Origin: Escherichia coli
GTDB taxonomy: Bacteria; Pseudomonadota; Gammaproteobacteria; Enterobacterales; Enterobacteriaceae
Length of the DNA stretch: 64,000 bases
Assembly: GCF_002854065.1 (NCBI RefSeq)
Contig: NZ_CP024147.1
Strand: one strand, 5' to 3'
Shown here: in pieces, positions 1 through 64,000 of the stretch
Layout: each line of letters begins with the position of its first letter
How positions within the stretch are numbered: the first letter of the stretch is position 1
Made by a program: the position numbers and the translations under genes
The notes under the pieces: generated by a model
Seen by the model: the letters and a program-made list of their open reading frames with translations, nothing else
Databases searched by the model: none
Told to the model about the DNA's origin: nothing

Positions 1-2
1 TC

Positions 3-752
3 CGCTCAAGAAAAGTTGAAGCTGAACGTGAAGTTCGCATTAAAGAGATCGAACAGCAGCAGGTCACCGAAATCGCTAACCAGACGAAATCGATCGCTAT
101 TGCCGCCAAATCGGAACAACAGTCCCAGGCAGAAGCACGTGCTAACCTTGCACTCGCAGAAGCAGTAAGCGCCCAACAAAACGTTGAAACCACTCGCCAG
201 ACCGCAGAAGCCGATCGTGCTAAACAAGTTGCCCTAATCGCTGCCGCGCAGGATGCAGAAACCAAAGCGGTTGAACTGACCGTGCGGGCAAAAGCAGAAA
301 AAGAAGCCGCAGAGATGCAGGCGGCGGCGATCGTTGAGTTAGCTGAAGCTACGCGTAAAAAAGGTCTGGCGGAAGCAGAAGCGCAACGTGCGCTGAACGA
401 TGCTATCAACGTACTTTCTGATGAACAAACCAGCCTTAAATTCAAACTGGCATTATTGCAGGCGCTGCCTGCGGTAATTGAGAAATCCGTTGAGCCGATG
501 AAGTCGATCGATGGTATTAAGATCATACAGGTCGATGGACTGAATCGTGGTGGTACTGCGGGTGATGCGAGCGCAGGTAGCGTTAGTGGAGGAAACCTTG
601 CAGAGCAGGCATTGTCTGCCGCCCTTTCTTACCGCACACAGGCACCGCTGATTGACTCCTTGCTCAATGAAATTGGCGTTTCAGGCGGCTCGCTGGCGGC
701 ATTGACTTCACCCTTAACCTCAACAACTCCCGTCGCCGAAAACGTAGAATAA
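3..752 (+). CDS. yqiK: YqiK, flotillin-like SPFH-domain protein, C-terminal part (5' end lies upstream of the window)
   Basis: Frame is open from position 3 to the stop at 750-752; coiled-coil A/E/Q-rich C-terminus; synteny with hldE and glnE. Confidence 0.7.
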   Translation, partial: RSRKVEAEREVRIKEIEQQQVTEIANQTKSIAIAAKSEQQSQAEARANLALAEAVSAQQNVETTRQTAEADRAKQVALIAAAQDAETKAVELTVRAKAEKEAAEMQAAAIVELAEATRKKGLAEAEAQRALNDAINVLSDEQTSLKFKLALLQALPAVIEKSVEPMKSIDGIKIIQVDGLNRGGTAGDASAGSVSGGNLAEQALSAALSYRTQAPLIDSLLNEIGVSGGSLAALTSPLTSTTPVAENVE

Positions 753-944
753 ATTTTCAGCTATGAACATCCCTGGCACAAAACGCCGGGGATTTTTTAT
801 ATCTGCGTTCCGCTAAAAACTGCAAATGATCAGGTTGTTGCAACGTTTTGCGCGACCGCTCGGGGAAGGCAAAACTGCCACAGGGAAAGCATTGCGCGGG
901 ATCCGGCACTCATCAACAATCGGGAAGTCAGCAAGGGGCTGAAA

Positions 945-1090
945 CGGGAAAGCCCCTCCCGAAGAAGGGGCCTTGTATAAGGAAAGGGTTATGATGAAGC
1001 TCGTCATCATACTGATTGTGTTGTTACTCGTAAGTTTCGCAGCTTATTAACAGCCAATCAGAGGGGGAGAAATCCTCCCTCACCCTTGTT
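945..1090 (-). ncRNA. sibD: Sib-family antisense sRNA overlapping ibsD (ends approximate)
   Basis: Established arrangement for Ibs/Sib loci: antisense RNA fully overlaps the toxin ORF; GCCCCT/AGGGGC hairpin near 948-975 could act as its terminator; ends not determinable from sequence alone. Confidence 0.4.
991..1050 (+). CDS. ibsD: Ibs-family type I toxin, 19 aa hydrophobic peptide (MMKLVIILIVLLLVSFAAY)
   Basis: ATGATG start after AAGGAAAGGG Shine-Dalgarno; 19 codons then TAA; below the ORF-track length cutoff, found by eye. Confidence 0.75.
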   Translation: MMKLVIILIVLLLVSFAAY

Positions 1091-1319
1091 CCTTTACTTT
1101 AGGTTGAAAAAAAATCAGCGTCAAGAAGGTTTCATTAACACATATCCCTGGCCCAAAAAGCCGGGGATTTTTTATATCTGCGTTCCGCTAAAAGGTGCAA
1201 ATGCTCAGGACGTTGCAGCGTTTTGCGTGACCGCTCGGGGAAGGCAAAACTGCTTCAGGGAAAGCGTTGCGCGGGGTCCGGCGCTCATCAACAATCGGGG
1301 AGTCAGCAAGGGGCTGAAA

Positions 1320-1465
1320 CGGGAAAGCCCCTCCCGAGGAAGGGGCCTTATAGAAGGAAAGGGTTATGATGAAGCTCGTCATCATACTGGTTGTGTTGTT
1401 ACTGTTAAGTTTCCCGACTTACTAACAACTCATCAGAGGGGGGAGAAATCCTCCCTTACCCTTGT
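1320..1465 (-). ncRNA. sibE: Sib-family antisense sRNA overlapping ibsE (ends approximate)
   Basis: Same as sibD, in repeat copy 2. Confidence 0.4.
1366..1425 (+). CDS. ibsE: Ibs-family type I toxin, 19 aa hydrophobic peptide (MMKLVIILVVLLLLSFPTY)
   Basis: Same architecture in repeat copy 2. Confidence 0.75.
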   Translation: MMKLVIILVVLLLLSFPTY

Positions 1466-1544
1466 TCCTTTACTCTAGGTTGAAAAAACAACAGCGTCAA
1501 TAGGCCTGCCATGTACGAAGCGAGATCTGTGAACCGCTTTCCGG

Positions 1545-2978
1545 TTAGCCTTTTTTATCCTGTTGGATCTTCTTGATAATGTTAGTGGTCGAGCAACCGT
1601 CTTCAAAGTTGAGCACCAACACTTCGCCGCCGTTGGCCCAGACTTCTTTACTCCCGGCGATCTCTTCCGGTTTGTAGTCACCGCCTTTCACCAGCAGGTC
1701 TGGCAGGATCCCGGCGATCAGACGCTGCGGCGTGTCTTCTTCAAACGACACTACCCAGTCGACCGCTTCCAGTGCGCCCAGCACAATCATACGCTGTTCG
1801 AGTGGGTTTACCGGGCGGGAATCCCCTTTCAGCCGTTTGGTGGAGGCATCGCTGTTGACGGCAACAATCAAGCGGTCACCCAGCTTGCGGGCATTTGCCA
1901 GATAAGAGACGTGCCCGGCATGTAGGATATCGAAGACACCGTTGGTCATTACCACTTTTTCACCACGTTTACGCGCTGCCGCTACAGCCAGCTTCAGTTC
2001 CTCTTCGGTCATCACGCCAAAGCCGGTATCTGCGCGTCCACGTACAGCGTTTTCCAGCTCGATCGGCGAAACCGTGGAGGTTCCCAGTTTGCCGACCACT
2101 ACGCCTGCCGCCGCATTAGCAAAGAAGCAGGCTTCTTCCAGCGAATTACCCGCTGCCAGCGTTGCCGCCAGGACGCCAATCACCGTGTCGCCCGCACCGG
2201 TAACGTCATACACTTCCTGCGCCTGGGTTGGCATATGCAACGGCGCTTTACCCGGTTGCAGCAGCGACATACCCTGTTCGGAACGGGTCACTAACAGAGC
2301 CGAGAGTTCGTAATCGGCAATCAGTTTCATGCCGCGCTCAACAATCTCTTCTTCGGTCTTACATTTACCGACAACAGCTTCAAATTCCGAGAGATTCGGC
2401 GTTAACAGCGTAGCGCCGCGGTAGCGCTCAAAATCGGTACCTTTTGGATCAATCAGCACCGGAACGCCCGCTTTACGCGCCAGTTGGATCATCTGCTGTA
2501 CGCTTGCCAGCGCACCTTTGGCGTAGTCAGAAAGCACCAGCGCGCCAATCGAACTCAGCGCCTGATTAATCCGCTCGTGCAGCGGCTGCGGATCAACACC
2601 TTCGAAACCTTCTTCAAAATCCAGACGGATCAGCTGTTGGTTGCGGGAAAGTACCCGTAATTTGGTGATGGTCGGATGCGTCGGTACAGAAACGAAGTCG
2701 CATTTGACGTTGACGTCGGCCAGAGATTTACTCAGCGCGCGCGCTGCATCGTCAATGCCCGTCAACCCGACCAGACGTGCATTAGCACCGAGAGAAGCGA
2801 TATTCATCGCCACGTTAGCCGCGCCGCCCGGACGTTCTTCGATGGTATTCACTTTAACCACGGGCACCGGCGCTTCCGGCGAGATACGACTGGTGGGGCC
2901 GTACCAGTAACGATCCAGCATCACATCACCAACCACCATCACTCCTGCACGTTCAAACTCTGGCAGCGTTACTTTCAT
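1545..2978 (-). CDS. hldE: Bifunctional heptose 7-phosphate kinase / heptose 1-phosphate adenylyltransferase
   Basis: 477 aa ORF, N-terminus [27 protein letters not shown] matches recalled HldE. Confidence 0.95.
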
Positions 2979-3025
2979 TCCTGTCTCCTGAGAGATTCAA
3001 AATTTGCGCGCGATAATACCATACT

Positions 3026-5866
3026 TCATTCTTCCACCAGCCACTTCTGCCAGCTTGCCCGCACCAGTTCACGCTCTGCGGTGAAGCAATCCTCCGACAC
3101 ATGGCCCGGCAATTCCTGTAATGCCAGATGATGAAGTTCATCGCGAAGCGTCGTGTAAGCACGGGTCAGCGCCATCGCTTCCTGCTCTTCCATAATGTCG
3201 TTTTGCGCCAGCAGTTCCAGAATGCGCACGTTGTCTGACCAGCGCGTTAACTTCGGTTTTTCATGAGCGTAGCGCAACACCAGATATTGGGTAATAAATT
3301 CGATATCGGTAATTCCGCCTTCATCGGCTTTGATATCAAAGCGATCGCGATGTTTATTGCCGAGATGAGCGCGCATTTTCTCGCGCATTTCCCGCACTTC
3401 TGTTTGCAGGGTTTTGCCTTCGCGCGGCAGCGCCATAATCTCACGACGCACCGCGTCAAAGTGCGCGGTGAGCTGCGGATCGCCGTACACTACACGCGCA
3501 CGCACCAGCGCCTGATGTTCCCACGTCCAGGCCTCGTTTTTCTGATAATCGGCAAATGCTTCTGCGGATGTCACCAGCATTCCCGCCGCCCCGGACGGAC
3601 GCAGTCGAGCATCCACTTCATACAAAATGCCGGAAGAGGTACGCGTACTGAACAGATGCATAATGCGTTGCGCCAGACGCAGATAAAACTGCCGCCCGTC
3701 GATTTCCCGCTCACCGTCAGTCATCGCATCCATTGGGCAATCATGGAGGAAGATAAGGTCAAGATCGGAACTGTAGCCTAACTCCCAGCCGCCCAGCTTG
3801 CCGTAGCCGACCACCGCAAAACCACGCCCTTCGCGTTCGTTCAGGTGATTCGGCTTACCGTAGCGGGCAACCATTTGAACCCACGCCTGCTGAACGACGG
3901 CATCTATCATGGCTTCCGCCAGCCAGGTTAAGTGATCGCTCACTTTCATCACCGGTAGCGTACCGGCGATATCCGCTGCGGCGATGCGTAACAGCTGCGC
4001 CTGTTTGAACTGACGCAGCGCCTCAAGCTGTTGCTCTTCGTCATCTTCCGGCACGCGCAGCAAATACTGGCGCAACTCATCGCGGTAGGCATCGGTCGCC
4101 GTCGGCTGGTAAAGGGTGTTTGGATCGAGCAATTCATCCAGCAATAATGGATAACGCGCCAGCTGGCTGGCAATCATCGGCGACGCGGCACACAGAGAAA
4201 TCAAATGTTTAAGCGCCGCGGGGAATTCACTGAGCAATTCTAAATAGGTGGTGCGGGTAACAATCCCCACCAGCAAGGCGGTAATGCGCGACAGCGTAAC
4301 GGCAGCGTCTTCACGCGCACAGACATCACTTAGCAGATGCGGCATCAGATGGTCGAGCACCTGACGTCCTCGCGGCCCGATGGTGCGCTTATCCAGCTCT
4401 TTGCGGAAATCGGCAATCAGCGTTAGCACCTGTTTGCGATCATCCTCGCTAAGATGCGCCAGCACTGGCGTAGTATCATCTTCCTGCAACGCATCCTGCC
4501 ACAGCTCACGCCACTGTTCCGACAGCGACTCTTCCTGAGTTTCACTTTCGTCGTCGCCAATCAATTCATTAAACACCCGGCGCACATTGGTCATATGTGC
4601 GGTCAGCGCCCCGGTCAATTGCGGCCAGTCAGCAAAGTCCATCGCCCACGCCAGCCGCGCACGATTAAGCTCATCAGAAGGAAGCGTCTGGGTTTGTTCG
4701 TCGTTAATGCTTTGCAGCAGGTTTTCCAGACGCCGCAGGAACAGATACGCCACTCGCAATTGTTCAGCATCGTTTTCAGAAAGCAGATGCAGCGCAGCAA
4801 TGGCGCTGAGCGTTGGCAGTAAAGAGTGCGATTGCAGCGACGGTTCGCGCCCGCCGCGAATGAGCTGGAATACCTGGACGATAAATTCAATTTCGCGAAT
4901 GCCGCCTGCGCCGAGTTTGATATTGTCGGTCAAACCACGTCGACGCACTTCACGGGCAATCATCCCTTTCATGTTGCGCAGCGACTGAATCACGCTGAAA
5001 TCGATGTAACGACGGAAAACAAACGGGCGCAGCATCGCACGCAACTCGTTAGCATAGACGCCTTCGCTATCGCCCATAATCCGCGCCTTGACCATCGCGT
5101 AACGCTCCCAGTCGCGCCCCTGCTCCTGGTAATAATCTTCCAACGCGGCAAAGCTCAGCACCAGCGGGCCACTTTCGCCAAACGGACGCAGCCGCATATC
5201 CACGCGATAGACGAAGCCATCCTGCGTTGGTTGATCCAGCACTTTAATCAGCCGCTGCCCCATGCGGGTAAAAAACTGCGCGTTATCCAGTTCCCGGCGT
5301 CCACCCTGCGTACAACCATGTTCCGGCCAGGCAAAAATCAGATCGATATCAGAGGAGAAATTCAGTTCCCCGCCGCCCAGCTTACCCATGCCTAAAATCA
5401 GCAGCGGTTGCGCTTCGCCCTGCGCATTGCACGGCGTTCCCCACTCGCGGCAGCAGGCGTCATATAGCCAGTCACGCGCCGCAACAATCAGCGTCTCCGC
5501 CAGATAGCTGAGCTGCTGCAATATGCTCTCTTTAGTAACCAGTGCCAGCGTTTGCGCCCAGGCGATACGTACCATGATGCGCCGACGGAACAGCCGCAGC
5601 TCGCGCATTAACCCGGCTTCGTCACTCACATTACTGAGCGCCTCCTGCAACCATGCAACGTAATGCTGCCATTCGTCGGCCTGCGGCGGTTGGCTTTCCA
5701 GTTCCGTCAGCCACTCTGGATGCGCAATCACGCTGTCCTGCACAAAATCACTGAAAGTAAGTACTGACTTCGCCTGTGCGCTAAGTGATTCCTCGGCTAA
5801 AGGCTCTGGCAGCCGCTCAACAACGGTCTGCCAGTACTGCTGTAACGGTGAAGAGAGCGGCTTCAT
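3026..5866 (-). CDS. glnE: Glutamine synthetase adenylyltransferase
   Basis: ORF-track frame runs to 6070, but the recalled GlnE N-terminus [22 protein letters not shown] begins at the ATG ending at 5866 (946 aa). Confidence 0.95.
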
Positions 5867-5888
5867 AAGCGATTTTATCCTTGCCTGA

Positions 5889-7190
5889 TTAACGTTTTCC
5901 GCTGTGCAACCAGAACGGTTCCTGATTGTTTGCCTCATTACGGAAATGTTCAATTTCGATGCGTTGCCCGGTCGCAATAGCGTGATGCAGCCCCTGCCAG
6001 TTCTCCAGCCAGGCTTGCGCGACGACAGGATCATAGTAACCCGCCAGCAACAGTATTGAGTCAATATCACGCGTCAGGCGTGGCAACTGGTCACGGTAGC
6101 GATCGCCTAACGGCTGGCAGAAAACGCTTTTCAGTTCAGCGGCATGGCGGGAAAGATGGATATCGGCAAAGCGTTTGAAGGAGTCGCTGATTTTGCCCTG
6201 CGCTTTGGCATCTAAAAATGGCTGCCATGCTTTGCTTACCAACCATTCGGTCAACGCCAGCTTCGCCATTGCCGTTTCGGTAGAGTAGACCGCCGTCACG
6301 GCAGACACCGCAGAAGCAATGGTCGCCTCGCATTGAGTCAGCAGATCACGTAAGTGAGTGCTCGCTTTACGCGGCACAATACCACCGAACAGCATCAGCG
6401 TATGACGGACCAGGCTAATGGCTGCCAGCACCTGTTCTTTCGCCGCATCGTTGCCGCGTACCCACAGTTCTTCATGATACTGCCATTGCGCTAACGCCAG
6501 CTCGAGCGCCGCTTCCAGCCCCTGTTCCACATCGGCTTTTGCCGCAACATGCAAAATGGTGGTCGGTTTGATTTCACGCGCCGGATTGCCCTGCGCCAGA
6601 TGATAGCCACGCGCCGCTTTGCTCAGGCTGCCCTGGCGTAATCCGATTTGCGATACCAGTTGGTTCGCCAGTTTCAGCACCGCGCGCGTGTCGCCGCTAA
6701 GCAGCTCCAGTTCCAGCTCACAGATAGGTTCAGCAAATTCCCCCGCTTTCACCTCACCCTGATCGAGAGCGATTTCAATTCGGCTGCCATCGACCGCCAC
6801 CAGCCATTTTTCGCGATAAAAATCGGTGCTGAACAGCGGTTGTACGCGGGAAGCGAGATCGGCGGGCAATTCGCCGTTCGGCCAGACTTCCGAGGGAAAC
6901 TGCGCCAGGTCGAGCGTCGGTTCGCTCAACGCCACGTTATATTCCGGGCGCTGGTGTAAGCCGCCTGTCACTCTTCCTGCAACTTTCATGGTCATCTCAT
7001 AGCGACCGTTTTCGCCACGAATACGTAAGCCCATATCGTGCCCACGCAGCCAGTTATCCGGCGTTTCGTAGTAAATATTCAGCAACTGCACGGGGTCATG
7101 GTGCTCGCCGCCCAGCGTATTGAGATGGTCACGCAACGCCTCAACGGCACTGTGATTAACAATAAACTTTAATTCGATTTCCTGAGCCAT
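5889..7190 (-). CDS. ygiF: Inorganic triphosphatase (CYTH domain)
   Basis: 433 aa ORF; synteny glnE-ygiF-ygiM. Confidence 0.9.
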
Positions 7191-7431
7191 GGCCTTTACT
7201 TATCGGTTATGTCACATAAGTGACGATGAACGGCGAACTTAATGCGATCTTTTTTGTCAGTAGATAGTATTTTGCGCCAAATTGCCATGCAACGGGCAAT
7301 TTGACGGGCGTAAAAGTTTGAAGCAGTGGCAAGACCTGACACAGAGGATTCCGATTGATGTCGAATGCTTTGCGTAGCGACACTGATGCCACTACTATCG
7401 TTCCACTTTCCATGACAATAACGACAGCCTG

Positions 7432-8052
7432 ATGCCAAAATTACGCCTGATCGGATTAACTTTACTCGCACTTAGCGCGACTGCCGTCTCACACGCTGAA
7501 GAAACGCGCTATGTTTCCGACGAACTGAATACCTGGGTCCGCAGCGGTCCGGGAGATCATTATCGCCTCGTGGGCACGGTTAACGCCGGCGAGGAAGTGA
7601 CCTTATTACAAACTGACGCCAACACCAATTATGCCCAGGTGAAAGACAGCTCTGGCCGTACCGCCTGGATCCCGTTGAAACAACTTAGCACTGAGCCAAG
7701 CCTGCGCTCCCGTGTGCCAGATCTGGAAAATCAGGTCAAAACCCTGACCGATAAACTCACTAATATCGATAACACCTGGAATCAGCGCACCGCAGAAATG
7801 CAGCAAAAAGTGGCGCAGAGCGACAGCGTGATCAACGGGTTAAAAGAAGAAAATCAGAAACTGAAAAACGAGCTGATTGTCGCGCAGAAAAAGGTCGATG
7901 CCGCCAGCGTACAGCTGGATGACAAACAGCGCACCATCATCATGCAATGGTTTATGTATGGCGGTGGCGTGCTGGGGCTTGGCTTGCTGCTCGGTCTGGT
8001 ACTGCCGCACCTGATCCCAAGCCGCAAACGCAAAGATCGCTGGATGAACTAA
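7432..8052 (+). CDS. ygiM: SH3-domain protein with signal peptide and C-terminal membrane anchor
   Basis: 206 aa ORF; N-terminal signal-like segment; synteny. Confidence 0.9.
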   Translation: MPKLRLIGLTLLALSATAVSHAEETRYVSDELNTWVRSGPGDHYRLVGTVNAGEEVTLLQTDANTNYAQVKDSSGRTAWIPLKQLSTEPSLRSRVPDLENQVKTLTDKLTNIDNTWNQRTAEMQQKVAQSDSVINGLKEENQKLKNELIVAQKKVDAASVQLDDKQRTIIMQWFMYGGGVLGLGLLLGLVLPHLIPSRKRKDRWMN

Positions 8053-8115
8053 ATCGCCTTCTTCGTTGCACTGTCTTATTATTAGGAATTGTGTATTTGA
8101 CGAAGGGATGATGGC

Positions 8116-9354
8116 GTGAAGATTTATCTGGTCGGTGGTGCTGTTCGGGATGCATTGTTAGGGCTACCGGTCAAAGACAGAGATTGGGTAGTGGTCGGCA
8201 GTACGCCACAGGAGATGCTCGACGCGGGCTACCAGCAGGTAGGCCGCGATTTTCCTGTGTTTCTGCATCCGCAAACGCATGAAGAGTATGCGCTGGCACG
8301 TACCGAACGGAAATCCGGCTCCGGTTACACCGGTTTTACCTGCTATGCCGCACCGGATGTCACGCTGGAAGATGATCTTAAGCGTCGCGATCTGACCATT
8401 AATGCGCTGGCCCAGGACGATAACGGCGAGATTATCGACCCGTACAACGGTCTGGGCGATCTGCAAAATCGTCTGTTGCGCCATGTTTCCCCCGCTTTTG
8501 GCGAAGATCCGTTACGCGTATTGCGCGTGGCGCGTTTTGCTGCGCGTTATGCCCACCTCGGTTTTCGTATTGCCGATGAAACTCTGGCGTTGATGCGCGA
8601 GATGACCCATGCGGGTGAACTGGAACACCTGACGCCTGAACGGGTATGGAAAGAGACAGAAAACGCCCTCACCACCCGCAATCCCCAGGTGTTCTTCCAG
8701 GTACTGCGCGATTGCGGTGCACTTCGCGTTTTATTCCCGGAAATTGACGCCCTGTTTGGCGTTCCGGCCCCTGCCAGGTGGCATCCGGAAATCGACACGG
8801 GTATTCATACCTTAATGACGCTCTCAATGGCGGCGATGCTGAGTCCGCAGGTCGATGTCCGTTTCGCAACTTTATGCCACGATCTCGGTAAAGGACTGAC
8901 GCCGCCAGAACTCTGGCCGCGTCATCATGGTCATGGCCCGGCGGGTGTTAAGTTAGTGGAACAACTATGCCAGCGTCTGCGCGTGCCAAATGAAATTCGC
9001 GATTTAGCCAGACTGGTGGCTGAGTTTCACGATCTCATCCACACCTTCCCAATGCTGTACCCAAAAACCATCGTCAAATTATTTGATTCCATCGATGCCT
9101 GGCGTAAACCGCAGCGTGTCGAGCAACTGGCGCTGACCAGCGAGGCTGACGTGCGCGGCAGAACCGGTTTTGAATCAGCGGACTACCCGCAAGGCCGCTG
9201 GTTGCGCGAAGCCTGGGAAGTGGCGCAGTCAGTGCCGACAAAAGCGGTCGTTGAAGCGGGATTTAAAGGCGTGGAGATTCGCGAGGAGCTGACCCGACGG
9301 CGGATTGCGGCGGTAGCCAGCTGGAAGGAACAACGTTGCCCAAAGCCTGAATGA
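8116..9354 (+). CDS. cca: tRNA nucleotidyltransferase (CCA-adding enzyme)
   Basis: 412 aa [20 protein letters not shown]-terminus with GGxVRD motif. Confidence 0.95.
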
Positions 9355-9368
9355 GTATTGGGCATTTT

Positions 9369-9493
9369 GCCGGATGCGGCGTAAACGCCTTATCCGGCTA
9401 CATGTCAACGACAGTTGTAGGCCTGATAAGACGCGCAAGCGTCGCATCAGGCGTTGATTGCCGGATGCGGCGTGAACGCCTTATTCGGCCTAC
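9369..9493. repeat. REP/BIME cluster (three REP palindromes)
   Basis: gccggatgcggcgtaaacgccttatccggc, gcctgataagacgcgcaagcgtcgcatcaggc, gccggatgcggcgtgaacgccttattcggcctac. Confidence 0.75.
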
Positions 9494-9534
9494 GCAATCG
9501 TGGACAACGCCAGGCATCCGACACTATTCCTCAA

Positions 9535-10356
9535 TTAAAAGAACACGACATACACCGCAGCCGCCACAATAAAGCGATAAATGGCGAACGGGATAAACGA
9601 AATGCGCTTAATCAATTGCAGGAAGGTTTTAATCGCTATCAGCGCCACCACAAAAGCGGTGATAAACCCAACGGCAAACATCGGGGTATCGCCGGTTGTC
9701 AGGAAGCCCCAGCTTTTGTAGAGATCGAGCGCCGTTGCGCCCATCATCATCGGCACCGCCAGCAGGAACGAGAACTCGGAAGCAGCGTAACGGCTCACCC
9801 CCATCAGCATCCCACCTGAAATGGTCGCCCCGGAGCGGGAGAAACCCGGCCACAGCGCCAGACACTGGAAGCAGCCAATCATAAACGCCTGACGATAGGT
9901 CATATCATCCAGACCCGGTGCGCGCGGTTCTTTCGGCTTCAGGCATTCGGCGGCAATCAGCAACAAACCGCCAACGACCAGCGCATACATCACATTTATC
10001 GGGTTAAACAATGACTTAATCGTGTCGTGGAACAACAGCCCCAGTACCACCGCCGGAATCATCCCCAGCAAAATGTGGATCAGCGTTAAACGACCTTTGC
10101 TTTCTCCTTCGTGCTGCAACGGGCGGCCAAAGTGGATGCCAATCAGGCCAAACAGACGCCGCCAGAACATCACTACTACCGCCAGAATTGATCCTAACTG
10201 GATCACAACTTCAAAGGTTTTCGCCGTGTCGCCCTCAAACCCCAACAAGTGACCGACAATAATCATATGGCCCGTGCTGGATACCGGCAGAAATTCTGTC
10301 AATCCTTCGACCACACCCAATATTGCCGCTATCAGCAGCGAGTGCATATCGCTCAT
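9535..10356 (-). CDS. uppP: Undecaprenyl-diphosphatase
   Basis: Polytopic membrane protein; start taken at second Met ([14 protein letters not shown]) to match recalled UppP, 273 aa. Confidence 0.95.
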
Positions 10357-10446
10357 CAATAAACCCCTAAATTATTAAAATGTACCGCTTGTCCGAACTA
10401 CTGCAGTATGACCAGGTTATAACCGTTTGGTTTAACAGCTGTAAAA

Positions 10447-10815
10447 TTAATTATTTTCTTTCAGATTATTGCCACGCTCAATGATTACGCCAACATTCGC
10501 CGCCCGCGCCACTGCGCCTGGCTTGCTGAGTTTGATACGCACCCACGGCGAGTTGAAGCGTGCTAACAGCAGCTCCGCCACCTCTTCCGCCACGCGCTCC
10601 ACCAGCGCAAAACGTGCCCCCTCGACGTGGCTGACCACCGTTTCTGCAATGTCAGCGTAGCTGAGGCAATCCGCCACATCATCACTTTTCGCCGCTTTAC
10701 GGTTATCCCACGCCATTTCGATATCGAACACTAACTTCTGTTCGATGGTCTGTTCCCAGTCGTAAACACCAATAGTGGTGATTACCGAAAGTTGCTCTAT
10801 AAATACAATATCCAT
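10447..10815 (-). CDS. folB: Dihydroneopterin aldolase
   Basis: 122 aa from second Met (MDIVFIEQLSVITTIGVYDWE). Confidence 0.95.
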   Translation of the reverse strand: MDIVFIEQLSVITTIGVYDWEQTIEQKLVFDIEMAWDNRKAAKSDDVADCLSYADIAETVVSHVEGARFALVERVAEEVAELLLARFNSPWVRIKLSKPGAVARAANVGVIIERGNNLKENN

Positions 10816-10919
10816 CACGTCCTGCCTGCTTTTTGGCTAACCGGATACCACTTCCGGCGAAATGTGCGTATTATCCACAGATTCATCGTTGAACACGAAT
10901 TTTCAAAACGGAACAGCTT

Positions 10920-11537
10920 ATGAGTGCAATCGCGCCTGGAATGATCCTCATCGCGTACCTCTGCGGCTCCATTTCCAGTGCCATTCTGGTTTGCCGCTTG
11001 TGTGGGCTGCCCGATCCGCGAACCAGCGGCTCCGGCAATCCAGGCGCAACCAATGTGTTACGTATCGGTGGCAAGGGAGCAGCCGTAGCAGTACTGATTT
11101 TCGACGTTCTGAAAGGAATGTTGCCTGTCTGGGGCGCGTATGAATTAGGTGTCAGCCCCTTCTGGCTAGGCTTAATTGCCATCGCCGCCTGTCTTGGACA
11201 CATCTGGCCCGTTTTCTTCGGTTTTAAAGGAGGAAAAGGCGTTGCTACCGCTTTTGGAGCCATCGCACCAATTGGCTGGGATCTCACCGGAGTAATGGCG
11301 GGAACCTGGTTACTGACCGTGCTATTGAGCGGATACTCGTCGCTGGGAGCGATTGTCAGTGCACTGATTGCTCCGTTTTATGTCTGGTGGTTTAAGCCAC
11401 AATTCACCTTCCCGGTTTCGATGCTCTCTTGCCTGATCCTGCTGCGTCATCATGACAACATCCAGCGTCTGTGGCGTCGTCAGGAGACAAAAATCTGGAC
11501 GAAATTCAAAAGAAAGCGCGAAAAGGATCCCGAGTGA
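10920..11537 (+). CDS. plsY: Glycerol-3-phosphate acyltransferase PlsY
   Basis: 205 aa membrane protein with SGNPGATN motif. Confidence 0.95.
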
Positions 11538-11549
11538 TTTCTGGTGGAT

Positions 11550-12482
11550 CTACATGACCTGATAGCCTTCATCGGGCTTGCCCAGCCGTTGCTGGCACCA
11601 TGCCGCCAGAAATTCCACGCAGACACGTAATTTCATGCTGCGATAGAGCGGCTCCCGGTAAACAGCCCAGATATTGGCGCTTTGTGCATACTCCGGCAAT
11701 ACTCGCACCAGTTTGCCACTCTCCAGAAACGGCAACACATCCCACTCGGAACGCAGCATAATCCCTTTGCCCTCCAGCGCCCATTGCAGCACAATCTCGC
11801 CGCTATTGGAGGAAAGATGCCCGCTAACCTTCACCGATTTTTTCTCCTGACCGTTCCCCAACTCCCATATTCCGTGGGTCATATCGCGCTCTTTGGTCAC
11901 CAGACAGTCATGACGACTTAATTCCTGTAGGGATTGTGGCTGCGGATATTTTTGCAGATACTCAGGTGCTGCGCATAATATTCTTTTATTTTTCGTTAAC
12001 AGATGCGCAATATAATAATCAGGAATTTCGTCATTAATACGAATATCCAGATCAATATTATCCTGCACTAAATCAATTTGCCGATCGAACAATTCAAAAT
12101 GCACCTGTAACTCAGGATAATTGCGCATAAGTTCGGTAATGGCTGGCGCAATATGGCTGCGCCCAAAACCAAAACTGCAACCAATACGAATCATCCCCTC
12201 CGGGCGCGTTTTGATTTGCGTGACGTCATCAACCAGTCGCTGATATTGGGTGAGGATTTCCAGCGCATGTTCGTAACAACGTTGGCCACTTTCAGTCAGC
12301 GCCACGCCGCGAGCGGAGCGGTTCAGCAGCGTTGTTGCCAGCGTATTTTCAAGGATTTGGATCCGCTTGGTGACAAATGCAGGCGTTTGCCCAAGCGTCG
12401 CCGCTGCAGCACTAAAACTCCCGCTGTGGACGATTTCTACCAGTACCTGCAAGTCTTTGGCTAAAGGCCAGCTATTCAGCAT
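11550..12482 (-). CDS. ttdR: LysR-family regulator of tartrate dehydratase
   Basis: 310 aa LysR-type ORF divergent from ttdA. Confidence 0.9.
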
Positions 12483-12688
12483 CGTTAATTATCCGCAGTT
12501 GTGATAAGCGCAGTGTATTTCGCAAAACATTGCCATTCCCTGCTCTGGCGCAATATTCATTCTTATTTTCGCGTTGATTCACGAACTGTTAATTACATAT
12601 TCACGGTGGCAAAAAATATAAAACCACATTTTTAGTGGTAGTTTGTAGCGGTGAATTTTTCCAGACAAATACAGAAACTGGAGTTGCC

Positions 12689-13600
12689 ATGATGAGCGAA
12701 AGTAATAAGCAACAGGCAGTGAATAAGTTGACGGAGATTGTCGCTAACTTTACCGCCATGATTTCTACCCGAATGCCTGATGACGTGGTGGATAAACTAA
12801 AACAGCTAAAGGATGCCGAAACGTCGTCAATGGGGAAAATTATCTACCATACGATGTTCGACAACATGCAAAAAGCGATTGACCTGAACCGTCCTGCCTG
12901 TCAGGACACCGGGGAGATTATGTTCTTCGTTAAAGTCGGTTCCCGCTTCCCACTGCTTGGCGAGCTGCAAAGCATACTCAAACAAGCCGTGGAAGAGGCG
13001 ACCATCAAAGCGCCACTGCGTCACAATGCGGTAGAAATTTTTGACGAAGTAAACACCGGCAAAAATACCGGTAGCGGCGTACCGTGGGTCACCTGGGATA
13101 TCGTCCCCGACGGTGACGATGCGGAAATCGAAGTTTACATGGCAGGCGGCGGCTGCACGCTACCTGGCCGCTCGAAAGTGTTAATGCCGTCAGAAGGCTA
13201 CGAAGGCGTAGTGAAATTCGTCTTCGAAAATATCTCCACCCTCGCCGTAAACGCCTGTCCACCGGTACTGGTGGGCGTGGGCATCGCCACCTCGGTGGAA
13301 ACCGCCGCCGTGCTCTCGCGAAAAGCCATTTTGCGCCCGATTGGCAGCCGCCACCCCAATCCAAAAGCGGCAGAGCTGGAGCTACGCCTGGAAGAAGGAC
13401 TCAACCGTCTGGGGATTGGTCCACAAGGGCTGACTGGCAACAGTTCAGTGATGGGCGTGCATATCGAATCTGCCGCTCGCCATCCGTCAACCATCGGCGT
13501 TGCTGTTTCTACAGGCTGCTGGGCGCATCGTCGCGGCACACTGCTGGTTCATGCCGATCTCTCCTTTGAAAATCTGTCTCACACCCGGAGTGCGTTATGA
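12689..13600 (+). CDS. ttdA: L(+)-tartrate dehydratase alpha subunit
   Basis: Start placed at MMSESNKQQ (303 aa); the ORF-track frame has an 18-residue upstream extension. Confidence 0.9.
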
Positions 13601-14202
13601 AAAAGATCCTGACAACCCCGATCAAAGCTGAAGATCTGCAAGATATTCGCGTCGGCGATGTGATCTACCTGACCGGTACGCTGGTGACCTGCCGCGACGT
13701 TTGTCACCGCCGCTTGATCGAACTGAAACGTCCGATCCCTTACGATCTCAACGGCAAAGCGATTTTCCACGCTGGCCCCATCGTGCGCAAAAACGGCGAC
13801 AAATGGGAGATGGTCTCCGTCGGTCCGACAACCAGTATGCGTATGGAAAGTTTTGAACGTGAATTTATCGAGCAGACCGGCGTGAAACTGGTGGTCGGCA
13901 AAGGCGGAATGGGGCCGCTGACCGAAGAAGGCTGCCAGAAATTCAAGGCGCTACATGTGATTTTCCCGGCAGGCTGCGCGGTGCTGGCGGCAACCCAGGT
14001 AGAAGAGATTGAAGAAGTGCACTGGACAGAACTCGGGATGCCGGAGTCACTGTGGGTCTGCCGGGTCAAAGAGTTCGGCCCGCTGATTGTCTCTATTGAT
14101 ACCCACGGCAACAACCTGATAGCCGAAAACAAAAAGCTGTTCGCCGAACGCCGCGATCCCATCGTGGAAGAGATCTGCGAGCACGTCCATTACATCAAAT
14201 AA
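13597..14202 (+). CDS. ttdB: L(+)-tartrate dehydratase beta subunit
   Basis: 201 aa; 4-bp overlap with ttdA stop. Confidence 0.9.
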
Positions 14203-14249
14203 CCCTCCCGGAGAGGCTCGCCCCTCTCCTTTTTCGCAGGCATAACACG

Positions 14250-15713
14250 ATGAAACCTTCCACTGAATGGTGGCGATACCTTGCGCCGCTGGCGGTCATC
14301 GCCATTATTGCTCTAATTCCGGTTCCCGCAGGGCTGGAGAGTCATACCTGGCTCTACTTTGCCATTTTTACTGGCGTAATCGTTGGACTGATCCTCGAAC
14401 CCGTGCCGGGTGCCGTGGTGGCGATGGTGGGTATCTCCATCATCGCCATACTCTCTCCCTGGCTGCTGTTCAGCCCGGAGCAGCTCGCTCAGCCAGGCTT
14501 TAAATTCACTGCAAAATCCCTCTCGTGGGCCGTTTCCGGTTTTTCTAATTCGGTTATCTGGCTGATTTTCGCCGCCTTTATGTTTGGCACAGGCTATGAA
14601 AAAACCGGGCTGGGGCGACGTATCGCGCTGATTCTGGTGAAAAAGATGGGGCATCGCACGCTGTTTCTTGGCTATGCGGTGATGTTCTCCGAGCTGATCC
14701 TGGCACCTGTCACACCGTCCAACTCGGCGCGTGGTGCGGGGATTATCTATCCCATCATCCGTAACCTGCCGCCGCTCTATCAATCACAACCAAACGACAG
14801 CAGTTCGCGCAGTATTGGCTCGTACATCATGTGGATGGGGATTGTTGCCGACTGCGTGACCAGCGCCATTTTCCTGACGGCGATGGCTCCTAACTTGCTG
14901 TTAATTGGACTGATGAAAAGCGCATCTCACACCACGCTGAGTTGGGCCGACTGGTTCCTTGGGATGTTGCCGCTCAGTATTTTACTGGTCCTGCTGGTTC
15001 CCTGGCTGGCTTACGTGCTGTACCCGCCTGTACTGAAGTCAGGCGATCAGGTGCCGCGCTGGGCAGAGAAGGAACTGCAGGCAATGGGCCCGCTCTGTTC
15101 GCGTGAAAAACGGATGCTGGGGCTGATGGTAGGCGCGCTGGTGCTGTGGATTTTCGGCGGTGATTATATCGATGCCGCGATGGTCGGTTACAGCGTGGTG
15201 GCGCTGATGCTGCTTCTGCGCATTATCAGTTGGGACGATATTGTCAGTAATAAAGCGGCGTGGAACGTTTTCTTCTGGCTGGCCTCGCTTATCACCCTCG
15301 CGACCGGACTCAACAACACCGGTTTTATTAGCTGGTTTGGCAAACTGTTAGCAGGCAGCTTAAGCGGTTATTCGCCAACGATGGTGATGGTGGCGTTGAT
15401 TGTGGTGTTTTATCTACTGCGCTACTTTTTCGCCAGCGCCACGGCGTATACCTCCGCTCTCGCACCGATGATGATCGCCGCCGCGCTGGCGATGCCGGAA
15501 ATCCCGCTGCCGGTGTTCTGCCTGATGGTTGGCGCGGCAATTGGTCTGGGGAGCATTCTTACACCATACGCCACCGGACCCAGTCCGATTTACTACGGTA
15601 GTGGTTATCTGCCAACGGCGGATTACTGGCGACTGGGGGCGATTTTTGGGCTGATATTCCTCGTGTTGCTGGTGATTACCGGCTTACTGTGGATGCCCGT
15701 GGTGTTGCTTTAA
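14250..15713 (+). CDS. ttdT: L-tartrate/succinate antiporter
   Basis: 487 aa polytopic transporter downstream of ttdAB. Confidence 0.9.
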   Translation: MKPSTEWWRYLAPLAVIAIIALIPVPAGLESHTWLYFAIFTGVIVGLILEPVPGAVVAMVGISIIAILSPWLLFSPEQLAQPGFKFTAKSLSWAVSGFSNSVIWLIFAAFMFGTGYEKTGLGRRIALILVKKMGHRTLFLGYAVMFSELILAPVTPSNSARGAGIIYPIIRNLPPLYQSQPNDSSSRSIGSYIMWMGIVADCVTSAIFLTAMAPNLLLIGLMKSASHTTLSWADWFLGMLPLSILLVLLVPWLAYVLYPPVLKSGDQVPRWAEKELQAMGPLCSREKRMLGLMVGALVLWIFGGDYIDAAMVGYSVVALMLLLRIISWDDIVSNKAAWNVFFWLASLITLATGLNNTGFISWFGKLLAGSLSGYSPTMVMVALIVVFYLLRYFFASATAYTSALAPMMIAAALAMPEIPLPVFCLMVGAAIGLGSILTPYATGPSPIYYGSGYLPTADYWRLGAIFGLIFLVLLVITGLLWMPVVLL

Positions 15714-15755
15714 GTGAGGACGGTGCCGGAAATTGCTCTCCGGCACCCAATAGTT

Positions 15756-16769
15756 TTACGCAGCCGGTAACTCCGCCAGCGGCCAGCGCGGACGCACGCT
15801 AACGCCGAGATCCGCCGTCGCGCCTGCTTTAAACCGCACCATTCCGGCATAGGCGATCATCGCGCCGTTATCAGTACAAAATTCCGGACGCGCGTAGAAC
15901 ACTTCGCCGCGGCGTTTTTTCATCATTTCAGCCAGCTTCGCCCGTAACGTACGGTTAGCACTCACGCCGCCCGCCATGACCAGTCGCTTAAAGCCCGTCT
16001 GATCCAGCGCCCGCTTGCACTTAATCATCAGCGTATCGACCACCGCATCTTCAAAGGCGCGGGCGATATCAGCACGCGTCTGGTCGTCGGTGCCGTTGTC
16101 ACGAATCGTGTTCGCCGCAAAGGTTTTCAGACCAGAAAAGCTGAAATCCAGCCCCGGACGGTCGGTCATCGGACGCGGGAAAACAAAGCGCCCGGCAGTA
16201 CCCTGAGCCGCCATTTTCGACAGTAACGGTCCGCCAGGATAATCCAGCCCCAGCAGCTTCGCGGTTTTATCAAACGCTTCACCAGCAGCATCATCGATAG
16301 ACTCACCGAGCAGTTCGTACTGACCAATGCCAGTCACGCTGATTAACTGCGTATGCCCGCCGGAAACCAGCAGCGCGACAAACGGAAATTCCGGCGGGTT
16401 ATCTTCCAGCATCGGCGCTAACAGATGCCCTTCCATATGGTGTACAGGGATCGCCGGAACGTTCCAGGCAAACGCCAGAGAACGCCCCACGGTCGCGCCA
16501 ACCAGCAGTGCGCCGACTAATCCAGGGCCTGCGGTATAGGCCACAGCATCAATGTCTTTTGCCGTTAAACCAGACTCCTTTAGCGCCGCCTGGATCAACG
16601 GTACGGTTTTACGCACATGATCGCGGGAGGCCAGCTCAGGCACAACGCCCCCGTAGTCAGCGTGCAATTTCACCTGACTATACAATTGGTTGGCTAACAA
16701 ACCTTTTTCATCGTCGTAAATGGCGATGCCGGTTTCATCGCAGGAAGTTTCAATACCCAGTACACGCAT
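15756..16769 (-). CDS. tsaD: tRNA N6-adenosine threonylcarbamoyltransferase
   Basis: 337 aa, [21 protein letters not shown]-terminus; divergent from rpsU. Confidence 0.95.
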
Positions 16770-16967
16770 GACTTGTTTTACCTCGCTTTATTACTGCGCA
16801 GTGTAGGACCAATGCGGGTTGATGTAAAACTTTGTTCGCCCCTGGAGAAAGCCTCGTGTATACTCCTCACCCTTATAAAAGTCCCTTTCAAAAAAGGCCG
16901 CGGTGCTTTACAAAGCAGCAGCAATTGCAGTAAAATTCCGCACCATTTTGAAATAAGCTGGCGTTGA

Positions 16968-17222
<255 letters not shown>

Positions 17223-17268
17223 TTCCCCGAGAGCGTTGCTCTCCGATCAGACCGAGTTGTAGTTGTAA

Positions 17269-17305
17269 GGCCGTGCTTCCGAAAGGAATGCGCGGCTTAT
17301 TTTCG
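17269..17305 (+). terminator. Hairpin plus T-run in the rpsU-dnaG spacer (candidate partial terminator T1)
   Basis: gccgtgcttccgaaaggaatgcgcggc followed by ttatttt. Confidence 0.45.
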
Positions 17306-17332
17306 TTTATGAATTGCTAAAAATCGGGGCCT

Positions 17333-19078
17333 ATGGCTGGACGAATCCCACGCGTATTCATTAATGATCTGCTGGCACGCACTGACATCGTCGATCTGAT
17401 CGATGCCCGTGTGAAGCTGAAAAAGCAGGGCAAGAATTTCCACGCGTGTTGTCCATTCCACAACGAGAAAACCCCGTCCTTCACCGTTAACGGTGAGAAA
17501 CAGTTTTACCACTGCTTTGGATGTGGCGCGCACGGCAACGCGATCGACTTCCTGATGAACTACGACAAGCTTGAGTTCGTCGAAACGGTCGAAGAGCTGG
17601 CGGCAATGCACAATCTTGAAGTGCCATTTGAAGCAGGTAGCGGCCCCAGCCAGATCGAGCGCCATCAGCGGCAAACGCTTTATCAGTTGATGGACGGTCT
17701 GAATACGTTTTACCAACAATCTTTACAGCAACCTGTTGCCACGTCTGCGCGCCAGTATCTGGAAAAACGCGGATTAAGCCACGAGGTTATCGCTCGCTTT
17801 GCGATTGGTTTTGCGCCCCCCGGCTGGGACAACGTCCTGAAGCGGTTTGGCGGCAATCCAGAAAATCGCCAGTCATTGATTGATGCGGGGATGTTGGTCA
17901 CTAACGATCAGGGACGCAGTTACGATCGTTTCCGCGAGCGGGTGATGTTCCCCATTCGCGATAAACGCGGTCGGGTGATTGGTTTTGGCGGGCGCGTGCT
18001 GGGCAACGATACCCCCAAATACCTGAACTCGCCGGAAACAGACATTTTCCATAAAGGCCGCCAGCTTTACGGTCTTTATGAAGCGCAGCAGGATAACGCT
18101 GAACCCAATCGTCTGCTTGTGGTCGAAGGCTATATGGACGTGGTGGCGCTGGCGCAATACGGCATTAATTACGCCGTTGCGTCGTTAGGTACGTCAACCA
18201 CCGCCGATCACATACAACTGTTGTTCCGCGCGACCAACAATGTCATTTGCTGTTATGACGGCGACCGTGCAGGCCGCGATGCCGCCTGGCGAGCACTGGA
18301 AACGGCGCTGCCTTACATGACAGACGGCCGTCAGCTACGCTTTATGTTTTTGCCTGATGGCGAAGACCCTGACACGCTGGTACGAAAAGAAGGTAAAGAA
18401 GCGTTTGAAGCGCGGATGGAGCAGGCGATGCCGCTTTCCGCATTTCTGTTTAACAGCCTGATGCCGCAAGTTGATCTGAGTACCCCTGACGGGCGCGCAC
18501 GTTTGAGTACGCTGGCACTGCCATTGATATCGCAAGTGCCGGGCGAAACGCTGCGAATATATCTTCGTCAGGAATTAGGCAACAAATTAGGCATACTTGA
18601 TGACAGCCAGCTTGAACGATTAATGCCAAAAGCGGCAGAGAGCGGCGTTTCTCGCCCTGTTCCGCAGCTAAAACGCACGACCATGCGTATACTTATAGGG
18701 TTGCTGGTGCAAAATCCAGAATTAGCGACGCTGGTCCCGCCGCTTGAGAATCTGGATGAAAATAAGCTCCCTGGACTTGGCTTATTCAGAGAACTGGTCA
18801 ACACTTGTCTCTCCCAGCCAGGTCTGACCACCGGGCAACTTTTAGAGCACTACCGTGGTACAAATAATGCTGCCACCCTTGAAAAACTGTCGATGTGGGA
18901 CGATATAGCAGATAAGAATATTGCTGAGCAAACCTTCACCGACTCACTCAACCATATGTTTGATTCGCTGCTTGAACTGCGCCAGGAAGAGTTAATCGCT
19001 CGTGAGCGCACGCATGGTTTAAGCAACGAAGAACGCCTGGAGCTCTGGACATTAAACCAGGAGCTGGCGAAAAAGTGA
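17333..19078 (+). CDS. dnaG: DNA primase
   Basis: 581 aa with CHC2 zinc finger (CCPFHNEKTPSF) and TOPRIM region. Confidence 0.97.
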   Translation: MAGRIPRVFINDLLARTDIVDLIDARVKLKKQGKNFHACCPFHNEKTPSFTVNGEKQFYHCFGCGAHGNAIDFLMNYDKLEFVETVEELAAMHNLEVPFEAGSGPSQIERHQRQTLYQLMDGLNTFYQQSLQQPVATSARQYLEKRGLSHEVIARFAIGFAPPGWDNVLKRFGGNPENRQSLIDAGMLVTNDQGRSYDRFRERVMFPIRDKRGRVIGFGGRVLGNDTPKYLNSPETDIFHKGRQLYGLYEAQQDNAEPNRLLVVEGYMDVVALAQYGINYAVASLGTSTTADHIQLLFRATNNVICCYDGDRAGRDAAWRALETALPYMTDGRQLRFMFLPDGEDPDTLVRKEGKEAFEARMEQAMPLSAFLFNSLMPQVDLSTPDGRARLSTLALPLISQVPGETLRIYLRQELGNKLGILDDSQLERLMPKAAESGVSRPVPQLKRTTMRILIGLLVQNPELATLVPPLENLDENKLPGLGLFRELVNTCLSQPGLTTGQLLEHYRGTNNAATLEKLSMWDDIADKNIAEQTFTDSLNHMFDSLLELRQEELIARERTHGLSNEERLELWTLNQELAKK

Positions 19079-19272
19079 TTTAACGGCTTAAGTGCCGAAG
19101 AGCGATCGGGAAGCCCCCGACAGCCGCACTGAGAGGCAGCGGCAAATATATAAGTACGCCCTCGTAATTATCGTTGGCGGTAAACAACCGTTGGATTTCA
19201 GCGTTAACGGCTGAAGGACATCGGGTCAATCGCCCAACACCAACCTCATGAAATAAGTGTGGATACCGTCTT

Positions 19273-21114
<1,842 letters not shown>

Positions 21115-21167
21115 TCGGTAGGCTGGATCAGGCGTTACGCCGCACCCGGCACCTGTCCCTTTGCACA

Positions 21168-21195
21168 AACGCCACCTTTTCGGTGGCGTTTTTTA
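21168..21195. terminator. Bidirectional rho-independent terminator between convergent rpoD and mug
   Basis: aacgccacc-ttttc-ggtggcgtt stem-loop followed by T-run; A-run on the other side. Confidence 0.7.
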
Positions 21196-21699
21196 TCGCC
21201 CACGCACCACCAGCGCCTGGTCCAGCTCGCGATACGCTTCAACCAGTTTCTCCAGTGAAACGCGACTTAAACCGCTGGGATTTGGCAGCACCCAAATCTG
21301 CGTCGAACCAATGCTGAGCGTTTGTTTCCCCCACTGTGCACCGCGCTGGCTGAATCCCTGTTCATATGCTTGTTTGCCCAGAATCGCCAACGCTTGCGGC
21401 TGATAATCTTCAATTTTTTCAATCAGCTTACGCCCACCTGCGTGTAGCTCTTGCTTTGAAATTTCATTGGCTTTCACCGTTGGACGGTCTACCAGTTTGG
21501 TGACGCCACAACGATAATCCAGCAGATGCTGTGCCTCCTGCGGCTTCAACTGACGGTCGGTAAACCCGGCCTGATATATCACCTTCCAGAAGCGATTTGC
21601 CGGATGAGCAAAGGGAAAACCAGTCCCGGCGGATGAAAGCCCAGGGTTGATACCGCAAAACACGACCCGTAACCCTGGAGCCAAAATATCCTCAACCAT
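21193..21699 (-). CDS. mug: G/U mismatch-specific uracil-DNA glycosylase
   Basis: 168 aa, [20 protein letters not shown]. Confidence 0.95.
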
Positions 21700-21823
21700 A
21701 TTTACTCCTTTCTAACATCACCAGGAAAAGTATAACGGATTGAAAATACATTGTTTATAAAAACAGCAGGCGCGCGGTAATGGCTGGATTGCGACACGGA
21801 GTTACTTTATAATCCGCTACCAT

Positions 21824-21899
21824 GGCCCCTTAGCTCAGTGGTTAGAGCAGGCGACTCATAATCGCTTGGTCGCTGGTTCAAGTCCAGCAGGGGCCACCA
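21824..21899 (+). tRNA. ileX: tRNA-Ile (anticodon CAU, lysidine-type); island integration target
   Basis: 76 nt cloverleaf: acceptor ggcccct/aggggcc, anticodon loop ctCATaa, T-arm ggttcaagtcc, 3' CCA encoded; position between mug and yqjH. Confidence 0.85.
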
Positions 21900-21912
21900 G
21901 ATATAGCAAAGG
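21853..21912 (+). repeat. Left copy of 60-bp direct repeat (tRNA 3' half plus 13 bp) bounding the island
   Basis: Identical 60-mer gactcataatcgcttggtcgctggttcaagtccagcaggggccaccagatatagcaaagg also at 61569-61628. Confidence 0.8.
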
Positions 21913-21998
21913 GTTAGCTAATAAATCAGCTAACCCTTTTTCTTTTGCCTTTGAATTGGGTCAGGTAATGGGTCAGGTAAGCTTTTTCTCCATCTGAC

Positions 21999-22844
21999 TC
22001 AGATGGCTGATAGTTGCCCCGGATAATACTTCGCAATGATGTCATTTAGCCGATCAACCAGTTCTGGTTTTCTGAACGTGATATGCGCGGAGCCCTTCTT
22101 AAAGTATCTGATGCTGAACATCTCATCTTCATAGCAGGCTTTGCCCTGAACGGAGCGGATGTGATCATCCAGCCGAATAATGATATTTTCCCGGCTGTCG
22201 GGGATCGGTTTGCCGCTGAACAGGTGCAGCATTCTTTCCAGGTCGGCAAGTCGATCTGCCTGTTGCCCGGTGATAAGATGCAATCCCCACCGGTCCCACC
22301 TCACCAGATTGTTGACGATAATTTTACTGCCAAATTTACAGGGGCAATTGGTTTTGTAATCCCAGCTCAGTCCCCTGAAGACGTTGATGACCCCACGCTC
22401 AAACACTTCATCCTTATTCTGGTGTAGTTGCTCAAACGTACTCAGTATATTCTCTTCACTGATTTCCGGAAAATTATCGTACTCCAGTGACCGGTACCAT
22501 GTACCACGGGCCTGTGCATCCATTAAGGAAAGCATCCCTGAACGTTGCATCAGGTCACGCCAGATTTCACGGTCAAGGTTGCGGGTGATGGCTTTCATTG
22601 CCGTTTCAGGTTTCTCCATCAGCCAGCAACCGCAGCGAAAATCCTGTTTCATGGCCCAGTCCGGAGCAGTTTTACCTCCAATACTTTCTGTCATTGCTGA
22701 TATTTCAGCCAGTTGCCGGATAAGTGTGTCGATTTGCAGCAGTGTGCTCTTTCGTACAGCCAGAATGTGGCGGATACTGGTTGAGCAGATAACGTCCGTA
22801 TGCCCGTTGACCACTTCCGGACGGGCGATTGTGATGCCTGACAT
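21999..22844 (-). CDS. Island-associated hypothetical protein (possibly DUF4942-like)
   Basis: 281 aa ORF at the tRNA-proximal island end; family name from memory only. Confidence 0.45.
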   Translation of the reverse strand: MSGITIARPEVVNGHTDVICSTSIRHILAVRKSTLLQIDTLIRQLAEISAMTESIGGKTAPDWAMKQDFRCGCWLMEKPETAMKAITRNLDREIWRDLMQRSGMLSLMDAQARGTWYRSLEYDNFPEISEENILSTFEQLHQNKDEVFERGVINVFRGLSWDYKTNCPCKFGSKIIVNNLVRWDRWGLHLITGQQADRLADLERMLHLFSGKPIPDSRENIIIRLDDHIRSVQGKACYEDEMFSIRYFKKGSAHITFRKPELVDRLNDIIAKYYPGQLSAI

Positions 22845-22940
22845 AATCGGTTTTCCTTTCTGTTTATAAATGAAAACGCCAGCCGTATTCAGGCTGGCGT
22901 CGGGGGAATGAAGTGTGGTGAGAAAGATAATGAGTGAAAC

Positions 22941-23138
22941 TCACCGGTTCAGGTGCTGAAACTGCAGATGGCGCAGAGTTCGGACATCCTGTCGCGCCTG
23001 TTCGATACAGGGCAACAGTGCTGCCGAATCCGTTTTATCCTCATCGTTGTCAAAGATAATTTCCGATTCGCAGTCAATATTGTCCTGCAGCCACGCAATC
23101 AGAATATCCAGCGCCGTTTCTGTGGTTAATAATTTCAT
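22941..23138 (-). CDS. YeeW-like small protein (65 aa)
   Basis: MKLLTTETALDILIAWLQDNIDCESEIIFDNDEDK...; the longer 189-aa ORF-track frame looks like an artefactual upstream extension. Confidence 0.45.
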   Translation of the reverse strand: MKLLTTETALDILIAWLQDNIDCESEIIFDNDEDKTDSAALLPCIEQARQDVRTLRHLQFQHLNR

Positions 23139-23475
23139 CCAGTGTCTTTTGTCCTGATTACCAGTCGAAAGTGGGGAACCCCGGCAGACATTCTGCGCTG
23201 GCGTCCAGATGAATGAGACTGACGCCATAACGCCGGGTGAGTGTGACAACCAGACGACGGAACGTTTTTGACAGGCCCAGGCGCTTAAGCCGCAGAACCG
23301 GGTATGACCACGCATCGGTACGTAACAGATAGCCGCTACCTGTGAAATGAATCCATTCTGATTCACCAACGTCACTGGTCTGGTGTGACAGCGAGTGCAA
23401 CCAGGCGTTGTCCGTTTCCGTGATATGTGCGGTACTGCAGCGTATGCCGGCAAGGGTTGCAAATGGCGGAGGTGT

Positions 23476-23646
23476 TCAGGTTGACTGTTGGTCGGATTCC
23501 TCCACCACACGGAGTGAATAACCGTTTTCAGCGATGTTATTAATCAGTTCAGTGAGATTAACACCATCGACGTCAACGACAATGCGCCCCATGTTCAGTG
23601 CCTGCACGTTAATGCTGTCGGCTTCCAGCGTCAGGGCCAGTTTCAT
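23476..23646 (-). CDS. Small ORF (56 aa) translationally coupled to cbtA
   Basis: ATG overlaps the cbtA TGA stop in an ATGA junction; MKLALTLEADSINVQALNMGRIVVDVDGVNLTELINNIAENGYSLRVVEESDQQST. Confidence 0.4.
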   Translation of the reverse strand: MKLALTLEADSINVQALNMGRIVVDVDGVNLTELINNIAENGYSLRVVEESDQQST

Positions 23647-24020
23647 TGTTTCGCCCCCGGATGTTTACCCAGGGTAATGTTATTTACCGTTCTGTAATTG
23701 TCGCGGGTCATCAGGCCTGTCGCCCGGCGGGCCCGGAGGATATCGATGCTGTTTATTAACTGAGAACGGGTACAGGCGCTGAATCCCGGCTGGTCGGTAC
23801 GCACCAGTGCGTATTTTTCCACGAGAAAGTTCACCGCATCACACAGTGAAATGCCTGCCTCAATATGCTGCTCAATCACACGTTCATCGGCAAACGGTGT
23901 GTCATTCAGTGTGAGGCCGTAGTGCTGGTCCAGCAGTCGGGACAGCAGTATCTGCCAGATTTCAACAGGAGACGGGCGAGAACTGGCCGCCTGCCCGGGT
24001 AATACAGGTAATGTTTTCAT
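23643..24020 (-). CDS. cbtA: CbtA/YeeV-family toxin (cytoskeleton-binding toxin)
   Basis: 125 aa, MKTLPVLPGQAASSRPSPVEIWQILLSRLLDQHYGLTLNDTPF, close to recalled YeeV. Confidence 0.85.
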   Translation of the reverse strand: MKTLPVLPGQAASSRPSPVEIWQILLSRLLDQHYGLTLNDTPFADERVIEQHIEAGISLCDAVNFLVEKYALVRTDQPGFSACTRSQLINSIDILRARRATGLMTRDNYRTVNNITLGKHPGAKQ

Positions 24021-24108
24021 ACTGAAGATTTTCCTGATATGCAGATATAAAAATGGGAAAGTGGCGTGGTGAAAACACCAGGCCGTAGCAGAAGGCTATT
24101 CTGGAGAG

Positions 24109-24462
24109 TTAATTTTTCATTTTGGGCATCGGATAAACAGCCAGATAAACGTAACCACAACTGCTGAGGGTATCGGCTTTGCAGGTCAGCCCTCTGGCAT
24201 ACAGCGTGACGGTATGCTGATGGCGGGGATTCAGTTCACCGCTGGTGAGCATGAGCTCCAGTTGTTTCATCAGCAGCGGAAAGGCCTGGTCCAGGTGGTA
24301 CGCATCTGCATTGCTGAACCGCCCTCTGATACCGGCGCGGTCTGCAAGGTAATGCAACCGGTTACCCTCCTGCACCAGACGTGCCCCGAAACAGGGCGTC
24401 ACTGTGCAGGGCAGCCCCCACCAGGGGCGGTCGTGATTGTCGTCGGGGAGTGTGTCTGACAC
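24109..24462 (-). CDS. cbeA: CbeA/YeeU-family antitoxin
   Basis: 117 aa, MSDTLPDDNHDRPWWGLPCTVTPCFGARLVQEGNRLHYLADRAGIRG; immediately upstream of cbtA. Confidence 0.85.
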   Translation of the reverse strand: MSDTLPDDNHDRPWWGLPCTVTPCFGARLVQEGNRLHYLADRAGIRGRFSNADAYHLDQAFPLLMKQLELMLTSGELNPRHQHTVTLYARGLTCKADTLSSCGYVYLAVYPMPKMKN

Positions 24463-24541
24463 GATAAAGTCCTCACAGAAAATCGGTTAAGAATGCTCCG
24501 GTGGTGGCGATAATTCTGCTCATCTGAATGCCCTTCCAGAC

Positions 24542-24763
24542 TCAGTTCAGTGTGACGCTCATCAGCCGGACATACGGACCAAAACTGTCCTTACGGTGTT
24601 CTGCAAACACGGCCAGCACACCGGGAATATCCTGTACTTCACGACCGGTATACGCTTCAGCACCGCCGTGCCAGCGATACTTACCGGTACAGAACGGAAA
24701 AAGACGGGATGCAGGATGCTGACGGTGAATACGCATGGCTTCACCACGGGTGATGATTTTCAT
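24542..24763 (-). CDS. yeeT: YeeT-like DUF987 protein
   Basis: 73 aa, MKIITRGEAMRIHRQHPASRLFPFCTGKYRWHG. Confidence 0.8.
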   Translation of the reverse strand: MKIITRGEAMRIHRQHPASRLFPFCTGKYRWHGGAEAYTGREVQDIPGVLAVFAEHRKDSFGPYVRLMSVTLN

Positions 24764-24849
24764 GAGAATAGTCCTCCTGAATGTGAAAGTAAGAAACAGC
24801 TGAGAAAGAGAAACTGAAGTGATATGAAGGTGATTGTGACGGTGACGGG

Positions 24850-25326
24850 TTAAAGCAGACCGTGTTCCGCAAAGGAGAATACCTGGCTGCCACCGATTAT
24901 CAGATGGTCCGGTACCCGGATGTCCACCAGGCCCAGTGCCTGTACCAGACGTTCGGTGATAAGCCGGTCTGCCTTACTGGGTGTGACTTCACCGGACGGG
25001 TGATTGTGCGCCAGCACCACGGCAGCGGCATTGTGGTACAGGGCACGTTTAATCACTTCCCGGGGATGGACTTCCGTGCGGTTGATGGTGCCGGTGAAGA
25101 GGGTTTCACCGGCAATCAGCTGATTCTGGTTGTTCAGATACAGCACCCGGAACTCTTCCCGCTCCAGTCCCGCCATGTTCAGAATCAGCCACTCCCGTGC
25201 CGCATGCGTGGAGGTGAAGGCCACGCCGGGTTCATGAAGATGGCGGTCCAGGGTTTTCAGGGCCCGCTGAATGAGGCTGCGCTCGCCGGGCGTCATCTCT
25301 CCGGGCAGAAAGGAAAGCTGTTGCAT
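24850..25326 (-). CDS. RadC-like JAB/MPN domain protein (YeeS/YkfG/YfjY family)
   Basis: 158 aa with HNHPSGEVTPSKAD JAMM-type motif. Confidence 0.85.
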   Translation of the reverse strand: MQQLSFLPGEMTPGERSLIQRALKTLDRHLHEPGVAFTSTHAAREWLILNMAGLEREEFRVLYLNNQNQLIAGETLFTGTINRTEVHPREVIKRALYHNAAAVVLAHNHPSGEVTPSKADRLITERLVQALGLVDIRVPDHLIIGGSQVFSFAEHGLL

Positions 25327-36973: not shown

Positions 36974-37085
36974 TGGAGCACCTCAAAAACACCATCATAC
37001 ACTAAATCAGTAAGTTGGCAGCATCACCCAGTTAAGCGTATTATTGGTGCAGAGCCCGGGCGTACCGGGCTCCGTTTTGAGGGGG

Positions 37086-37499
37086 TTATGTCCGGACCAG
37101 CGCTTTTTCTGACACCACCATTTTTATTTGCCCATGGTTAGTGAAGTGTACGCTCATCCTGTGGTTTTTTTGCAGTTGCTGATAGAGTTCATCAGGTATT
37201 GCTAAGCTCTCTGCATATTCTTGCGGCGTGTATTGGTATGCTGCATGATGCTGCTGTTTTTGATAACGCAGCTTGTTGTACAGCGCCCAGATAATTAACA
37301 CGACGGCATTCGTCACCGCCACGAAAAAATAGAACTGAAGTCTGCTTCGGGCATCGCTTTGCCAGTAATAACCCGACAGCAGATCCATGGCGAATAAGAA
37401 TATAAACAAAGCAAATAACGCCCACAGGATAGTCGTAGCTACATAATCAACCAATAAATGTACTGGCGATTGTCGGGTCGTAATAATTAAATTGTTCAT
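37086..37499 (-). CDS. pgaD: PGA synthesis protein PgaD
   Basis: 137 aa, [41 protein letters not shown]. Confidence 0.9.
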
Positions 37500-37500
37500 A

Positions 37501-38826
37501 TTAACCTCTCAGAATACCACGATCTGGGCTTATCCAACGGGCGCGTTGCTTTTTATGCATCAACATGACTCGTGTAAATGAAACCAACGTCGTTGCAAGA
37601 CTCAGTACCCAGAAAATGACCGGGAACCAGATAATCCAGAGAAGCGATGAAGCAAGATTATGCTCATAGCGATTCTCAATTACCAGACTGACAATAAATT
37701 GTACTAAACATAACGCACATAATAATATTCCTGCAGTATGTGTCTCGGCGATATGTGTCAATTCAATATTTAACGGTACACCTGCAAGCTGGACCACGTA
37801 AATAATGAAACCAACAAGACAGGTAAAGGCCCATATTGTCGTCAGGCAATATTCAAAAAACAACGGCCACATTCGTACGTTTTCTTTACGCCATAATCTG
37901 GTCATATTTTTGAGGAATACTTCTGCACCACCCTGGGCCCAGCGCAGGCGTTGTTTCCATAGCCCTTTTAATGTTTCCGGCATTAATATCCAGCACAGCG
38001 CCCGTGGCTCGTAAAAAATTGTCCACTGATTCAACTGCAGCTTCCAGCTAATATCAATATCTTCGGTGATCATATCGTCACTCCAGTAACCCACTTCAGC
38101 CAGGGCACTGCGACGAAATGCAGCGATAACGCCGGAAACAGTAAATACGTTTCCATAGATACGCTGGGTGCGTTTGATCAAACCAATAATTGAGGAAAAC
38201 TCGCCAACCTGAATTTTACCTATCAGAGTTGAACGTGTACGTATGCGAGGATTACCGGTTACAGCACCCACGCGAGGGTTGTATAACATTGGTTCAACAA
38301 TATACGCCGCCGCATCGCGATCTAATAACGCGTCGCCATCGATACACACCAGATATTCGCTTTTCGCCGCGGCTGCTCCGGTTTTAAGCGCAATGGCTTT
38401 CCCCTGGTTTTGCGCCAGATGAATGACTCGCAGACGGGGAATTTCCGCAGCCAGTTGATCCAGGATCGCACGGGTTTTGTCTGTTGAACCGTCATTTACA
38501 GCAATAACTTCAATGTTCTCATAACGCTGTGCCAGAGCTGCGTGTATGGTTTCCTCAACGTTTTTCTCCTCATTAAAACAGGGAATGATAATGGAGATAG
38601 ACGGATTATCTTTCAGCTGTGGAGCTGGTGCGTTTTCTCCCCACGGCCAATGGCGTTCGCGATAGGCCCAGAAATAGACTCCGCCAACAATCCACAGAAT
38701 GGACATAAAAAATGGCCAGAAGAAAACGAACCTCATCATCAATTCGCCAGAATGAAAGTACGCTACACATAGGGGTATGCATAACACCAGACATAATATA
38801 AAAAACGATACGATACGATTAATCAT
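37501..38826 (-). CDS. pgaC: Poly-beta-1,6-N-acetylglucosamine synthase PgaC (GT2)
   Basis: 441 aa membrane glycosyltransferase with QRLRWAQG-type motif. Confidence 0.9.
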
Positions 38827-40837
38827 TTTTCGGATACCAGGCTGTGGAAAACTCAGGACGAATAACGTCTATTTCAGGTTTGTTATGCAGGAAGTTATCG
38901 GGATAATAACCATAATTTTTCACTCCATTCAGTTGGAAAAGGCTCATCCAGTGAGCAAGTTTTTGCGAAGAAATAGCCTGATGCTGACCATTGTTCTGCC
39001 AGTTTTGTGCCTGTAATTCTAAAATAGATTTATCTTTTGCTTGAGGGATGCTTTTAATCTGATTGACCAGTTGTATTAACCATTGATCAGCAGATTTCTC
39101 ATCAACTCCTTCCATATAGGGCATTGCCATGATTGCCGTCCAGTCATAGCTTTGTAGAAAATCGGCATAGTTTTGGGCAAACCATGCTTCACTTTCTGGC
39201 TGCATAACGGGGAGGGCAAAAATATTTCTCGCAGTCTTAATTTGTGGGCCGCGAACAGCCTTGACTTTGGCGCTTAGCGCTAATGTGAAGTCTGTTAAGG
39301 CCTTGCGTTTAAATTGCGTCCAGCGTTTAAATTGCTCAGGATCCTCGCGGATTTCACGAATACTCGTCGCAAATCCTGCTTTCTTATAAGCAGCTATTGC
39401 TGGAGCACTGGCATCTTCGTAATCTGACAACACGGCATCGTCATGAAACAAAATGCCATCAAAAGACGCATGACCTGCAAGATCCTCATAAAGGGTACTA
39501 ATTTGTTCACGTACCCGGTCATCGAAAAGGGAGAGACGACGGTATTGCGCTGGATGAATTTGTGATGCTTGCTTATCAAATGGCAAATATTCCACCCGGG
39601 GTAATGCAGGATCTAAATCCCAACTCAATACCGGCATCCAGGCGTAAACGGCCACTCCGGCACGAGTCCTTAATTGCCATGCAACACGGTTAAACAAATC
39701 CGCTTTCATGGGTAACAGGCGATTAGGAAACCAGACCTCTTTAACCAGACCATCACCTGCTGGGTCGGCGAAAGCCTGCAAATACACACTGGAAATTTGC
39801 ATATCTTTCACCCGCTGAATCAACACATCCAGATTTCGCTCCAGCTGTTGGCGGTCAGCATCATAAACATAATCGAGATCGATGTGCATAACTCGCTCTG
39901 GTGATGTTTCCTGCACACCAATAATTTGCTGAGCAAACTCTTTAAGTGATGGATTATTGGCGATTAATACGCGCGGAATAGAATCTAACTGGGAAATATT
40001 TCCCAGTCCGGACTCCAGAGTGAAGAACATGTCATAACCCAGTTTTTTTAATTCCTCAATCGCAATACCGTTTGCTGCACCATAGGGCCAGACAAAAACC
40101 TGGGCATTTACGCCAGCATTTGTTTTCAACTTCTCGGTCATTTTTACGGCATCCTGACGAATGCGGCTGCGATATTCCGCTTCGGTTTCGTATCGCTCAT
40201 TATTTGAAAAATACATGCGATTAACAAAAGCGGGTAATTTGCTGCCAGTGGGATTAGCCTCAATACCGTAGTGAAAATTCCAGGTATGCGAGGCTATTTC
40301 AACCAACTTCGAACGTCCTATTTCACGCACTTGTTGCCAGGTGGCAAAATAGTCTCTGTCTACCATTTCATCGCCAAATTTAACTTGTTGATTCATCGGC
40401 GTGTCTATCCAACTGCCAACCGGTGCCCATAATGCGGGCCACTGGAATGCTTGCAGAATAGGGAATACACGGCTGTAAAAACTCTGAAATCCATCATCAA
40501 AGGAGAGTAAAACCGCTTTATTAGGTAGCGGTTTTCCCCCACGGTGAGCTTCCCGAATTTGGTCAACGCTGACGGGGTGATAGCCATTTTCACGAAGCCA
40601 TGCAAATTGTTCACGAAGCGCAGAAGTTCGCACTGACATAAAACGCTGATCAGCAGTATCGTCTTCAACATTATGCCAGGAGATGGCTACAAAGTTATTT
40701 TGTGGCCACGGATGTTCTGCCTTTAAAGATTCTCGACTTTGTGGTGGCGTAAACTTATTGTTTTGATGATTAAAACATGCAGAAAGCATAGCAATGCTAA
40801 TCAACAAAAACAGATATCTTATTCCTTTACGTAACAT
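38819..40837 (-). CDS. pgaB: PGA N-deacetylase lipoprotein PgaB
   Basis: 672 aa with lipobox-like N-terminus (LSAC). Confidence 0.9.
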
Positions 40838-40845
40838 AATGATCC

Positions 40846-43266
40846 TTAAAATTTGAATGTCATATCAAATTCAACATATAAATTATGCTCTCTGTTGCCG
40901 TCATAAGGCCGCTTTTCCCAACGTACCGTTGCACCGGCATTTATTACGTCATTCCACGCAACGCGTTGCCCATACCCCAGTTGTGTAACTAGATCGGTAC
41001 CATAATTTTTTTGCCATGAGGTACCAGCGCCTGCGCTAAATATTTGCTGCCAGCTATTCTCGTATTTACGCCACAATAAATGGCTTGCCTCCAGTGCCGG
41101 AACAATATCGAGCGTTTTTTCCGGGTTAAAATAGGGGGTGTCTTTTTTTGTATTCTGGCCGTAATAAATTGTGGGCTGAAAATCAATAATCAGTCGGGAT
41201 GAAGACCACATCCGTTCACTACCATTGATAAATACTTCGTGACGTTGGTTTCCATCAGAAAAATCAGTAAATGCCCATGAACTGCTGTATTGACGACGCT
41301 CATTCTGATACCAGCGTAAATATGCCTGAGCACTGTTGCCGGTTATGCCATTTTTCATTGCCCGTAGGGGGACTCGATGAGAGATGCGTTCCAGTTCAGC
41401 ACCAAGTCGCCAGTTGTCGTTAAAATCGTACCAGCCTGATAAACGTGCACCGGGTTTATGTTCGCCATTAAAATAACGTCCAGCAAATTCTGCTTCCAGC
41501 CAGATGTCGCGCGAACGCCATTCGAGGCCAGTTAACCAGTCACGAACAATCCCTTTCCCCTCGCTGAATTGACCATCAGCATAGCCAAAACCAGCAAAAG
41601 CACGCCAGTTTTCATTCAGCGGTGGTGAGTACACAACGCTGGTAAAATTCACATCATGTTTGCCATTATCCGGACCTTCGGAATCCAATCCAGAAGAACC
41701 TGAAATACGTAGTTCAGCCATGTCATGTACTTCAAGCGCACGCTGTATACGTTTTACCGCGGGGGCTTCAGGATTGCGGGTGACCACATCTTCAGTTAAT
41801 ACTTTCGCCTGTTTCCACTCCTGCAATGTTAATGCATTCCAGGCCTGTTCAACCTCCAGCAGTATATTTCTTGGCTCAAGTAGTTCGGCTTTTTTTAATT
41901 CTGTTTCTGCAGCACGAGGTAAACCACGAGCCTGTAATACGCTGGCGTAGTCGATGCGTAATCCCTGATTACCCGGTGCGTTATTGCTCATATTTCGGGT
42001 TATTGCTTCAGCTTGTGGTAAATCATTACCGTATTGCGCAGCCGCTGAAAGGAACGAATAACCCTGTAGCCACTTGTCATTAGGTATCGTTACAGGAGAA
42101 CCCATAATCCGACGGTATGGAGATGCTGTAGTAATGGTGTGATCAGTGAGCATTAACACCCCACTATAATTCTCACTTTCCAGATGGCTGTAAAAGAGAT
42201 CTGCACGCTCTTCTTCGGATAATTCAATATTTGGTTGTGCCTGGTGATAGAACAGTTGGGTCATCATCGCTTGTGCTTTTCCCGGTTGACGATCGTGCAG
42301 ATAAGCGGAAGCAACCCAATACTGTGCCCAGGGGGGAACAGATTGCCCTGTATTTTGTAAATGCTGATAATGAGAAATAACATCTTTGTAGCGTTCGCGG
42401 GTTAACAACGCGCCAAGATGGTCAACCTGAATACGCTGGTATTGTGCAATTCGGTCTGGGTTGTTTTGCCACAGAATATCTAATGCGGTGTATTGGGCGA
42501 GGGCGCGATCGGCAATGGCATAGCGTTCACTTTCACTGCGCGTAGGCATAAATGACAGTCTGACCAATTCGGCATGAATATCAGCGCGGATATCCGGCGT
42601 TAAATTGGCATCGTCAATGGCGGCAGAAAGCTGATTATTACGTAATGCCTGTACGTATTCTTCCGTATATTGCGTAGAGGAATTTTCAGGTAATGATTCT
42701 GTCATTGCCCGTAATTCATCTTGATGACGACCTGCCAGTTTATAGATATAGGCTTCTGCGAGTAAATTGGCTTTGTCAGGTGTACCGGACTTAATCTGCT
42801 GAAGTTTAACCAGTGCAGTGTCATAGTGACCCGCATCTGCCAGGGTTAAAATTTGTCCCCGTTGATAATCTTTATTTTGCGGCTCCAGAGAGAGAGTCTT
42901 TTGCCACAGTGTCAGTGAGTTTTGCCATTGCTGCATGTTACGATAAGCGATGGCGGCAGCCGCATAAGCGCGCGCGGGTAATTGCTGGTGACGGTAGCGG
43001 TTGTAAACGCTAATAACCTGTTTATCTTGTCCAGCCCATAAGGCAATCTGTAGCCAGTCAGCAATCTGGTTATTACTGAGTACAGACTTTTGTGCAAACC
43101 ATGTTAAAGCTGGCTGAGTATTACCCTTGCGAGCTTCAATAATCAATGCATCATAGGCGTTATTAACTGCACTATTCGCAACGGGACTCGACGCTAAAAA
43201 TGCAGCGGTAAGAAAATTCAAAACCAATTTGGTTTTTGGGCACCTTTTTTTACTACTTGAATACAT
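40846..43266 (-). CDS. pgaA: PGA export outer-membrane porin PgaA (TPR plus beta-barrel)
   Basis: 806 aa, MYSSSKKRCPKTK... ending ...EFDMTFKF. Confidence 0.9.
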   Translation of the reverse strand: MYSSSKKRCPKTKLVLNFLTAAFLASSPVANSAVNNAYDALIIEARKGNTQPALTWFAQKSVLSNNQIADWLQIALWAGQDKQVISVYNRYRHQQLPARAYAAAAIAYRNMQQWQNSLTLWQKTLSLEPQNKDYQRGQILTLADAGHYDTALVKLQQIKSGTPDKANLLAEAYIYKLAGRHQDELRAMTESLPENSSTQYTEEYVQALRNNQLSAAIDDANLTPDIRADIHAELVRLSFMPTRSESERYAIADRALAQYTALDILWQNNPDRIAQYQRIQVDHLGALLTRERYKDVISHYQHLQNTGQSVPPWAQYWVASAYLHDRQPGKAQAMMTQLFYHQAQPNIELSEEERADLFYSHLESENYSGVLMLTDHTITTASPYRRIMGSPVTIPNDKWLQGYSFLSAAAQYGNDLPQAEAITRNMSNNAPGNQGLRIDYASVLQARGLPRAAETELKKAELLEPRNILLEVEQAWNALTLQEWKQAKVLTEDVVTRNPEAPAVKRIQRALEVHDMAELRISGSSGLDSEGPDNGKHDVNFTSVVYSPPLNENWRAFAGFGYADGQFSEGKGIVRDWLTGLEWRSRDIWLEAEFAGRYFNGEHKPGARLSGWYDFNDNWRLGAELERISHRVPLRAMKNGITGNSAQAYLRWYQNERRQYSSSWAFTDFSDGNQRHEVFINGSERMWSSSRLIIDFQPTIYYGQNTKKDTPYFNPEKTLDIVPALEASHLLWRKYENSWQQIFSAGAGTSWQKNYGTDLVTQLGYGQRVAWNDVINAGATVRWEKRPYDGNREHNLYVEFDMTFKF

Positions 43267-43772
43267 CCTGTATTACTCCATGTATTGCAAAAATACTCTC
43301 TTCGCGAATGTCCAGTTGGCTGAAAAGAAAAGACTTATTCACATCAAAAACCCGTAATTAAACGAGGAATAAAGACGCTAATTGTTGATAGTGAGATGAA
43401 GAAATGGTGAGCTGAGTGTTCCTATCAAATCCTTTACTTTCCTCGAAAATCCATCCCAAAAGGGAAGGACTACGGGGATTCTGCATAATTCCCTATGCGT
43501 CTTTCAAGGTAATAAAGGATTAAAATAATTAAATCAGTAAATTCCGAGTGGTGATTTCGGATTTTTCGAAAACCCTGATTCAATGCGGTGTTGCAGCATT
43601 ATTTTCTGTAATAATTACTCTTGATGACTATATGAATTATTGTTTTATGGGGGGGTATAATGATTTATGAGTTTTTACAACTTATTGCAGTAGTGAATCT
43701 GTAAAATATTAAGATGGTGATTGTTTACCTGTGTAACTATGCTCGTTAGGGAAGGTGCGAACAAGTTCCTGA

Positions 43773-43943
<171 letters not shown>

Positions 43944-43956
43944 TAGTGACTCCAAC

Positions 43957-44460
43957 TTACTGATAGTGTTTTATGTTCAGATAATGCCCGATGACCTTGT
44001 CATGCAGCTCCACCGATTTTGAGAACGACAGTGACTTCCGTCCCAGCCTTGCCAGATGTTGTCTCAGATTCAGGTTATGTCGCTCAATGCGCTGAGTGTA
44101 ACGCTTGCTGATAACGTGCAGCTTTCCCTTCAGGCGGGGTTCATACAGCGGCCAGCCATCCGTCATCCATACCACGACCTCAAAGGCCGACAGCAGGCTC
44201 AGAAGACGCTCCAGTGTGGCCAGAGTGCGTTCACCGAAGACGTGCGCCACAACCGTCCTCCGTATCCTGTCATACGCGTAAAACAGCCAGCGCTGACGTG
44301 ATTTAGCACCGACGTAGCCCCACTGTTCGTCCATTTCCGCGCAGACGATGACGTCACTGCCCGGCTGTATGCGCGAGGTTACCGACTGCGGCCTGAGTTT
44401 TTTAAATGGCGGAAAATCGTGTTGAGGCCAACGCCCATAATGCGGGCAGTTGCCCGGCAT
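43957..44460 (-). CDS. insB: IS1 InsB (copy 2)
   Basis: 167 aa. Confidence 0.85.
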
Positions 44461-44654
44461 CCAACGCCATTCATGGCCATATCAATGATTTTCTGGTGCG
44501 TACCGGGTTGAGAAGCGGTGTAAGTGAACTGCAGTTGCCATGTTTTACGGCAGTGAGAGCAGAGATAGCGCTGATGTCCGGCAGTGCTTTTGCCGTTACG
44601 TACCACCCCGTCAGTAGCTGAACAGGAGGGACAGCTGATAGAAACAGAAGCCAC
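44379..44654 (-). CDS. insA: IS1 InsA (copy 2)
   Basis: 91 aa, near-identical to copy 1. Confidence 0.9.
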
Positions 44655-44686
44655 TAGAGCACCTCAAAAACACCATCATACACTAA

Positions 44687-45571
<885 letters not shown>

Positions 45572-45823
45572 TAAAAACCGGAAATAACGCCAGAAATGGT
45601 GGAAAAAATAGCCTAAATAGGCTGATTCGATGTGTTTGCGGGAAAAAAATCGGCCCAGATCCGCGAAATTTTAATCAACGAGTCAGCTTGGGAAGAAATG
45701 ACCTGCTTATTCGCACCTTCCTTAGTATCTATTATATTTAGCTATTTATATTGACAATGGCATGTTTATTATATCTATTAATAGTGTAAAGAGATTTTAC
45801 AGCCTTCAGGTTGGAGTGGTTTT

Positions 45824-47191
45824 ATGATGAAGGACTATTTTGGAATTGGTAGTACGGTATTTGTGAGTTTGTTGTTCGGGCTTGCATTTATTTTGGTGAA
45901 TAGTTGGTTTCATCAGCCGACTGTTAAGGAGACTGTTCCGCAATCGACATATCTGATGGTTATGATTGCTCTGTTTGTTATTGATATAATAGCATTCATT
46001 TTTATGCAGTTATATTTCATTTATGATCGTCGACAATTTTCAAACTGTATACTTGGTTTAGCCTTTCTTAGCTGTCTGATTTACTTCATTAAAACAGTCA
46101 TTATCATTCAGCAACCTATTGAGAGGGGGCTAACTAACAGCATTATTCAAAATGATACTGCTATTTATTATTTTTTCAGGCAGGTAAGCTTATGTTTATT
46201 GATTAATCTGGCGCTGGTAATTAAGTTGAATGAAAAAAATGATTTGTGTGAAAGGTGGCATAAAAGAATCGGTTTTTACATCAGTGTGATTTTTATAGTT
46301 GGCCTGCCCATTATTGCTTTCATATTTAGTAGCCAATGTGAGAACTATAGTTTAACTATAGCTGAGTTATTAAATAAAAATGGCCGAGTTGTGTGGAAAA
46401 CGTCTTATGTTATCGTGCTGATATTTATGTGGTTAATGCTGTTGGCAGTTAATTTATATTTCAATCGTTTGCGTAGTGATATCTGGAATGGGGTATCGGT
46501 GATTGCTTTTTGTGCTGTGCTATATAATGTCTCTCTTTTATTTATAGGGAGGTATAGTGTATCCATTTGGTATATTAGTCGAACTATTGAGTTGTTCAGC
46601 AAGTTAACAGTTATGGCGATATTCATGTGTCATGTATTCAGTGCGTTGCGCGTGACAAAGGATATTGCACATCGCGATCCATTAACCAATGTTTTTAACA
46701 GAAATTATTTTTTCAATGAACTGAAAAATCAATCAGCATTAGCCAAAAAAAAACCTTATTGCGTCATGATTATGGATATTGACCACTTCAAAAAAGTCAA
46801 TGACACCTGGGGGCATCCGGTTGGCGATCAAGTGATTAAAACAGTGGTGAAAATCATTGGGAAAAGTATACGGCCAAACGATCTTTTAGCACGCGTTGGC
46901 GGAGAAGAGTTTGGTGTTATGTTGACGGAGATCGATTATGAAAATGCGGAAGCCTTAGCTGAAAGGATTCGGGCAAATGTTGAGCGTTTGACGGGAGATA
47001 ATCCTGAATATGCCATCCCACAAAAAGTAACGATTAGCATTGGTGCCGTGGTGATGCATGGAAATTCGTTAAAACCGAATGAGATTTATCGGTTGGCTGA
47101 TAAAGCGCTTTATAACGCGAAAGAGTCAGGACGTAACAAGGTTGTTATGACGGAGGCAGAAAATCTTATGAACTGGAAGGATGATGATTAA
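45824..47191 (+). CDS. dgcT: Membrane-anchored diguanylate cyclase (GGEEF), DgcT/YcdT-like
   Basis: 455 aa; N-terminal transmembrane segments; RVGGEEFGVM active-site motif. Confidence 0.8.
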   Translation: MMKDYFGIGSTVFVSLLFGLAFILVNSWFHQPTVKETVPQSTYLMVMIALFVIDIIAFIFMQLYFIYDRRQFSNCILGLAFLSCLIYFIKTVIIIQQPIERGLTNSIIQNDTAIYYFFRQVSLCLLINLALVIKLNEKNDLCERWHKRIGFYISVIFIVGLPIIAFIFSSQCENYSLTIAELLNKNGRVVWKTSYVIVLIFMWLMLLAVNLYFNRLRSDIWNGVSVIAFCAVLYNVSLLFIGRYSVSIWYISRTIELFSKLTVMAIFMCHVFSALRVTKDIAHRDPLTNVFNRNYFFNELKNQSALAKKKPYCVMIMDIDHFKKVNDTWGHPVGDQVIKTVVKIIGKSIRPNDLLARVGGEEFGVMLTEIDYENAEALAERIRANVERLTGDNPEYAIPQKVTISIGAVVMHGNSLKPNEIYRLADKALYNAKESGRNKVVMTEAENLMNWKDDD

Positions 47192-47296
47192 TTCTGTCGC
47201 CAGTTGTCGAACCCCTGTCGGGGCTTCTCATCCCCCCGGCATGTGCAACATACGAAAAAAAAGCCCGTACTTTCGTACGAGCTCTTCTTTAAATAT

Positions 47297-47310
47297 GGCG
47301 GTGAGGGGGA
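47297..47310 (-). other. 14-nt match to the 3' end of a tRNA-Ser gene (reverse complement), candidate att core
   Basis: tggcggtgaggggg equals the reverse complement of ...CCCCCTCACCGCCA as I recall the tRNA-Ser(GGA) 3' end; a short match, could be chance. Confidence 0.3.
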
Positions 47311-47469
47311 CCGCCTGAAATAAATCTGACTTAATCCGGGAGTGTTATATAACCTCATTATAAACAATGCATTACAATTTTTGCTGTCCGATGTTATCTA
47401 ATGTATTCTTAGTGAAGTGAGAGACTAATGGCATACTGAATGGCATACCAGAGTAACAGGAATTAGCGT

Positions 47470-48678
47470 ATGGCAGTATTGACGGATACTAAAGCAAGGC
47501 ATATCAAACCTGATGACAAACCATTGCCCCATGGGGGAATTACAGGACTGACTCTTCATCCTTCTTCAGTAAAGGGGAGGGGTAAATGGGTTTTTCGTTA
47601 TGTAAGTCCGGTGACACAAAAAAGGCGTAATGCTGGATTGGGAACTTATCCTGAGGTCAGTATTGCTGAAGCTGCACGTACTGCCCGGATAATGCGAGAG
47701 CAACTTGCTGCAGGTGATGATCCTCTGGAGATTAAAAAGGCTGAAGCTGAAAAAGTTGTTATCCCAACATTTGCCGATGCAGCCCGGCGTGTACATGCAG
47801 AATTGTCACCGGGATGGGAAAACCCAAAGCATGTCAGGCAGTGGTTGTCGACGCTTGAAAATTACGTGTTTCCTCAACTGGGAGCAAAAACGCTGGATAC
47901 GATTACGGCTGCGGACGTGGCAGAGACACTGCGTCCAGTCTGGTTGACCTTATCAGAAACGGCAAGCCGGGTTAAACAGCGCATTCATGTTGTTATGCAG
48001 TGGGGCTGGGCGCATGGTTTTTGTGTGGCGAATCCTGTTGATGTGGTTGATCATTTGCTTCCACAGCAATCAAGAGGACGTGATGAACACCAGCCGGCAA
48101 TGCCCTGGAGGCAGTTACCGCTTTTTGTGGCGACCAGTGTGTATACAGATGAACCTTATAATGTTACCCGGGCACTGTTATTAATGGTGATACTGACAGC
48201 AACCCGCTCGGGCGAAGCAAGGGGAATGCGCTGGGCTGAAATTGATTTTCATAAGCGGATATGGACGATACCCGCAGAAAGAATGAAAGCCAGGATACAG
48301 CATCGTGTTCCTTTATCCCGACAGGCCATTCACGTTCTGGAAAATATACGTGGTCTGCATGACGAACTGGTGTTTCCTTCTCCCAGAAAGCAGCAGATCC
48401 TTTCAGATATGGTGTTGACGAGTTTTCTGCGTAAAAAGAAGGCCATCAGTGATATACCCGGACGAGTGGCTACAGCACATGGTTTTCGTTCAACATTCAG
48501 GGACTGGTGTAGCGAACAGGGATATTCGCGGGATTTGGCGGAAAGGGCGCTTGCCCATACGCTGAAAAATAAGGTTGAGGCGGCATATCACCGGACTGAT
48601 CTGCTGGATCAGCGTATACCGATGATGCAGGCATGGGCGGATTATGTGATGTCTCAGATTATGGAAAACCAGCGATGA
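47470..48678 (+). CDS. Tyrosine recombinase / integrase (internal to island)
   Basis: 402 aa; C-terminal catalytic region with HGFRSTFRDW and AYHRTD (R-H-R-Y type). Confidence 0.85.
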   Translation: MAVLTDTKARHIKPDDKPLPHGGITGLTLHPSSVKGRGKWVFRYVSPVTQKRRNAGLGTYPEVSIAEAARTARIMREQLAAGDDPLEIKKAEAEKVVIPTFADAARRVHAELSPGWENPKHVRQWLSTLENYVFPQLGAKTLDTITAADVAETLRPVWLTLSETASRVKQRIHVVMQWGWAHGFCVANPVDVVDHLLPQQSRGRDEHQPAMPWRQLPLFVATSVYTDEPYNVTRALLLMVILTATRSGEARGMRWAEIDFHKRIWTIPAERMKARIQHRVPLSRQAIHVLENIRGLHDELVFPSPRKQQILSDMVLTSFLRKKKAISDIPGRVATAHGFRSTFRDWCSEQGYSRDLAERALAHTLKNKVEAAYHRTDLLDQRIPMMQAWADYVMSQIMENQR

Positions 48679-48901
48679 AATCACATCTCACAGATTTGCA
48701 GATGTCGTCTGTAATCACGAAAAATATACTTATTGAGTTATAATGCTTGTTTGTCTGATATTTGCAATGACATAAATGTAAAAATAATACGTAATATTGT
48801 AGTTTATAAATTGAATGATAAAAACAATGCCAGTTTGTAACCGATGTCTGGCATTGTTTCAGATATTCAGGTTGGTAACTGAATGATAAAAGACGGGAAC
48901 T

Positions 48902-49254
48902 TTAATTTTTTGTAGTTATGTTCCATATTTTAGTCTGTTCTTCATTTCTGTACTTATTCAGCTTATGGTCCCAACAGACTATAAACATTCCACGCTCCAT
49001 TATCGGGATGTTTGCCTCATTTGCTAATTCACAAGGTGTAATCGCGTCACCGATATAAATGATTTTTTGGCCGATTGAATAATCAATTACGATTTTTTTC
49101 TGTTCTGCAAGTATATCAAGTGCTTCATCAAGAACACATTTATTCCTGAGAGCATATGGACCATATTGCAGTATATGGCTTTTTTGATATTCGTATCCTT
49201 TTACCCGGATGATATTTTCTCTGAGCCATTTATCCAGTTTTTCTGCAGGAGATA
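48902..49254 (-). pseudogene. 5'-truncated gene remnant (about 117 C-terminal codons) ending at the IS903 boundary
   Basis: Open frame without a start: ...LSPAEKLDKWLRENIIRVKGYEYQKSHILQYGPYALRNKCVLDEALDILAEQKKIVIDY...NITTKN. Confidence 0.4.
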
Positions 49255-50311
49255 GGCTTTGTTGAATAAATCGAACTTTTGCTGAGTTGAAGGATCAGAT
49301 CACGCATCTTCCCGACAACGCAGACCGTTCCGTGGCAAAGCAAAAGTTCAAAATCACCAACTGGCCCACCTACAATAAAGCCCTCATCAACCGTGGCTCC
49401 ATAACTTTCTGGCTGGATGATGAAGCTATTCAGGCCTGGTATGAGTCAGCAACACCTTCTTCACGAGGCAGACCTCAGCGCTATTCTGACCTTGCCATCA
49501 CGACTGTGCTGGTCATTAAACGCGTATTCAGGCTGACCCTGCGCGCTGCGCAGGGCTTTATTGATTCCATTTTTTCTCTGATGAACGTTCCGCTACGCTG
49601 CCCGGATTACAGCTGTGTCAGCAGGCGGGCAAAGTCGGTTAATGTCAGTTTCAAAACGCCCACCCGGGGTGAAATCGCACACCTGGCAATTGATTCCACC
49701 GGGCTGAAGGTCTTCGGTGAAGGCGAGTGGAAAGTCAAAAAGCATGGCCAGGAACGCCGCCGTATCTGGCGTAAGCTGCATCTCGCCGTTGACAGTAAAA
49801 CACATGAAATCATCTGTGCAGACCTGTCGCTGAACAACGTTACGGACTCAGAGGCCTTCCCCGGGTTAATCCGGCAAACCCACCGGAAAATCAGGTCAGC
49901 CGCCGCCGATGGCGCTTACGATACCCGGCTATGTCACGATGAACTGCGGCGTAAGAAAATCAGCGCGCTTATCCCTCCCCGAAAAGGTGCGGGTTACTGG
50001 CCCGGTGAATATGCAGACCGTAACCGTGCAGTGGCTAATCAGCGAATGACCGGGAGTAATGCGCGGTGGAAATGGACAACAGATTACAACCGTCGCTCGA
50101 TAGCGGAAACGGCGATGTACCGGGTAAAACAGCTGTTCGGGGGGGCACTGACGCTGCGTGACTACGATGGTCAGGTTGCGGAGGCTATGGCCCTGGTACG
50201 AGCGCTGAACAAAATGACGAAAGCAGGTATGCCTGAAAGCGTGCGTATTGCCTGAAAACACAACCCGCTACGGGGGAGACTTACCCGAAATCTGATTTAT
50301 TCAACAAAGCC
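49255..50311 (+). mobile_element. IS903-group insertion sequence (IS5 family), 1057 bp, no target-site duplication
   Basis: 18-bp terminal inverted repeats ggctttgttgaataaatc / gatttattcaacaaagcc; flanks caggagata / actctgatc differ. Confidence 0.88.
49287..50255 (+). CDS. IS903-type DDE transposase
   Basis: 322 aa, ...TNWPTYNKALINRGSITFWLDDEAIQAWYE... Confidence 0.85.
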   Translation: MKDQITHLPDNADRSVAKQKFKITNWPTYNKALINRGSITFWLDDEAIQAWYESATPSSRGRPQRYSDLAITTVLVIKRVFRLTLRAAQGFIDSIFSLMNVPLRCPDYSCVSRRAKSVNVSFKTPTRGEIAHLAIDSTGLKVFGEGEWKVKKHGQERRRIWRKLHLAVDSKTHEIICADLSLNNVTDSEAFPGLIRQTHRKIRSAAADGAYDTRLCHDELRRKKISALIPPRKGAGYWPGEYADRNRAVANQRMTGSNARWKWTTDYNRRSIAETAMYRVKQLFGGALTLRDYDGQVAEAMALVRALNKMTKAGMPESVRIA

Positions 50312-50393
50312 ACTCTGATCGCAAAATTCGCTTTATGAACTACTTTAAAAACAAAGCGGTATGTGTTAAACATAATAAAGGACTAAATTTAAT

Positions 50394-50816
50394 TTGTATT
50401 TATCATTATATAAAGGTGATCTAATGATAGCAAAGGGTTATAAGCTCCCTCATGAATTTCCTCATGAATCCTTTATACAAGAAGTTCTTGAAGATTTTTT
50501 TGAAAGCGAAGGATATTCTATAATCGAAGAAAAACCGATAGATGTAAAATGTTCAAATGCAGACAAGAATGAAACTTGGATTATTGAAGTGAAGGGGAAA
50601 ACATCACAGATTGGGCTAGATTTCAAGACATGTTTAGGTCAGATTGTAATGCGAATGAATAATCCTGATTATATATATGCTATCGCTATGCCCGATATAG
50701 AACAGTACCACAAACAGGTAAACAAAGTGTCATCTAAAATTGCTGCCAAAATTAATTTAAACTGGATTTTTGTCAGCGACAAGGGAACTATTGAAATAAT
50801 TCGTAACTGTGATTAG
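50394..50816 (+). CDS. Hypothetical protein, 140 aa (possible PD-(D/E)xK nuclease-like motif)
   Basis: Isolated ORF between IS903 and IS3; segment PIDVK...ETWIIEVKGK resembles a D...E-x-K core; weak. Confidence 0.4.
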   Translation: MYLSLYKGDLMIAKGYKLPHEFPHESFIQEVLEDFFESEGYSIIEEKPIDVKCSNADKNETWIIEVKGKTSQIGLDFKTCLGQIVMRMNNPDYIYAIAMPDIEQYHKQVNKVSSKIAAKINLNWIFVSDKGTIEIIRNCD

Positions 50817-51091
50817 ACTCATCGTATTCTCTCGACACTCACCACTCTTTTTATTCGGAATAGGTGAGTGCCATACATTATATTTTTAAAAGTAGATAAC
50901 ATGTCGTTCATATCGACTTATAATTGATTTATTCATATGTAAGACATATACCTCCGTGTTTCCTTTCAGAGCAACTGGATGATAAATGATATCGCTGTTT
51001 TCTCGACTAACCCGATAGGATGCGGTATCTGAGCAATACACACTCAACACCCCACTTGAACTGATCCTACCCACGTAATATGGACACAGGC

Positions 51092-51958
51092 CTAAGCGAG
51101 GTTCTTGTTTTCAAATTGTTCCGGACTGAGGCCGCCACACCAACTGTGCCGCCGCCACCGATTGTAATCACATTCGATATAATTAAACACCGTTGCCCGC
51201 ATTATTTCCCGGCTGATAAAGTGTTCTCCATGGATACATTCCACTTTCAGCGAATGAAAGAAGCTTTCCACGCAGGCATTATCGTAGCAGCAACCTTTTG
51301 CGCTCATACTTCCACGCAGATTATGCCGCTTCAGTTGCGCCTGATAATCTGCTGAACAGTACTGGCCTCCACGGTCCGTGTGAACGATAACGTTCCGGGG
51401 CCTCTTACGCCGCCACAGCGCCATCTGCAGGGCATCGCAGGCCAGTTGCGCCGTCATGCGTGGCGACATTGACCAGCCAATAACGGCACGTGACCACAGG
51501 TCAATGACCACTGCCAGATACAGCCAGCCTTCATCTGTACGTAAGTACGTGATGTCTCCTGCCCACTTCTGGTTCGGGCCACTGGCGTAAAAATCCTGCT
51601 CCAACAGATTTTCTGACACAGGCAGGCCGTGTGCGCGGTAGCTGACCGGGCTGAACTTCCGGGAGGCCTTTGCCCTCAGTCCCTGACGGCGCAGGCTTGC
51701 CGCCACGGTTTTTACGTTAAAGGGGTAACCCTGAGCACGCAGTTCATCCGTCAGGCGTGGGGCACCGTAACGCTGTTTTGACCGGGTAAAAGCCGCGAGG
51801 ACAACGCTGTCGCAGTGTTGGCGGAACTGCTGACGCGTGCTTATCCTTGTCCGCCGCTGACACCACGTATACCAGCCGCTGCGGGCCACCCGGAGCACGC
51901 GGCACATTGCTTTGATGCTGAACTCAGCCTGATGTTTTTCAATAAAGACATACTTCAT
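51092..51958 (-). CDS. insF: IS3 OrfB (InsF), DDE transposase
   Basis: 288 aa [38 protein letters not shown]. Confidence 0.88.
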
Positions 51959-52254
51959 TTCAGGCGCTTCGCGAAGTATGTCGCGGCCTTTTGGAGGATA
52001 GCCAGCTCTTCATCCCGTTCTGCCAGCTGGCGTTTGAGACGTGCAATCTCGGTAGACATCTCCAGTTCACGTTCAGAAGACGTCTGCTGATTTTGCTGTT
52101 TACTGCGCCAGTTGTAGAGCTGTGATTCATACAGGCTGAGTTCACGGGCTGCGGCAGTAACACCGATGCGTTCAGCAAGCTTCAGGGCTTCACTGCGAAA
52201 TTCAGGCGAATGCTGTTTACGGGGTTTTTTACTGGTTGATACTGTTTTTGTCAT
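51955..52254 (-). CDS. insE: IS3 OrfA (InsE)
   Basis: [53 protein letters not shown]. Confidence 0.88.
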
Positions 52255-52319
52255 GTGAGTCACCTCTGACTGAGAGTTTACTCACTTAGCCGCGTGTCCA
52301 CTATTGCTGGGTAAGATCA

Positions 52320-52676
52320 AACAACCGCCAGCGCCTGATTGATGATTTTCAGGCTCAGCCTGGGTTTGGGGTGATTATTCTCTCTACGGTTGCTGTCGGG
52401 TTTGGCGTTAACGTCCAGAAAGCCAATCATGTGATTCATTTTACTCGCTGCTGGAATCCAGCCAAAGAAGATCAGGCTACGGATCGGGCGTATCGCATTG
52501 GGCAAACTAAAGATGTGTATGTCTATTACCCAACTGTGAGAGATACTGAAATCACAACATTTGAAGAAACTCTGGATAACCTCCTACAACGCCGACGAGC
52601 ATTGGCCAGAGATATGCTCTGCGCTACTCCCGATTTGAACTGTGGGGATTTTGAGACCATTTTGAAGGGAGCCTAA
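52320..52676 (+). pseudogene. C-terminal fragment of an SNF2/superfamily-2 helicase, split by IS3 and lacking its N-terminal domains
   Basis: ...IDDFQAQPGFGVIILSTVAVGFGVNVQKANHVIHFTRCWNPAKEDQATDRAYRIGQTKDVYVY (helicase motifs V-VI); in-frame upstream continuation across the IS3 duplication hits a stop at 51008. Confidence 0.6.
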
Positions 52677-53237
52677 CCGATATGAGCGGCAATACTACCA
52701 GTTGCCAAACCTGAAATAACACTTAGCTGTGATGATTCGCTATTACCTATCGATAGCTTCGGAAAACATAAATTAAAAATGCCCAGAGGAGTACTATTAT
52801 CGTTAGCATTACCCGAACGCCGTATTAACGGTTATTTATTGGTAAGTGCTACGTTCCATGGCAAGAGTTCATCAACAGGTTGGAAGGCCATTCCGGCAAA
52901 ACTCTCAGTATATGGCGCAGATACCATTCAGACAGCAGGTCCCGCTCAGCCCGTACAGTAGAGCGCCGTTCACTACCGTAATCGCTACCGAAGAACACAT
53001 TGATTGCCCCTCAATAATCCTGCTGTTAACATCAAAATTGTTGGTCGGGCTCGATTTATTTAATTGTGTAAACAGGGTCTCTCAGAGAAAGGCCCTTATG
53101 CATCACCTGACGTTAAAAGTCACTACACCCAAGATGACGTTCAAAGTGTCATAGTCCCCTGCGCTGAGGACAAAGCCACACGTTAACAACAAATCCACGC
53201 GATAACTTACGATGGTTCGGGCATAAGCCCCCATAAT

Positions 53238-53801
53238 TCAGTTATGTCGTGGTCGGCCGCGGTTACTTTTTTCGGGAAGCCTGCTACGGCCCAGAATAAT
53301 ACCGTGTTCTTTCTGATCCTGTTTAGCCAGGTAGCTGAGGGCGTAACGTAAGTCGTCTACCGCAGACTTATCACTATAGTGAATCACGTGATCGATACGC
53401 ACCGGGTATTTATCTTTAGCCCGGCACAGGTGAAAATAACCATCCCCTTCCGTGATCCGCCTCCAGATATCTCCCAGTTGCCTGGATATCTGATAAGAGT
53501 TCTTATGACGTTGCCCATCTAGGTAACCGATAAAATGAATATGAAGTCCCTTGTTTTGTGTATATTCCATTACCCAGTAATATCCCGCCAACATCGATTG
53601 GGTTTCGCTAAGTAAACGGTATATTTCCATACACATACTGTGCTTACAGGAATGCCCGAAACTGGGCGTGTCTTTCCTGTAGGCAAAATCAATTCTGAAA
53701 GGTAACAGTTTAGAAAAACGTTGAAACATACCGTCCATGTGTTCATTCACATCTTTCAGAATCGCGAAATTCATTTCGTAATTGGGATTGGCATTATACA
53801 T
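53238..53801 (-). CDS. YagK/YfjJ-family protein (inovirus Gp2-like, putative replication initiation)
   Basis: 187 aa, MYNANPNYEMNFAILKDVNEHMDGMFQRFSKLLPFRIDFAYRKD; family from memory. Confidence 0.55.
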   Translation of the reverse strand: MYNANPNYEMNFAILKDVNEHMDGMFQRFSKLLPFRIDFAYRKDTPSFGHSCKHSMCMEIYRLLSETQSMLAGYYWVMEYTQNKGLHIHFIGYLDGQRHKNSYQISRQLGDIWRRITEGDGYFHLCRAKDKYPVRIDHVIHYSDKSAVDDLRYALSYLAKQDQKEHGIILGRSRLPEKSNRGRPRHN

Positions 53802-54676
53802 TTTATAGTCCTTACTTTATAAAACTCACAGGAAGGTGGAATTACATAAATACTGAGAGTACAGAAACGCCGTACCACTGCATTAATAAACTGGGTAACC
53901 AGTATGCAGACAACCTGATAAAACTGTTTCTTATTACCTCATTACAGTAATGGGGGTAATACTTCAGAATACAGTGAGGCTCTCTTAAACAGAGGACCAG
54001 TAAGAATTACAATGGTAAAAACATACCCCATAGAATTAACTTTAAGGAAACACCATTCAATCACTTAAAGGAAGTAATCTGACATTCACAAAAGTCAGTA
54101 TCGGGTAGCTACAGGCAACACCGCTATTGATACTCCCGCACCATTAAGTAAAAACATCAACTCAGCTTAAGGCCTCTACAGATATTTAATCTCCACCATA
54201 AACAATAACGGAGCTATAACGTACGAACCAGACACACATTCAATGATTAACTTTCTCAATATTACACTATGAGAAAGTGACATAATTTAACATATAACTA
54301 AACAACATACACTACTCACTGATGTATATACATCACATACCTACAGACTAAGCAGAATGGTCAGCATAAAGAGGAGCGACAATACGATAAAAAGAGATAA
54401 AACAATATAACAGATCACATAACTCCCACTAATAATACTAATTAACCTAAATTATTTATTGAACACGAGAACAATGAGGGAACCTCCTCATCTAGGACTA
54501 AAGCCAGCAATATCCTGAGCAACACTCTATCCAATAGTAAATAATGGTTATACCAGTTATATTTGCTGACTGACCTGTACCAGAGTTCTGTAATACAACA
54601 ACGCTGACATGGTAAAGGCATTAGTCTCCTCCGCAAGTAGCAGAGGAGACTATATGTTACTCAACGATTAAGTCGT

Positions 54677-56110
54677 TCAGAGGTCAAAGTTAGGTGCGAC
54701 ATACCACGTTTTTCCCTCAATAACCGGTACAACTCTGTTTTGTTCATACAGTAAATCCAGTAACCAATTGATTTTATCCTTTTTCCGGAAACGGTTCGGA
54801 CCACGCTGTAAAATGTCATTTTTTTTCATACAGGGGATCCCCTTCTCAATGCAATAGCTTTTTATCCAGTTAAAAAGTTCAAGCTCCTCTGGAATGAGTC
54901 GCACAGGTACGGTCAGGGCAGAGTTTTCAAACGTTAACGGACTGGATAACCGAACATACTCATTACCATACCATATTGCTAATTCTCTCGCCATTTCAGC
55001 AGTGTAGGGGGAAATGTCACCTTCCTCACCGCTAAAATGGTGAATAAGTCCTGCCAGTCTTGCCATATACTCTGCATTTTTAGCAGCATATTCTCTGAAG
55101 TCTCTTAAAGGCCCCAGAACCGACATCTTCGATTCCACATCGTTGTAATAGTCCGTCCAGATTCTGGCTGCCTGAGGAGAAAAGTGAAGGCAACGCCGCT
55201 CTCCCCTCATCGCCAGGCTTTCATCAATGAGTTCATTTATCCTCTGTTCAAACAAATCCTGATACTGTGATGAATAATTATCTCCTGTTATTATCCTTGT
55301 CCCCTGCGTTGATGTTGGTTGACACATCAAAAACCTTGCATGATGTCCCGACGTTTTCACAAGTTCTTTTTTTCGTGTACAAAAACCTTTGTGGTAAACA
55401 TCAGGCTGAACCATCACCGATATCGTCAGTCTTGGTTCCTTCAAAAAAATTCCGGGAGATGATTTCCTGTCGATGAAAAGAGAACCACCATCCCACAAAG
55501 AGTTAAGTATTCCCAGTTTACTCATTGCCCGGCTGTCAAAAATTATCCCACCTTCACTGGATACAAGAGCAAAAGAGCGATTGCTATCAGAATAATATTT
55601 TAACATTCCCTCTATCGTTGTATCATTAAAAATTGTTCGATGTATCTGTGGTGGAACAGGACACTTATTCAGATGTGTTTTAAGCTCTGATTCTGTTGTC
55701 TTATAATCTTTACCGGCACGAATCTCTTTATGAAGTTTTGACTCCAGTGCTTTTTGTTTTTGCTCCCATATTTCCTTTTCTGTACTGTAATTCTCAACCA
55801 GTTTCGCGTATTCTTCCGCCAGGGCTTCATCCCTGAGATAAAATGCTTTCATAAACACTTTATCCACGGTCGTTTTCCTTTCACCAGAATCAGCCAGAAT
55901 CATAGAGTAAATATTAGAGGACCCACGTAAATTTCCTGGCCTGCACACATCAACCTGATTCTGACAGGCAATTGACATCGCTGTTAATGCTGCAGTTATC
56001 GCCATAGCTATAGGTGTCTGTGTATTCTTTTGAGTTTCAATTATTGCATTTCTCGCCAGCGGTGGCATTGCATATATCGGACAAGGATTTTCTGGTGCAA
56101 GTAAGCACAT
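54677..56110 (-). CDS. YfjI-like DUF3987 protein (putative primase/replication protein of P4/PICI-like elements)
   Basis: Start chosen at MCLLAPENPCPIY by alignment with the duplicated 5' fragment; family from memory. Confidence 0.55.
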   Translation of the reverse strand: MCLLAPENPCPIYAMPPLARNAIIETQKNTQTPIAMAITAALTAMSIACQNQVDVCRPGNLRGSSNIYSMILADSGERKTTVDKVFMKAFYLRDEALAEEYAKLVENYSTEKEIWEQKQKALESKLHKEIRAGKDYKTTESELKTHLNKCPVPPQIHRTIFNDTTIEGMLKYYSDSNRSFALVSSEGGIIFDSRAMSKLGILNSLWDGGSLFIDRKSSPGIFLKEPRLTISVMVQPDVYHKGFCTRKKELVKTSGHHARFLMCQPTSTQGTRIITGDNYSSQYQDLFEQRINELIDESLAMRGERRCLHFSPQAARIWTDYYNDVESKMSVLGPLRDFREYAAKNAEYMARLAGLIHHFSGEEGDISPYTAEMARELAIWYGNEYVRLSSPLTFENSALTVPVRLIPEELELFNWIKSYCIEKGIPCMKKNDILQRGPNRFRKKDKINWLLDLLYEQNRVVPVIEGKTWYVAPNFDL

Positions 56111-56358
56111 AAATGCCTCTCTTTTCATTAATGGGTTAGTAAAGTAGCAGCAACTCCCGCTATAATAGCGAAAATAGCTGCTGTTCAGACCTAATGTTCT
56201 GAAAAATACAGAATATCTGTAGATCTGATGTTTAATAACCGATAAGGTTAATTCAGTTCAGACTGTGTTATTTACCACGAAATATCATTCATGTTTCTCA
56301 TTCTTAACACCTCCTAAAATTATTTCACTAACACCTTCCCCCCGGTCTTTTTCCTTTC

Positions 56359-56586
56359 TCAGGAATCAGCCAGAACCATAGTGTAAATATTAACGGGCCC
56401 ACGTAAATTTCCGGAGCTGCACACGTCAATCTGATTCTGACAGGCAATTGACATCGCTGTTAATAATGATGTTGTAGTCATAGCCAGAGATGCTTTTTCA
56501 TTTTGTTGAGTTTCAATTATTGCATTTCCAGTCATTGATGGTTGCGCATATACTGGATACGGAGTATCCGGTTTGATGTAAGACAT
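56359..56586 (-). pseudogene. Duplicated 5' fragment (75 codons) of the YfjI-like gene
   Basis: MSYIKPDTPYPVYAQPSMTGNAIIETQQNEKASLAMTTTSLLTAMSIACQNQIDVC... parallels the N-terminus of the 54677-56110 gene; part of a ~330-bp segmental duplication. Confidence 0.5.
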
Positions 56587-56691
56587 AAATATTCCCTTTT
56601 TTCGTAATGACTTTCGGTTATAGCAGCTATTTCCGCTACAATAGCAACAATAGCTGCTATACAGACTGGATATACTGAAAATACAAACAGT

Positions 56692-56940
56692 TCATCTGGT
56701 CTGTATCCAGCAGAGAAGGTCACTTAACAACCATCCGCAAGATTTCTTTCCGATAGACTTACGTGGTGGAAATTTTCCCTCCCGTTCAAGTTTCCACGCT
56801 TGCGTACGAGAAACTGACGTGATCTCATATCGTTCCTTTTCACGTACCAGTCTGTCGCATTCAATCCCATAAGCTTTCAAAATGACCAGACGCTGTTCAT
56901 CTGTTAATGGAAGCCACATACTACCCTCCTGATATATCAA
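56692..56940 (-). CDS. alpA: AlpA-family phage/island transcriptional regulator (winged-helix DNA-binding)
   Basis: C-terminal ...ITSVSRTQAWKLEREGKFPPRKSIGKKSCGWLLSDLLCWIQTR resembles AlpA/Vis; true start may be the internal Met at 56919. Confidence 0.65.
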   Translation of the reverse strand: MIYQEGSMWLPLTDEQRLVILKAYGIECDRLVREKERYEITSVSRTQAWKLEREGKFPPRKSIGKKSCGWLLSDLLCWIQTR

Positions 56941-57611
56941 TACTTTTTATTTCCGGCATGAGCATGAAATGACTAAGTTTCCCGGATAAACAATGAGTGA
57001 AAGTCACTGTCATTCATCCAGCCAACACCTTGCAAATAAAATGTAATACTATGATTTTTATAGGTCAAAATACTGAATTACAATGTTAAAATGGCTTTTA
57101 ATAGAAAAAATAAAGACATATAGAGCCAAATAAAAATAAACTACGACAAATAAAAACAAAAGATTAATATTAAAAATCCATTATGACGATTTTTATTGAC
57201 TAAAATCAGGTTGGGATATATAAATAAATCCATGTAAAATTCAAACAAGGCATGGAGGAGTCGCAGGAAGGTGAAATATTTCCATCTAATTTGTGATAAT
57301 CATCACAAAAATAAGCTACAACAAGCGGAGGAAAAGACAATCTGTTGCTGAACAGACAGAAGCAGGCTACGAATGATCGGAAAATGAAGCAAATACGCTT
57401 ATACAGAAGACGCAGGGGTAACTGACGGAGACAATCACAATCAGGAGAAAATGATCGTAAATAATGTATAAAATCTCAGGATATAAACAAATGTACACAA
57501 GCTATCCACGTAATCTGCGGCTGGCTCAGGATTAACGTTTCATTTCAGTGGACGACATCGATTCTGTCTGACAGTGGGCCAATATGTGGCAAGCAGAAAA
57601 CTTCTGACATC

Positions 57612-59243
57612 ATGGTAACTCGGACAATGCAACAAAAGTATGATCGTGTTTTATCTGGCGAATCCCATCCATTCCCTGGCATATACGAGGCGGTTTCCGA
57701 ACAACTCCTTTTGCTCATCTTTAAGGCTCGTCAGCTATATCAGAATCCAGAATATCGCCCCTGGTTTGAAGAACAGCACAGAGTTCTCTCTGCATTACGT
57801 GCTAATACAGAGCTCTTGAGAATATTTAGAGAACAAAGAAACGCGGAAGAACCAGAGCTTATTATTAAAGAATCTACATTACCCCTACTCACTAATTCTA
57901 ATCTTACAGATGCGCTTAATATTATGTGCCATTTATACAATGGTTTTGATGAAGGAAATATCAGTCTGAAAACCTGGGGGGCGATGCAAGAGGTACAGAC
58001 AACATCAACCTTTATCAGCCCGGGACCGAGAACCTGGAAAACACCTGAACTGGCAAAGTTTGTAGGAGATGATTTATTTAATATTCTGACTGAATGTAAA
58101 GCCTGGAGTTCACCAATTCCAGCAGAAACCCGACAGGGCTATTGCCATCAGGATCTGTCTGTTGCACACTCCTGCACCTCAGAGTTACTGGCACACCTGA
58201 ATCAATACCATGAAATTGATGAATCAGCAATACTTGCCAGAGTTATTGGTATGACGGTTAACGGATTCTACAAGAAAAATAATACAGACCTCCCAGAATG
58301 GCTATCCCCCTTTAAAGAGGAACATAAAATATTCAGAGATTGTCTGGAGCAAAAGACCGAGGATGTAATCAGACTGAAAGAACAACTGTTGAAAACAGGA
58401 CGTTCAGAATTCGTGAATAATTTGTGTCGGGTCGCCAACTGGTATGAAATTAAGTCAATATACGATGAATATGTCCGTCTTTATGCCAATGAAATCATTG
58501 GTTGGTTCAACAAAACCATGGAATATTTTAAACCAACAGATTTTATCCGATATACATGGAAATTCGCAACAGTTACTCCAGGTAAAGAGACAGAAACCAA
58601 GCATACAACTGCATGGGAAAAGGATTATTGCCAGATAACTATACAACGTGATGAACTTCTGAGATTGATTCACACGAATACCCTTCAGGATGCAGTAATT
58701 TATCTTTGCCATTGTCTGCAGAAGAAATACAAGAAATCATCCCAAAATGAGATAGAGTTTCCAGGAATAAAACCTCCGGCATCAGAGAGTGAAATTAATA
58801 TAACAGATAGTTTTGAATTTTATTCTCTCCTGGAGCTCAGTAAAGATAATGAGAGACGGCTGGAAACATTTCAAAAATGGTATGAAAAAAATAAAGTTTT
58901 GTTAGAAAGTCATAAACAAAAACGAACAGAGAAGATTGACGTTGCCGTACGACTTGTAGGGCTGAAAGCCTATGATCTGCATGAAGGGATTCCGGATAGT
59001 CCAAAACGAAAAGTTAAAGATGGCATAAATGAAGACATCAAAGCCGATACCAGTTTACGCCTGCCAAAGACAAATATAAGTGATACGTCGCTAAACCGTT
59101 ATCGCCGCACTGTTAAGGAGATTATCAATAACGAAATCGACGCATTCCTGTTGGAACAGAAGAAAAAAAATAAAAGATTTCCCTACAGTGAAGATAGAGA
59201 TGTGATTCGACCTTTATGGGGAAAATGCCTGACCGGGCAGTAG
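57612..59243 (+). CDS. Hypothetical protein, 543 aa, no recognisable domain (candidate novel cargo gene A)
   Basis: Long uninterrupted ORF in lower-GC DNA between alpA and the terminal integrase; I could not match any motif (no Walker A, no obvious nuclease or polymerase signature). Confidence 0.6.
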   Translation: MVTRTMQQKYDRVLSGESHPFPGIYEAVSEQLLLLIFKARQLYQNPEYRPWFEEQHRVLSALRANTELLRIFREQRNAEEPELIIKESTLPLLTNSNLTDALNIMCHLYNGFDEGNISLKTWGAMQEVQTTSTFISPGPRTWKTPELAKFVGDDLFNILTECKAWSSPIPAETRQGYCHQDLSVAHSCTSELLAHLNQYHEIDESAILARVIGMTVNGFYKKNNTDLPEWLSPFKEEHKIFRDCLEQKTEDVIRLKEQLLKTGRSEFVNNLCRVANWYEIKSIYDEYVRLYANEIIGWFNKTMEYFKPTDFIRYTWKFATVTPGKETETKHTTAWEKDYCQITIQRDELLRLIHTNTLQDAVIYLCHCLQKKYKKSSQNEIEFPGIKPPASESEINITDSFEFYSLLELSKDNERRLETFQKWYEKNKVLLESHKQKRTEKIDVAVRLVGLKAYDLHEGIPDSPKRKVKDGINEDIKADTSLRLPKTNISDTSLNRYRRTVKEIINNEIDAFLLEQKKKNKRFPYSEDRDVIRPLWGKCLTGQ

Positions 59244-59329
59244 ATCACTGAGGGGATAACAGCCCGGTTATCCCCTGTTTGTTCTGCTTCAGGTTGCCAG
59301 AGCTCTAGGAACACGAGGCAATCGGCAAA

Positions 59330-64000: not shown

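Follow-up and report, generated by a model that had tools for sequence, protein, structure and literature searches.

The region at the start of the window, by which we mean the whole 64,000-nucleotide stretch of Escherichia coli DNA that was analysed, is almost certainly the chromosomal ibsD/sibD-ibsE/sibE locus of this species, that is, two tandem type I toxin-antitoxin modules placed in the spacer between yqiK and hldE. This locus is already known and is an ordinary one. The yqiK gene is already open at the window start, its stop codon occupying 750-752, and hldE lies on the minus strand, read from 2978 down to 1545 with its stop codon at 1545-1547; the 790-bp spacer between them contains both ibs/sib repeat units. 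The position of the tandem pair between these two genes is the same as in K-12, and the annotations of K-12 and of strain CUWW06 bear out the placement of the repeats given in a preliminary description of this DNA. A megablast comparison of the segment 600-1700 with 5,426 complete E. coli genomes found it matched in 5,425 of them, the ibs/sib locus being present in about 5,416, and identified two genomes (strains 100416 and CUWW06) with 100% identity over the 1,101 nt. The annotation beneath the match reads yqiK, 'type I toxin-antitoxin system Ibs family toxin', ibsE and hldE, and the toxin coding sequences (CDSs) of the CUWW06 RefSeq record correspond to window positions 991-1050 (WP_001387081.1) and 1366-1425 (ibsE, WP_010723221.1). 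The earlier judgement that this was a known locus type was therefore correct, since an identical RefSeq record has the two toxin CDSs at these very coordinates. Furthermore, the alignment to the annotated ibsD/sibD and ibsE/sibE genes, which had been suggested as a check, was carried out, and the two units matched K-12 D and E column for column. It should be mentioned that the CUWW06 record, a product of the PGAP pipeline, carries both ibs CDSs without sibD or sibE ncRNA features; in comparison with this record, only the curated K-12 record has the Sib RNAs annotated.

Each unit encodes a 19-residue toxin on the plus strand: ibsD at 991-1050, with the product MMKLVIILIVLLLVSFAAY, and ibsE at 1366-1425, with the product MMKLVIILVVLLLLSFPTY. 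These are exactly the coordinates at which 19-residue toxins of the Ibs type had been proposed. The peptides are identical at 19 of 19 residues to K-12 YP_002791256.1 (IbsD) and YP_002791257.1 (IbsE), the first of which is labelled only 'putative toxic peptide' in the K-12 record, and they matched the Pfam family Ibs_toxin (PF13956) over profile positions 1-19 of 19, with 40 bits for IbsD and 46 bits for IbsE against a cutoff of 27. For the Pfam and NCBIfam searches the query peptides were padded by 6 residues, given the 20-residue minimum, and the match comprised the 19 native residues only; with the padded peptides NCBIfam returned just a sub-threshold chance match to RC1041_fam (11.9 bits against a cutoff of 90). 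Upstream of the 991-1050 ORF lies the ibsD ribosome-binding site, AAGGAAAGGG. IbsD and IbsE differ at four residues (I9V, V14L, A17P and A18T). The preliminary description was right that the copies differ in toxin residues, including I versus V and AAY versus PTY, but it listed three of the four differences.

On the strand opposite to the toxins, a scan of the whole window with Rfam identified SIB_RNA (RF00113) twice on the minus strand, with 143.5 bits and an E-value of 9.9e-30 at 976-1124 and with 141 bits and an E-value of 4e-29 at 1351-1500, values well outside the range of chance. The gathering score of this family is 56, and both matches cover model positions 1-147 of 147, so that neither is truncated. 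Antisense Sib RNAs had been expected on the minus strand, and these full-length gene matches, collinear with K-12 sibD and sibE, argue that the expectation was sound. The match coordinates lie about 30-35 nt off the transcript ends because the model spans the sequence from the sib -35 element to just before the terminator; the ends of both RNAs were accordingly taken from the K-12 transcripts (145 nt for sibD and 144 nt for sibE) and carried across by alignment. The predicted sibD antitoxin RNA, of about 143 nt, thereby falls at 947-1089 and the predicted sibE antitoxin RNA, of about 144 nt, at 1322-1465, both on the minus strand. Read from 1089 to 947, sibD spans the whole ibsD ribosome-binding site and ORF on the opposite strand, and sibE, from 1465 to 1322, likewise covers ibsE at 1366-1425. 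A promoter scan placed the sibD promoter at 1096-1124 (minus strand; TTGACG, a 17-nt spacer and TAAAGT), coinciding with Rfam model positions 1-30, and the sibE promoter at 1472-1500 (minus strand; TTGACG, a 17-nt spacer and TAGAGT). The number of promoter-like sites in the region was three, against 0.6 expected. An extra promoter-like site at 1381-1408 on the minus strand (TTAACA, a 16-nt spacer and TATGAT, a 10/12 match) lies within the ibsE ORF and is probably a chance match; unit 1 has no promoter of this kind, its first hexamer there being TTACGA. The predicted folds of SibD (-53.4 kcal/mol, z of -4.3 versus shuffled sequences) and SibE (-51.8 kcal/mol, z of -3.6) consist of a body of several hairpins and, terminating the RNA on the 3' side, a GC hairpin of 11 bp, located at about 949-974 in sibD and at about 1324-1349 in sibE.

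The repeat search, the pairwise alignment and the alignment to the K-12 sibD and sibE units together delimited unit 1 (ibsD/sibD) at 748-1124 and unit 2 (ibsE/sibE) at 1123-1500. In the repeat search, 748-1047 paired with 1123-1422 at 88% identity over 300 nt with a spacing of 375, and 1063-1124 with 1439-1500 at 94% identity over 62 nt with a spacing of 376. Aligned globally, the two units are 89% identical, with 42 differences in 379 columns, and the similarity proper starts at about 769, the initial 20 nt or so of each unit being junction sequence. Two units of about 360 bp had been described; there are indeed two copies, and the length of about 360 bp fits their conserved part, but the period is 375-376 bp. 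With just two copies at a period of 375 bp, the ibs/sib region falls under the scoring of Tandem Repeats Finder, which gave no repeat there.

The plus-strand signals of the two units correspond to each other as well. At the 5' end of unit 1 the terminator scan identified a terminator-like hairpin with a T-run at 769-803 (ATCCCTGGCACAAAACGCCGGGGAT and TTTTTATATC), beginning 17 nt past the yqiK stop codon, and a second copy of it at 1144-1178, between the sibD promoter and the ibsE promoter, both on the plus strand. Shorter bounds, 769-793 and 1144-1168, are also given for the two hairpins. Judging from its position, the first hairpin probably serves to terminate yqiK transcription, in which case the duplicated segment would comprise the yqiK terminator, the ibs promoter, the ibs/sib pair and the sib promoter. 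The putative ibsD promoter (892-920, plus strand) consists of TTGCGC at 892-897, a 17-nt spacer and AACAAT at 915-920, and homology to unit 1 suggests a putative ibsE promoter at 1267-1295 with the same hexamers at 1267-1272 and 1290-1295 and a 17-nt spacer. The consensus promoter scan did not flag these ibs hexamers, whose 8/12 match is below its threshold. The ibsD mRNA, of about 160 nt, is placed at 927-1087 on the plus strand. Its start, at about G927, follows from homology to the mapped K-12 start, the K-12 ibsD +1 primers of Han et al. 2010 (PMC2943612) having been mapped onto the window; its 3' end at about 1087 is the end of the in vitro construct used in that work. The transcription start of ibsE is predicted at about G1302. 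A further terminator-like hairpin at 1532-1556 on the plus strand, composed of AACCGCTTTCCGGTT and then AGCCTTTTTT, extends over the hldE stop codon and could block plus-strand read-through from ibsE into sequence antisense to hldE. The anatomy of the two modules, their family membership, their identity with the K-12 genes and their synteny are established for the window.

As for function, the work of Fozo et al. 2008, in the account given by PMC2943612, describes five Sib RNAs of about 140 nt that are transcribed and abundant in K-12 and the opposite strands of which encode hydrophobic Ibs peptides of 18-19 residues; raised Ibs expression damages the envelope and is lethal, and constitutive Sib expression represses it. 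Overproduction of Ibs peptides in K-12, studied mainly with IbsC, causes inner-membrane depolarisation and growth arrest; upon IbsC overexpression the membrane was depolarised within minutes and the psp operon was induced (PMC8309996). The Sib RNAs recognise their cognate ibs mRNA only, by means of two recognition domains that are independent of each other: TRD1 forms pairs inside the ORF, and TRD2 does so in the region of translation initiation. Exchanging the domains of SibC for those of SibD re-targeted SibC to ibsD (PMC2943612). Han et al. 2010, with ibsD expression plasmids serving as the toxic targets, also showed that ibsD expression is toxic in K-12 and that its repression needs recognition of the SibD type (PMC2943612).

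By analogy with this K-12 literature, from which toxicity, constitutive Sib expression, repression and the roles of TRD1 and TRD2 are carried over, each module of the window may be expected to work as follows. A weak plus-strand promoter would produce an ibs mRNA of about 160 nt, the translation of which would yield the 19-residue, nearly all-hydrophobic IbsD or IbsE peptide. From the opposite strand, a near-consensus sigma-70 promoter would constitutively produce a Sib RNA of about 143 nt, perfectly complementary to the ribosome-binding site and ORF of its own ibs. Such complementarity follows from the overlap on opposite strands, repression itself having been shown in K-12 only (PMC2943612). 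Pairing would begin at two short patches, in the 3' portion of the ORF for TRD1 and immediately before the ribosome-binding site for TRD2, and would then spread and block toxin synthesis. Each Sib would act solely on its own ibs because the copies diverge most at these TRD1 and TRD2 patches.

The distribution of the differences between the two units fits the discrimination sites TRD1 and TRD2 of Han et al. 2010 (PMC2943612). Ten of the 42 differences fall within 46 nt made up of ibs codons 9-19 and the beginning of the 3' UTR, and two others, at 975 and 978, closely precede the ribosome-binding site; in the alignment of unit 1 with unit 2, the stretch from the ribosome-binding site to codon 8 contains zero differences. 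Han et al. replaced one triplet of SibC by its SibD counterpart, UGC (PMC2943612). We infer that UGC would pair with GCA, the codon for Ala17 of IbsD, at which IbsE has CCG for Pro; with the numbering mapped in this way, the AAY versus PTY difference would therefore sit in the TRD1 discriminator.

The TRD2 patch of the window is GTAT in the D unit (975-978) and ATAG in the E unit (1350-1353), and that of K-12 is ACAG in D and GTAT in E. The D unit of the window thus has the 4-nt patch that is found in K-12 E, and from the sequence the specificity patch looks swapped between slots, as by gene conversion or recombination. The exact 92-nt haplotype running from TRD2 to TRD1 is carried by 76 genomes in the case of unit 1 and by 411 in the case of unit 2, and O157:H7 strains were among the carriers of the window haplotypes. 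We considered whether the window allele was an unusual one and rejected the idea: it is a minority allele, but there are 76 and 411 carriers of its haplotypes and two fully identical genomes. In 30 genomes taken as evenly spaced rows of the ranked match list, six had a single ibs/sib unit at the locus, ST131 included. The TRD2 patch differed between the copies in all eight of the two-copy genomes sampled, a result that is compatible with selection for non-cross-reactivity and is also expected by chance, as there are four patch variants.

Other strains contain further toxin variants (…SFHAY, …SFQAY and L4F), and the alleles are not bound to one slot. Strains 300444 and 100248 have the …SFHAY and …SFQAY variants, with ibs ORFs at 552-611 and 928-987 of their extracted segments; CFSAN061770 (ibs ORFs at 532-591 and 909-968 of its extracted segment) carries …SFQAY in the yqiK-proximal slot and the IbsD-type …SFAAY in the hldE-proximal slot. 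The lone unit of the ST131 strain 4224, at 1201-1576 of the extracted segment, encodes MMKFVIILVVLLLLSFPTY, an L4F variant of IbsE.

A more general proposal is that TRD1, TRD2 and the toxin C-termini have been reshuffled between slots across strains by gene conversion or recombination, with selection against cross-reaction. We hold this only as a tentative idea, one we think somewhat unlikely. If it were true, the window would represent one such recombinant, with the E-type TRD2 of K-12 in the D slot, and the reshuffling would extend rather than alter the discrimination model of Han et al. 2010 (PMC2943612).

Two other interpretations of the repeats were weighed against that of a pair of intact ibs/sib modules. 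The minus strand contains a 65-codon ORF in each unit (813-1010 and 1188-1385), and these frames might be real genes, translated from read-through of the Sib transcripts and representing a third product of the repeat. Both units of the window have the frame open at 65 codons, as do 11 of the 17 units examined in nine strains, and in three more it is longer, at 95 and 101 codons; such openness is what little divergence between units produces. Among the same 17 units, two have a frame of 59 codons and one a frame of 27 codons, and in K-12 a frameshift in each copy results in products of 27 aa and of 59 aa, the latter with a different tail. Outside the Sib transcript the variable sites are spread evenly over codon positions 1, 2 and 3 (12 of 43, 12 of 44 and 12 of 44, respectively), without synonymous bias. 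Moreover, the ORF starts inside Sib without an upstream Shine-Dalgarno sequence, continues through the hairpin that terminates Sib (about 949-974) as well as through the ibs promoter, and is called neither in the K-12 nor in the RefSeq annotation. We consequently regard a coding role for these frames as extremely improbable; the frames exist, with the 65 residues reported for them, and their earlier designation as artefacts agrees with their want of a coding signature. A 130-residue plus-strand ORF at 1086-1478, which bridges the two units, was also rejected: the homologous frame in K-12 is only 76 aa, and the ORF likewise just reads across promoter, terminator and antisense sequence.

The other interpretation holds that both units are decaying, non-functional pseudo-modules of an ibs/sib duplication, retained only through linkage to essential neighbours. 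The single unit found at yqiK-hldE in about one fifth of the sampled genomes, the merely 'putative' status of IbsD in the K-12 record and the weakness of the ibs promoters could be read in this manner. Both ibs ORFs, however, are intact in every part (ribosome-binding site, start codon and all 19 codons) and encode proteins equal to those of K-12; the 19-codon ORF is kept in 17 of the 17 sampled units; and in both Sib genes the Rfam match extends over the full model, with promoter and terminator intact. To this must be added the toxicity of K-12 ibsD and its need for SibD-type recognition (PMC2943612). Decay of the units thus seems to us scarcely credible.

The remaining window, from yqiK to uxaC, is ordinary E. 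coli core chromosome. A tRNA at 21824-21899 on the plus strand, between mug and nfeF, was given a CAT anticodon (Met) by ARAGORN and Rfam and is tRNA-Ile in RefSeq, which we take to be the usual ambiguity of ileX, whose CAU anticodon is presumably modified to lysidine. Rfam also matched naRNA4 at 9420-9490 on the minus strand (79.3 bits), in the spacer between cca and bacA; as naRNA4 is a nucleoid-associated RNA derived from REP sequences, we read this match as an ordinary repetitive extragenic element. A match to the Rfam 'IS102' sRNA at 29928-30164 on the minus strand (71.5 bits) is antisense to ebgA and lies wholly within its CDS (28812-31904, plus strand).

Beyond its correct annotation, the significance of the locus is small, since it is a textbook type I pair that has been known from K-12 since 2008 and was dissected in 2010. 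It is worth pointing out that generic ORF tracks miss the 19-codon toxins and give the spurious 65-codon antisense frames instead; because PGAP omits the Sib RNAs and ORF tracks mislead in this way, this repeat family should be masked in scans. The allelic shuffling of the specificity patches and the copy-number polymorphism of one or two units represent modest population-genetic footnotes.

With regard to known systems, the closest counterparts are K-12 ibsD/sibD and ibsE/sibE themselves (b4664/b4447 and b4666/b4611), once known as the QUAD or SIB intergenic repeats. The gene order of K-12 MG1655, yqiK, sibD(-)/ibsD(+), sibE(-)/ibsE(+) and hldE, is that of the window, with strands and spacing alike. 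The IbsD and IbsE peptides are identical and the Sib RNAs agree in promoter, terminator and fold, whereas about 4-5% of the nucleotides differ, chiefly upstream of the ibs start, and K-12 carries one-base indels in each unit that the window does not have. The K-12 modules ibsA/sibA, ibsB/sibB and ibsC/sibC share with the window about 180 nt of core sequence, which begins at the Sib terminator, takes in ibs and ends with the sib -35 element, and are similarly composed of a hydrophobic toxin of 18-19 residues and a fully overlapping antisense RNA, but they are found at other sites, yegL-mdtA and fau-serA. The roughly 180 nt upstream of the core are common to D and E and unrelated in K-12 A, B and C; D and E therefore constitute a separate and more extensive duplication. 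The ldr/rdl, hok/sok, zor/orz and shoB/ohsC systems also combine a small hydrophobic membrane toxin with an antisense RNA and are often tandemly duplicated (PMC2943612, PMC8309996), although they belong to sequence families unrelated to ibs/sib. In those systems the antisense RNA overlaps the 5' UTR only or is divergently encoded, whereas Sib, in contrast to the antisense RNAs of ldr, hok, zor and shoB, spans the ribosome-binding site and the ORF of its toxin completely (PMC2943612).

Follow-up and report, generated by a model that had tools for sequence, protein, structure and literature searches.

The 64-kb stretch of Escherichia coli DNA analyzed here (the window) carries an island inserted in a tRNA gene, and the same 25-nt sequence is found just inside both ends of this island. 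The locus raises the question of which protein reads the repeated sequence, and whether the two copies belong to the recombination site of the island.

The island and its attachment site

The window has the order dnaG-rpoD-mug-ileX-island-nfeF-nfeR-aer, with the island located in tRNA-Ile2 (ileX) between mug and nfeF. Removing positions 21913-61628 restores an empty site that matches E. coli genomes over its full length at 100% identity, and the island is therefore a precise insertion of 39,716 bp. The empty site is at least 80% covered in one place in 4955 of 5426 complete E. coli genomes. The left arm of the island is found in 467 complete E. coli genomes and the right arm in 457 (~8%).

The two att identity blocks begin at the anticodon stem-loop and extend 13 nt past the tRNA 3' end. 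The tRNA gene at attL is an intact hybrid ileX, whose 3' part is supplied by the island. In addition, a hairpin of the island (21908-21939) substitutes for the native tRNA terminator, which is now displaced to the far end of the island. The stem sequence of this hairpin varies among island variants, and its pairing is maintained by compensatory changes. The hybrid tRNA-Ile2 genes of E. coli EC2641 and CT01 (loci L003 and L004; 1412-1487) possess element-derived T-arms, CCCCG...CGGGG and GTTGG...CCAAC, compared with the native GCTGG...CCAGC. From these hybrid T-arms, the crossover can be assigned to the anticodon stem-loop, 5' of tRNA position 49. Their changes are again compensatory, indicating that the islands rewrite the 3' half of an essential tRNA with its folding preserved.

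Table 1 Features of the island ends and of the reconstructed attP site in the window.
Feature	Position	Strand	Basis or remark
tRNA-Ile2 (ileX), anticodon CAU	21824..21899	+	ARAGORN; Rfam tRNA 73 bits; RefSeq tRNA-Ile
Left 60-nt att identity block	21853..21912	+	100% identical to 61569-61628
Island terminator hairpin	21908..21939	+	terminator scan; between the core and the putative P' arm sites
Doubled motif, putative P' (tRNA-proximal) arm sites	21956..21980	+	58 nt past tRNA 3' end
AlpA-type small HTH gene, 75 aa (MWLPL...)	56692..56919	-	ORF listing
Tyrosine integrase gene, 438 aa	60056..61372	-	Pfam domains
Doubled motif, putative P (int-proximal) arm sites	61418..61442	+	45 nt from int start codon, 126 nt from att block
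Candidate int promoter, TTGGTT (61468-61473)-17-TACGAT (61445-61450)	61445..61473	-	relaxed scan; weak candidate
IHF-consensus match AATCAAGTAATTA	61495-61507	-	read from sequence; between P pair and core
TATAAT, alternative int -10	61505-61510	-	overlaps the IHF-consensus match
Right 60-nt att identity block (attR)	61569..61628	+	displaced native ileX 3' part; native terminator next (61624-61651)

A doubled motif on both arms of attP

The 25-mer TTGGGTCAGGTAATGGGTCAGGTAA occurs exactly twice in the window, both copies being on the plus strand (Table 1). No additional match is found in the window with up to three mismatches, and 100 dinucleotide-preserving shuffles of the window give an expectation of zero chance matches. 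This result is in line with the first-pass annotation of this DNA, which had reported two exact direct copies at the same positions. The annotation had further described the repeat as a tandem duplication of a 12-bp unit. The 12-nt period holds, but the conserved unit is the 11-mer GGGTCAGGTAA, whereas the twelfth base (T, C or G) and the leading TT of the 25-mer are variable among relatives. Each 25-mer is composed of two such units, located at 21958-21968, 21970-21980, 61420-61430, and 61432-61442, and no other exact copy of the 11-mer exists in the 64 kb.

The distances to neighboring features agree with the earlier description. The right 25-mer is separated by 45 nt from the integrase start codon at 61372 and by 126 nt from the right att repeat, and 43 nt lie between the left att repeat and the left 25-mer. 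In the attP form, the order is ATG, 45 nt, pair, 126 nt, 60-nt block, 43 nt, pair. The two copies thus flank the core on opposite sides in the excised form, which rules out that the motif is an extension of the att duplication. The motif is the sole repeat family that is common to both arms of the reconstructed attP and is also kept in relatives. A reading of the motif as an RNA element was rejected because an Rfam search of both arms gave no family over it. In the searchable literature, the motif string gave only coincidental primer or oligonucleotide matches.

Conservation of the motif in close relatives

Loci for the conservation test were picked by integrase similarity alone, and include integrases of 85% (E. 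coli CX21), 84% (Yersinia-type), 78% (Xenorhabdus), 72% (Providencia), and 70% identity to that of the window. Absence of the motif from related elements had been named at the outset as an argument against integrase arm sites. The 11-nt unit GGGTCAGGTAA is present and invariant beside integrase homologues of 70-86% identity, other genera included, while the flanking DNA has diverged. In the alignment of the int-proximal intergenic regions of these integrase-selected loci (A3), 20 of 21 consecutive motif columns are invariant, at a mean column identity of 68%. The two least similar loci (L010 and L011) adjoin a different tRNA fragment, with the anticodon loop CTCTTAA, and still keep the motif, indicating that the motif follows the integrase and not the core. 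In several relatives, the pair and the int start are separated by a third unit in inverted orientation; this extra copy is present in the 84-86% relatives and absent from the window. One relative has three tandem units.

The distribution of the motif was examined by an exact scan for GGGTCAGGTAANGGGTCAGGTAA in one genome per species, covering 100,044 species. The scan returned 41 loci in 27 genomes, ranging from Escherichia, Yersinia, Citrobacter, Kluyvera, and Brenneria to Photorhabdus, Vibrio, and Salinivibrio. All 41 loci are at one of the two arm positions and none is internal. Twenty are located 47-48 nt from the start of an integrase that is 82-98% identical to that of the window, on the opposite strand. 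The other 21 lie past the 3' end of tRNA-Ile2, next to 15 complete genes (at 58-59 nt) and 6 fragments within tandem arrays. Exactly one int-proximal and one tRNA-proximal copy are found in 14 genomes, and the pairs that share a contig are co-oriented (6/6).

Loci that had been retrieved with the motif would make a circular test of its conservation, and their alignments were used for spacing and flank divergence only. Around the motif, which stays invariant, flanks diverge to ~70-80% identity. In other E. coli strains, divergent island versions with flanks of ~80% identity retain a near-perfect 25-mer on both arms. The DNA beyond the P' copy encodes DUF4942 in most enterics and is unrelated in Vibrio, Salinivibrio, and several other loci. 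This varying cargo indicates that the motif belongs to the att end, not to the cargo.

Distant relatives keep the layout and change the motif

Loci with integrase homologues of 33-57% identity show the same layout with a different motif. Relatives with integrases of 57%, 54%, 52%, and 50% identity carry TTACGTCACC, ACTACAGGTA, TTACTTGACT, and ACTACAGGCA, respectively, in an unchanged layout. Particularly, the 57% relative (L012) has TTACGTCACCcaCTACGTCACC together with an inverted AGGTGACGTAA, the Zobellella relative (54%) has four units of ACTACAGGTA, the Vibrio parahaemolyticus relative (52%) has TTACTTGACTAATTACTTGACTA with an inverted copy, and the Shewanella relative (50%) has two units of ACTACAGGCA. 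The arms of the Vibrio locus L017 carry TAGTCAAGTAA.

In each of the small complete elements in Vibrio, Zobellella, and Shewanella, both arms carry a tandem pair of an element-specific motif. The distance from the distal pair to the tRNA 3' end is 59 nt in Vibrio, 58 nt in Zobellella, and 59 nt in Shewanella, compared with 58 nt in the window. The proximal pair of the Vibrio element lies 121 nt from the core, compared with 126 nt in the window. These elements (L017, 9744-15976; L060, ~9760-17996; L061, ~9790-15926; in the order Vibrio, Zobellella, Shewanella) are int-alpA-primase elements of 6-8 kb. All three are located at the rpoD-linked tRNA-Ile2, as is the E. coli island, and they resemble minimal satellite-type relatives.

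The change of motif accompanies the N-terminal domain of the integrase. This domain is at least 70% identical to that of the window in relatives that keep the motif, and 35-48% identical in those that have switched it. In the latter group, the N-domain is less conserved than the catalytic part and the rest of the protein (53-62%).

The layout was also examined in viral contigs, by a search for a tandem 10-mer with at most one mismatch and a period of 10-13 within 260 nt upstream of int. Such a tandem is present in 57 of 65 integrase homologue loci (33-100% identity), and the remaining 8 have a tandem 10-mer with two mismatches. In the controls, such a tandem was seen in 27 of 1300 shuffles and in 4 of 195 coding windows (2%). 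One Rosenbergiella locus (L013; 56% integrase) shows no clear motif upstream of int. We treated this locus as decayed, not as a counter-example, because its int is short, looks 5'-truncated, begins at a non-start codon, and lies ~80 nt from a tRNA fragment.

Tandem arrays at tRNA-Ile2 are found in L023, L024, L025, L029, L033, and L042, with different neighboring elements. Each upstream neighbor carries a doubled motif of its own at the corresponding position, which lies ~100-260 nt upstream of the GGGTCAGGTAA pair. These motifs include TTAGTCAAACA twice, adjoining an integrase of 49.5% identity, CCGGGGATAT twice, and P4-like TGCCCCC pairs.

Candidate binders of the motif

The integrase of the island contains an Arm-DNA-bind_3 domain at residues 5-97 (PF13356, E=5e-14), together with Phage_int_M (PF22022) and Phage_integrase (PF00589) domains. 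It is 22% identical to P4 Int (BLASTP, E=1e-15). A PDB sequence search with this protein gave a sole, weak match to 3ju0, the solved arm-binding domain of the HAI7 integrase.

We infer that the integrase binds the motif, and the copies of GGGTCAGGTAAnGGGTCAGGTAA are probably the arm-type binding sites of this P4-family tyrosine integrase. The first-pass annotation had offered the same reading. It is now supported by comparison as well as by the sequence facts and domain content: the motif is conserved, it changes with the integrase, its distances are fixed, its layout parallels that of P4, and the protein has an arm-binding domain. The presence of the motif on both arms, four half-sites that match a tetramer, and the arm-repeat label given to the equivalent P4 sequences also favor the integrase. 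Moreover, any integrase that possesses an arm-binding domain requires arm sites, and this motif is the only conserved two-arm repeat family in attP.

The AlpA-type small HTH protein is a candidate excisionase (recombination directionality factor) and a candidate rival binder. It is 66-70% identical to the proteins of L010 and L011 that match Phage_AlpA (PF05930), and its gene is found in the window and in each relative with sufficient DNA. The doubled motif could be bound by this protein instead of the integrase, as an excisionase site, as a site for regulation of the int promoter, or both, which we consider unlikely. The AlpA-type protein and the integrase co-vary with the motif equally well: the identity of the former to the window protein is 66-71% in relatives that keep the motif and 20-33% in those that switch it. 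Since the AlpA-type protein diverges in parallel to the integrase, with the two identities tracking each other at every locus with enough DNA, covariation cannot tell the two candidate binders apart. Binding sites of excisionases are typically direct repeats spaced by about one helical turn (PMC7498355), and the period of the motif is 12 nt. In addition, P4 Vis, a relative of AlpA, binds attP and represses Pint (PMC7286903, PMC2603039), and the authors who described the comparable motif of helper-embedded PICI satellites left the choice between integrase and AlpA open (PMC10111431).

The architecture of attP, however, argues for the integrase. In the window and in 14 other genomes, both arms carry the motif, and its distances from the core are fixed. 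Characterized excisionases (lambda Xis, P2 Cox, L5 Xis, and TorI) act on one arm, a pattern that this motif does not follow. The sequences at the equivalent positions of P4 are annotated as arm repeats, and a different tandem repeat, AAACAATTA (61510-61530), is confined to a single arm and better positioned as an excisionase site. There is a small chance that the AlpA-type protein reads the motif on both arms, alone or together with the integrase; it would then be an architectural excisionase that works on two arms and controls the int promoter as well. To our knowledge, no characterized directionality factor acts in this way. If the AlpA-type protein were the binder, the true arm sites of a large integrase clade would still have to be found.

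The repeats might instead be operators or iterons of another island function that lie near the ends by coincidence, serving for example a DUF3987/primase-type replication initiator (cf. P4 ori/crr) or a transcription factor for int and the DUF4942 module. The iterons of P4 (crr) are close to its attP, and the int-proximal copy lies in a putative promoter region. This explanation is nevertheless very improbable, given that the 41 occurrences elsewhere are confined to arm positions, that the spacing from the tRNA end is fixed although the cargo beside the P' arm is unrelated, and that no extra copies are found near the primase-like genes of the window. A functionless chance or historical duplicate, such as a remnant of inter-island recombination or of a tandem array of the kind seen at tRNA-Ile2 in other genomes, is effectively refuted by conservation and covariation, as no match is expected by chance, the motif stays invariant between diverging flanks, and both arms change in concert in the Vibrio, Zobellella, and Shewanella elements.

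With the integrase as the binder, the doubled sites in the excised circle would flank the crossover region in the anticodon stem-loop of tRNA-Ile2. The doubled site of the P arm would lie ~143 nt from the crossover region on the int side. The co-oriented doubled site of the P' arm would lie ~111 nt to the other side, beyond the tRNA 3' half and the island terminator. The four half-sites would be held by the N-terminal domains (residues ~5-97) of four integrase protomers, with their catalytic domains placed on the core, and the conserved IHF-like site between the P sites and the core would help to fold the DNA. The intasome assembled in this way may carry out integration into ileX and, together with an AlpA-type excisionase, excision. 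Integrase bound at the P pair is also predicted to repress int transcription.

Comparison with known systems

The closest parallel is provided by the attP arm repeats of satellite phage P4 (Pierson and Kahn 1987), which are annotated in GenBank X51522. In this record, the 12-bp units labeled as attP arm sequence repeats comprise an inverted unit over the int start (3915-3926), a tandem pair (3942-3965), and, beyond the core (4078-4097), a co-oriented pair (4151-4174). P4 and the island share the 12-bp period, a pair between the int start and the core, a co-oriented pair beyond the core, an int gene transcribed away from the core, a tRNA target, and an integrase of the same family. The inverted extra unit of P4 near the int start resembles that of the 84-86% relatives, unlike the window. 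The order in P4 is ATG, 15 nt, pair, 112 nt, core, 53 nt, pair, and the distances of 112 and 53 nt differ slightly from the 126 and 43 nt of the island. The motifs themselves are unrelated (TTGGGGGCAYAW in P4, GGGTCAGGTAA in the island). P4 targets leuX with a 20-nt core and is an 11.6-kb satellite phage, whereas the island targets ileX with a 60-nt identity block and is a 39.7-kb composite.

Similar to the island integrase, lambda Int is a heterobivalent integrase with an N-terminal arm-binding domain, which recognizes sites of ~10 nt on both arms (P1, P2, P'1-P'3). The tandem P' sites are a further shared feature, and the IHF site between the arm sites and the core of lambda has a probable counterpart in the island. 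The two systems differ in integrase subfamily (lambda N-domain family versus PF13356) and in the number and spacing of sites, and lambda has a short core outside any tRNA gene, whereas the island core is within one. The lambda arm consensus, which we take to be (C/A)AGTCACTAT, shares GTCA with the island motif, a similarity that serves as a lead only.

Helper-embedded PICI satellites contain tgTGTATTGCan twice with a 12-nt period, in two co-oriented copies at fixed distances from the attP center (PMC10111431, 2023). As in the island, the arm domain of the integrase and AlpA are both possible binders. The satellites differ from the island in the motif, in the distances (-81/+132 compared with about -143/+111), and in their targets, which are prophage late genes instead of a tRNA gene. 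Other PICIs were reported to lack the motif of these satellites (PMC10111431); among the elements compared here, by contrast, every integrase subgroup possesses a version of its own.

In KplE1 (IntS/TorI) and ICEMlSymR7A (IntS/RdfS), arm-type sites overlap or adjoin the int promoter, and the integrase represses its own synthesis (PMC2951348, PMC11963761). ICEMlSymR7A has five 10-nt IntS arm motifs, all of which are required (PMC11963761). In both elements int is located beside the intact tRNA gene (attL), whereas the int gene of the island is beside the displaced tRNA fragment (attR). Their motifs are unrelated to that of the island, and binding and regulation were shown experimentally there, whereas the island is known from its sequence.

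Candidate int promoters and other features of attP

We also infer a role for IHF at attP. The invariant TCA-N5-TTA columns of alignment A3 fit the IHF consensus WATCAANNNNTTR and correspond to the match located between the P pair and the core (Table 1). A strict sigma-70 scan of both arm regions gave no promoter, and a relaxed scan gave a weak candidate for int, whose -10 hexamer TACGAT stops 2 nt short of the first arm unit. Among 12 representative elements in the relaxed scan, 6 have a -10-like hexamer that stops 1-3 nt short of the first unit, and the equivalents in relatives are TTGGTT-17-TATTAT, TTGTCT-17-TATGAT, TTGTGC-17-TATCAT, and TTGTTC-17-TATCAT. The alternative -10, TATAAT, ends 62 nt upstream of the motif, and a -10-like hexamer is found 61-63 nt upstream in the window, L009, L010, and L011. 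Both weak candidates are on the int strand, and both recur in relatives at matching positions. Either candidate is separated from the int start codon by the P pair, so that a protein bound to this pair should repress int. Judged from this arrangement, int autoregulation through the P pair is plausible in the island. Self-repression is known for P4 Int, PAI I536 IntI, KplE1 IntS, and ICEMlSymR7A IntS (PMC7286903, PMC2951348, PMC11963761).

Two further sequence elements were found in the arms. The 9-nt sequence AAACAATTA occurs twice with a 12-nt spacing (61510-61518 and 61522-61530), between the P pair and the core of the int-proximal arm only. It is partly conserved in the 85% variants, and may serve as an excisionase or IHF-associated site. 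An 11-nt inverted pair, ATGGAGAAAAA (61453-61463) and TTTTTCTCCAT (21983-21993), lies a few bases beyond the motif on each arm. We regard this pair as probably a chance occurrence because it is not conserved in related islands, the 85% variants.

Significance of the arm layout

The motif pair appears to represent P4-type arm repeats, which are of a known kind, and the motif sequence itself is new to the searchable literature. Our analysis extends this kind usefully. The P4-like integrase clade, from 33 to 100% identity and from 6-kb satellites to 40-kb islands, combines a rigid two-by-two arm layout and spacing with lineage-specific motifs. The motif differs wherever the integrase N-terminal domain has diverged, and the collected loci provide a data set for how the PF13356 domain reads DNA.

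For the ileX islands, the comparison defines a full recombination site, composed of the core, two putative doubled arm sites, a probable IHF site, and a replacement tRNA terminator. It provides precise boundaries and a mobility test for islands that occur in ~8% of complete E. coli genomes and in many other Gammaproteobacteria. The layout could also help to predict cross-mobilization of islands in tandem arrays and to choose orthogonal integrase/attP pairs for genome engineering.

Other features of the island

The island is composite. A CP4-like DUF4942/cbtA-cbeA module is located at the tRNA end, and the island further contains pga genes, IS elements, and a second integrase. The far end comprises int, two genes without Pfam matches, the AlpA-type gene, and a DUF3987/YfjI gene.

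The second tyrosine integrase (402 aa, 47470-48678, plus strand) adjoins, in a near-identical E. coli island, an annotated RtT sRNA, and in the window pgaA-type and GGDEF genes with several IS elements are found around ~40800-47200. The second integrase and its surroundings suggest another element or remnant nested in the island.

Two direct repeats were observed inside the island. The first (36260-36559 and 43941-44240; 300 nt, 95% identity) overlaps twin 167-aa ORFs and is probably IS-related. The second (55839-56133 and 56315-56609; 295 nt, 75% identity) is located beside or within the YfjI/DUF3987 gene region. In addition, a perfect palindrome, CCATCTGA-C-TCAGATGG (21990-22006), overlaps the DUF4942 stop codon, 10 nt past the P' motif.

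Follow-up and report, generated by a model that had tools for sequence, protein, structure and literature searches.

The locus described here lies in a 64,000-nucleotide stretch of Escherichia coli DNA (contig NZ_CP024147.1), which we refer to as the window and whose positions are used throughout. Genes for DUF987 and RadC-like proteins precede the toxin-antitoxin pair cbeA-cbtA, and the genes in this part of the window are all carried on the minus strand. The gene for the type IV antitoxin CbeA (YeeU family; positions 24109 to 24462; Pfam PF06154, CbeA_antitoxin, E value of 4.3e-53) is placed 5' of cbtA, the same order as in all annotated relatives. Its predicted product has 117 amino acids, compared with 122 amino acids in annotated relatives; the GTG at 24462 is the sole possible start of this open reading frame (ORF), since an in-frame TAA stands at 24489 to 24487 with no ATG in between. 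The toxin gene cbtA (positions 23643 to 24020) encodes the long-C-terminus form of the toxin with 125 amino acids, and its match to the CbtA_toxin family (PF06755, E value of 3.2e-58) spans profile positions 1 to 112 of 112; RefSeq lists its relatives as "cytoskeleton-binding toxin CbtA." Both proteins show near full-profile Pfam coverage, and the cbeA-cbtA pair in the window is intact.

Downstream of cbtA follow a DUF5983 (yeeW-like) reading frame (positions 23158 to 23646), a gene of 65 codons named for DUF957 (positions 22941 to 23138), and a DUF4942 gene (positions 21999 to 22844; PF13708, E value of 3.6e-69), which is the last island gene before a tRNA gene. The tRNA (positions 21824 to 21899, plus strand; called by ARAGORN and matching the Rfam tRNA family with 73 bits) has a CAT anticodon and is of the ileX type (tRNA-Ile2); located by mug and rpoD, it is the integration site of the island. 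The equivalent tRNA in E. coli NT1F31 is called tRNA-Ile by the annotation pipeline PGAP.

The junction between cbtA and the DUF5983 frame

The cbtA stop codon TGA (23645 to 23643) and an ATG (23646 to 23644) share 4 nt, so that stop and start overlap as ATGA (positions 23643 to 23646), and the minus-strand sequence at the junction reads ...GCGAAACAATGAAACTG. Our reading and translation of the sequence bear out the first-pass annotation, which had described this overlap and the 56-codon frame that it opens. Within the 3' end of cbtA, 7 nt 5' of the ATG, lies a Shine-Dalgarno-like element, GGGGG (positions 23654 to 23658), identified from the sequence and from a comparison of the junction in 19 loci; its function as a ribosome-binding site is putative. 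At this distance from the ATG, most of the E. coli loci compared carry GGAGG, whereas GGGGG is found in the window and in loci L004 and L005, so that one lineage holds both a weakened ribosome-binding site and a nonsense codon.

The junction has the anatomy of a coupled gene pair, with an overlapping stop and start and a Shine-Dalgarno-like element inside the upstream gene. From this anatomy and its conservation, we infer that translation of the DUF5983 gene is coupled to that of cbtA. Ribosomes that end translation of cbtA would re-initiate at the overlapping AUG (termination-reinitiation), and the downstream protein would consequently be made in step with the toxin.

A two-domain gene interrupted at codon 57

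The 56-codon frame (positions 23476 to 23646, minus strand) translates as MKLALTLEADSINVQALNMG...DQQST and closes at the TGA at 23478 to 23476. Residues 4 to 56 match the family DUF5983_N (PF25638; E value of 1.6e-30; 105 bits against a cutoff of 27), which places the frame well above chance expectation and identifies it as the DUF5983 N-terminal domain plus part of a linker. Three-frame translation showed that the frame runs on beyond this TGA for 105 codons, to a TAA at 23160 to 23158. The remainder (codons 58 to 162 plus TAA; positions 23158 to 23475, minus strand) contains an 80-amino-acid sub-ORF (23400 to 23158) that is in frame with the N-terminal domain and matches the DUF5983 C-terminal domain (PF19419; E value of 6.3e-14; 52.5 bits against a cutoff of 27). 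Because the sub-ORF is in frame and matches the C-terminal domain, the unit is one gene of 489 nt and 162 codons with one internal stop (positions 23158 to 23646) and not a gene of 56 codons.

The first-pass annotation had listed two longer frames as implausible competitors of the 56-codon frame, and both have to be read differently. The frame at 23158 to 23400 does not overlap the 56-codon frame at all; it is the downstream, C-terminal part of the same gene in the same frame. The other, an ORF of 189 amino acids at 22941 to 23510, is spurious in its 5' part: the real DUF957-named gene (23138 to 22941) starts within it, 22 nt 3' of the DUF5983 gene.

The extent of the whole gene was confirmed by a tblastn search with the intact 162-amino-acid protein of E. 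coli M8 (WP_032215286.1), which aligned with the window over residues 1 to 162 in one frame with 97.5% identity. The M8 gene is annotated in RefSeq as "DUF5983 family protein" (the family is also named Aec77), carries both PF25638 and PF19419 intact, and overlaps cbtA by 4 nt; the window shares with it the neighboring genes cbeA, cbtA, DUF957, and DUF4942 around the DUF5983 gene. Altogether, 5 of 163 codons differ between the two genes: codon 57, which is TGC in M8 and TGA in the window, and four others. Codon comparison likewise gives TGC (Cys) in the intact relatives at the position of the premature TGA (23476 to 23478), and the stop at codon 57 is a derived, single-base nonsense change. A functional DUF5983 family member is expected to have an uninterrupted ORF of about 162 codons, and the frame in the window is broken at codon 57; the window copy is a disrupted member of the DUF5983/YeeW family. 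The DUF5983 frame itself is a real coding gene under purifying selection: between divergent paralogues, dN/dS is approximately 0.12 to 0.24 overall and lies below 1 in both domains.

When the intact protein was modeled with AlphaFold2 (pLDDT of 87), it showed a small beta-beta-alpha N-terminal domain (residues 1 to 50), a low-confidence linker (residues ∼51 to 60), and a C-terminal domain (residues 62 to 162, pLDDT of 89 to 98). Codon 57 falls in the disordered linker, and outside Escherichia the Cys at this position is not conserved. With the stop placed between the two domains, an N-terminal product of 56 amino acids is plausible.

Taken together, the 56-codon frame is very probably the 5' third of a DUF5983 (yeeW-family) gene that was truncated by a TGC-to-TGA change at Cys57, a recent pseudogene allele that has been spread by recombination. 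One C-to-A substitution in the coding strand converted the Cys57 codon within the linker, and translation of the TGA57 allele would halt after 56 residues, releasing the N-terminal domain only. The remainder of the gene is not expected to be translated, and the C-terminal domain would presumably appear just in traces, by rare read-through of the UGA.

Conservation of the gene and spread of the TGA57 allele

We surveyed 80 cbtA loci across species, with one genome per species. A DUF5983 gene lies downstream of cbtA in 8 of them, namely, in the E. albertii reference, in two E. coli-like contigs binned into gut MAGs, and in five other genera (Serratia, Klebsiella, Erwinia, Winslowiella, and Rouxiella); the other 72 loci are without the gene. 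In all eight, DUF5983 starts exactly 1 nt before the cbtA stop and the product has 162 to 168 amino acids. Five of the eight have ATGA and three have TTGA; the TTGA form is that of Erwinia, Winslowiella, and Rouxiella, and the ATGA form is seen in Serratia and Klebsiella as well as in E. coli and E. albertii. All RefSeq examples that we fetched are annotated with a 4-nt overlap. The DUF5983-positive loci correspond to a subclade of CbtA with a long C terminus (124 to 127 amino acids), and CbtA in the remaining 72 loci mostly has 103 to 113 amino acids. In CP4-type genomic islands of Enterobacterales, the yeeW-family gene is the one found next after long-form cbtA; across the cbtA family as a whole, the two genes do not generally co-occur.

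Within E. coli, the pairing is common. A 951-nt query spanning cbtA and DUF5983 matched 4,938 genomes, 3,671 of them with at least 80% coverage, and six evenly spaced samples were all intact, with 162 to 163 amino acids and the 4-nt overlap with cbtA. A population study from 2023 found the DUF5983 partner in every sequence type but ST11, with its location always downstream of CbtA (PMC10790755), and a 2026 preprint reports DUF5983 and an adjacent AntiFam-listed domain consistently beside cbtA/cbeA. In one E. coli strain, 2013C-4465 (L002:1531-2392), cbtA is annotated as frameshifted and the overlapping DUF5983 gene is intact; this is the reverse of the case in the window, so that either member of the cbtA/DUF5983 pair can decay independently.

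These data also bear on the possibility, suggested by the first-pass annotation, that the 56-codon frame is an independent small-protein gene that serves the cbtA/cbeA module as a dedicated third component. The ATGA overlap and the clean ORF would suit such a gene, and gene callers have indeed called it: the exact 56-amino-acid product is recorded in public data from five independent contigs. Yet the homologues in all intact loci have 162 to 168 amino acids, the stop is a derived single-base change beyond which the ORF continues in frame into a conserved domain, and 72 of 80 cbtA loci do without the gene, and we consider an independent small gene extremely unlikely. What holds from the earlier proposal is that a gene under purifying selection starts at the ATGA, that the 4-nt overlap is present in all DUF5983-bearing loci examined, and that DUF5983, where it occurs with CbtA, is its downstream neighbor. 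The parts that do not hold are the 56-codon extent, which is neither that of the gene nor conserved in its homologues, and a general role in the module, since the gene accompanies a minority of cbtA loci and its C-terminal domain also occurs without cbtA.

The frequency of the TGA57 allele was determined with 43-mer queries centered on codon 57, a length that forces any megablast seed across this codon. The TGA 43-mer was found in 28 of 5,426 complete E. coli genomes, and the TGC 43-mer with identical flanks was found in 218 genomes of the same set. The single-base difference from the closest intact relative could in principle reflect a sequencing or assembly error in an intact gene. However, the same TGA recurs in those 28 complete genomes and in independent NCBI, ENA, and Logan assemblies, and the stop is therefore real; an error, whose probability we regard as negligible, was ruled out. 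In strains EC1515, C9, LD27-1, and S1-INA-02-B, the identical allele is entered in RefSeq as "DUF5983 family protein; internal stop," and by RefSeq and annotation standards the TGA57 gene is a pseudogene. Two of the RefSeq pseudogenes, CDH89_RS20165 (EC1515) and RG31_RS15645 (C9), have the same 43-mer, the same extent of 489 nt, and the same core haplotype as the window copy.

The TGA allele was encountered in five or more genomic contexts: by an integrase and a LysR gene, at tRNA-Ser/ghrA, by cadC, by a type II secretion system (T2SS) gene, and, in the window, at the tRNA(CAT) by mug/rpoD. The RefSeq TGA pseudogenes occupy the first three of these sites and thereby differ in position from the window copy. 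Around the stop, the nine aligned TGA copies all have the same core haplotype, with a private S50F substitution in L010 as the sole exception, and their 5' and 3' flanks are mosaic. A common core with mosaic flanks suggests that a single mutation was spread by recombination among paralogous islands, and the alignment thus favors a single origin with recombination over repeated mutation. The presence of the allele in several islands shows that it is at least tolerated. None of the nine TGA alleles is disrupted further 3' of the stop, which would fit a young pseudogene homogenized by recombination and would equally fit continued expression.

One form of continued expression would be recoding of the UGA at codon 57, as selenocysteine or by programmed read-through, so that the full-length protein is still made. 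E. coli has the selenocysteine machinery, a UGA at the position of a Cys codon is the classic Cys/Sec signature, and the frame beyond it is intact in 9 of 9 TGA alleles. This reading nevertheless finds no counterpart in the RNA: the UGA is not followed by a SECIS-like hairpin (a 70-nt segment around and 3' of it folds with a minimum free energy of −11 kcal/mol, z = +0.5, and 138 of 200 shuffled sequences fold at least as well) or by any Rfam match. The codon is flanked by the same sequence as in the TGC alleles, which are far more common than the TGA alleles, and the location of Cys57 in a disordered linker, together with its lack of conservation outside Escherichia, makes a catalytic Cys/Sec role implausible. 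We rejected recoding on the basis of the missing hairpin, the missing Rfam match, and the nonconserved linker Cys, and consider it very unlikely.

Alternative domain partners, K-12 yeeW, and the island

In addition to the two-domain gene, a second form of the locus exists. In E. coli NT1F31 (L105:4130-4555, minus strand), the DUF5983 N-terminal domain is fused in frame, through a different linker, to a DUF957 protein. The fused form is a continuous ORF of 140 amino acids without the C-terminal domain; its exact sequence was found on 149 contigs and is named "CP4-44 prophage" or "Aec78," and PGAP splits it into a partial DUF5983 gene and a DUF957 gene. The form is present in many other strains, including CFT073. 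With these two forms, the N-terminal domain, which overlaps cbtA, is the constant part of the locus and has two alternative C-terminal partners.

The yeeW gene of K-12 (CP4-44 prophage; 64 amino acids; WP_000988600.1, "DUF5983 family protein"; DH1, L003:1902-2222) is a decayed copy of the N-terminal domain/DUF957 form. It resembles the window copy in its position, in the 4-nt overlap with the cbtA stop, and in its homologous N-terminal domain, and both are truncated versions that retain only this domain. The routes of decay differ: K-12 yeeW derives from the fusion with DUF957, with a stop in the linker of that form and a deletion in DUF957, whereas in the window the canonical two-domain form carries just one nonsense mutation, beyond which its frame is intact. 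The K-12 unit has been given as yeeRST-cbeA-cbtA-yeeW, with yeeW last (table in PMC7660256).

For the 65-amino-acid protein named for DUF957 in the window, the assignment comes from translation and from its RefSeq counterpart, WP_000772024.1 ("DUF957 domain-containing protein"). No Pfam match was obtained at an E value of ≤0.01 for the 64-amino-acid form or ≤1e-5 for the 65-amino-acid form, and searches of PHROGs, NCBIfam, and PADLOC gave no match at an E value of ≤0.01. The protein may be the AntiFam ANF00264 domain, which has been argued to be a real dimeric protein (2026 preprint).

The constancy of the N-terminal domain keeps alive, at low probability, the reading that this domain alone is a functional unit coupled to cbtA, a small adaptor or modulator of CbtA, and that the 56-amino-acid product is still active. 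Several observations are in line with it: the common DUF957 form does without the C-terminal domain, K-12 yeeW retains just the N-terminal domain, the stop lies exactly within the linker between the domains, the TGA allele has persisted and reached at least five island contexts, and in this analysis PF25638 was seen solely beside cbtA, whereas the C-terminal domain was found elsewhere, too. Part of this pattern would, however, arise in any case, as every disruptive mutation will by default leave an N-terminal ORF behind and the 5' end is shielded by the overlap with cbtA. Moreover, only 28 of 5,426 genomes carry the allele. When CbtA and DUF5983 were modeled with AlphaFold2 as one chain joined by a GS linker, no complex was predicted (pTM of 0.46; the pLDDT of the N-terminal domain fell to 32 to 51), although this test is weak given a shallow paired alignment of approximately five lineages. 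The literature on yeeW and CbtA/CbeA yielded no functional experiment on the DUF5983 gene or on an effect of it on CbtA toxicity.

An extension of this idea, in which the ∼50-residue N-terminal domain is an adaptor tied one-to-one to the toxin, acts on CbtA, and has interchangeable C-terminal partners (the DUF5983 C-terminal domain or DUF957), is doubtful. If it were true, the alleles that encode only the N-terminal domain (TGA57 and K-12 yeeW) would keep their function, and long-form CbtA/CbeA would be a three-part system. The characterized CbtA/CbeA type IV toxin-antitoxin system has two components, and most cbtA loci are without a DUF5983 gene; in the window, by comparison, the DUF5983 gene is in the same transcription unit and start/stop-overlapped with the toxin gene.

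The C-terminal domain has a wider distribution. DUF5983 is a small family, for which a set of 1.84 billion proteins yields 225 representatives at 50% identity, and C-domain-only homologues were detected by tblastn on 2,726 plasmids, mostly from Klebsiella, 2,231 of which are predicted to be conjugative. These homologues share ∼32 to 40% identity with the C-terminal domain and, unlike the gene in the window, have no N-terminal domain and no cbtA. In IncF-type leading regions, we observed C-domain-only DUF5983 genes of ∼100 to 110 amino acids with no cbtA nearby (L098:4974-5303 on pKPN3, NC_009649.1; L096:3001-3306). The gene order on pKPN3 is DUF932, DUF5983 (WP_011977736.1), SLT, traM, in the leading region adjoining the transfer genes, and in the leading regions of conjugative plasmids the C-terminal domain alone also adjoins oriT. 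It further occurs in phages: a Foldseek search of the viral structure library BFVD yielded only phage "DUF5983 domain-containing" proteins (E value of 9e-6 for the C-terminal domain), and no structural match was informative on function. As it is found on plasmids and in phages without cbtA, the C-terminal domain is a general mobile-element module that is independent of CbtA.

Among the databases searched for function, PADLOC gave no match for DUF5983, DUF957, DUF4942, CbtA, or CbeA that would link them to a defense system, PHROGs matched only a family of unknown function, and NCBIfam gave no match. Our best guess is that the intact protein is a mobile-element accessory protein that is co-expressed with the toxin and not an antitoxin.

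The yeeW/DUF5983 family, its position after cbtA, and the exact disrupted allele are already known from Pfam, RefSeq, and the literature; the value of the present analysis is the corrected reading, by which an apparent new toxin-coupled small gene is part of a single gene that a stop codon interrupts. Conservation of the cbtA-yeeW overlap extends from E. coli to Erwinia, yet the published CbtA/CbeA experiments used K-12, with its truncated yeeW.

The island around the locus shows further rearrangements. The genes pgaC/B/A and a MASE4-GGDEF gene (positions 34290 to 47191) lie inside an element of ∼39.5 kb between the tRNA(CAT) and yqjH; on the K-12 map, these genes are normally found near serX. 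In the window, they directly follow an hsdR of only 683 amino acids. NT1F31 has the same layout at tRNA-Ile, but its hsdR is full length and IS1 lies between it and pgaD, and the hsdR-IS1-pgaD junction was found with at least 80% query coverage in 11 genomes. This layout points to an IS1-associated composite island. The inserted region of the window also contains two tyrosine-recombinase integrase genes (positions 47470 to 48678 and 60056 to 61372), insertion sequence (IS) transposase genes (positions 49287 to 50255 and 51092 to 51958), and a DUF3987 gene (positions 54677 to 56128); the two integrases and the IS transposases suggest that at least two elements are stacked at the same tRNA site.

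Follow-up and report, generated by a model that had tools for sequence, protein, structure and literature searches.

O-islands 43 and 48 (OI-43/48) of strain EDL933 are bounded by perfect 14-bp repeats, TGGCGGTGAGGGGG, which are the last 14 bp of serW and serX (Bielaszewska et al., PMC3064760). Identical repeats occur in the Shigella SRL island (PMC3064760). In OI-43/48, a P4-family integrase with 99% DNA identity to the SRL int lies at the clpA or ycdU end (PMC3064760). Both islands excise through recombination between the 14-bp repeats (PMC3064760). For the SRL pathogenicity island (PAI), int is needed for precise excision (review).

Here we describe a related junction in a 64-kb stretch of E. 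coli DNA (the window), which has the order dnaG-rpoD-mug, ileX, an island of ~40 kb and nfeF-nfeR. A sequence-only reading had pointed to a 402-aa tyrosine recombinase inside this island and had suggested a nested or captured element, in which a chunk of a tRNA-Ser region, with its own integrase and att core, had been taken into the ileX island. The ORF is present on the plus strand and opens with ATG (int402), and capture of such a chunk is supported. Nesting did not hold up: what is found is one junction with its flank, cut by insertion sequences and lacking a partner repeat.

With the SRL PAI, the locus shares the 14-bp core and a P4-family integrase, the relation of int402 to the SRL int being drawn through the published OI-43/48 figures. 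It differs in having one repeat and one arm, in carrying no resistance or fec cargo and no small HTH gene, and in lying inside an ileX island rather than at serX. Compared to OI-43/48 of O157:H7 (tellurite/adherence; SpLE1 in Sakai), the core is identical, the arm is 92.5% identical and the integrase gene is 93.7% identical to that of OI-48, which directly follows ycdU. The layout is also alike: OI-43/48 begin, towards ycdU or clpA, with the cryptic ser'X or ser'W, directly followed by int as their first gene, and have the intact tRNA gene at the far end. However, OI-43/48 are complete: they span 80-90 kb, have both repeats and show measurable excision, whereas the window holds ~2 kb of island DNA and its chromosomal flank. 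The nearest relatives on the island side are those of TUM1886 and Z1323CEC0007, which carry raffinose/sucrose or ter cargo. TUM1886 has the same gene order as the window (dgcT-unit-core-int), but these two islands are complete, lie at their native tRNA and have a K-12-type dgcT/pga flank that is 79-82% identical to the captured one. We consider it very probable that positions 47192-49255 represent the integrase-proximal end of an island of the SRL-PAI / OI-43/48 type, still joined to its original chromosome and moved as such into an ileX/ileY island.

Features of the captured segment and of its host island (positions in the window)
Feature	Position	Strand	Basis
ileX tRNA gene	21824-21899	+	tRNA detection
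Left 60-bp direct repeat: 3' 47 nt of ileX plus 13 nt	21853-21912	+	exact 60-mer found twice
IS1, left boundary of the captured segment	36261-37028	-	sequence read directly
pgaDCBA operon with 57 bp of the pgaD-phoH spacer, captured flank	37029-43749	-	ORFs, nucleotide identity
dgcT, GGDEF diguanylate cyclase, 455 aa, divergent allele, captured flank	45824-47191	+	ORF, nucleotide identity
serX-downstream unit (rtT-like), one copy, with the native serX terminator hairpin at ~47255-47290; chromosomal flank, not island	47192-47295	-	homology, RNA fold
14-bp att core, the last 14 nt of serX/serW (cryptic ser'X remnant); island/chromosome crossover	47296-47309	-	unique exact match, junction alignment
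Integrase-proximal attachment-site arm of the island, with two direct ATGGCATAC repeats at 47428-47436 and 47440-47448	47310-47469	+	homology to serX/serW islands
int402, intact P4-type tyrosine recombinase of the SRL-PAI / OI-43/48 (serX/serW-specific) group	47470-48678	+	ORF, Pfam, NCBIfam, motifs, identity
yfjI/DUF3987 remnant, last 119 aa only, truncated by IS903B	48905-49255	-	tblastn with TUM1886 YfjI
IS903B, right boundary of the captured segment	49256-50312	+	inspection of the terminal inverted repeats
int438, the host island's own P4-type integrase, ileX/ileY-specific, 438 aa	60056-61372	-	ORF, NCBIfam PRK09692 domain, adjacency to cryptic repeat
Right 60-bp direct repeat: cryptic ileX 3' fragment, then native ileX terminator; adjoins int438	61569-61628	+	exact 60-mer

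The 14-bp core is the island/chromosome crossover

The sequence TGGCGGTGAGGGGG occurs exactly once in the 64-kb window and ends 160 bp upstream of the int402 start codon. The sequence-only reading had given it correctly but placed it one base too far to the right (47297-47310 instead of 47296-47309). An exact copy of a 14-mer would be expected by chance about 0.0005 times in 64 kb, counting both strands. Two further similar sites in the window carry 2 mismatches each, which is the level seen in shuffled sequences. The 14-mer had been taken for the reverse complement of the 3' end of tRNA-Ser(GGA), and it does equal the last 14 nt, CCA included, of K-12 serX. In MG1655, where serX (tRNA-Ser GGA) lies on the minus strand, the gene starts on the plus strand with the same 14-mer (L004 12566-12579). 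The stated proximity of pga/dgcT to a tRNA-Ser gene in K-12 was also accurate: 3.3 kb separate dgcT (1092876-1094234) from serX (1097565-1097652), a space occupied by IS3D, ymdE and ycdU.

Homology to the serX locus extends well beyond the core. Window positions 47194-47309 are 96.6% identical to 116 bp that end inside K-12 serX and comprise the downstream terminator unit and the last 14 nt of the gene. In K-12, serX is followed by ~3.6 tandem repeats with a period of 181 bp, every copy of which closes with 19 nt from the 3' end of the tRNA, and the unit at 47192-47295 is 96.6% identical to each of three of these tandem copies. All serX-downstream units carry the 14-bp core, within 19-27 nt of the tRNA 3' end. 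This arrangement resembles the rtT repeats downstream of tyrT (Rfam RtT), in that serX is likewise trailed by tandem ~181-bp units that close with a copy of the 3' end of the tRNA; the single truncated unit of the window differs in falling below every Rfam threshold. RtT (RF00391) was not matched anywhere in the window, whether the gathering threshold or E<=1 was applied, and sub-threshold matches to MicC and the Thr leader at 47247-47356 reflect the terminator hairpin. In sibling genomes, which have two such units, PGAP labels them "RtT sRNA". The terminator was called by RNA folding of the minus strand, used in place of a consensus scan, which reported the inner stem only and on the wrong strand. 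Folded in this way, 47255-47290 forms a stem of 16 bp with a run of U behind it (-24.7 kcal/mol, z = -5.5).

To the right of the core, the 160-bp arm is identical at all positions (160/160) to the corresponding DNA of the TUM1886 island, which lies at serX, and of the Z1323CEC0007 island, which lies at serW. The ATGGCATAC pair within the arm is also found at the tRNA-proximal end of the Z1323CEC0007 island; in the window, no further ATGGCATAC repeats were found beyond the pair on the integrase side. These repeats are candidate arm-type binding sites for Int402. A reconstructed attP would read tataatc-TGGCGGTGAGGGGG-accgcctgaaat, with both ATGGCATAC arms.

Alignment of the locus to serX and serW, which the sequence-only reading had suggested as a check, identified the 14-mer as the exact point of crossover. 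At the native serX locus of TUM1886, the order is phoH-pgaDCBA-dgcT-unit-core-int-yfjI. Left of the core, identity between the window and TUM1886 is 79.5% for dgcT and 89.7% for the serX-downstream unit; right of it, identity is 100% for the 160-bp arm, 98.9% for int402 and 99.8% for the yfjI remnant (to 49254). Identity to other genomes thus steps at 47309/47310, being 79-90% left of the core and 99-100% right of it. The serW island of Z1323CEC0007, whose left flank is clpA and not dgcT, matches the right side just as closely. That island is complete, and its far end consists of an island-encoded terminator, the motif tataatc, the same 14 bp and the intact body of serW. Conversely, at the empty site of SCPM-O-B-8794, pga is 99.5% and dgcT with the unit 99.3% identical to the window; homology stops at 47309, and tandem units and an intact serX follow.

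We aligned eight junctions (alignment A1), covering integrase-side junctions (TUM1886 and O157:H7 at serX, Z1323CEC0007 at serW), the tRNA side and empty sites. The 14 bp are invariant throughout, and the flanks switch around them as predicted for attL, attR and attB. Because identity changes exactly at the core and the flanks switch around these 14 invariant bases, the 14-mer is the island/chromosome crossover of a serX/serW island. The junction is conserved in more than a thousand genomes.

An intact integrase on a truncated island end

Int402 shows the domain architecture of a P4-type integrase, with an arm-binding N-terminal domain (Arm-DNA-bind_3, 3e-15), a central domain (Phage_int_M, 4.5e-24) and a catalytic domain (Phage_integrase, 1.2e-19), and it matches the NCBIfam PRK09692 domain. 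Inspection of motifs indicated that the catalytic residues are kept (TRSGE with R245, HGFRS with H337 and R340, LAHT, and AAYHR with Y373). The protein has the same length, 402 aa, as its RefSeq homologues. It is 99.5% identical to the integrases of TUM1886 and Z1323CEC0007, to both of which the gene shows the 98.9% nucleotide identity given above. Copies of the gene covering at least 80% of the query are present in 1259 of 5426 complete E. coli genomes. A comparison of the two integrases of the island, also proposed by the sequence-only reading, placed int402 with integrases resident at serX/serW, with only 21% identity to int438, the ileX island's own integrase. By these relationships, int402 belongs to the serX/serW-specific SRL / OI-43/48 group of integrases and, its ORF being intact, could act in trans.

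Beyond int402, little of the island remains. Residues 403-521 of TUM1886 YfjI match the window at 97.5% (tblastn), and homology to the serX/serW islands ends at IS903B. This element has no target-site duplication, its flanks CAGGAGATA and ACTCTGATC being different. On the other side of the captured segment, IS1 likewise lacks a target-site duplication; relative to CUPS03, a strain with a longer form of the island (see below), it takes the place of the whole stretch that runs from phoH through IS2 and the raf genes to the 3' end of hsdR. A search of the window for a second core, allowing up to 2 mismatches, found none, in agreement with the single exact copy; this was the third check suggested by the sequence-only reading, and like the other two it favoured that reading. 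The tRNA-proximal arm and the terminator of complete serW islands are also absent from the window, and neither the small HTH gene nor the 1824-nt ORF of TUM1886 has a match there.

Thus, neither the two directly repeated cores with both arms nor the backbone that adjoins int in complete islands (full yfjI, HTH gene and cargo) is found, and an intact nested island, which we had considered, was dropped, as the window holds no second core, far arm, terminator or further ATGGCATAC. We also asked if the HTH/DUF3987 genes on the int438 side might be the missing half of the yfjI on the int402 side, separated by an intragenic inversion; this was rejected because the two are only 26% identical. Since the segment is cut by insertion sequences and has neither a partner repeat nor a far arm, its content argues that it is a captured junction rather than a nested excisable element, and it should be unable to excise on its own. 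With one core and one arm remaining, the module would be stranded.

The host island is a separate and intact element. As expected for a P4-type ileX/ileY island, it has tRNA-derived repeats at both ends and an integrase of its own, and pairs of the arm-type repeat GGGTCAGGTAA lie at both ends (21958/21970 and 61420/61432). The int438 gene is also found beside an ileY-flanked repeat in LHM10-1, and the host island is apparently mobile. The ileX island and the serX/serW island share a common layout: in each, int lies at the end farther from the intact tRNA gene.

Origin of the captured chromosomal flank

The chromosomal DNA to the left of the core carries four intact pgaDCBA ORFs (137, 441, 672 and 806 aa) and dgcT. 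The window has an IS5::IS1 insertion upstream of pgaA and dgcT. The pga genes are 82.8% identical to those of K-12, 99.0% to the native genes of NT1F10 and 99.5% to those of SCPM-O-B-8794. For dgcT, nucleotide identity is 79% to K-12 and TUM1886, 91% to NT1F10 and 99.3% to SCPM-O-B-8794, where the gene lies next to the empty serX. Because native E. coli loci with 99.0-99.5% identity exist, the captured pga block can be assigned by identity to a divergent E. coli allele class. A source in another species, considered in view of the 82% identity to K-12, was rejected on the same grounds. When species-representative genomes were scanned with DgcT, one close locus only was found, and the peptide patterns proved very allele-specific.

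The segment dgcT-core-int402 is present at 99.6% identity in at least 14 complete genomes. These siblings have two serX units, compared to one in the window, and their junction follows the second unit. One of them, PT62, matches the arrangement of the window, and its native locus reads phoH-DUF2726-serX, with neither pga nor dgcT. We found this pga-less arrangement in 1017 of 5426 genomes, IAI1 included. Because it is common to so many genomes, the pga-less native locus is best read as an old, widespread allele and not as a fresh scar.

A longer form of the ileX island is carried by CUPS03, in which the chunk continues through pgaD-phoH and is followed by an IS2-type element and the raf genes. 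In addition, this strain keeps a complete K-12-type native locus, phoH-pga-dgcT-IS3-ymdE'-ycdU-serX. The island copy and the full native locus occurring together show that the chunk is additional DNA, horizontally acquired from the chromosome of another lineage. Together with the allele identities, this indicates that it came from another E. coli lineage and not from the strain's own serX locus. In CUPS03, the IS2-type element is joined, base-for-base at its terminus, to DNA from upstream of phoH. In the serX island of TUM1886, the same element precedes the same raf genes, at 99.8% identity.

In LHM10-1, the same composite island is found at ileY. Its IS1-pgaD and IS903B junctions are identical to those of the window, another flank lies beyond its cryptic tRNA repeat, and next to IS1 there is a further deletion, which extends into ygaQ. 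An inversion of the chromosome between ileX and ileY, considered as an explanation for this strain, was rejected, as its ileX locus is empty and collinear (nfeF-ileX-mug). The presence of the composite island at ileY shows that the captured chunk travels with the host island.

Proposed route of capture, alternatives and consequences

These observations can be ordered as follows. In another E. coli lineage, the attP of an island would have recombined with the last 14 nt of serX, producing a cryptic ser'X junction (dgcT, serX terminator unit, 14-bp core, island arm and int) and leaving an intact serX at the far end of the island. The target may have been either serX itself or a downstream pseudo-site, since each serX-downstream unit carries the core. 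The junction, together with ~10-11 kb of the chromosome to its left (phoH, pgaDCBA and dgcT), would then have moved into an unrelated P4-type ileX/ileY island, where IS1 and IS903B deletions would have trimmed the insert to 37029-49255. Int402 would normally bind the arm repeats (probably ATGGCATAC) and exchange strands within the 14-bp core, thereby excising the island or integrating it at serX/serW. The partner repeat, the far arm, the small HTH gene (likely an excision factor) and the cargo would have been lost here.

The most likely route is a rearrangement through the end of the IS2-type element at the border of the serX island, followed by recombination into the ileX island. An inversion mediated by this end is suggested because DNA upstream of phoH is fused to the IS2-type terminus in CUPS03 and the same element stands before raf in TUM1886. 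The route is reconstructed from these two genomes rather than from the window: there, the phoH/IS2 junction was removed by IS1, and the left crossover into the ileX island is masked by IS903B. We infer the model of inversion plus recombination on this basis.

In lambda gal/bio specialised transduction, flanking host genes are captured by aberrant excision. The present case is analogous in that genes beside an attachment junction end up in a mobile element, with a hybrid att site in between. It differs in lacking phage packaging, in having its breakpoints at the ends of insertion sequences (IS2-type, IS1 and IS903B) and in that the recipient is an island with a different integrase.

Alternatively, the pga-dgcT-terminator block may already have been cargo of the ileX island when the Int402 island entered a pseudo-att core within it, the far end being deleted later next to IS903B. 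Tandem serX units that carry the core are plausible secondary att sites, and in the sibling genomes the junction indeed follows the second unit and is not at the tRNA gene. However, the order dgcT-unit-core-int exists at native serX loci, and the second repeat and far arm were not found in the window. Moreover, the chunk of CUPS03 has serX-island cargo of the TUM1886 type (IS2-raf, 99.8%) joined to phoH, an arrangement that is hard to obtain by clean integration. We therefore regard such a nested integration as unlikely.

Still less likely is a translocation within one genome, in which the strain's own pga-dgcT region and serX-island end would have moved to the ileX island and left a pga-less locus behind. 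In the genome from which the window comes, the native serX and serW loci lie beyond the window. This reading was first taken from PT62, which has neither pga nor dgcT between phoH and serX. It was dropped after the 1017-genome count, which includes IAI1 and shows the pga-less arrangement to be old and widespread, and after the complete K-12-type native locus was found beside the island copy in CUPS03. The island copy is also 79-83% identical to K-12-type alleles, as against 99.0-99.5% to those of other lineages. Finally, a chance resemblance over only 14 nt, next to an integrase unrelated to tRNA-Ser, has a negligible probability given the 116 bp of contiguous serX-downstream homology, the break in identity at the core, the published identical direct repeat and the conserved junction that more than a thousand genomes share.

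Capture of a serX junction by the ileX island is thus the reading that we retain. Its integrase and 14-bp site are known parts of the SRL / OI-43/48 islands, and the recombinase teaches nothing new. In a limited literature search, we found no relevant report of pga within ileX or serX islands, nor of this captured context. The hybrid attachment junction can be seen as a molecular fossil, showing that ~10 kb of core chromosome (the biofilm-polysaccharide operon pgaABCD and dgcT) stem from the serX locus of another lineage and are now carried by a different, apparently mobile island. The case, of modest interest, illustrates island mosaicism and the mobilisation of a core biofilm operon. It also carries a warning for annotation: a second integrase within an island need not mean an independent element, and a pga operon next to an integrase need not be the native locus.

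Tentatively, one may ask whether the border of a tRNA island can turn neighbouring core genes into mobile cargo. Through a rearrangement at the IS2-type end, the segment phoH-pgaABCD-dgcT might have been flipped into island DNA together with the att junction and int402. The Int438 island might then move a PGA operon, either a second one or the only one, from lineage to lineage and between ileX and ileY; Int402, which is intact and has a lone hybrid site, might in addition recombine with serX/serW and so drive large chromosomal rearrangements. We put this forward as a possibility that is more doubtful than the capture itself. The ileX island brings PGA genes to lineages without them at the native site, a pga-less state found in about one in five complete E. 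coli genomes. In at least one strain, the island provides a second pga operon that is 17% divergent.

Allele classes of pga and dgcT

In E. coli, identity between allele classes of pga and dgcT falls to 79–83%, a depth of divergence that is unusual at a 'core' locus. The class borne by the ileX island shares ~79–84% identity with K-12-type alleles, as measured against K-12 and TUM1886. CUPS03, one of the sibling genomes that carry the same dgcT–core–int402 segment at 99.6% identity, contains two phoH–pgaABCD–dgcT sets: the one at serX is native and of the K-12 type, whereas the one at ileX is divergent and carried by the island. Neither pga nor dgcT is present in the phoH–serX interval of 1017 of the 5426 complete E. 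coli genomes (~19%, including IAI1), where a DUF2726 gene replaces them.

The closest match to the captured pga copy is the native pga locus of NT1F10. In this genome (L011 1–49001), alleles that are unusual at the accession level occur in almost all proteins from flgE to efeB, over a stretch of ~45 kb around serX. This pattern suggests that the native pga locus of NT1F10 lies within a large stretch of recombinant DNA of divergent origin.

Tandem units downstream of serX

Units of ~181 bp, similar to the rtT repeats of tyrT, form a tandem array downstream of serX. Each unit is closed by a copy of the tRNA 3' end, 19–27 nt long, that always includes the 14-bp integrase core. There are ~3.6 units in K-12, 3 in SCPM-O-B-8794, 2 in sibling genomes and 1 in the window, and copy number differs even between 99.6% siblings. 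The units constitute several potential secondary att sites.

Coordinates of features in the window and in the comparison loci
Feature	Sequence	Position	Strand	Remarks
SIB antitoxin RNAs (n=2)	window	976-1124, 1351-1500	-	Rfam gathering-level
naRNA4	window	9420-9490	-	Rfam gathering-level
'IS102 RNA' match	window	29928-30164	-	Rfam gathering-level
Host-island 60-bp exact repeats	window	21853-21912 and 61569-61628		47 nt of ileX + 13 nt
IS5 with internal IS1	window	43750-45723		terminal repeats intact; TTAG duplication on both sides
IS3-family element	window	~51090-52270
serX-downstream units	window; L004 (K-12); L012; L001 (LHM10-1)	47192-47309; 11962-12579; 7365-7847; 21474-21772
ileY-type island, LHM10-1	L001; L039	12480-37120; 1-2500
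phoH-pgaABCD-dgcT sets, CUPS03	L008; L041	33749-42717; 28117-37083
IS2-type element, CUPS03	L008	27777-29111		flanked by TOTE-primase pseudogene and Gp2 pseudogene
pga-less phoH-DUF2726-serX locus, PT62	L009	27949-30368

Host-island ends and the composite island at ileY

The integrase of the host island, int438 (60056–61372), lies at the island end distal to the intact tRNA and reads inward, a layout that serX/serW islands share. Just within both island ends are GGGTCAGGTAA repeat pairs. In LHM10-1, the same composite island, including the pga–dgcT–int402 chunk, occupies the ileY locus while ileX is empty; a deletion adjoining an IS1 extends there over ileY, part of ygaQ and the island's left third. 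Judged by their coordinates, ~4 of the 14 siblings seem to share this ileY arrangement.

Insertion sequences and other RNAs

The IS5 in the window is upstream of both pgaA (by 484 bp) and dgcT (by ~100 bp), and its insertion may alter expression of the captured pgaA, dgcT or both. It was not found in any sibling examined, nor in the empty-site locus of SCPM-O-B-8794. The SIB, naRNA4 and 'IS102 RNA' matches, the last directly upstream of the island's Ag43-type autotransporter gene, are unrelated to the captured junction. In CUPS03, the IS2-type element between the TOTE-primase and Gp2 pseudogenes has a 5-bp CCGAT duplication and is a simple insertion, independent of the other, truncated IS2-type copy that is joined to phoH.

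Follow-up and report, generated by a model that had tools for sequence, protein, structure and literature searches.

Excision of the fdxN element by XisF depends on both XisH and XisI. For XisH itself, no catalytic activity has been demonstrated, and the part that it plays has been described as unclear (PMC4874684). Helicase activity in the 5'-3' direction has been established for a DUF3987 protein, whose partner in an integrase-bearing element is a primase-polymerase (PMC11724360). Among insertion sequences, IS903 is known for adjacent deletions; a missing target duplication usually denotes either an adjacent deletion or recombination between IS copies, and the deletions can grow stepwise (PMC11708052).

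These systems are the closest points of comparison for a junction in the 64-kb window (the whole stretch of DNA analyzed) of an Escherichia coli chromosome. The junction probably lies in a P4-type-integrase island that adjoins dgcT and is decaying, and it was scrambled by insertion sequences: at least one later IS event would have given an IS903B element hybrid flanks, with a 750-bp ICE fragment on its right. The IS junction itself represents ordinary IS-driven decay, and the only new element at this locus is a family of XisH-like, nuclease-fold proteins that is not covered by existing models.

The IS903B element (IS5 family) is complete, with a length of 1057 bp (49255..50311, + strand). Its 18-bp inverted repeat, GGCTTTGTTGAATAAATC, occurs exactly twice in the window, at positions 49255-49272 (+) and 50294-50311 (-), with no mismatches between the termini; in shuffled sequences no occurrence is expected. 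The intact transposase ORF (49287-50255, 322 aa) matched both DDE_Tnp_1_5 (7.6e-40, model positions 1-112 of 112) and DDE_Tnp_1 (5.4e-33, model positions 4-199 of 200), and the element shares 99.5% identity with copies bearing the RefSeq annotation IS903B, including that of strain PT62. The repeat search and the Pfam analysis are thus in agreement with the original prediction of a 1057-bp IS903-type element bounded by perfect inverted repeats. The unlike 9-bp flanks described in that prediction were also found, namely CAGGAGATA (49246-49254) and ACTCTGATC (50312-50320), with no target-site duplication. Length, repeats and intact transposase are those of the IS903 group, and the absence of the 9-bp duplication leaves this identity unaffected; the missing duplication does indicate an IS-associated rearrangement. 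IS903 was matched in 2,040 E. coli genomes. A second copy with reciprocal flanks was sought in the 64-kb window, where only the single copy was found.

The island is anchored on the left, next to dgcT, by a gene for a P4-type tyrosine integrase (47470..48678, + strand) with Arm-DNA-bind_3, Phage_int_M and Phage_integrase domains; in strains SMS-3-5, PT62 and AH25, its annotation is that of a tyrosine recombinase/integrase. Adjoining the left end of IS903B is the dead 3' remnant of a DUF3987 (YfjI-type) helicase gene (48902..49254, - strand), comprising codons 405-521 of 521. As predicted from the outset, this minus-strand frame is truncated at its 5' end, being open as far as the insertion sequence with its 5' part missing. 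The same prediction had assigned it to no family; 116 of its 117 residues are identical to residues 405-521 of a 521-aa product (L001:9223-10788, WP_000164164.1), which identifies it as part of a DUF3987 protein. The remnant DNA is present in 172 E. coli genomes, in which it is annotated accordingly. No Pfam match was obtained for the remnant, since the DUF3987 domain covers residues 32-394 of the full-length protein and stops short of the surviving portion. The ATPase domain is therefore absent, and the remnant represents a fragment of a DUF3987 (PF13148) gene rather than a functional member of the family. By its sequence identity, the left gene is the helicase of the island's replication module and not a component of an accessory system.

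To the right of IS903B, an intact, solitary gene (50424..50816, + strand) encodes a 130-aa, XisH-like protein with a PD-(D/E)xK nuclease fold (hereafter ORF130), which is identical to WP_101969527.1. The original prediction had described a 140-aa ORF at 50394-50816. Such a frame exists, beginning with TTG at position 50394, but the RefSeq start of the identical gene in other strains is the ATG at 50424, giving 130 aa, and a good Shine-Dalgarno sequence (AAAGGTGATCTA) stands ahead of this ATG; together, these render the shorter version the better call. The 112 bp between the insertion sequence and the gene (50312..50423, + strand), including the Shine-Dalgarno sequence AAGGTGA, are the remainder of a native 281-bp upstream region, of which the other 169 bp have been replaced by IS903B. 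In E8, 74-2, p53EVA-3 and the ICE of the cat strain, the sequence is uninterrupted across the point corresponding to 50312. Promoter scans revealed no sigma-70-like site on the + strand, either at 50312..50423 or in the native upstream region. Downstream of the gene, the non-coding tail of the ICE-derived fragment (50817..51061, + strand) extends to the junction with IS3. The tail is contiguous in plasmid p53EVA-3 and strain 74-2 up to 51061/51062, where an SCPU/Csu-type fimbrial operon follows in both.

The native home of ORF130 is a PilV/PilS/TraD/MobQ conjugative element of the Enterobacterales. Its fragment is native and unbroken in ICEs of Klebsiella, Enterobacter and E. coli as well as in plasmid p53EVA-3, and the gene in the window is full length and 98-100% identical to the copies found elsewhere. 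On every E. coli chromosome in which the fragment lies outside an ICE it is bounded by insertion sequences: the bounding IS1 occurs at several different positions, and the bounding IS3 always at one and the same junction. In a search for related loci, based on an alignment of 15 sequences, no neighbor was shared among 20 loci from diverse phyla, no recurrent partner was detected in 26 loci upon all-against-all BLASTP of the neighboring proteins, and no recurrent Pfam family was observed in 10 immediate upstream genes and 85 neighbors. A serine recombinase was located upstream in one of the 10 immediate neighbors tested. Homologues of ORF130 are also carried on plasmids of 3-5 kb, and a variant found on small plasmids has a length of 240 aa. 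The gene would be a stand-alone item of mobile-element cargo, with no obligatory partner. The suggestion that both ORFs are leftovers of an accessory system destroyed by the insertion sequence is not borne out, as ORF130 is intact, solitary and native to a conjugative element. Since the left flank derives from an island helicase and the right flank from a conjugative-element gene, the two are not halves of one system split by the insertion.

The fragment ends on the right at a 1258-bp IS3 (51062..52319, - strand), whose junctions are common to other strains: the left one to E8, EC1515, J2 and ET565, and the right one to CUWW10. This IS3 cuts an SNF2/helicase gene, of which a C-terminal remnant of 118 aa is left (52320..52676, + strand; Helicase_C, 5.1e-12); its counterpart in CUWW10 is annotated as a "helicase-related protein, missing N-terminus". 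The remnant opens a second, inverted island, which includes Gp2/YfjJ (53238-53801) and YfjI/DUF3987 (54677-56128). A former contiguity of the ORF130 fragment with the helicase remnant, considered in view of the AAC found on both sides of IS3, was rejected: stop codons abound in the frame to the left of IS3, which makes chance (1 in 64) or an older junction the probable source of the match. A search of Rfam over positions 46900-53300 returned two matches, both far below the gathering scores.

The hybrid flanks of IS903B are best explained by a later IS-mediated event that replaced its neighbors. After the insertion of IS903B, at least one further event of this type would have replaced one or both of them: intramolecular transposition could have deleted or inverted the adjacent DNA, or the element could have recombined with another IS903 copy. 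The outcome on the left would be that codons 405-521 alone remain, as a pseudogene devoid of start, promoter and ATPase domain; on the right, it would be the 750-bp fragment at 50312-51061 from the PilV/PilS/TraD/MobQ conjugative element, carrying one complete gene and meeting IS3 at its far end. IS903B is present in the same helicase gene and in the same orientation in PT62, AH25 and the window, with ~614, 603 and 353 nt of the gene remaining, respectively. None of these three junctions carries a duplication, and the right flank is different in each. Across 5,426 complete E. coli genomes, no progenitor was found in which IS903 is simply inserted at one or the other junction, no record spanned the junction of a chimeric query (E8 up to the 9-bp site, joined to the IS903 left end), and the window's own IS903 junctions appeared in no record searched; we therefore infer, rather than reconstruct, the order and type of events.

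Two rival histories were weighed against this reading. That one adjacent deletion by IS903 removed all that lay between the helicase gene and ORF130, within an island that carried both, is improbable, even though IS903 makes such deletions and the two genes do co-occur in one island family, represented by E8 (int, DUF3987, HTH, hyp607, YfjJ, two zinc-ribbon genes, McrBC, IS903 fragment, IS3, ORF130). The ~11 kb between these genes, including McrBC, is indeed missing from the window. In E8-type islands with both genes, however, ORF130 and DUF3987 are 11.4 kb apart on the same strand, whereas in the window they are on opposite strands, an arrangement that one deletion cannot yield; in view of this spacing and orientation, a simple deletion fails to explain the junction. 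Moreover, the IS903 of E8 is situated between McrC and the IS3 downstream of ORF130, whereas that of the window is upstream of ORF130, and the junction of the ORF130 fragment with IS3 is common to ET565, where the left neighbor is IS1 and the chromosomal site is another, which points to several steps. Hence, of the IS-mediated deletion originally proposed, the IS-associated rearrangement that truncated the left gene stands, while deletion alone conflicts with the gene orientations in E8. In the other history, two IS903B copies would have undergone homologous recombination to yield an element with hybrid flanks: one copy within the DUF3987 gene, as in PT62 and AH25, the other upstream of ORF130 on a fragment of ICE origin, whether incoming or resident. 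Together with a matching exchange at IS3, this is possible but rather less than probable. The segment 50312-51061 is bracketed by two insertion sequences that are both abundant in E. coli, and the combination in IS3 of a left junction as in E8/ET565 with a right junction as in CUWW10 is the signature of an IS3 recombination hub. Yet no genome of the collection has IS903 beside position 50312, on either side, and transposase-driven nibbling accounts for the nested left junctions of PT62, AH25 and the window better than homologous exchange does.

Turning to the product of ORF130, the predicted structure displays the alpha-beta-beta-beta-alpha-beta core fold of the PD-(D/E)xK superfamily. Among 78 diverse homologues (130-aa numbering), D40 is retained in 73, E55 in 75 and K57 in 70, in addition to E15 (69 of 78) and Q73 (65 of 78). 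The positions of D40, E55 and K57 agree with strands 2 and 3 of the predicted structure, as befits the superfamily. The D...E-x-K pattern, originally perceived as weak, is therefore conserved and not a product of chance, and the possible PD-(D/E)xK core is upheld by the predicted structure, the fold search and the conservation of the motif. The original prediction had also tied its fate to the presence of a nuclease fold and of homologues in a conserved context; the fold is present, and the context is conserved only in close enterobacterial relatives. In total, the family comprises 552 cluster representatives at 50% identity from bacteria and archaea; certain members carry a fused OGG-like glycosylase domain. 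Searches of the family against Pfam, NCBIfam, PADLOC and PHROGs yielded nothing at threshold, and with the PADLOC-DB 2.0 defense models no family matched the ORF or any of four homologues at E<=0.1.

Nuclease activity of the 130-aa protein is a prediction drawn from fold and motif. These suggest a metal-dependent DNA endonuclease, whose active site would comprise E15 (helix 1), D40 (at the start of strand 2), E55-x-K57 (strand 3) and Q73 (helix 2). As it possesses no separate DNA-recognition domain, the protein would probably function as a homo-oligomer whose target is a DNA structure or lesion and not a specific sequence. We tentatively propose, with low confidence, that it is the founding member of an unrecognized sister family to XisH, made up of PD-(D/E)xK endonucleases that stand alone on mobile elements and have a biological role of their own. 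If so, this role could be, for example, single-gene defense or, during ICE or plasmid transfer, the processing of DNA that is damaged, modified or branched.

Other roles were considered for the protein. That of a single-gene anti-phage or anti-plasmid defense nuclease or toxin, residing in cargo hotspots of mobile elements, seems unlikely. The ICE copies are located a few kb from genes for type III RM, Hachiman, SIR2-HerA, TIR, a retron-like RT and type I RM, neighbors in distant genomes include DUF3800 (twice), HEPN, AbiJ, Mrr_cat and GIY-YIG proteins, and homologues are cargo on tiny plasmids; but many other neighbors are housekeeping genes (uvrC, pgsA, adenine deaminase, CoA transferase), there is no PADLOC model match and no immunity, methylase or antitoxin partner, and 130 aa is too short to accommodate a sensor or specificity domain. 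Still more doubtful is a non-catalytic, XisH-like function as a DNA-binding accessory of site-specific recombination, serving ICE excision or shufflon inversion. The D/E/K triad is retained in at least 90% of the members, which argues for catalysis, no XisI-like or other recurrent partner is evident, and homologues on 3-kb plasmids and beside housekeeping genes have no recombinase nearby. These points are set against the position of the gene amid PilV shufflon, PilS and TraD genes in the ICEs, two large serine recombinases directly upstream at one distant locus, and the fact that, by two methods, the closest solved structures are those of XisH proteins. Even so, the Pfam XisH model is not reached: the 130-aa protein gave no match at E<=1, and none of the 78 family members matched at E<=0.01. 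The family profile matched the sequence of 2okf with an E value of 0.018, which is marginal and level with spurious matches to NDC80. The latter, obtained with the profile against PDB sequences, were discarded, since their catalytic columns fail to align.

For annotation, the locus illustrates the shuffling and erosion of E. coli integrase islands by three insertion sequences, IS903B, IS3 and IS1; a lone passenger gene of a conjugative element can become stranded between IS copies at several chromosomal sites. Its wider value resides in the small protein only, which represents a broad nuclease-fold family with well-conserved active-site residues, borne on ICEs and 3-5 kb plasmids. Should it possess a defined activity, the "hypothetical protein" labels throughout this family could be replaced, and the function of XisH-type proteins might be clarified as well.

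Compared with known systems, the insertion sequence resembles IS903/IS903B (IS5 family, IS903 group) in its 1057-bp length, perfect 18-bp inverted repeats and single DDE transposase. IS903 normally leaves a 9-bp duplication upon insertion, and its absence here reflects the history of this copy, not a property of the element. The left remnant shares with DUF3987/YfjI-type helicases, such as AgaPH, only the 117 C-terminal residues; these lie entirely outside the domain that contains Walker A and B, and the remnant thus cannot be functional. Its full-length relative (99% identical C-terminus) adjoins a P4-type integrase and an AlpA-like HTH gene. XisH (PF08814; PDB 2okf, 2inb) shares ~18% identity with the 130-aa protein, which falls outside that family both by the HMM threshold and by its lack of a xisI or XisF-type recombinase context. 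The ORF130 family has neither a XisI partner nor a consistent serine recombinase and, unlike XisH, occurs in enterobacterial ICEs, in plasmids and in many non-cyanobacterial phyla. The minimal, stand-alone PD-(D/E)xK proteins compared were the C-terminal domain of NucS (2vld), Hjc (1gef), YraN/UPF0102 (3fov), Mrr_cat and NOV_C, none of which matches the 130-aa protein at curated thresholds. Relative to these minimal nucleases, the G-x-T...D-F-x-T-x-L-G-Q block and the P90 motif are both conserved in, and specific to, the ORF130 family.

The window represents a chromosome segment of E. coli type. In it, pgaABCD (about 37.5-43.6 kb) is followed by a copy of IS1 and a truncated transposase gene of IS5 type (43942-45719), inserted between pgaA and dgcT, by dgcT/ycdT itself (45824-47191) and by a P4-type tyrosine integrase (47470-48678); a second IS1 is located at 36261-37030. 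To the right of an IS3 (51062-52319) lies a second island in inverted orientation (52320-61615). It opens directly after the IS with a helicase C-terminal remnant (from 52320), continues with a Gp2/YfjJ-like gene (53238-53801), an intact YfjI/DUF3987 gene (54677-56128), an HTH gene and hypothetical genes, and is closed by a second gene for a tyrosine integrase (60056-61372), annotated in strain CUWW10, to which the island is 98% identical. Two islands of like composition are therefore arranged back to back.

Between the first integrase and the IS3, a complete IS903B (49255-50311, 1057 bp) separates a minus-strand frame from a small plus-strand ORF. The element itself is as originally described, with perfect inverted repeats and unequal flanks: the 18-mer GGCTTTGTTGAATAAATC was found only at its two ends, inverted (0 expected by chance), and its 322-aa ORF contains both DDE domains of the transposase at full length. 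This copy is 99.5% identical to those named IS903B by RefSeq, and no second IS903 copy was detected in the window. The 9 bp outside its ends differ (CAGGAGATA versus ACTCTGATC), so that there is no target duplication.

The minus-strand frame (48902-49254), initially considered to be of unknown family, is identical in 116 of 117 positions to the C-terminal residues 405-521 of WP_000164164.1, a 521-aa protein of strain SMS-3-5 annotated as containing a DUF3987 domain. The remnant alone matched no Pfam family, since it lies wholly beyond the DUF3987 domain (residues 32-394 of the full-length protein). Intact islands have, in this order, the genes for integrase, DUF3987, AlpA-like HTH, a 607-aa hypothetical protein and YagK/YfjJ (inovirus Gp2-like). 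A PriCT-DUF3987 protein has been shown to act as a 5'-3' helicase, which serves with a primase-polymerase to replicate an integrase-bearing element (PMC11724360). By this identity, gene order and precedent, the frame is the dead 3' end of the island's gene for its replication helicase, and not a gene of an accessory system.

On the right of the IS903B, the ATG at 50424 is preceded by AAAGGTGATCTA and is equivalent to the RefSeq start of the identical gene in other strains, yielding a complete protein of 130 aa (50424-50816). The TTG start originally proposed at 50394 lacks comparable upstream support or RefSeq annotation and was rejected. The protein has the same sequence as WP_101969527.1 of strain ET565 and differs from the common allele by one residue, V41 (codon at 50544-50546) versus the I41 of most copies, adjoining the catalytic-motif residue D40. 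The V41 allele was found on only four contigs, including that of ET565, which also carries the window's arrangement of ORF, IS3 and second island.

The gene is borne by integrative conjugative elements (ICEs): those of Enterobacter and Klebsiella contain homologues that are 63% identical to it, and nearly identical copies are present in ICEs of E. coli and, again, Klebsiella. In the ICEs it is flanked by PilV-shufflon, PilS pilin and TraD genes on one side and by a MobA/MobL (MobQ) relaxase on the other, near variable defence cargo (type III RM, Hachiman, SIR2-HerA, TIR and retron-like RT). In Enterobacter plasmid p53EVA-3 (L043 7353-13861) and in E. coli 74-2, the ORF fragment is continuous with an SCPU/Csu-type chaperone-usher fimbrial operon, which is absent from the window. 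The same contiguity was observed in E. coli and Klebsiella ICEs (L050, L051), and the operon, 99.1% identical, also occurs downstream of an IS cluster in the AH25 island by dgcT (L004 13274-17663). The flanks of the IS903B are hence a helicase tail of an island and a complete ICE-derived gene, and not the leftovers of one destroyed system.

The gene is solitary, and no recurrent neighbour was found in 20 loci from Proteobacteria, Clostridia, Chloroflexi, Acidobacteria and archaea. A 240-aa protein of 3-5 kb ColE1-like plasmids is 44% identical to it in its N-terminal half, and the C-terminal 110 residues matched no family. The 240-aa gene comes after a 99-aa acidic ORF (L044 283-1376; L045 946-2038), and in at least 25 records the pair constitutes a conserved two-gene cargo of very small plasmids, from E. 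coli, Klebsiella, Citrobacter and Enterobacter.

Outside the ICEs, the E. coli copies of the ORF are always bounded by IS elements. The downstream boundary is IS3, always at the same junction (51061/51062), and its right junction (52319/52320, with the helicase remnant) is common to CUWW10, where the same IS3 adjoins dgcT. The trinucleotide AAC stands on both sides of this IS3 (51059-51061 and 52320-52322), as in a 3-bp duplication; yet the flanks are from unrelated contexts shared with different strains and the frame left of the IS3 is closed, and the match is probably due to chance. The upstream boundary is IS903B in the window, and in other strains IS1 was found at differing positions: about 534 bp (E8) and about 255 bp (EC1515, J2) upstream of the IS903 junction seen in the window; in ET565 it lies 45 bp inside that junction. 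In MB46 and PEC403 the match begins 17 and 27 bp inside this junction.

An IS-mediated deletion was originally invoked for the junction. IS-associated rearrangement is upheld, but the arrangement cannot be derived from an ancestor like E8 by one adjacent deletion. In E8, EC1515 and J2 the ORF shares an island family with an intact DUF3987 gene, on the same strand and 11.4 kb apart, separated by HTH, hyp607, YfjJ, two zinc-ribbon genes, McrBC, an IS903 3' fragment and IS3, whereas in the window the remnant and the ORF are on opposite strands and the IS903B is upstream of the ORF. Among these intervening genes, the window has only a diverged YfjJ/Gp2 copy (91% identical). The nearest relatives of the left side, PT62 (99.85% identical) and AH25, have IS903B in the same gene and orientation, 261 and 250 bp further in, leaving nested DUF3987 lengths of about 614 nt (L003 8003-8616) and 603 nt (L004 8003-8605), versus 353 nt in the window. 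None of the three has a target duplication, and the right neighbour of the IS903B differs in each. IS903 is well known for generating adjacent deletions, IS-adjacent deletions can enlarge stepwise, and missing duplications generally reflect adjacent deletion or recombination between IS copies (PMC11708052). The nested series thus has the appearance of IS903 adjacent deletion proceeding step by step in natural isolates. Two or more IS-mediated events, with IS903B acting on the left side and IS3 on the other, would have joined an ICE-derived passenger fragment to the truncated island; we infer this sequence of events, since neither the window's junctions nor a progenitor with a simple insertion occurs in any complete E. 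coli genome of the collection. The IS scar as such is ordinary.

An AlphaFold2 model built on eight homologues was confident (pLDDT 86.2, pTM 0.80), and its predicted element order (helix 15-28; strands 32-34, 41-45 and 50-56; helix 63-77; strand 83-90) is that of the PD-(D/E)xK core. In Foldseek, two XisH structures ranked first against the PDB (2inb, E 1.9e-5), and 'DNA repair' and MmcB-like proteins were matched among viral models. An exhaustive profile search recovered 552 cluster representatives at E<=0.001 (137 at E<=1e-10), most of which stand alone and are about 130 aa long. Across 78 diverse aligned members, sharing 23-63% identity with the query, D40 (73/78), E55 (75/78), K57 (70/78), G58 (73/78), G72 (75/78), Q73 (65/78), E15 (69/78) and P90 (76/78) were conserved. 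Predicted fold and motif thus give good support to the earlier guess of a nuclease core, made from a weak D...ExK pattern. Pfam, NCBIfam, PADLOC and PHROG had no model at threshold, and a handful of members weakly matched NOV_C, Mrr_cat, UPF0102, NERD and PDDEXK_9, all nuclease-fold families; the protein represents a new, unmodelled family inside a well-known superfamily.

The model and the conserved motif suggest an active, metal-dependent DNA endonuclease, probably oligomeric, that would operate without a dedicated partner. A few members carry an N-terminal fusion to an OGG-like glycosylase domain or DUF7669, hinting, together with an OGG-domain neighbour, at action on damaged or modified DNA. 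The OGG-like 8-oxoguanine glycosylase (PF21790) fusion was seen in P0055 (385 aa), and the one OGG-domain neighbour among the proteins encoded around the loci of alignment A4 (L020, L023-L042). The defence cargo of the ICEs is compatible with a single-gene defence nuclease or toxin, a rival reading of the protein. The other rival, a non-catalytic XisH-like recombination accessory, draws on the structural ranking, and the conserved D, E and K residues favour the active endonuclease. XisH is needed with XisI for excision of the fdxN element, its role being described as unclear (PMC4874684). When its sequence is aligned with the 130-aa family, a marginal match (E 0.018), the motifs D, E-V-K, L-G-Q and A-V-P coincide, and the placement, in this family, of D40 just before strand 2 and of E55-x-K57 at the end of strand 3 is the same as in canonical PD-(D/E)xK enzymes.

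Follow-up and report, generated by a model that had tools for sequence, protein, structure and literature searches.

A 3′ remnant of the type I Zorya gene zorD abutting an IS3 element in an Escherichia coli genomic island

Introduction

How did the last part of a helicase gene come to lie directly against an IS3 element in an E. coli genome, and from which gene was it cut? The question arises from the window, by which we mean the whole 64,000-nucleotide stretch of E. coli DNA that was analysed. An earlier note on this DNA had described positions 51008-52676 as the end of a large helicase gene, possibly a relic of a degraded defence or repair system, which would have lost its 5′ portion before it received an IS3 insertion. 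The features on which the question turns are these:

48902-49254, minus strand: tail of a DUF3987/YfjI-family gene, its C-terminal 117 codons, cut by IS903
49255-50311, plus strand: IS903 (IS5 family), 1057 bp, with inverted repeats and an IS5-family transposase (5e-107)
50312-51061, plus strand: foreign 750-bp segment with an intact 130-aa ORF at 50424-50816; not Zorya
51059-51061, no strand: AAC left of IS3, equal to the AAC at 52320-52322 (zorD codon 963) and resembling a 3-bp target duplication
51062-52319, minus strand: complete IS3, 1258 bp, with inverted-repeat ends; orfA at 51955-52263, orfB at 51092-51958
52320-52676, plus strand: 3′ remnant of zorD, a pseudogene made up of ZorD codons 963-1080 plus the stop codon, with motifs V-VI followed by the C-terminal tail
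52677-53144, no strand: spacer that natively follows zorD and contains the decayed fragment of an IS66-family transposase; in synteny with islands where Zorya is intact

The reading that we consider very probable is that the helicase fragment is a non-functional stub of zorD, and that IS3 is the break point at which two unrelated DNAs appear to have been joined through recombination or deletion at IS3, not the product of a simple insertion into a truncated gene.

Results and Discussion

Identity of the helicase fragment

To the right of IS3, the plus strand of 52320-52676 encodes motifs V and VI of the C-terminal RecA-like lobe of SF2/SNF2 helicases, and both STVAVGFGVNVQ and QATDRAYRIGQ can be read directly from the sequence. 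The coding part comprises 118 codons (52320-52673) and is followed by a stop codon at 52674-52676. Pfam Helicase_C matches it at 1.4e-11 over model positions 53-110 of 110, which is the second half of the domain only, while the PADLOC ZorD model PDLC00632 matches at 6e-72 over profile positions 976-1095 of 1101. When we compared the stub with the PDB entries 8QY7 and 8QYC, the apo and ATP-gamma-S forms of EcZorD (Hu et al., Nature 2024, PMC11946911, Data availability), we found that residues 963-1080 of 1080 align with it end to end (E = 2e-74), with 4 differences in 118 residues. Residues 963-1080 of ZorD from the genome GN02350 likewise map to 52320-52673 by tblastn, at 98.3% identity. The NCBIfam equivalog for the type I Zorya anti-phage system protein ZorD (NF041790) matches over positions 963-1035 of 1035, its last 73, at 1.9e-49; its score of 168 bits falls far under the 1500-bit cutoff because the stub is truncated. 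Compared as DNA, the stub and the annotated zorD genes of many complete E. coli genomes are 97-99.7% identical.

The helicase match is far beyond chance, and 52320-52676 is the 3′ end of zorD, whose product is the effector of type I Zorya (ZorABCD), an SNF2-type ATPase/nuclease; sequence identity and zorABC synteny in intact relatives both identify the fragment as an orthologue of ZorD. The C-terminal SNF2 motifs described in the earlier note are thus borne out by the agreement of the Pfam Helicase_C, PADLOC ZorD and PDB 8QY7 matches. Its suspicion of a large SNF2-type anti-phage helicase can be made specific as well, since the search against defence-system helicases that it proposed returned ZorD in PADLOC, NCBIfam and the PDB, and in intact relatives this ZorD stands beside zorABC, not among housekeeping or IS-associated helicases.

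Another SNF2 defence helicase could in principle have left such a fragment, namely DpdE of the 7-deazaguanine Dpd system, DrmD of DISARM or BrxH. Indeed, the top PADLOC match is by a small margin the DpdE model PDLC02854 (1.4e-74, against 6.1e-72 for ZorD), and PADLOC also gives weaker matches to DrmD and BrxH. However, the zorD genes to which the stub DNA is 97-99.7% identical sit directly after zorA-zorB-zorC, the stub protein is 98% identical to EcZorD, whose structure has been characterised by experiment, NCBIfam places its ZorD equivalog far ahead of all others (1.9e-49 against 4.7e-07 for DrmD), and there are no dpd, drm or brx genes nearby. In the annotation tables of intact relatives we found no dpd cluster context, the neighbours there being zorABC. 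The DpdE model, which was built from very similar sequences, scores about as well as the ZorD model and therefore does not discriminate between the two. We rejected the DpdE identity on the zorABC synteny and the near-identity to EcZorD, and an origin in any of the three other systems has, in our view, next to no chance of being correct.

The stub is an ordinary pseudogene, from a known gene family and with a known kind of decay, which standard annotation already flags: PGAP labels the identical stub in the genomes YZ22MPE6 and CUWW10 as 'helicase-related protein, incomplete, missing N-terminus'.

The island and its intact relative

The DNA to the right of the stub belongs to an island whose backbone comprises the following features:

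53238-61372, minus strand: backbone of the former Zorya island, delimited by collinearity with CUWW10 and GN02350 and by the integrase domain match; it also holds two hypothetical genes
53238-53801, minus strand: Gp2/YagK-like gene
54677-56128, minus strand: YfjI
56692-56940, minus strand: AlpA-like gene
60056-61372, minus strand: tyrosine integrase, identified by a domain match, adjoining nfeF

In GN02350 the corresponding island reads zorA1-zorB1-zorC-zorD, IS66 remnant, YagK/YfjJ and Gp2-like genes, island genes including an HTH regulator, tyrosine integrase and nfeF-nfeR-aer. The right side of the window presents the same series: stub, IS66 remnant, Gp2/YagK-like gene, YfjI, AlpA-like gene, two hypotheticals, integrase, nfeF and nfeR. 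Window positions 52319-53144, from zorD codon 963 through the spacer, match GN02350 (positions 14000-14829 of the sequence compared) at 96.9%, and the annotation of the IS66 spacer is consistent in GN02350, YZ22MPE6 and CUWW10. The intact-Zorya island of GN02350 is collinear with window 57922-64000 at 91%, and CUWW10 is collinear with 51062-61615 at 98% identity. The shared gene series, together with the 96.9% match of the spacer, indicates that the nfeF-side island once carried Zorya I, and a look into related genomes of the kind suggested by the earlier note did reveal an intact locus, zorABCD at the syntenic position next to nfeF in GN02350. In related islands this place is taken, at roughly the same position, by McrBC in EC1515 and by a TOTE fragment in LHM10-1, which marks it as a slot for variable cargo.

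Within this backbone we also observed a 75-codon duplicate of the YfjI/DUF3987 N-terminus on the minus strand at 56359-56586, with about 76% DNA identity to 55839-56212. It lies just upstream of the full gene, and related islands carry a partial DUF3987 pseudogene annotation.

IS3 and its flanks

The IS3 of the window differs from the K-12 IS3D by a single nucleotide, and both of its ORFs match the NCBIfam equivalog transpos_IS3 (3e-101). Its length, its terminal inverted repeats and its two ORFs agree with the hallmarks of IS3, among which is a programmed frameshift of orfA/orfB. Its orfA-proximal end, conventionally IRL, abuts zorD′ and forms the truncation boundary.

As the earlier note had observed, AAC stands immediately outside both ends of this full-length IS3, at 51059-51061 and at 52320-52322. 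When IS3 and one AAC are removed, a 134-codon open frame follows the TAA at 51008-51010, so that the joined frame of some 132 codons described in that note does exist as an open frame. It is no real gene, however, since its first 17 codons (PDRMRYLSNTHSTPHLN), to the left of IS3, do not come from zorD. Intact zorD reads ...CCAAAAC|AACCGCC across the break, also given as ...AGTCAAAGCCAAAAC|AACCGCCAG, which makes the window's AACAACCGCC zorD throughout. Both tblastn and blastn place the beginning of the zorD homology at 52319/52320, exactly at the IS3 end. In strain 74-2, where the left flank is uninterrupted, it runs ...CCCCACTTGAAC and then TTCCTCCTTTC..., which is not zorD either. Because the left flank is unrelated DNA, the 17 'upstream codons' are an accident of joining, and we rejected the longer helicase frame read across IS3, its left 17 codons being unrelated to ZorD. 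Since the zorD homology starts at the IS3 end, the helicase remnant is 52320-52676 and not 51008-52676.

The parents of the two flanks differ, and the flanks re-assort among genomes. The AAC/AAC 'duplication' is probably coincidental, judging from the origin of the flanks in two parent sequences and from the re-assortment of the junction halves elsewhere. If the IS3 is a hybrid, the match must be due either to chance, at 1 in 64, or to a preference for certain targets. An apparent 3-bp 'target duplication' of this sort can mislead into rebuilding a gene across an IS that in fact joins unrelated DNA.

IS3 junctions in other genomes and the order of events

Each half of the window's junction was found with other partners:

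YZ22MPE6, IS3-zorD′ junction: partner across IS3 is the kpsF capsule region (...CAGAGAAAG)
CUWW10, IS3-zorD′ junction: partner is the dgcT end (...AAAGCGGCATTT), identical to the left flank of the K-12 IS3D
ET565, junction of the 130-aa ORF segment with IS3: partner is window position ~52883; the zorD stub is gone
EC1515, junction of the 130-aa ORF segment with IS3: partner is the interior of IS903B, followed by McrBC

The IS3-zorD′ junction occurs in exactly two complete genomes, YZ22MPE6 and CUWW10, while the window's own pairing of IS3 flanks occurs in none of the 5426 complete E. coli genomes. The parental junction of zorD-5′ with IS3 was present in none of the 5426 E. coli genomes and in no metagenome contig, and the reciprocal IS3/AACTTCCTCC junction in no genome; with neither reciprocal junction found, we infer two independent parental insertions that were not themselves observed. 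An IS3-free fusion (CCCCACTTGAAC-AACCGCCAGCGCC; 30-mer CCCCACTTGAACAACCGCCAGCGCC) was likewise shown by no genome. The six IS3 copies that we compared have 1-3 SNPs per copy, which is too few to detect a mosaic or recombinant IS.

Since the homology to both parents ends at the IS3 ends and the junction halves re-assort, we conclude that IS3 itself is the break point; a simple insertion of IS3 into a gene truncated beforehand would not account for the junction. The order of events proposed in the earlier note, loss of the 5′ portion and then IS3, could not be maintained: the truncation point is the IS3 end, the flanks are of different DNA, and the junctions recur in CUWW10, YZ22MPE6, ET565 and EC1515. 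Spelled out, that history would have zorD lose its 5′ part and fuse to the 130-aa ORF segment, after which IS3 transposed onto the fusion and left a true AAC duplication. The AAC on both sides of a complete IS3 would be explained in this way, a parental simple insertion has been found for neither half, and a window-like ancestor could in principle yield all the other arrangements by IS3 recombination. However, both parental homologies stop exactly at the IS3 ends, so that IS3 must have landed on the very 3 bp of a prior unrelated fusion, which is a much less likely coincidence. Neither the IS3-free fusion nor, among the 5426 complete genomes, the flank pairing of the window occurs elsewhere, whereas the halves occur with other partners. 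We regard this history as quite improbable.

In the reading that we prefer, with IS3 as the break point, the nfeF-side island once carried zorABCD as cargo, as the GN02350 island still does, and an IS3-associated event removed zorABC and zorD codons 1-962 from the locus. IS3 now joins unrelated DNAs, the small mobile segment with the 130-aa ORF on one side and zorD′ on the other. Two copies of IS3 probably recombined by homology or deleted the DNA between them, unless the junction goes back to an IS3-associated deletion; new insertions followed by an IS3-IS3 deletion would give the same re-assortment pattern. As to the exact pathway, IS3-IS3 recombination or deletion is likely.

The segment to the left of IS3

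Of the 5426 complete E. coli genomes, only 11 have the foreign 750-bp segment. A stretch of an Enterobacter cloacae plasmid is 99.3% identical to it, and in most genomes that have it the segment is bounded by IS elements. Its ORF has an ATG at 50424 and encodes 130 aa, or 140 aa if read from a TTG at 50394. In its native contexts, an ICE-like island and a plasmid, the gene is flanked by an acyltransferase gene, with a Csu-type fimbrial operon at a greater distance in the opposite direction. The earlier note had taken this 140-aa ORF for a possible fragment of the same decayed locus. It is instead an intact gene with neighbours of its own, and it showed no PADLOC, NCBIfam or PHROG match and no similarity to ZorA-D.

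In 74-2 and EC1515 the product is annotated as the hypothetical protein WP_000560765.1. Its family comprises 10 clusters, all in Enterobacteriaceae, and has a conserved PID...EVK motif. Sequence searches against PDB and Pfam gave insignificant matches only, so that a fold search was needed to place the protein. The AlphaFold (AF2) model has a pLDDT of 87, and its best PDB matches in Foldseek are the XisH proteins 2inb and 2okf, followed by AF2093, splicing endonucleases and YaeQ, neighbours (XisH included) that we take to be PD-(D/E)xK-type folds. The ORF resembles the XisH family in size and in its PD-(D/E)xK-type fold (Foldseek E = 1.5e-5 for 2inb and 1.5e-4 for 2okf, TM of about 0.6). However, it shares only about 17% identity with that family, has no Pfam XisH match, and has no XisI partner in the ORF list. 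We suggest, with considerable doubt, that this rare, unannotated, Enterobacteriaceae-restricted protein could act as a minimal stand-alone nuclease in mobile-element conflict or excision control.

IS903 and the left-hand island

The IS903 at 49255-50311 has no 9-bp target duplication, its flanks being CAGGAGATA and ACTCTGATC, which suggests that it is a second rearrangement junction, formed by adjacent deletion or recombination. Genomes with 99.8% identity annotate the product of the gene that it cuts, 48902-49254, as a DUF3987 domain protein, and in LHM10-1 the DUF3987 gene continues for about 260 bp further before its IS903B. This tail belongs to a second, left-hand island, whose integrase (47470-48678) lies next to dgcT. 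We found no PADLOC, NCBIfam or PHROG match for the fragment and none to ZorA-D. The truncated gene that the earlier note had also linked to the helicase locus is accordingly a DUF3987/YfjI backbone gene of another island.

In the interval between dgcT and the left integrase, positions 47196-47309 hold a unit annotated as 'RtT sRNA' in related genomes, with one copy in LHM10-1 and four in tandem in YZ22MPE6 (at 20396-21075 of the sequence compared). No tRNA gene was detected in this interval, and the 'RtT sRNA' region may be the attachment-site region of the left integrase.

Loss of the Zorya system

When we searched the 64-kb window with the GN02350 ZorA-D proteins by tblastn, the single match was that of ZorD 963-1080 to 52320-52673; there was no 5′ zorD, and ZorA (at E <= 0.01), ZorB and ZorC had no match anywhere in the window. 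Of the components of a type I Zorya system, the window contains neither zorA (MotA-like, with a long tail) nor zorB (MotB-like) nor zorC (EH-motif DNA-binding), and of a full-length ZorD of about 1080 aa, with its N-terminal domain and an SNF2 ATPase with a DEAQ box, it retains residues 963-1080 only. Gone from this locus are therefore zorA, zorB, zorC and 89% of zorD, though a displaced zorABC with the 5′ part of zorD may lie elsewhere in the genome. Nothing of ZorD upstream of residue 963 is present, and the N-terminal RecA-like lobe (Walker A, DExx and motifs I-III) is absent. The activity of ZorD needs its ATP site, with Glu651 and the DEAQ box at 730-733, its nuclease-active C-terminal domain extends over 503-1080, and neither ZorC nor ZorD alone gives protection without ZorAB (PMC11946911). 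Residues 651 and 730-733 all fall upstream of residue 963, and neither the autoinhibitory domain at the N-terminus nor the native start codon is left in the stub.

The stub contains a GTG-initiated ORF of 101 codons (52371-52676), and a promoter scan found no plus-strand sigma-70-like site between the IS3 end and this ORF. Because the ATP-binding and DEAQ motifs are missing and no promoter is evident, the stub is, on its sequence, almost certainly non-functional and gives no Zorya defence; we also infer that it is not expressed. Could the stub nevertheless have been retained because it is expressed, for instance as the 101-aa GTG ORF read out from IS3, and serves some leftover or newly gained function, for example interference with Zorya proteins? 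The 101-codon open frame exists, and three genomes still have the same stub at 99.8% identity, yet the near-identity of these three fits a recent origin rather than selection. No promoter-like site lies upstream on the plus strand, the fragment is less than half a RecA-like lobe and has no ATP-binding motif at all, PGAP calls it a pseudogene, and ET565 has lost the stub outright via the same IS3 without replacement. We find such a role very hard to credit.

Rearrangements in the wider window

A second defence gene of the window has been hit by an IS, at 34290-37028. There the ORF of the type I restriction-modification gene hsdR, which encodes 683 aa and covers positions 2-606 of 674 in TIGR00348, continues into an IS1 at 36261-37028 that abuts pgaD, and hsdM (31416-32972) and hsdS (32969-34168) look intact. 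The IS1-pgaD junction also occurs with other left partners, an alpha-amylase pseudogene in LHM10-1 and a GMC oxidoreductase pseudogene in CUWW10. Another IS1, 95% identical to the first, lies between pgaA and dgcT at 43942-44709.

The distance between ileX (tRNA-Met CAT according to ARAGORN) and nfeF, which is 54 bp in K-12, is about 39.8 kb here (window 21824-61669). This gap holds an Ag43/type I restriction-modification island, the pgaABCD-dgcT block and two facing integrase islands. The pgaABCD-dgcT block lies at 1.09 Mb in K-12, and core genes were moved into the ileX-nfeF gap by IS-mediated translocation or inversions.

Comparison with known systems

Type I Zorya no longer exists at this site in the strain, and the zorD stub is not something that automated defence-system finders should report as a system. 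The locus provides an example of how IS3 copies shuffle and erode the cargo of defence islands in E. coli.

Compared with ZorD of EcZorI (8QY7/8QYC, PMC11946911), residues 963-1080 of the stub are nearly identical, but the window keeps 11% of the protein and lacks the N-terminal domain (1-502), ATPase lobe 1, Glu651 and DEAQ 730-733. Set against a type I Zorya system as a whole it has no zorA, zorB or zorC, and is a pseudogene rather than a system. The island backbone and the DNA that follows zorD are the same as in the genomes that carry intact zorABCD. The PGAP pseudogenes of YZ22MPE6 and CUWW10 have the same IS3-zorD′ junction and the same stub, at 99.8% identity, whereas the far side of IS3 differs, theirs being the kps capsule locus or dgcT and that of the window the 130-aa ORF segment. 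Finally, the flanks of the K-12 IS3D, next to dgcT/ycdT, are likewise unmatched (TTT against GTG), while the two flanks in the window happen to share AAC and so mimic a clean insertion.

Follow-up and report, generated by a model that had tools for sequence, protein, structure and literature searches.

Gene content places the two tracts described here on either side of a block of alpA, DUF3987 (YfjI) and HUH Rep-like genes, within a CP4-57-like island of Escherichia coli (Table 1). Throughout, the window denotes the whole 64-kb stretch of DNA that was analysed. Pfam assignments and gene context confirm the original prediction that the tracts adjoin a replication/alpA block, and their positions were also given correctly, both edges of each tract coinciding with gene boundaries. 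Tract 1 is bordered by the yfjI stop at 54677 and the gp2-type ATG at 53801, and tract 2 by the hyp543 ATG at 57612 and the alpA start, either a TTG at 56940 or the ATG at 56919 that is annotated by RefSeq in close relatives. The island gene set consists of int, hyp208, hyp543, alpA, the DUF3987 yfjI-family gene and the HUH Rep-like gp2-type gene. By Pfam, the int, alpA and DUF3987 primase core of AlpA-type satellites is complete; the yfjI-family gene, whose relatives RefSeq labels 'YfjI family protein', is a core gene of AlpA-type islands, and the hyp543 protein has no match in Pfam or NCBIfam. In relatives, remnants of ypjA and ypjCB, from the same chromosomal neighbourhood as that of CP4-57 in K-12, occur near the module. 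The island is itself in a degraded state: IS3 and IS5 debris lies left of gp2, and its distal part in the window consists of IS debris.

Tract 1 is found in 1583 of the 5426 complete E. coli genomes (80-97% identity) and tract 2 in 347 of the 5426 (91-100% identity); both are without annotation in all of them, and copies of tract 1 adjoin the gp2-type start in every case. E. coli O157:H7 carries the module within the SpLE1/OI-43/48 island.

Table 1. Genes and sequence features in and around the two tracts (window coordinates)
Feature	Position	Strand	Basis or remark
Gp2/YagK-YfjJ-type gene, 187 aa	53238..53801	-	Pfam, motif alignment, AF2 model
Tract 1, ORF-free spacer, yfjI stop to gp2-type ATG	53802..54676		ORF map, composition
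RBS-adjacent segment (…CCTTCCTGTGAGTTTTATAAAGTAAGGACTATAAA-ATG)	53802..53836	-	Best-conserved part of the leader
Box-to-ATG stretch, 630 nt; sense strand 40% T, hairpin-prone, indel-rich, lineage-specific	53802..54431	-	Alignments, folding
Conserved box ATTTAGGTTAATTAGTATTAT, 21 nt	54432..54452	-	Unique in window; comparison of related loci
13-bp hairpin just past the yfjI stop (TAGTCTCCTC…GAGGAGACTA)	54622..54652	-	Inverted repeat, 92% complementary
yfjI-family DUF3987 gene, 483 aa, primase/helicase-like	54677..56128	-	PF13148, E 5e-85
alpA	56692..56940	-	PF05930 Phage_AlpA, E 5e-13; RefSeq relatives start at the ATG equivalent to 56919
Tract 2, divergent intergenic region, alpA (-) / hyp543 (+)	56941..57611		ORF map, alleles
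Conserved block GAGCATGAAATGACT adjoining the alpA start	56960..56974		Identical in both 57%-identical alleles
Candidate sigma-70 promoter TTGACT-17-TATAAA toward hyp543	57196..57224	+	Read from sequence
Perfect palindrome TTTGTGA-TAATCA-TCACAAA	57290..57309		Matches CRP consensus core TGTGA-N6-TCACA
Small hairpin TCTGTT-GCTG-AACAGA, 3' of a conserved GGAGG	57341..57356	+	Allele comparison
hyp543, hypothetical protein gene divergent from alpA	57612..59243	+	Annotated as hypothetical protein

The gp2-type product is likely an HUH two-tyrosine Rep-like nuclease of the rolling-circle kind, as suggested by its motifs and predicted fold. Pfam returns PF23343 (REP_ORF2-G2P) and PF11726 (YagK_YfjJ_C), both weak and under the cut-off. 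Among 24 homologues (34-95% identity), H87 and H89 (H-I-H), Y153/Y157 and L158 are at least 90% conserved, A159 and K160 are invariant, and the HUH and YxxxYxxK motifs are intact in the window's gene. The AF2 model has a pLDDT of 90, and its top folds in the PDB, which are weak matches (E 9e-4, TM 0.3-0.38), are the HUH nuclease domains of parvovirus NS1 and AAV Rep.

That the tracts contain no ORF of at least 60 aa holds with one exception, a TTG-started frame of 64 aa in tract 1 (54442-54636, minus strand); we rejected it as coding, with stops interrupting it in 5 of 9 relatives, and found no conserved ORF in tract 1. If ATG, GTG and TTG starts are allowed, the tracts hold the two longest gaps without such an ORF in the window (671 and 640 bp), and with ATG starts only their gaps (875 and 692 bp) are exceeded in length by a single one, of 902 bp at 48679-49580.

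The strand bias described for the tracts is likewise real: on the plus strand A+C is.60 in tract 1 (A.39, C.21, G.15, T.25) and A+G is.59 in tract 2 (A.405, C.16, G.18, T.25), each matched by only about 0.5% of windows of the same size. The main bias of both is an excess of A over T on the plus strand (AT skew +0.22 and +0.24). In tract 1 the skew is no special signal, because its sign and size equal those of four-fold degenerate sites in minus-strand genes window-wide; it would be the skew of unconstrained positions in minus-strand transcription units. Among the plus-strand genes of the window, hyp543 alone has more A than T at its four-fold sites. GC content is 36.2% in tract 1 and 34.5% in tract 2 against 49.1% in the window, and both tracts are AT-rich DNA in a horizontally acquired island, which makes the H-NS silencing raised by the original prediction plausible.

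Conserved elements within the tracts

Tract 1 contains a box that occurs once in the window (0.01 expected) and that comparison of related loci suggests is the cognate cis-element of the Gp2-type gene family. Related loci totalling 560 kb contain 44 boxes, every one of them 5' of a Gp2-type gene on the same strand, in Escherichia, Citrobacter, Klebsiella, Enterobacter, Hafnia, Serratia, Budvicia, Thorsellia and other genera, and the pairing persists across Gp2-type proteins that are 34-95% identical. The box is conserved far above the protein. One locus (L043) carries two tandem Gp2-type paralogues with one box each, and the 44th box precedes a second paralogue. The dyad AATT(T/A)AGGTTAATT occupies the 5' half of the box, the AATTAAGGTTAATT dyad being missing from the boxes of group 2, and the 3' end consists of the -10-like hexamer TATTAT (54437-54432), followed 7 nt later, past a 6-nt variable stretch, by a conserved purine-AGT. 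The box ends in TATTAT, TATAAT or TGTTAT, each of which fits TAnnnT in a single register; across the 44 boxes, TATTAT, TATAAT, and TGTTAT or TAATGT always allow a -10 hexamer with A at position 2 and T at position 6 to be read in one of two registers. By inspection, -35 candidates are weak, variable and often 19-20 bp away, as with TTCAAT-20 in the window and ATGACA-19 in locus L012. Folding of the box with 35 nt on either side in 20 lineages gave weak, inconsistent structures and no conserved stem-loop. Where the leader is short (lineages with 102-250 nt), compensatory changes preserve an SD-sequestering hairpin, implying transcription of the region. The box has not been described before; otherwise the biology is ordinary.

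Outside the box, the part of the leader next to the RBS alone is constrained. Its last 38 nt have a mean pairwise identity of 0.956 and are almost invariant in 11-12 loci, and the remainder drifts at about the synonymous rate with frequent, modular indels: pairwise identity of the leader is 0.72-0.92 against 0.897 at gp2 third-codon positions, and in a second comparison 84-91% against 86-93%. An nhmmer profile of tract 1 matches only Escherichia loci, and the long leaders of other lineages (925-1019 nt) have no homology to that of the window; at least four non-homologous lineages have acquired leaders of 570-1020 nt. The predicted folding of tract 1 is better than that of shuffled sequence (z-scores of -2.6 on the minus and -3.9 on the plus strand). 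In RNAalifold the covariation term of the leader is just -1.57 kcal/mol, with compensatory pairs at 6 of 97, and variants show mismatches in the hairpins rather than compensation. The hairpin past the yfjI stop, with small changes across the 9 E. coli variants that keep it, has no T-run after it and is not called as an intrinsic terminator. An IS66 insertion into tract 1 was also seen, with no apparent penalty.

For tract 2, a second allele (loci L006 and L010) is only 57% identical, alpA being 82-86% and hyp543 82% identical, and several elements persist in this divergent background. The TGTGA-N6-TCACA core at 57292-57307 is the single match in the window (0.05 expected). Its half-sites are invariant, the spacer reads CAAAGA in L006 and CCAAGA in L010, and its placement is constant across alleles, some 300 bp away from the start of hyp543 and 350-380 bp away from that of alpA. 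We regard the palindrome as a candidate CRP-type site, as its consensus match suggests, and it could instead serve a regulator encoded by the island. In the columns of the candidate hyp543 promoter, the divergent allele has TTGACA-17-TAGTAT, and at the small hairpin it has TGTCATT-GA-AATGACA, the stem being kept with a changed sequence. The conserved block GAGCATGAAATGACT is probably part of the alpA leader. The GC content of tract 2 drops to 27% at 57000-57300, AT-richness alone not being specific to unwinding regions, and its fold z-scores are -1.8 and -0.1.

Candidate roles of the two tracts

We favour, at slightly better than even odds (about 0.55), the reading that the two tracts act as cis-regulatory spacers in an integrative island of the AlpA type that resembles CP4-57. 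The functional labels that follow rest on conservation and consensus matches. Tract 1 would control the HUH Rep-like gene from upstream and comprises about 220 bp of yfjI 3' flank including the hairpin, then the box, then the long stretch to the ATG. The best reading of the box is a promoter/operator followed by a leader of about 625 nt: it is most likely a core promoter, with TATTAT as the putative -10 hexamer and transcription predicted to start at G54425; the dyad would sit where a regulator binds between -35 and -10, and the stretch from G54425 to the ATG would form a U-rich, hairpin-prone untranslated leader. Tract 2 would be the divergent alpA/hyp543 promoter region, its parts being a TTGAC-17-TAnnnN promoter, the CRP-type palindrome, the small hairpin, a purine-rich leader and an AT-rich core; while the conservation of its elements is observed, their roles are proposed from it. 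The predicted start of hyp543 transcription is near 57231-57233, which would leave a purine-rich leader of about 380 nt and place the palindrome about 60 nt 3' of that start. A generic promoter scan found 13 sites against 13.7 in shuffled sequence and listed neither the box nor the tract-2 promoter; the latter was missed because the scan accepts only -10 hexamers that end in T. A neutrally evolving leader of 625 nt is odd to maintain, and the repeated occurrence of long leaders hints at a requirement for length or composition.

The tracts had also been proposed to hold the replication origin of the element. A classical origin lacks support: a search of both tracts for iterons and DnaA boxes found neither, in agreement with the earlier lack of iterons by eye, TRF at a minimum score of 30 reported no tandem array in tract 1 or tract 2, the repeat search of the tracts gave short two-copy matches only, and neither DnaA boxes (TTATCCACA-like, with at most one mismatch) nor IHF consensus sites occur in either tract. 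A rolling-circle origin is possible given the coupling of the box to Rep-like genes, although we consider it unlikely. Tract 1 would then resemble the Ff intergenic region upstream of gene II, with the box as a double-strand origin recognised and nicked by the HUH Rep-like protein; excision driven by AlpA and Int would yield a circular island copied by rolling circle, and the T-rich, hairpin-prone stretch would be a single-strand origin or enhancer, all of which is compatible with a promoter at the same place. The neighbouring gene keeps its HUH and YxxxYxxK motifs in the 24 homologues together with a predicted HUH-like fold, and box and gene are inherited as a cassette, with one box per paralogue and the box better conserved than the protein. 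Near-identity over 20-21 nt across genera is more than a simple promoter calls for and is consistent with recognition by the Rep protein itself. The box usually lies 100-250 nt 5' of the gene, and the Ff nick site lies about 225 nt upstream of gene II. Folding of tract 1 above shuffled sequence on both strands is also in favour, as is the replication as concatemers of PICMI satellites, which share the int/alpA/DUF3987 core (PMC10803314).

Against a rolling-circle origin, neither a stem-loop nor an inverted repeat is conserved at the box (some HUH systems do without a hairpin), the box reads at least as well as a promoter, and the leader, with its mismatched hairpins, is neither shared between lineages nor constrained within one. 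DNA similar to tract 1 is absent from phage and inovirus records, in which the protein matches to the Gp2-type product are distant Acinetobacter ones only. A 4.7-kb Acinetobacter plasmid carries a 25% identical Gp2-type gene beside a separate replication initiator, so this relative need not be the Rep of its replicon, and a literature search found no report of replication of a CP4-57-type island. A joint reading, in which the box is both the nick or recognition site of an uncharacterised HUH Rep family of chromosomal islands and a promoter controlled by AlpA or Rep, the islands replicating by rolling circle after excision, seems doubtful to us; in it the repeated T-rich leaders of 600-1000 nt would be single-strand origins or length-dependent regulators.

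A further reading, in which the tracts merely persist as decayed DNA without function (dead genes or scars of mobile elements, for example), is improbable. The suspicion of simple decay is refuted for the parts of each tract conserved across alleles or genera; the bulk drifts almost freely. In favour of decay are the third-codon-like evolution and many indels of the tract 1 bulk, the IS3/IS5 debris of a degraded island, the entry of IS66 into tract 1 at no evident cost, and the large non-coding regions with small ORFs or pseudogenes reported in PICMIs (PMC10803314). The box, however, is kept across genera and invariably coupled to its gene, the tract-2 footprints persist in a 57%-identical background, the RBS segment is 96% conserved, and tract 1 has no gene- or IS-like match in plasmid and phage collections.

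Least probable is the suggestion that the tracts are the source of small RNAs acting in trans or of one large, structured non-coding RNA. In its favour are the length of both tracts, their conservation without annotation in hundreds of genomes, the better-than-shuffled folding of tract 1 and the richness of EHEC O-islands in sRNAs (PMC8565820). Against it, Rfam 15 covariance models gave no match in the window at E<=1, nor in four related loci at E<=0.1; covariation in the leader is weak and compensatory pairs are few, substitution proceeds at a neutral rate with modular indels, the fold z-scores of tract 2 are -1.8 and -0.1, and no conserved terminator-like hairpin was found. No Hfq-CRAC sRNA (Tree et al. 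2014) is listed at the O157 Sakai copy (about 1,377,400-1,378,250), Esr41 sitting elsewhere in the island.

About 30% of complete E. coli genomes carry the module, yet its spacers are unannotated and their role, like that of the YagK/YfjJ/Gp2-type protein, is unstudied. Two testable handles are now available, a 21-nt box tied to a gene family across Enterobacterales and a CRP-type dyad in the alpA control region. They bear on how such islands switch on and on whether the HUH protein initiates replication, and the latter question bears in turn on island mobility and on the spread of virulence and defence cargo. If the nick-site reading is true, islands of the CP4-57/SpLE1 type, including the O157 tellurite/urease island, replicate by rolling circle; if both sites are inactive, the tracts are ordinary AT-rich intergenic DNA.

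Comparison with known systems

In the Ff phages (f1/M13), a long ORF-free, hairpin-rich region lies directly 5' of gene II, and the viral strand is T-rich. Tract 1 is alike in being ORF-free and hairpin-rich, in its position 5' of a gene for a rolling-circle initiator type of protein and in its T-rich sense strand, but it has no similarity to phage records and no conserved hairpins, and it belongs to a chromosomal island without virion genes. In plasmids of the pT181 and pMV158 types, a conserved cis-site lies 5' of rep together with a structured leader through which rep expression is controlled. These leaders are short, with defined countertranscripts and attenuators, and here no conserved antisense promoter-terminator pair was found.

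The yagK-yagL spacer of CP4-6 in K-12 also lies 5' of a YagK/YfjJ-family gene. Genomic SELEX placed a constitutive sigma-70 promoter there (TTTAGA-16-TATAAT), and the spacer is flagged 'HNS' (Shimada et al. 2014, PMC3946193). The sequence upstream of this paralogue, ATTTAGA...TAGGTATTATATAAT, resembles two halves of the box (ATTTAG…TAGGTATTAT-ATAAT), but these halves are separated by 8 nt more than those of the box, and the spacer is 271 bp rather than 875 bp long. The support it offers is in-vitro binding of RNA polymerase at a paralogue, not at the window's locus.

PICMIs are 6-kb Vibrio elements integrated beside fis (Barcia-Cruz et al. 2024, PMC10803314), in which AlpA is the master activator and replication proceeds via concatemers (PMC10803314). 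PICIs and PICMIs share with our island the int, alpA and DUF3987 primase core and 'large non-coding regions' (PMC10803314), and PICMIs differ in that a Gp2/YagK-type HUH gene and the box are not reported in them.

CP4-57 of K-12 differs from the island in its spacers: yfjI and yfjJ are 152 bp apart, and yfjH and alpA 44 bp, as against 875 and 671 bp here. Its YfjJ is too distant for the homologue set of the window's Gp2-type protein, and upstream of yfjJ there is a partial box-like word only, GATAGGTAATATATAGG. The gene content is nevertheless alike, CP4-57 carrying an integrase, a divergent hypothetical gene, alpA, the DUF3987 yfjI and a YagK/YfjJ-family gene in the same order.

Composition and island setting of the tracts

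Tract 1, between the stop of the yfjI-family gene and the ATG of the Gp2-type gene, and tract 2, between alpA and the hypothetical gene hyp543, had been proposed to be ORF-free and strongly biased between the strands, and both properties hold. With ATG, GTG and TTG starts they yield the two longest gaps in the window without an ORF of at least 60 aa, and with ATG-only starts they are the second and third longest (the longest, of 902 bp, is at 48679-49580). For tract 1 the claim stands except for one 64-aa TTG ORF, its only ORF of at least 60 aa; as 5 of 9 relatives have stop codons within it, we rejected coding potential in tract 1, and we did the same for tract 2, where the 70-aa ORF of the allele carried by two related loci (L006, L010) is missing from the window allele. 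The top-strand composition is A.39, C.21, G.15 and T.25 in tract 1 and A.405, C.16, G.18 and T.25 in tract 2, values reached by only about 0.5% of equal-sized windows, and an excess of A over T is the main bias in both. At four-fold degenerate sites, the genes across the whole window favor T over A, and usually G over C, in their own sense strand, so that tract 1 read in the minus sense (T.39, G.21) is composed as one would expect unconstrained positions of a minus-strand transcribed unit to be. Because genes across the entire window, and not only those of the module, share this orientation-dependent skew, we discarded the idea that a skew throughout the module points to ssDNA replication. Among the plus-strand genes of the window, hyp543 alone has A>T at four-fold sites.

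Positions of the tracts, neighboring genes and candidate cis-elements in the window
Feature	Coordinates	Strand	Remarks
Gp2-type gene, 187 aa	53238-53801	-	RefSeq name in relatives: 'inovirus-type Gp2 protein'
Tract 1	53802-54676
Box	54432-54452	-	sole match in window, 0.01 expected
yfjI-family DUF3987 gene, full	54677-56128
DUF3987 gene 5' fragment, 75 aa	56359-56586
alpA	56692-56940
Tract 2	56941-57611
GAGCATGAAATGACT	56960-56974		beside alpA; survives in 57%-identical background
Candidate promoter TTGACT-17-TATAAA	57196-57224	+	other allele TTGACA-17-TAGTAT
Perfect dyad TTTGTGA-N6-TCACAAA	57290-57309		half-sites invariant, spacer variable, position conserved; 0.05 expected per window
GGAGG followed by hairpin	57341-57356		stem kept, sequence different in other allele
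hyp543, divergent 543-aa hypothetical gene	57612-59243	+	without Pfam or NCBIfam match
hyp208, 208-aa hypothetical gene	59330-59956		without Pfam or NCBIfam match
Integrase	60056-61372

This region, which forms the integrase-proximal end of a CP4-57-like island, reads mostly on the minus strand and has IS debris to the left of the Gp2-type gene. CP4-57 of K-12 has the same gene order, but its yfjI-yfjJ and yfjH-alpA spacers measure only 152 bp and 44 bp. A 476-bp tandem duplication (55839-56205 and 56315-56681) copies the 5' end of yfjI, creating the DUF3987 fragment ORF, together with a palindrome, TAGCAGC…GCTGCTA, upstream of yfjI (56145-56182 and 56621-56661) that looks like an operator for the DUF3987 gene; annotation of the fragment in many E. 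coli genomes shows the duplication to be old and retained. Both hyp208 and hyp543 are conserved island genes, and the O157 counterpart in the hyp543 position, ECs_1300, is annotated 'membrane protein'. In E. coli PE15, NIID080884 and CM IVRI KOL-1 (L052, L053 and L054) the hyp208-hyp543-alpA-yfjI-gp2 module adjoins tRNA-Thr/proA with no integrase gene separating hyp208 from the tRNA; in the window the integrase follows hyp208, and ARAGORN found no tRNA beside it. Directly past the integrase gene, a 296-bp ORF-free, A-rich stretch (61373-61668; A.38, AT skew +0.22) may be the island end or attachment region, and sub-threshold Rfam matches to the REP-element-like naRNA4 lie at 62542-62617 (46.5 bits) and 63385-63444 (41.2 bits; gathering score 59.5). 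In several E. coli strains, O157:H7 among them (L002, L006, L054), the Gp2-type gene is followed by one annotated as 'TOTE conflict system archaeo-eukaryotic primase domain-containing protein'; the AbpAB defence genes occupy this position in K-12, and the site therefore looks like a cargo or defence hotspot.

Evolution of tract 1 and its conserved box

Of 5426 complete E. coli genomes, 1583 contain tract 1 (80-97% identity), and none has it annotated; it always abuts the start of the Gp2-type gene, whether or not the other neighbor differs. A profile search of 50 related loci gave matches confined to Escherichia loci, and no similarity to tract 1 was found in phage records. We rejected an origin as a pseudogene or mobile element, since distant blastn against plasmids and phages returned Escherichia copies of the tract only, and no phage. 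Pairwise identity in tract 1 (84-91%) is equal to or lower than that at third-codon positions of the flanking genes (86-93%), a second comparison gave 0.72-0.92 against a third-codon identity of 0.897, and modular indels of 9-90 nt separate the variants.

The original prediction had also suggested a replication origin or non-coding RNAs. Motif and repeat searches of both tracts found no iterons, tandem repeats, DnaA boxes or IHF sites, an Rfam scan of 48000-64000 and of four related loci returned no match in the tracts, and by eye the AT-rich tracts contain no GC-rich lambda- or P2-type cos sequence. Esr41, which maps between z1181 and z1182 at another place in the O157 island, was rejected as an occupant of tract 1, as was an EHEC sRNA at the Sakai copy of the tract (placed at ~1,377,400-1,378,250), where no EcOnc entry or Hfq-CRAC sRNA of Tree et al. 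2014 falls. Against shuffled sequences, tract 1 has fold z-scores of -2.6 and -3.9, with both strands folding better, and the consensus fold of 11 leaders (the stretch from box to ATG) gained only -1.57 kcal/mol from covariation, with compensatory changes in 6 of 97 pairs (RNAalifold), a weak signal on which we rejected a conserved RNA structure. Given near-third-codon identity, modular indels, weak covariation and the lack of motif matches, the bulk of tract 1 thus behaves as a near-neutral spacer, with the exception of the last ~40 nt before the gp2-type ATG (0.956 identity) and of one 21-nt box.

When 34 Gp2-type loci of other species were compared, this box emerged as ATTWRGGTT(W)WTTARTRTWAT on the gene-sense strand. 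All of the 44 copies in 560 kb of fetched loci lie upstream of a Gp2-type gene and are co-oriented with it, and the loci that have no box either are very distant relatives or have their upstream DNA truncated by an IS or the end of the contig. Box and ATG lie 102-250 nt apart in most genera and ~333 nt apart in two; the spacing reaches 567-771 nt in the Escherichia tract-1 family (631 in the window) and 925-1019 nt at four other loci. These long versions are mutually non-homologous, yet all are ORF-poor and T-rich. In Enterobacter wuhouensis (L043, 2751-5298), tandem Gp2-type paralogues (2944-3522 and 4726-5298), separated by alpA and a 207-aa ORF, each have their own upstream box, and the two boxes differ slightly.

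IS66-family elements have inserted into the tract-1 box, or no more than about 15 bp from it, in E. coli cq9 (L001, 3780-6740) and Escherichia sp. MOD1-EC7003 (L011, 1-540), one replacing the left edge of the box and the other abutting TTATTAATGGGAG on its right, which may reflect a preferred target or shared ancestry of the two loci. Many draft or metagenome contigs (L021, L022, L044-L046, L049, L051) end 100-280 bp upstream of their Gp2-type genes, at about the box position, suggesting a multi-copy repeat there at which assemblies break.

Proposed roles of the box as promoter or nick site

Of two readings that fit the box, we favor a core promoter plus operator, to which we assign a probability of about 0.55. 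Its end, TATTAT or TATAAT, is followed by a variable 6-mer and then by a conserved purine-AGT, where transcription start would lie. In short-leader lineages, compensatory changes have preserved a hairpin that sequesters the SD, a pattern implying that transcription crosses this region. ATTTAGA…TAGGTATTATATAAT stands upstream of yagK, the K-12 paralogue, and Shimada et al. 2014 (PMC3946193) list the yagK spacer with a constitutive sigma-70 promoter, TTTAGA-16-TATAAT, and 'HNS'.

The box could instead, or at the same time, be a recognition or nick site for the Gp2-type protein acting as a Rep, which we consider unlikely, even though its conservation far exceeds what a promoter needs and box and gene travel together as a cassette. 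The protein keeps H-I-H and Y-x-x-S-Y-L-A-K at 90% conservation or more (24 homologues), an arrangement also seen in phiX174 gpA and other two-tyrosine rolling-circle initiators, and parvovirus NS1 and AAV Rep supply, in their HUH nuclease domains, the best though weak matches of a confident AF2 model (pLDDT 90). Its scores for Pfam REP_ORF2-G2P and YagK_YfjJ_C are below cut-off, and a PDB sequence search and NCBIfam gave nothing significant. A nick site is disfavored by the unconstrained remainder of tract 1 and by the absence of a conserved hairpin presenting the box, hairpin-loop presentation having been rejected on inconsistent folds across 20 lineages. A small (4.7-kb) Acinetobacter plasmid carries a distant Gp2-type gene (25% identical) alongside a separate Rep of its own, and on this ground we also rejected the view that the Gp2-type protein is the only Rep of such a plasmid. 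With modest probability, the box may mark the origin of rolling-circle replication in an E. coli island class that is very common.

Under the promoter reading, a dyad, AATT(T/A)AGGTTAATT (54438-54452 and related loci), would occupy the spacer between a weak -35 and TATTAT, often at 19-20 bp spacing. Such spacing with a dyad in the spacer is the geometry typical of MerR-type activators, and, given AlpA's membership in the MerR-like/excisionase winged-helix group, one speculative lead is that AlpA controls the gp2-type promoter.

Tract 2 and comparison with known systems

Close variants of tract 2 are 91-100% identical. Identity is only 57% with a second allele, carried by E. coli 07_3636 and E. 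albertii; compared between those strains, alpA and hyp543 on either side are 82-86% identical. Besides the elements listed in the table, several blocks in the final 100 nt before the hyp543 ATG survive between the alleles, and RNA folding of the tract is unremarkable (z-scores -1.8 and -0.1). What is retained is characteristic of a divergent regulatory region that has a putative CRP-type site and a purine-rich leader of ~380 nt.

In kind, tracts 1 and 2 are probably ordinary intergenic control regions, and they carry two specific, previously undescribed candidate cis-elements; a literature search turned up no account of the box or of what YagK/YfjJ do. Position is the only feature that the Ff intergenic region shares with tract 1. 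The closest known relatives of the tracts are the CP4-57 and CP4-6 modules of K-12, and the nearest by architecture are AlpA/DUF3987 satellites such as the PICMIs of Vibrio, for which large non-coding regions and concatemeric replication have been reported (PMC10803314).

Follow-up and report, generated by a model that had tools for sequence, protein, structure and literature searches.

The window, that is, the whole 64-kb stretch of E. coli DNA analysed here, carries on its minus strand, in the order of reading, an alpA-like gene, a proximal copy of a repeated segment, an 88-bp AT-rich spacer, a distal copy that continues into an intact yfjI gene, and a Gp2/YfjJ-like gene. The features referred to throughout are the following:

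56692-56919, minus strand: alpA-like gene (75 aa, excisionase/regulator family; open reading frame list), directly upstream of the proximal copy
56311-56698, minus strand: proximal copy (U2+N2; alignment and BLAST), with the last bases of alpA, palindrome 2 in the intergenic part and a yfjI remnant of about 92 codons
56622-56659, no strand assigned: palindrome 2, AGCAGCTATTGTTGCTATTGTAGCGGAAATAGCTGCT, with an inner GCTA/TAGC pair inside the outer arm
56359-56586, minus strand: N2, a pseudogene made up of what is left of the yfjI 5' end, open for 75 codons; homology runs on to 56311
56223-56310, minus strand: unique AT-rich spacer of 88 bp between the copies (about 30% GC over 56221-56330)
55835-56222, minus strand: distal copy (U1+N1; alignment and BLAST), with the upstream region, palindrome 1 and the first 92 or so codons of the intact yfjI
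56146-56183, no strand assigned: palindrome 1, AGCAGCTATTTTCGCTATTATAGCGGGAGTTGCTGCT, with outer AGCAGC/GCTGCT arms and inner CGCTAT-T-ATAGCG, 35 nt upstream of the yfjI ATG
54677-56110, minus strand: intact yfjI, encoding a DUF3987 P-loop protein of 477 aa from the PGAP start (Pfam DUF3987, E 5.7e-85)
53238-53801, minus strand: Gp2/YfjJ-like gene (187 aa; PGAP 'inovirus-type Gp2 protein'), downstream of yfjI

In a 99.9% identical locus the alpA-like gene is annotated by PGAP as 'AlpA family transcriptional regulator', and its product matches PHROG 2790, 'excisionase and transcriptional regulator' (E 5.7e-23). YfjI matches PHROG 2373, 'DNA helicase' (E 7.7e-60), and fusions with primase domains are frequent among its homologues. 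DUF3987 has been described as a predicted helicase in mobile-element replication (PMC5862659). Searching the PDB with the YfjI sequence gave no match; the best PDB fold matches of its AlphaFold model (pLDDT 83.7) are MCM subunits (E 1e-5, TM 0.3-0.4), and residues 407-473 form an H-H-H-strand-strand arrangement. YfjI is predicted to be a replicative helicase with a C-terminal winged helix, and its MCM-like fold suggests double-hexamer loading. The Gp2/YfjJ-like protein has weak Pfam matches to REP_ORF2-G2P (E 8e-4) and YagK_YfjJ_C (E 5e-3), and HIH and YALSYLAK motifs can be read in its translation; it is probably an HUH-type replication protein of the same module as yfjI. NCBIfam returned no family for any of the five proteins compared with it. 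In plasmid and phage collections YfjI was met only on large plasmids or misassigned chromosomes, with two weak phage matches, and none of these replicons paired an annotated ori with YfjI as its only Rep. Next to its replication module the window island has a group II intron and IS remnants; it thus appears degraded, and its replication may therefore have ceased.

The region is a segmental direct duplication, its two same-strand copies being similar far above chance. The direct repeat originally predicted at 55868-56196 and 56344-56665 is real, and the homology is slightly wider, linking 55835-56222 to 56311-56698 at an offset of 476 bp (BLAST: 76.1% over 376 nt, E 1.2e-69). A repeat finder resolved it into two direct families, both with the 476-bp offset, one pairing 55839-56133 with 56315-56609 (75%) and the other 56145-56205 with 56621-56681 (79%), and the mean column identity of the two units in a pairwise alignment was 78%. 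The unit, of about 385 bp, runs from approximately the alpA stop codon to approximately codon 92 of yfjI, and the yfjI-type start codons assigned to 56110 and 56586 are correct, on the minus strand. Repeat finder, alignment and BLAST agree that the duplication takes in the yfjI 5' end together with its upstream region. Identity between the copies is 54% in the 5' flank, 82% (31/38) in the palindrome, 49% in the leader from the palindrome to the ATG, 76% over yfjI codons 1-75 and 71% over codons 76-92. The repeat takes in 112 nt upstream of the coding part, where the 38-nt palindrome only is well conserved. Given 82% identity in the palindrome against 49-54% in its flanks, the similarity exceeds the coding part and is carried upstream almost wholly by the palindrome; a resemblance limited to coding sequence is thereby ruled out.

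The proximal yfjI fragment, N2, is a pseudogene under relaxed selection that is decaying neutrally. It ends just short of the conserved SGERK(T/S) P-loop-like motif, at a stop codon produced by substitution (GGT to TGA) and beyond which homology persists, and PGAP describes it as a partial DUF3987 CDS ('incomplete; missing C-terminus'). Other strains have frame-breaking indels in N2, the changes observed being an insertion of 1 nt and deletions of 12 and 10 nt, and dN/dS between orthologues is 1.2-1.8 for N2 versus 0.15-0.72 for N1. As a truncated 5' copy with a stop, indels and a dN/dS of about 1, it resembles the ordinary gene fragments left by segmental duplication in mosaic islands, from which it differs in bearing a conserved cis-element and in an arrangement that is fixed across roughly one complete E. 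coli genome in four. The adjoining spacer contains a mini-ORF of 9 codons (56301..56272, MRNMNDISW-stop), preceded by a strong AGGAGG Shine-Dalgarno sequence at the spacer/copy-2 boundary (56315..56310); outside the mini-ORF, the alignment of loci indicates almost neutral evolution. No remnant of the alpA C-terminus was recognized by eye in translations of the 88-bp spacer, and BLAST found no spacer homologue outside the present context among the compared loci or 5426 E. coli genomes.

Copy number in related islands was checked through this spacer, which is present, always in a two-copy context, in 1337 of the 5426 complete E. coli genomes, including O157:H7 and Nissle; single-copy forms are rare (about 60 genomes). 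Among islands, orthologue identity is 84-98% between proximal copies and 87-92% between distal copies, and 72-78% in cross comparisons. Because proximal copies group with proximal and distal with distal, the duplication is, judging from these alignments, older than the split between the island classes. In single-copy islands (e.g. O121:H19, L006) the sequence resembles U1/N1 (90%) and matches N2 at no more than 79-83%. The possibility that L006 is a simple product of a U2 x U1 crossover was rejected, U1-like and U2-like character states alternating along it. No extant full-length yfjI whose 5' end resembles N2 was found, and either duplication in situ or recombination between islands could therefore have produced the arrangement. 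The best explanation of the region is that part of the sequence was duplicated long ago, or that two related islands recombined and left a scar, within a CP4-57-like integrative island.

The inverted repeats noted originally at about 56145-56183 and 56623-56659 are also real, at 56146-56183 and 56622-56659, and their hairpins beat shuffled sequences on both strands (DNA z -3.7 to -6.1; 0/200 shuffles fold as well), with z -3.7 for palindrome 1 and -13.9 kcal/mol, z -6.1, for the DNA hairpin of palindrome 2. Four half-sites of the GCTAT/GCTA type, placed head-to-head at a 9-bp period, make up each palindrome, GCTATT twice and then the AATAGC type twice, the two sets lying 3 nt apart. The outer arm of palindrome 2 is a perfect 13 bp once extended by 1 bp on each side, better than that of palindrome 1. 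In strain L089, palindrome 2 has one extra 9-nt GCTATTGTC unit, which by its sequence is iteron-like slippage. The core GCTATTNNNGCTATTNTAGCGG common to both palindromes occurs exactly twice in the window against 0.04 occurrences expected. Across eight two-copy loci, which represent 3-4 independent lineages only, 7 of 75 palindrome sites (9%) are variable versus 97 of 397 (24%) in the surrounding non-coding and pseudogene DNA (Fisher p = 0.0035). Mean pairwise difference in these loci is 0.037 for palindrome 1, 0.059 for palindrome 2 and 0.13 for the adjacent pseudogene, variability in the palindromes being lower by a factor of 2-3 than in the non-coding or pseudogene DNA around them. Since the gene fragment is decaying and the palindrome persists, the latter stands out as the unit under selection. 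No description of it was found in the literature on yfjI, DUF3987, AlpA or iterons.

K-12 has a palindrome of the form GCTAT..GCTA/TAGC..ATAGC upstream of yfjI, as do 16 loci from other Enterobacterales and MAGs; 608 kb of yfjI loci contain the pattern 29 times, versus about 0.2 times in shuffles. In every Enterobacterales locus it precedes the yfjI ATG by 26-70 nt, and in Pseudomonas/Serratia it is about 300 nt upstream of alpA. The two arms covary: over 20 symmetric pairs, 85% of cells are paired versus 74.5% in shuffles, the covariation score is 0.294 versus 0.135 (a value reached by 0/500 shuffles), and 11 symmetric pairs have changed on both sides, slid controls being far lower. A covariance model built from the palindromes, which scores palindromes 1 and 2 of the window at 48.2 and 51.8 bits, matched at E <= 0.01 in 30 of the 64 loci that lie outside the K-12 clade. 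At about 20 of these, from more distant Proteobacteria, the match comprises two oppositely oriented sets of 3-4 iterons repeating every 9 nt (GCTAT/GCTAC/GCTAA ... ATAGC/GTAGC/TTAGC), separated by 20-40-nt spacers that are not notably AT-rich and located 20-183 nt (mostly about 40-55) after the yfjI stop codon; at L063 the iterons lie between convergent genes. GCTA-type iterons downstream of yfjI were found neither in the window nor in any Enterobacterales locus, and what follows the window yfjI is an unrelated 13-bp hairpin only. The palindrome is kept alongside YfjI proteins only about 31% identical, and it is absent from L021-L023, whose YfjI is 53-59% identical to that of K-12 and two of which (L022 and L023) have a different perfect palindrome at the same place. 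As far as these sequences allow, it does not track YfjI phylogeny strictly.

We consider about even the chance that the palindromes are a duplicated initiator-binding site (origin or operator) of the island replicon, a function in which we infer the protein that binds, the origin status and any role of the second copy. Partial duplication or recombination inside the alpA - yfjI - yfjJ/Gp2 replication module of a CP4-57-like island would have yielded the order alpA, palindrome 2 with the dead yfjI 5' fragment, AT-rich spacer, and palindrome 1 with the intact yfjI. The functional part would be the two 38-bp palindromes, the gene fragment being left to neutral decay. YfjI, as an MCM-like P-loop helicase with a winged-helix tail, would be the binder, possibly together with the HUH-type YfjJ/Gp2, and the palindrome would be the island origin; it would probably also be an operator, because it is sited just upstream of yfjI, and the initiator could there sense its own level. 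Selection would have retained the proximal copy as an additional site for the initiator to bind. In iteron plasmids extra iterons titrate or handcuff the initiator, and by analogy an extra set could do the same here if the palindromes are initiator-binding iterons.

Against origin status stands the position of the palindrome in the window and in Enterobacterales, 5' of yfjI and not 3', and a site just upstream of yfjI fits an operator as well as an origin. The iteron sets of the palindrome are separated by a centre of 3-5 nt only, without an AT-rich spacer, and a melting region is therefore not evident. If YfjJ were a rolling-circle nickase, an element with two functional origins would be expected to split into two circles, and so it is doubtful that both copies are full origins. 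The loose agreement with YfjI phylogeny, the degraded look of the window island and the few independent lineages behind the conservation comparison also weigh against this reading.

A tentative alternative, which we think rather unlikely, would make the palindrome by analogy a purely transcriptional operator for yfjI, acting on a promoter that is weak or depends on an activator, or a roadblock inside the alpA-yfjI operon, bound by an island-encoded dimer other than AlpA. The candidate binder would be YfjI itself, through autorepression like that of RepE at the F repE operator, and the second operator would have been merely carried along by the duplication. The constant placement a few tens of nucleotides before the yfjI ATG in Enterobacterales suits this role; the Pseudomonas/Serratia site upstream of alpA may coincide with the promoter region of the operon, TATTAT/TATAAT-like hexamers occur at the centre of palindrome 1, and palindromic sites upstream of rep genes are the classic autorepression operators of iteron plasmids. 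However, no sigma-70 site at 9/12 matches and 16-18 nt spacing was detected in the minus-strand upstream regions of either copy, palindrome 2 is conserved though only a dead gene follows it, and in about 20 loci the iterons are 3' of yfjI, those of L063 having no promoter to regulate. The duplicated promoter-operator module of the original prediction accordingly survives in part: the palindrome of each copy behaves as a selected cis-element, whereas the 'promoter' label is unproven, since no sigma-70 consensus promoter was detected at either copy, although an activator-dependent one may be present.

The initiator-binding reading also has an extended form, which we regard as unlikely, in which the control region would be bipartite: palindrome 1 would serve as origin/operator and palindrome 2, 476 bp away, as a cis partner loading or handcuffing a second YfjI oligomer, much as in P4 ori/crr or with the P1 incA iterons. 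The partial duplication would then have been selected, which would explain its fixation in about a quarter of E. coli genomes despite the decay of the fragment.

It is quite unlikely that the proximal copy is a neutral scar without function, palindrome 2 being conserved by chance or by gene conversion from copy 1. N2 is clearly decaying, and the comparison of palindrome 2 alone with N2 (4/38 versus 51/205 variable sites, p = 0.058) is marginal and draws on few lineages; U1 and U2 moreover share character states within a lineage (e.g. L005), a hint of gene conversion. Such a scar is nevertheless hard to reconcile with a palindrome 2 whose outer arm is more perfect than that of palindrome 1, with the retention of the two-copy form in so many genomes when single-copy forms are rare, and with a paralogue identity so much higher in the palindrome than in its flanks.

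We judge it very unlikely that the hairpin acts as RNA in the alpA-yfjI transcript, be it as a processing site, a stabiliser, an attenuator or part of a Rho-dependent terminator, in which case the duplication would have doubled the barrier. Sense hairpins are more stable than antisense ones (-21.8 versus -15.7 kcal/mol for copy 1, -23.7 versus -20.9 kcal/mol for copy 2), and in the window clade, comprising two related lineages only, 14/14 non-Watson-Crick pairable cells are sense-strand G.U. A very strong Rho-dependent terminator has been reported upstream of yfjI in CP4-57 of K-12 (PMC9160355). Over 28 variants, however, there are 34 G.T pairs in sense and 30 in antisense, the K-12 clade leaning the opposite way (10 versus 15); strand-biased covariation specific to RNA was thus not found overall, and with no overall strand bias the constraint falls on DNA and not on one transcript. 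The element also stands on either side of yfjI, including after the stop codon between convergent genes, and has no Rfam match and no U-tract. At a permissive threshold over 53000-58000, Rfam returned only a sub-threshold miRNA hairpin on palindrome 2 (22.8 bits versus a gathering score of 110), and a scan for intrinsic terminators found none at either palindrome, the tails being ACTTTACTAACC and ATAACCGAAAGT.

Most improbable is the suggestion made originally that the palindromes are AlpA operators, i.e. a duplicated AlpA-responsive promoter-operator module, for although alpA is directly upstream of the proximal copy and AlpA activates downstream genes in E. coli PICIs (PMC6092414), the palindrome accompanies two barely related AlpA types (window-type and K-12-type AlpA align over 29 C-terminal residues only, at 31%), L022/L023 have a K-12-type AlpA (63% identical) with a different palindrome, alpA is swapped in O157-type islands, where BLAST-detectable homology to the window starts at the palindrome edge, and the homologous iterons of about 20 other Proteobacteria follow yfjI closely on its 3' side, at a distance from alpA. 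Across the compared loci, the palindrome is shown to be linked to yfjI and not to alpA.

PICI origins lie immediately 3' of the initiator gene and contain two iteron sets, the pri-rep-ori of EcCICFT073 having been experimentally validated (PMC6092414). In the EcCICFT073 sequence, inverted TCTACC/GGTAGA iteron sets can be read directly 3' of the primase gene, a placement like that of the arrays after the stop codon at about 20 yfjI loci. PICI/SaPI islands share the module order int - alpA - initiator, and they likewise have two opposite sets of short iterons adjoining the initiator gene of an integrase/AlpA-type island. The iterons themselves differ, being GCTAT/GCTAC in yfjI loci and TCTACC in EcCICFT073, and YfjI, a DUF3987 protein that stands alone, shows no detectable similarity to the CFT073 Pri-Rep (E 0.077). 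The window element, as a candidate origin, also departs from PICI/SaPI origins in having 2+2 half-sites about a 3-nt centre, 5' of the gene and twice, and in lacking the PICI-type AT-rich region between iteron sets, which is likewise not apparent in the spacers of the distant arrays. AT-richness is found between the two palindromes (about 30% GC), unlike in the centres of the iteron sets.

Satellite phage P4 has octamer repeats of the TGTTCACC type in two clusters, ori and crr, about 4.5 kb apart, and the alpha primase-helicase. The present island is P4-like (CP4-57 family); its AlpA/Vis-type regulator precedes a helicase-type initiator predicted to bear a C-terminal winged helix, and, like P4 with ori/crr, the island would have two separated clusters of putative initiator-binding repeats in cis. 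It differs in the octamers and the wide separation of the P4 clusters and in YfjI, which belongs to another family and is without a primase domain; a need for both palindromes is conjectural here. Iteron plasmids (F repE operator, incB/incC; P1 incC/incA) provide the closest framework for the 'titration site' of the original prediction, with an inverted-repeat iteron just upstream of the rep gene that serves autorepression and further iteron sets that titrate or handcuff the initiator. Plasmid Reps, however, are winged-helix-winged-helix initiators without a helicase domain, and the window is without a direct-repeat iteron array. A further analogy, of architecture only and with no homology of protein or site, is that with SV40 site II (GAGGC x4) and the papillomavirus E1 site, in which four half-sites (right, right, left, left) likewise form a palindrome of roughly 30 bp adjoining the gene of a hexameric AAA+ helicase-initiator with a separate origin-binding domain.

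In Enterobacterales, islands of the CP4-57-like int-alpA-yfjI type rank with the commonest vehicles of anti-phage and virulence cargo. Taken by itself, the duplication is an ordinary evolutionary scar, yet also a natural experiment. The covarying iteron element tied to yfjI in dozens of genera is a concrete candidate for an origin or operator, which makes the function of YfjI/YfjJ directly testable by standard replication and binding assays. If the bipartite reading is true, the GCTA-iteron element would define the previously unmapped origin of the very large DUF3987/YfjI family, with a scope extending to AlpA-type islands and satellites across Gamma- and Betaproteobacteria.

The direct repeat of the yfjI 5' end and its upstream region, originally predicted to be a duplicated promoter-operator module of about 330 bp, was recovered by a repeat finder, by alignment and by BLAST, and lies among the following features:

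53238-53801, minus strand: Gp2/YfjJ-like gene
54677-56110, minus strand: intact yfjI, coding for a DUF3987 protein
55835-56222: distal copy, with palindrome 1 (56146-56183) and the 5' end of intact yfjI (N1)
56311-56698: proximal copy, with palindrome 2 (56622-56659) and a yfjI 5' fragment (N2)
56692-56919, minus strand: alpA

The repeat finder paired 55839-56133 with 56315-56609 (75%) and 56145-56205 with 56621-56681 (79%), both at an offset of 476 bp, while mean column identity in the alignment of the copies was 78% and BLAST of one copy against the other gave 76% over 376 nt (E 1e-69). Homology extends from the last bases of alpA to approximately codon 92 of yfjI, and an 88-bp unique, AT-rich spacer (~30% GC) separates the copies.

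Identity between the two copies by part
5' flank: 54%
palindrome: 82%
leader: 49%
codons 1-75: 76%
codons 76-92: 71%

Given this uneven identity, the similarity does reach past the coding sequence, but its upstream portion is essentially the palindrome. The predicted inverted repeats are present in both copies and, on either strand, fold far better than shuffled sequences (z-scores -3.7 to -6.1); the core common to both occurs twice in 64 kb against 0.04 expected.

Over 54600-57000 the E. coli window shares 99.9% identity with many complete genomes. This segment belongs to an island near ssrA with a CP4-57-type backbone, whose minus-strand genes are those for an integrase and two hypothetical proteins, alpA, a partial DUF3987 CDS, yfjI and one annotated as 'inovirus-type Gp2'; beyond them come a group II intron, which is broken, and remnants of IS elements. 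The K-12 arrangement is alpA-yfjI-yfjJ with a single 128-bp intergenic region. According to the annotation of homologous locus L001, the sequence directly past the Gp2-like gene (~51590-52925 and flanks) comprises ltrA, the reverse transcriptase gene of a group II intron, with a frameshift, and fragments of IS4/IS5 and IS481 transposases, and the distal part of the island therefore looks degraded. On the other side of alpA, a 543-aa protein is encoded divergently (57612-59243, plus strand); several E. coli islands keep it beside an alpA of this type, and it had no match in NCBIfam or PHROGs. The 670-bp AT-rich region between the two genes, where an AlpA-controlled promoter would be expected, contains two 34-nt direct repeats (57038-57071 and 57173-57206; AAAATGTAATACTATGATTTTTATAGGTCAAAAT), 71% identical and 135 bp apart.

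The duplication is old, and it is found widely. When island classes are compared, proximal copies pair as orthologues (84-98% identity), and so do distal copies (87-92%), whereas cross comparisons give 72-78%. Taking the spacer as diagnostic of the two-copy state, we found it in 1337 of 5426 complete E. coli genomes, O157:H7 and Nissle among them; N2-like sequence occurs in 1398, so that a single-copy version is left in only about 60 (e.g. O121:H19, locus L006). We found no full-length gene that begins with an N2-type 5' end, nor any homologue of the spacer outside this context in the loci compared and the 5426 genomes. The two units either originated in situ or derive from two island lineages.

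N2, the gene fragment of the proximal copy, is a pseudogene. Its window sequence has TGA in place of a GGT codon, with homology running on for ~50 nt past this stop; of other strains, L004 carries a 1-nt insertion and a 12-nt deletion, and L005 a deletion of 10 nt. Its annotated length varies (75, 65, 49 or 38 aa) where it is not flagged by PGAP as a partial CDS, and dN/dS among N2 orthologues ranges from 1.2 to 1.8, compared with 0.15-0.72 in N1, which is live. The duplication is an ordinary gene-fragment scar that was already annotated.

The selected part of the duplicated unit is the palindrome. In an alignment of eight two-copy loci, which represent only 3-4 independent lineages, a small number that weakens the test, mean pairwise difference was 0.037 for palindrome 1 and 0.059 for palindrome 2, versus 0.10-0.17 for leaders, flanks, pseudogene and remaining spacer, N2 having in addition 24 gapped columns. 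Variable sites numbered 7/75 in the palindromes versus 97/397 elsewhere (p = 0.0035); palindrome 2 alone against N2 was marginal (p = 0.058). Behind a strong AGGAGG Shine-Dalgarno sequence (56315..56310), the spacer also holds a minus-strand mini-ORF, the 9-codon ATGAGAAACATGAATGATATTTCGTGGTAA (MRNMNDISW*, 56301..56272), in which the eight loci differ by two silent changes only (AAC/AAT, TAA/TGA). This block is conserved to palindrome level (mean pairwise difference 0.064) and could be a leader peptide, a translational-coupling/anti-polarity device or a promoter element.

Symmetry of the arms is upheld by compensatory change. Among 28 distinct aligned variants scored at 20 symmetric pairs, 85% of cells paired versus 74.5% in shuffles, and the covariation score of 0.294 (0.135 shuffled) was reached by 0/500 shuffles; eleven pairs changed on both sides, and slid controls scored far lower. 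Between the GCTAT and GCTA blocks, which are invariant, the connectors change in concert (TTCC/GGAA, TCCT/AGGA, TCCG/CGGA, TTCT/AGAA, TTTT/AAAA, AACC/GGTT). Overall, G.T-type pairs favour neither strand (34 sense, 30 antisense), and the constraint thus acts on duplex DNA or both strands, not on a single transcript. A hairpin with a role in RNA or transcription upstream of yfjI is a possible alternative: the window clade alone is biased 14:0 in such pairs, a weak point in favour of an RNA role, and in K-12 a strong Rho-dependent terminator has been reported upstream of yfjI (PMC9160355), which is compatible with it.

The comparisons link the palindrome to yfjI rather than to alpA. A homologous CTGCTATTTCyGCyATTAATAGCGGAATAGCA lies 26-70 nt upstream of yfjI in K-12 and also in 16 loci of MAGs and other Enterobacterales, including Dickeya, Phytobacter, Pectobacterium, Yersinia, Kluyvera, Kosakonia and Citrobacter. 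Across 608 kb of yfjI loci, a loose symmetric pattern was counted 29 times, versus ~0.2 in shuffles. The suggested AlpA operator is unsupported: the palindrome follows genes for either window-type or K-12-type AlpA, which align over 29 C-terminal residues only (31% identity); in O157-type islands alpA is replaced and BLAST-detectable homology to the window starts at the palindrome edge; and K-12-type AlpA also stands beside a different, (near-)perfect palindrome in the same place, GTATCAGTTGTG..(10-11 nt)..CACAACTGATAC, ~33 nt upstream of yfjI, in two Kosakonia-group loci (L022, Kosakonia pseudosacchari; L023, Enterobacteriaceae RIT714). YfjI of these two loci is ~54% identical to that of K-12, and their palindrome may be an alternative specificity class. 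Loci L007-L019, from other genera with window-type AlpA, have a long T-rich stretch (e.g. TTTTTTGCATTTATTTTTT...) just upstream of the palindrome, after the alpA stop codon; it could serve for unwinding, as an UP element or as the tail of a terminator.

Outside the K-12 clade, a covariance model of the palindrome matched 30 of 64 loci (E <= 0.01). About 20 of these matches are not compact, consisting of two inverted sets of 3-4 iterons each with a 9-nt period (GCTATTCCT GCTATTCCT ... AACAATAGC AACAATAGC; TGCTACACC x3 ... GTGTAGCAA x3), which begin 20-183 nt, mostly ~40-55, past the yfjI stop codon. In other loci the form is compact and lies upstream of alpA, by ~300 nt in Pseudomonas and Serratia and by 1.3 kb in Shewanella, or between yfjJ and yfjI, in Chromohalobacter. 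Palindrome 2 of L089 (E. coli, NZ_OW968011.1) has an extra tandem 9-nt GCTATTGTC, giving three direct half-sites in the left arm, an iteron-number variation by slippage. Past the yfjI stop codon of the window itself, by 25-55 nt, lies a 13-bp inverted repeat (TAGTCTCCTCCGC / GCAGAGGAGACTA, 5-nt loop, 54622-54652) without a U-tract and unrelated to the GCTA iterons; in L003 (E. coli H8, NZ_CP010172.1, 1-3272) yfjI is truncated by the insertion of a small segment that resembles a MobQ/MobC mobilisable plasmid and carries a gene for replication initiation.

The origin of Gram-negative PICIs, in which AlpA is an activator, is reported to follow directly on the 3' side of the initiator gene and always to have two iteron sets around an AT-rich region, and the EcCICFT073 pri-rep-ori segment drives plasmid replication (PMC6092414). 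Reading that locus 3' of the primase gene, we found TCTACC repeats and inverted GGTAGA repeats around an AT-rich stretch, the same architecture and position as the yfjI-linked 3' arrays, although with another iteron and an unrelated initiator (E 0.077). The palindrome is an iteron-type element of the YfjI replication module, covarying and conserved over a wide range, and is best classed, from sequence comparison, with origins/operators of the PICI/P4 type; we found no description of it in the literature.

YfjI matches a PHROG 'DNA helicase', fusions to Toprim, PriCT or Prim-Pol domains are frequent among its homologues, and DUF3987 is predicted to be a helicase of mobile-element replication (PMC5862659). 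The AlphaFold model of YfjI (pLDDT 83.7) has MCM subunits as best PDB fold matches (E ~1e-5, TM 0.3-0.4) and ends, after a flexible linker, in a helix-helix-helix-strand-strand module. The Gp2/YfjJ-like protein has weak Pfam matches to replication-protein families (E 8e-4) and motifs similar to those of rolling-circle Rep proteins, HUH-like HIH in GLHIHFIGY and a YxxxYxxK-like two-tyrosine RYALSYLAKQ (HYH and DYMTKV in K-12 YfjJ).

From this comparative anatomy we infer that the island's replication initiator may have its cognate DNA site in the palindrome. Against this reading, the window palindrome lies 5' of yfjI without an AT-rich spacer, palindrome type matches YfjI phylogeny imperfectly, and two rolling-circle origins in one element are expected to be unstable. 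On four head-to-head GCTA(T)-type half-sites, two YfjI oligomers of opposite orientation would be loaded by way of the winged helix, resembling inverted-repeat use by PICI/SaPI Rep proteins, P4 alpha and viral helicase-initiators. Because it lies just upstream of yfjI in Enterobacterales, the palindrome is there probably also an autoregulatory operator. The proximal copy would then be a second binding site that outlived a partial duplication, maybe retained for cooperative loading, handcuffing or titration, the last being what survives of the original prediction.
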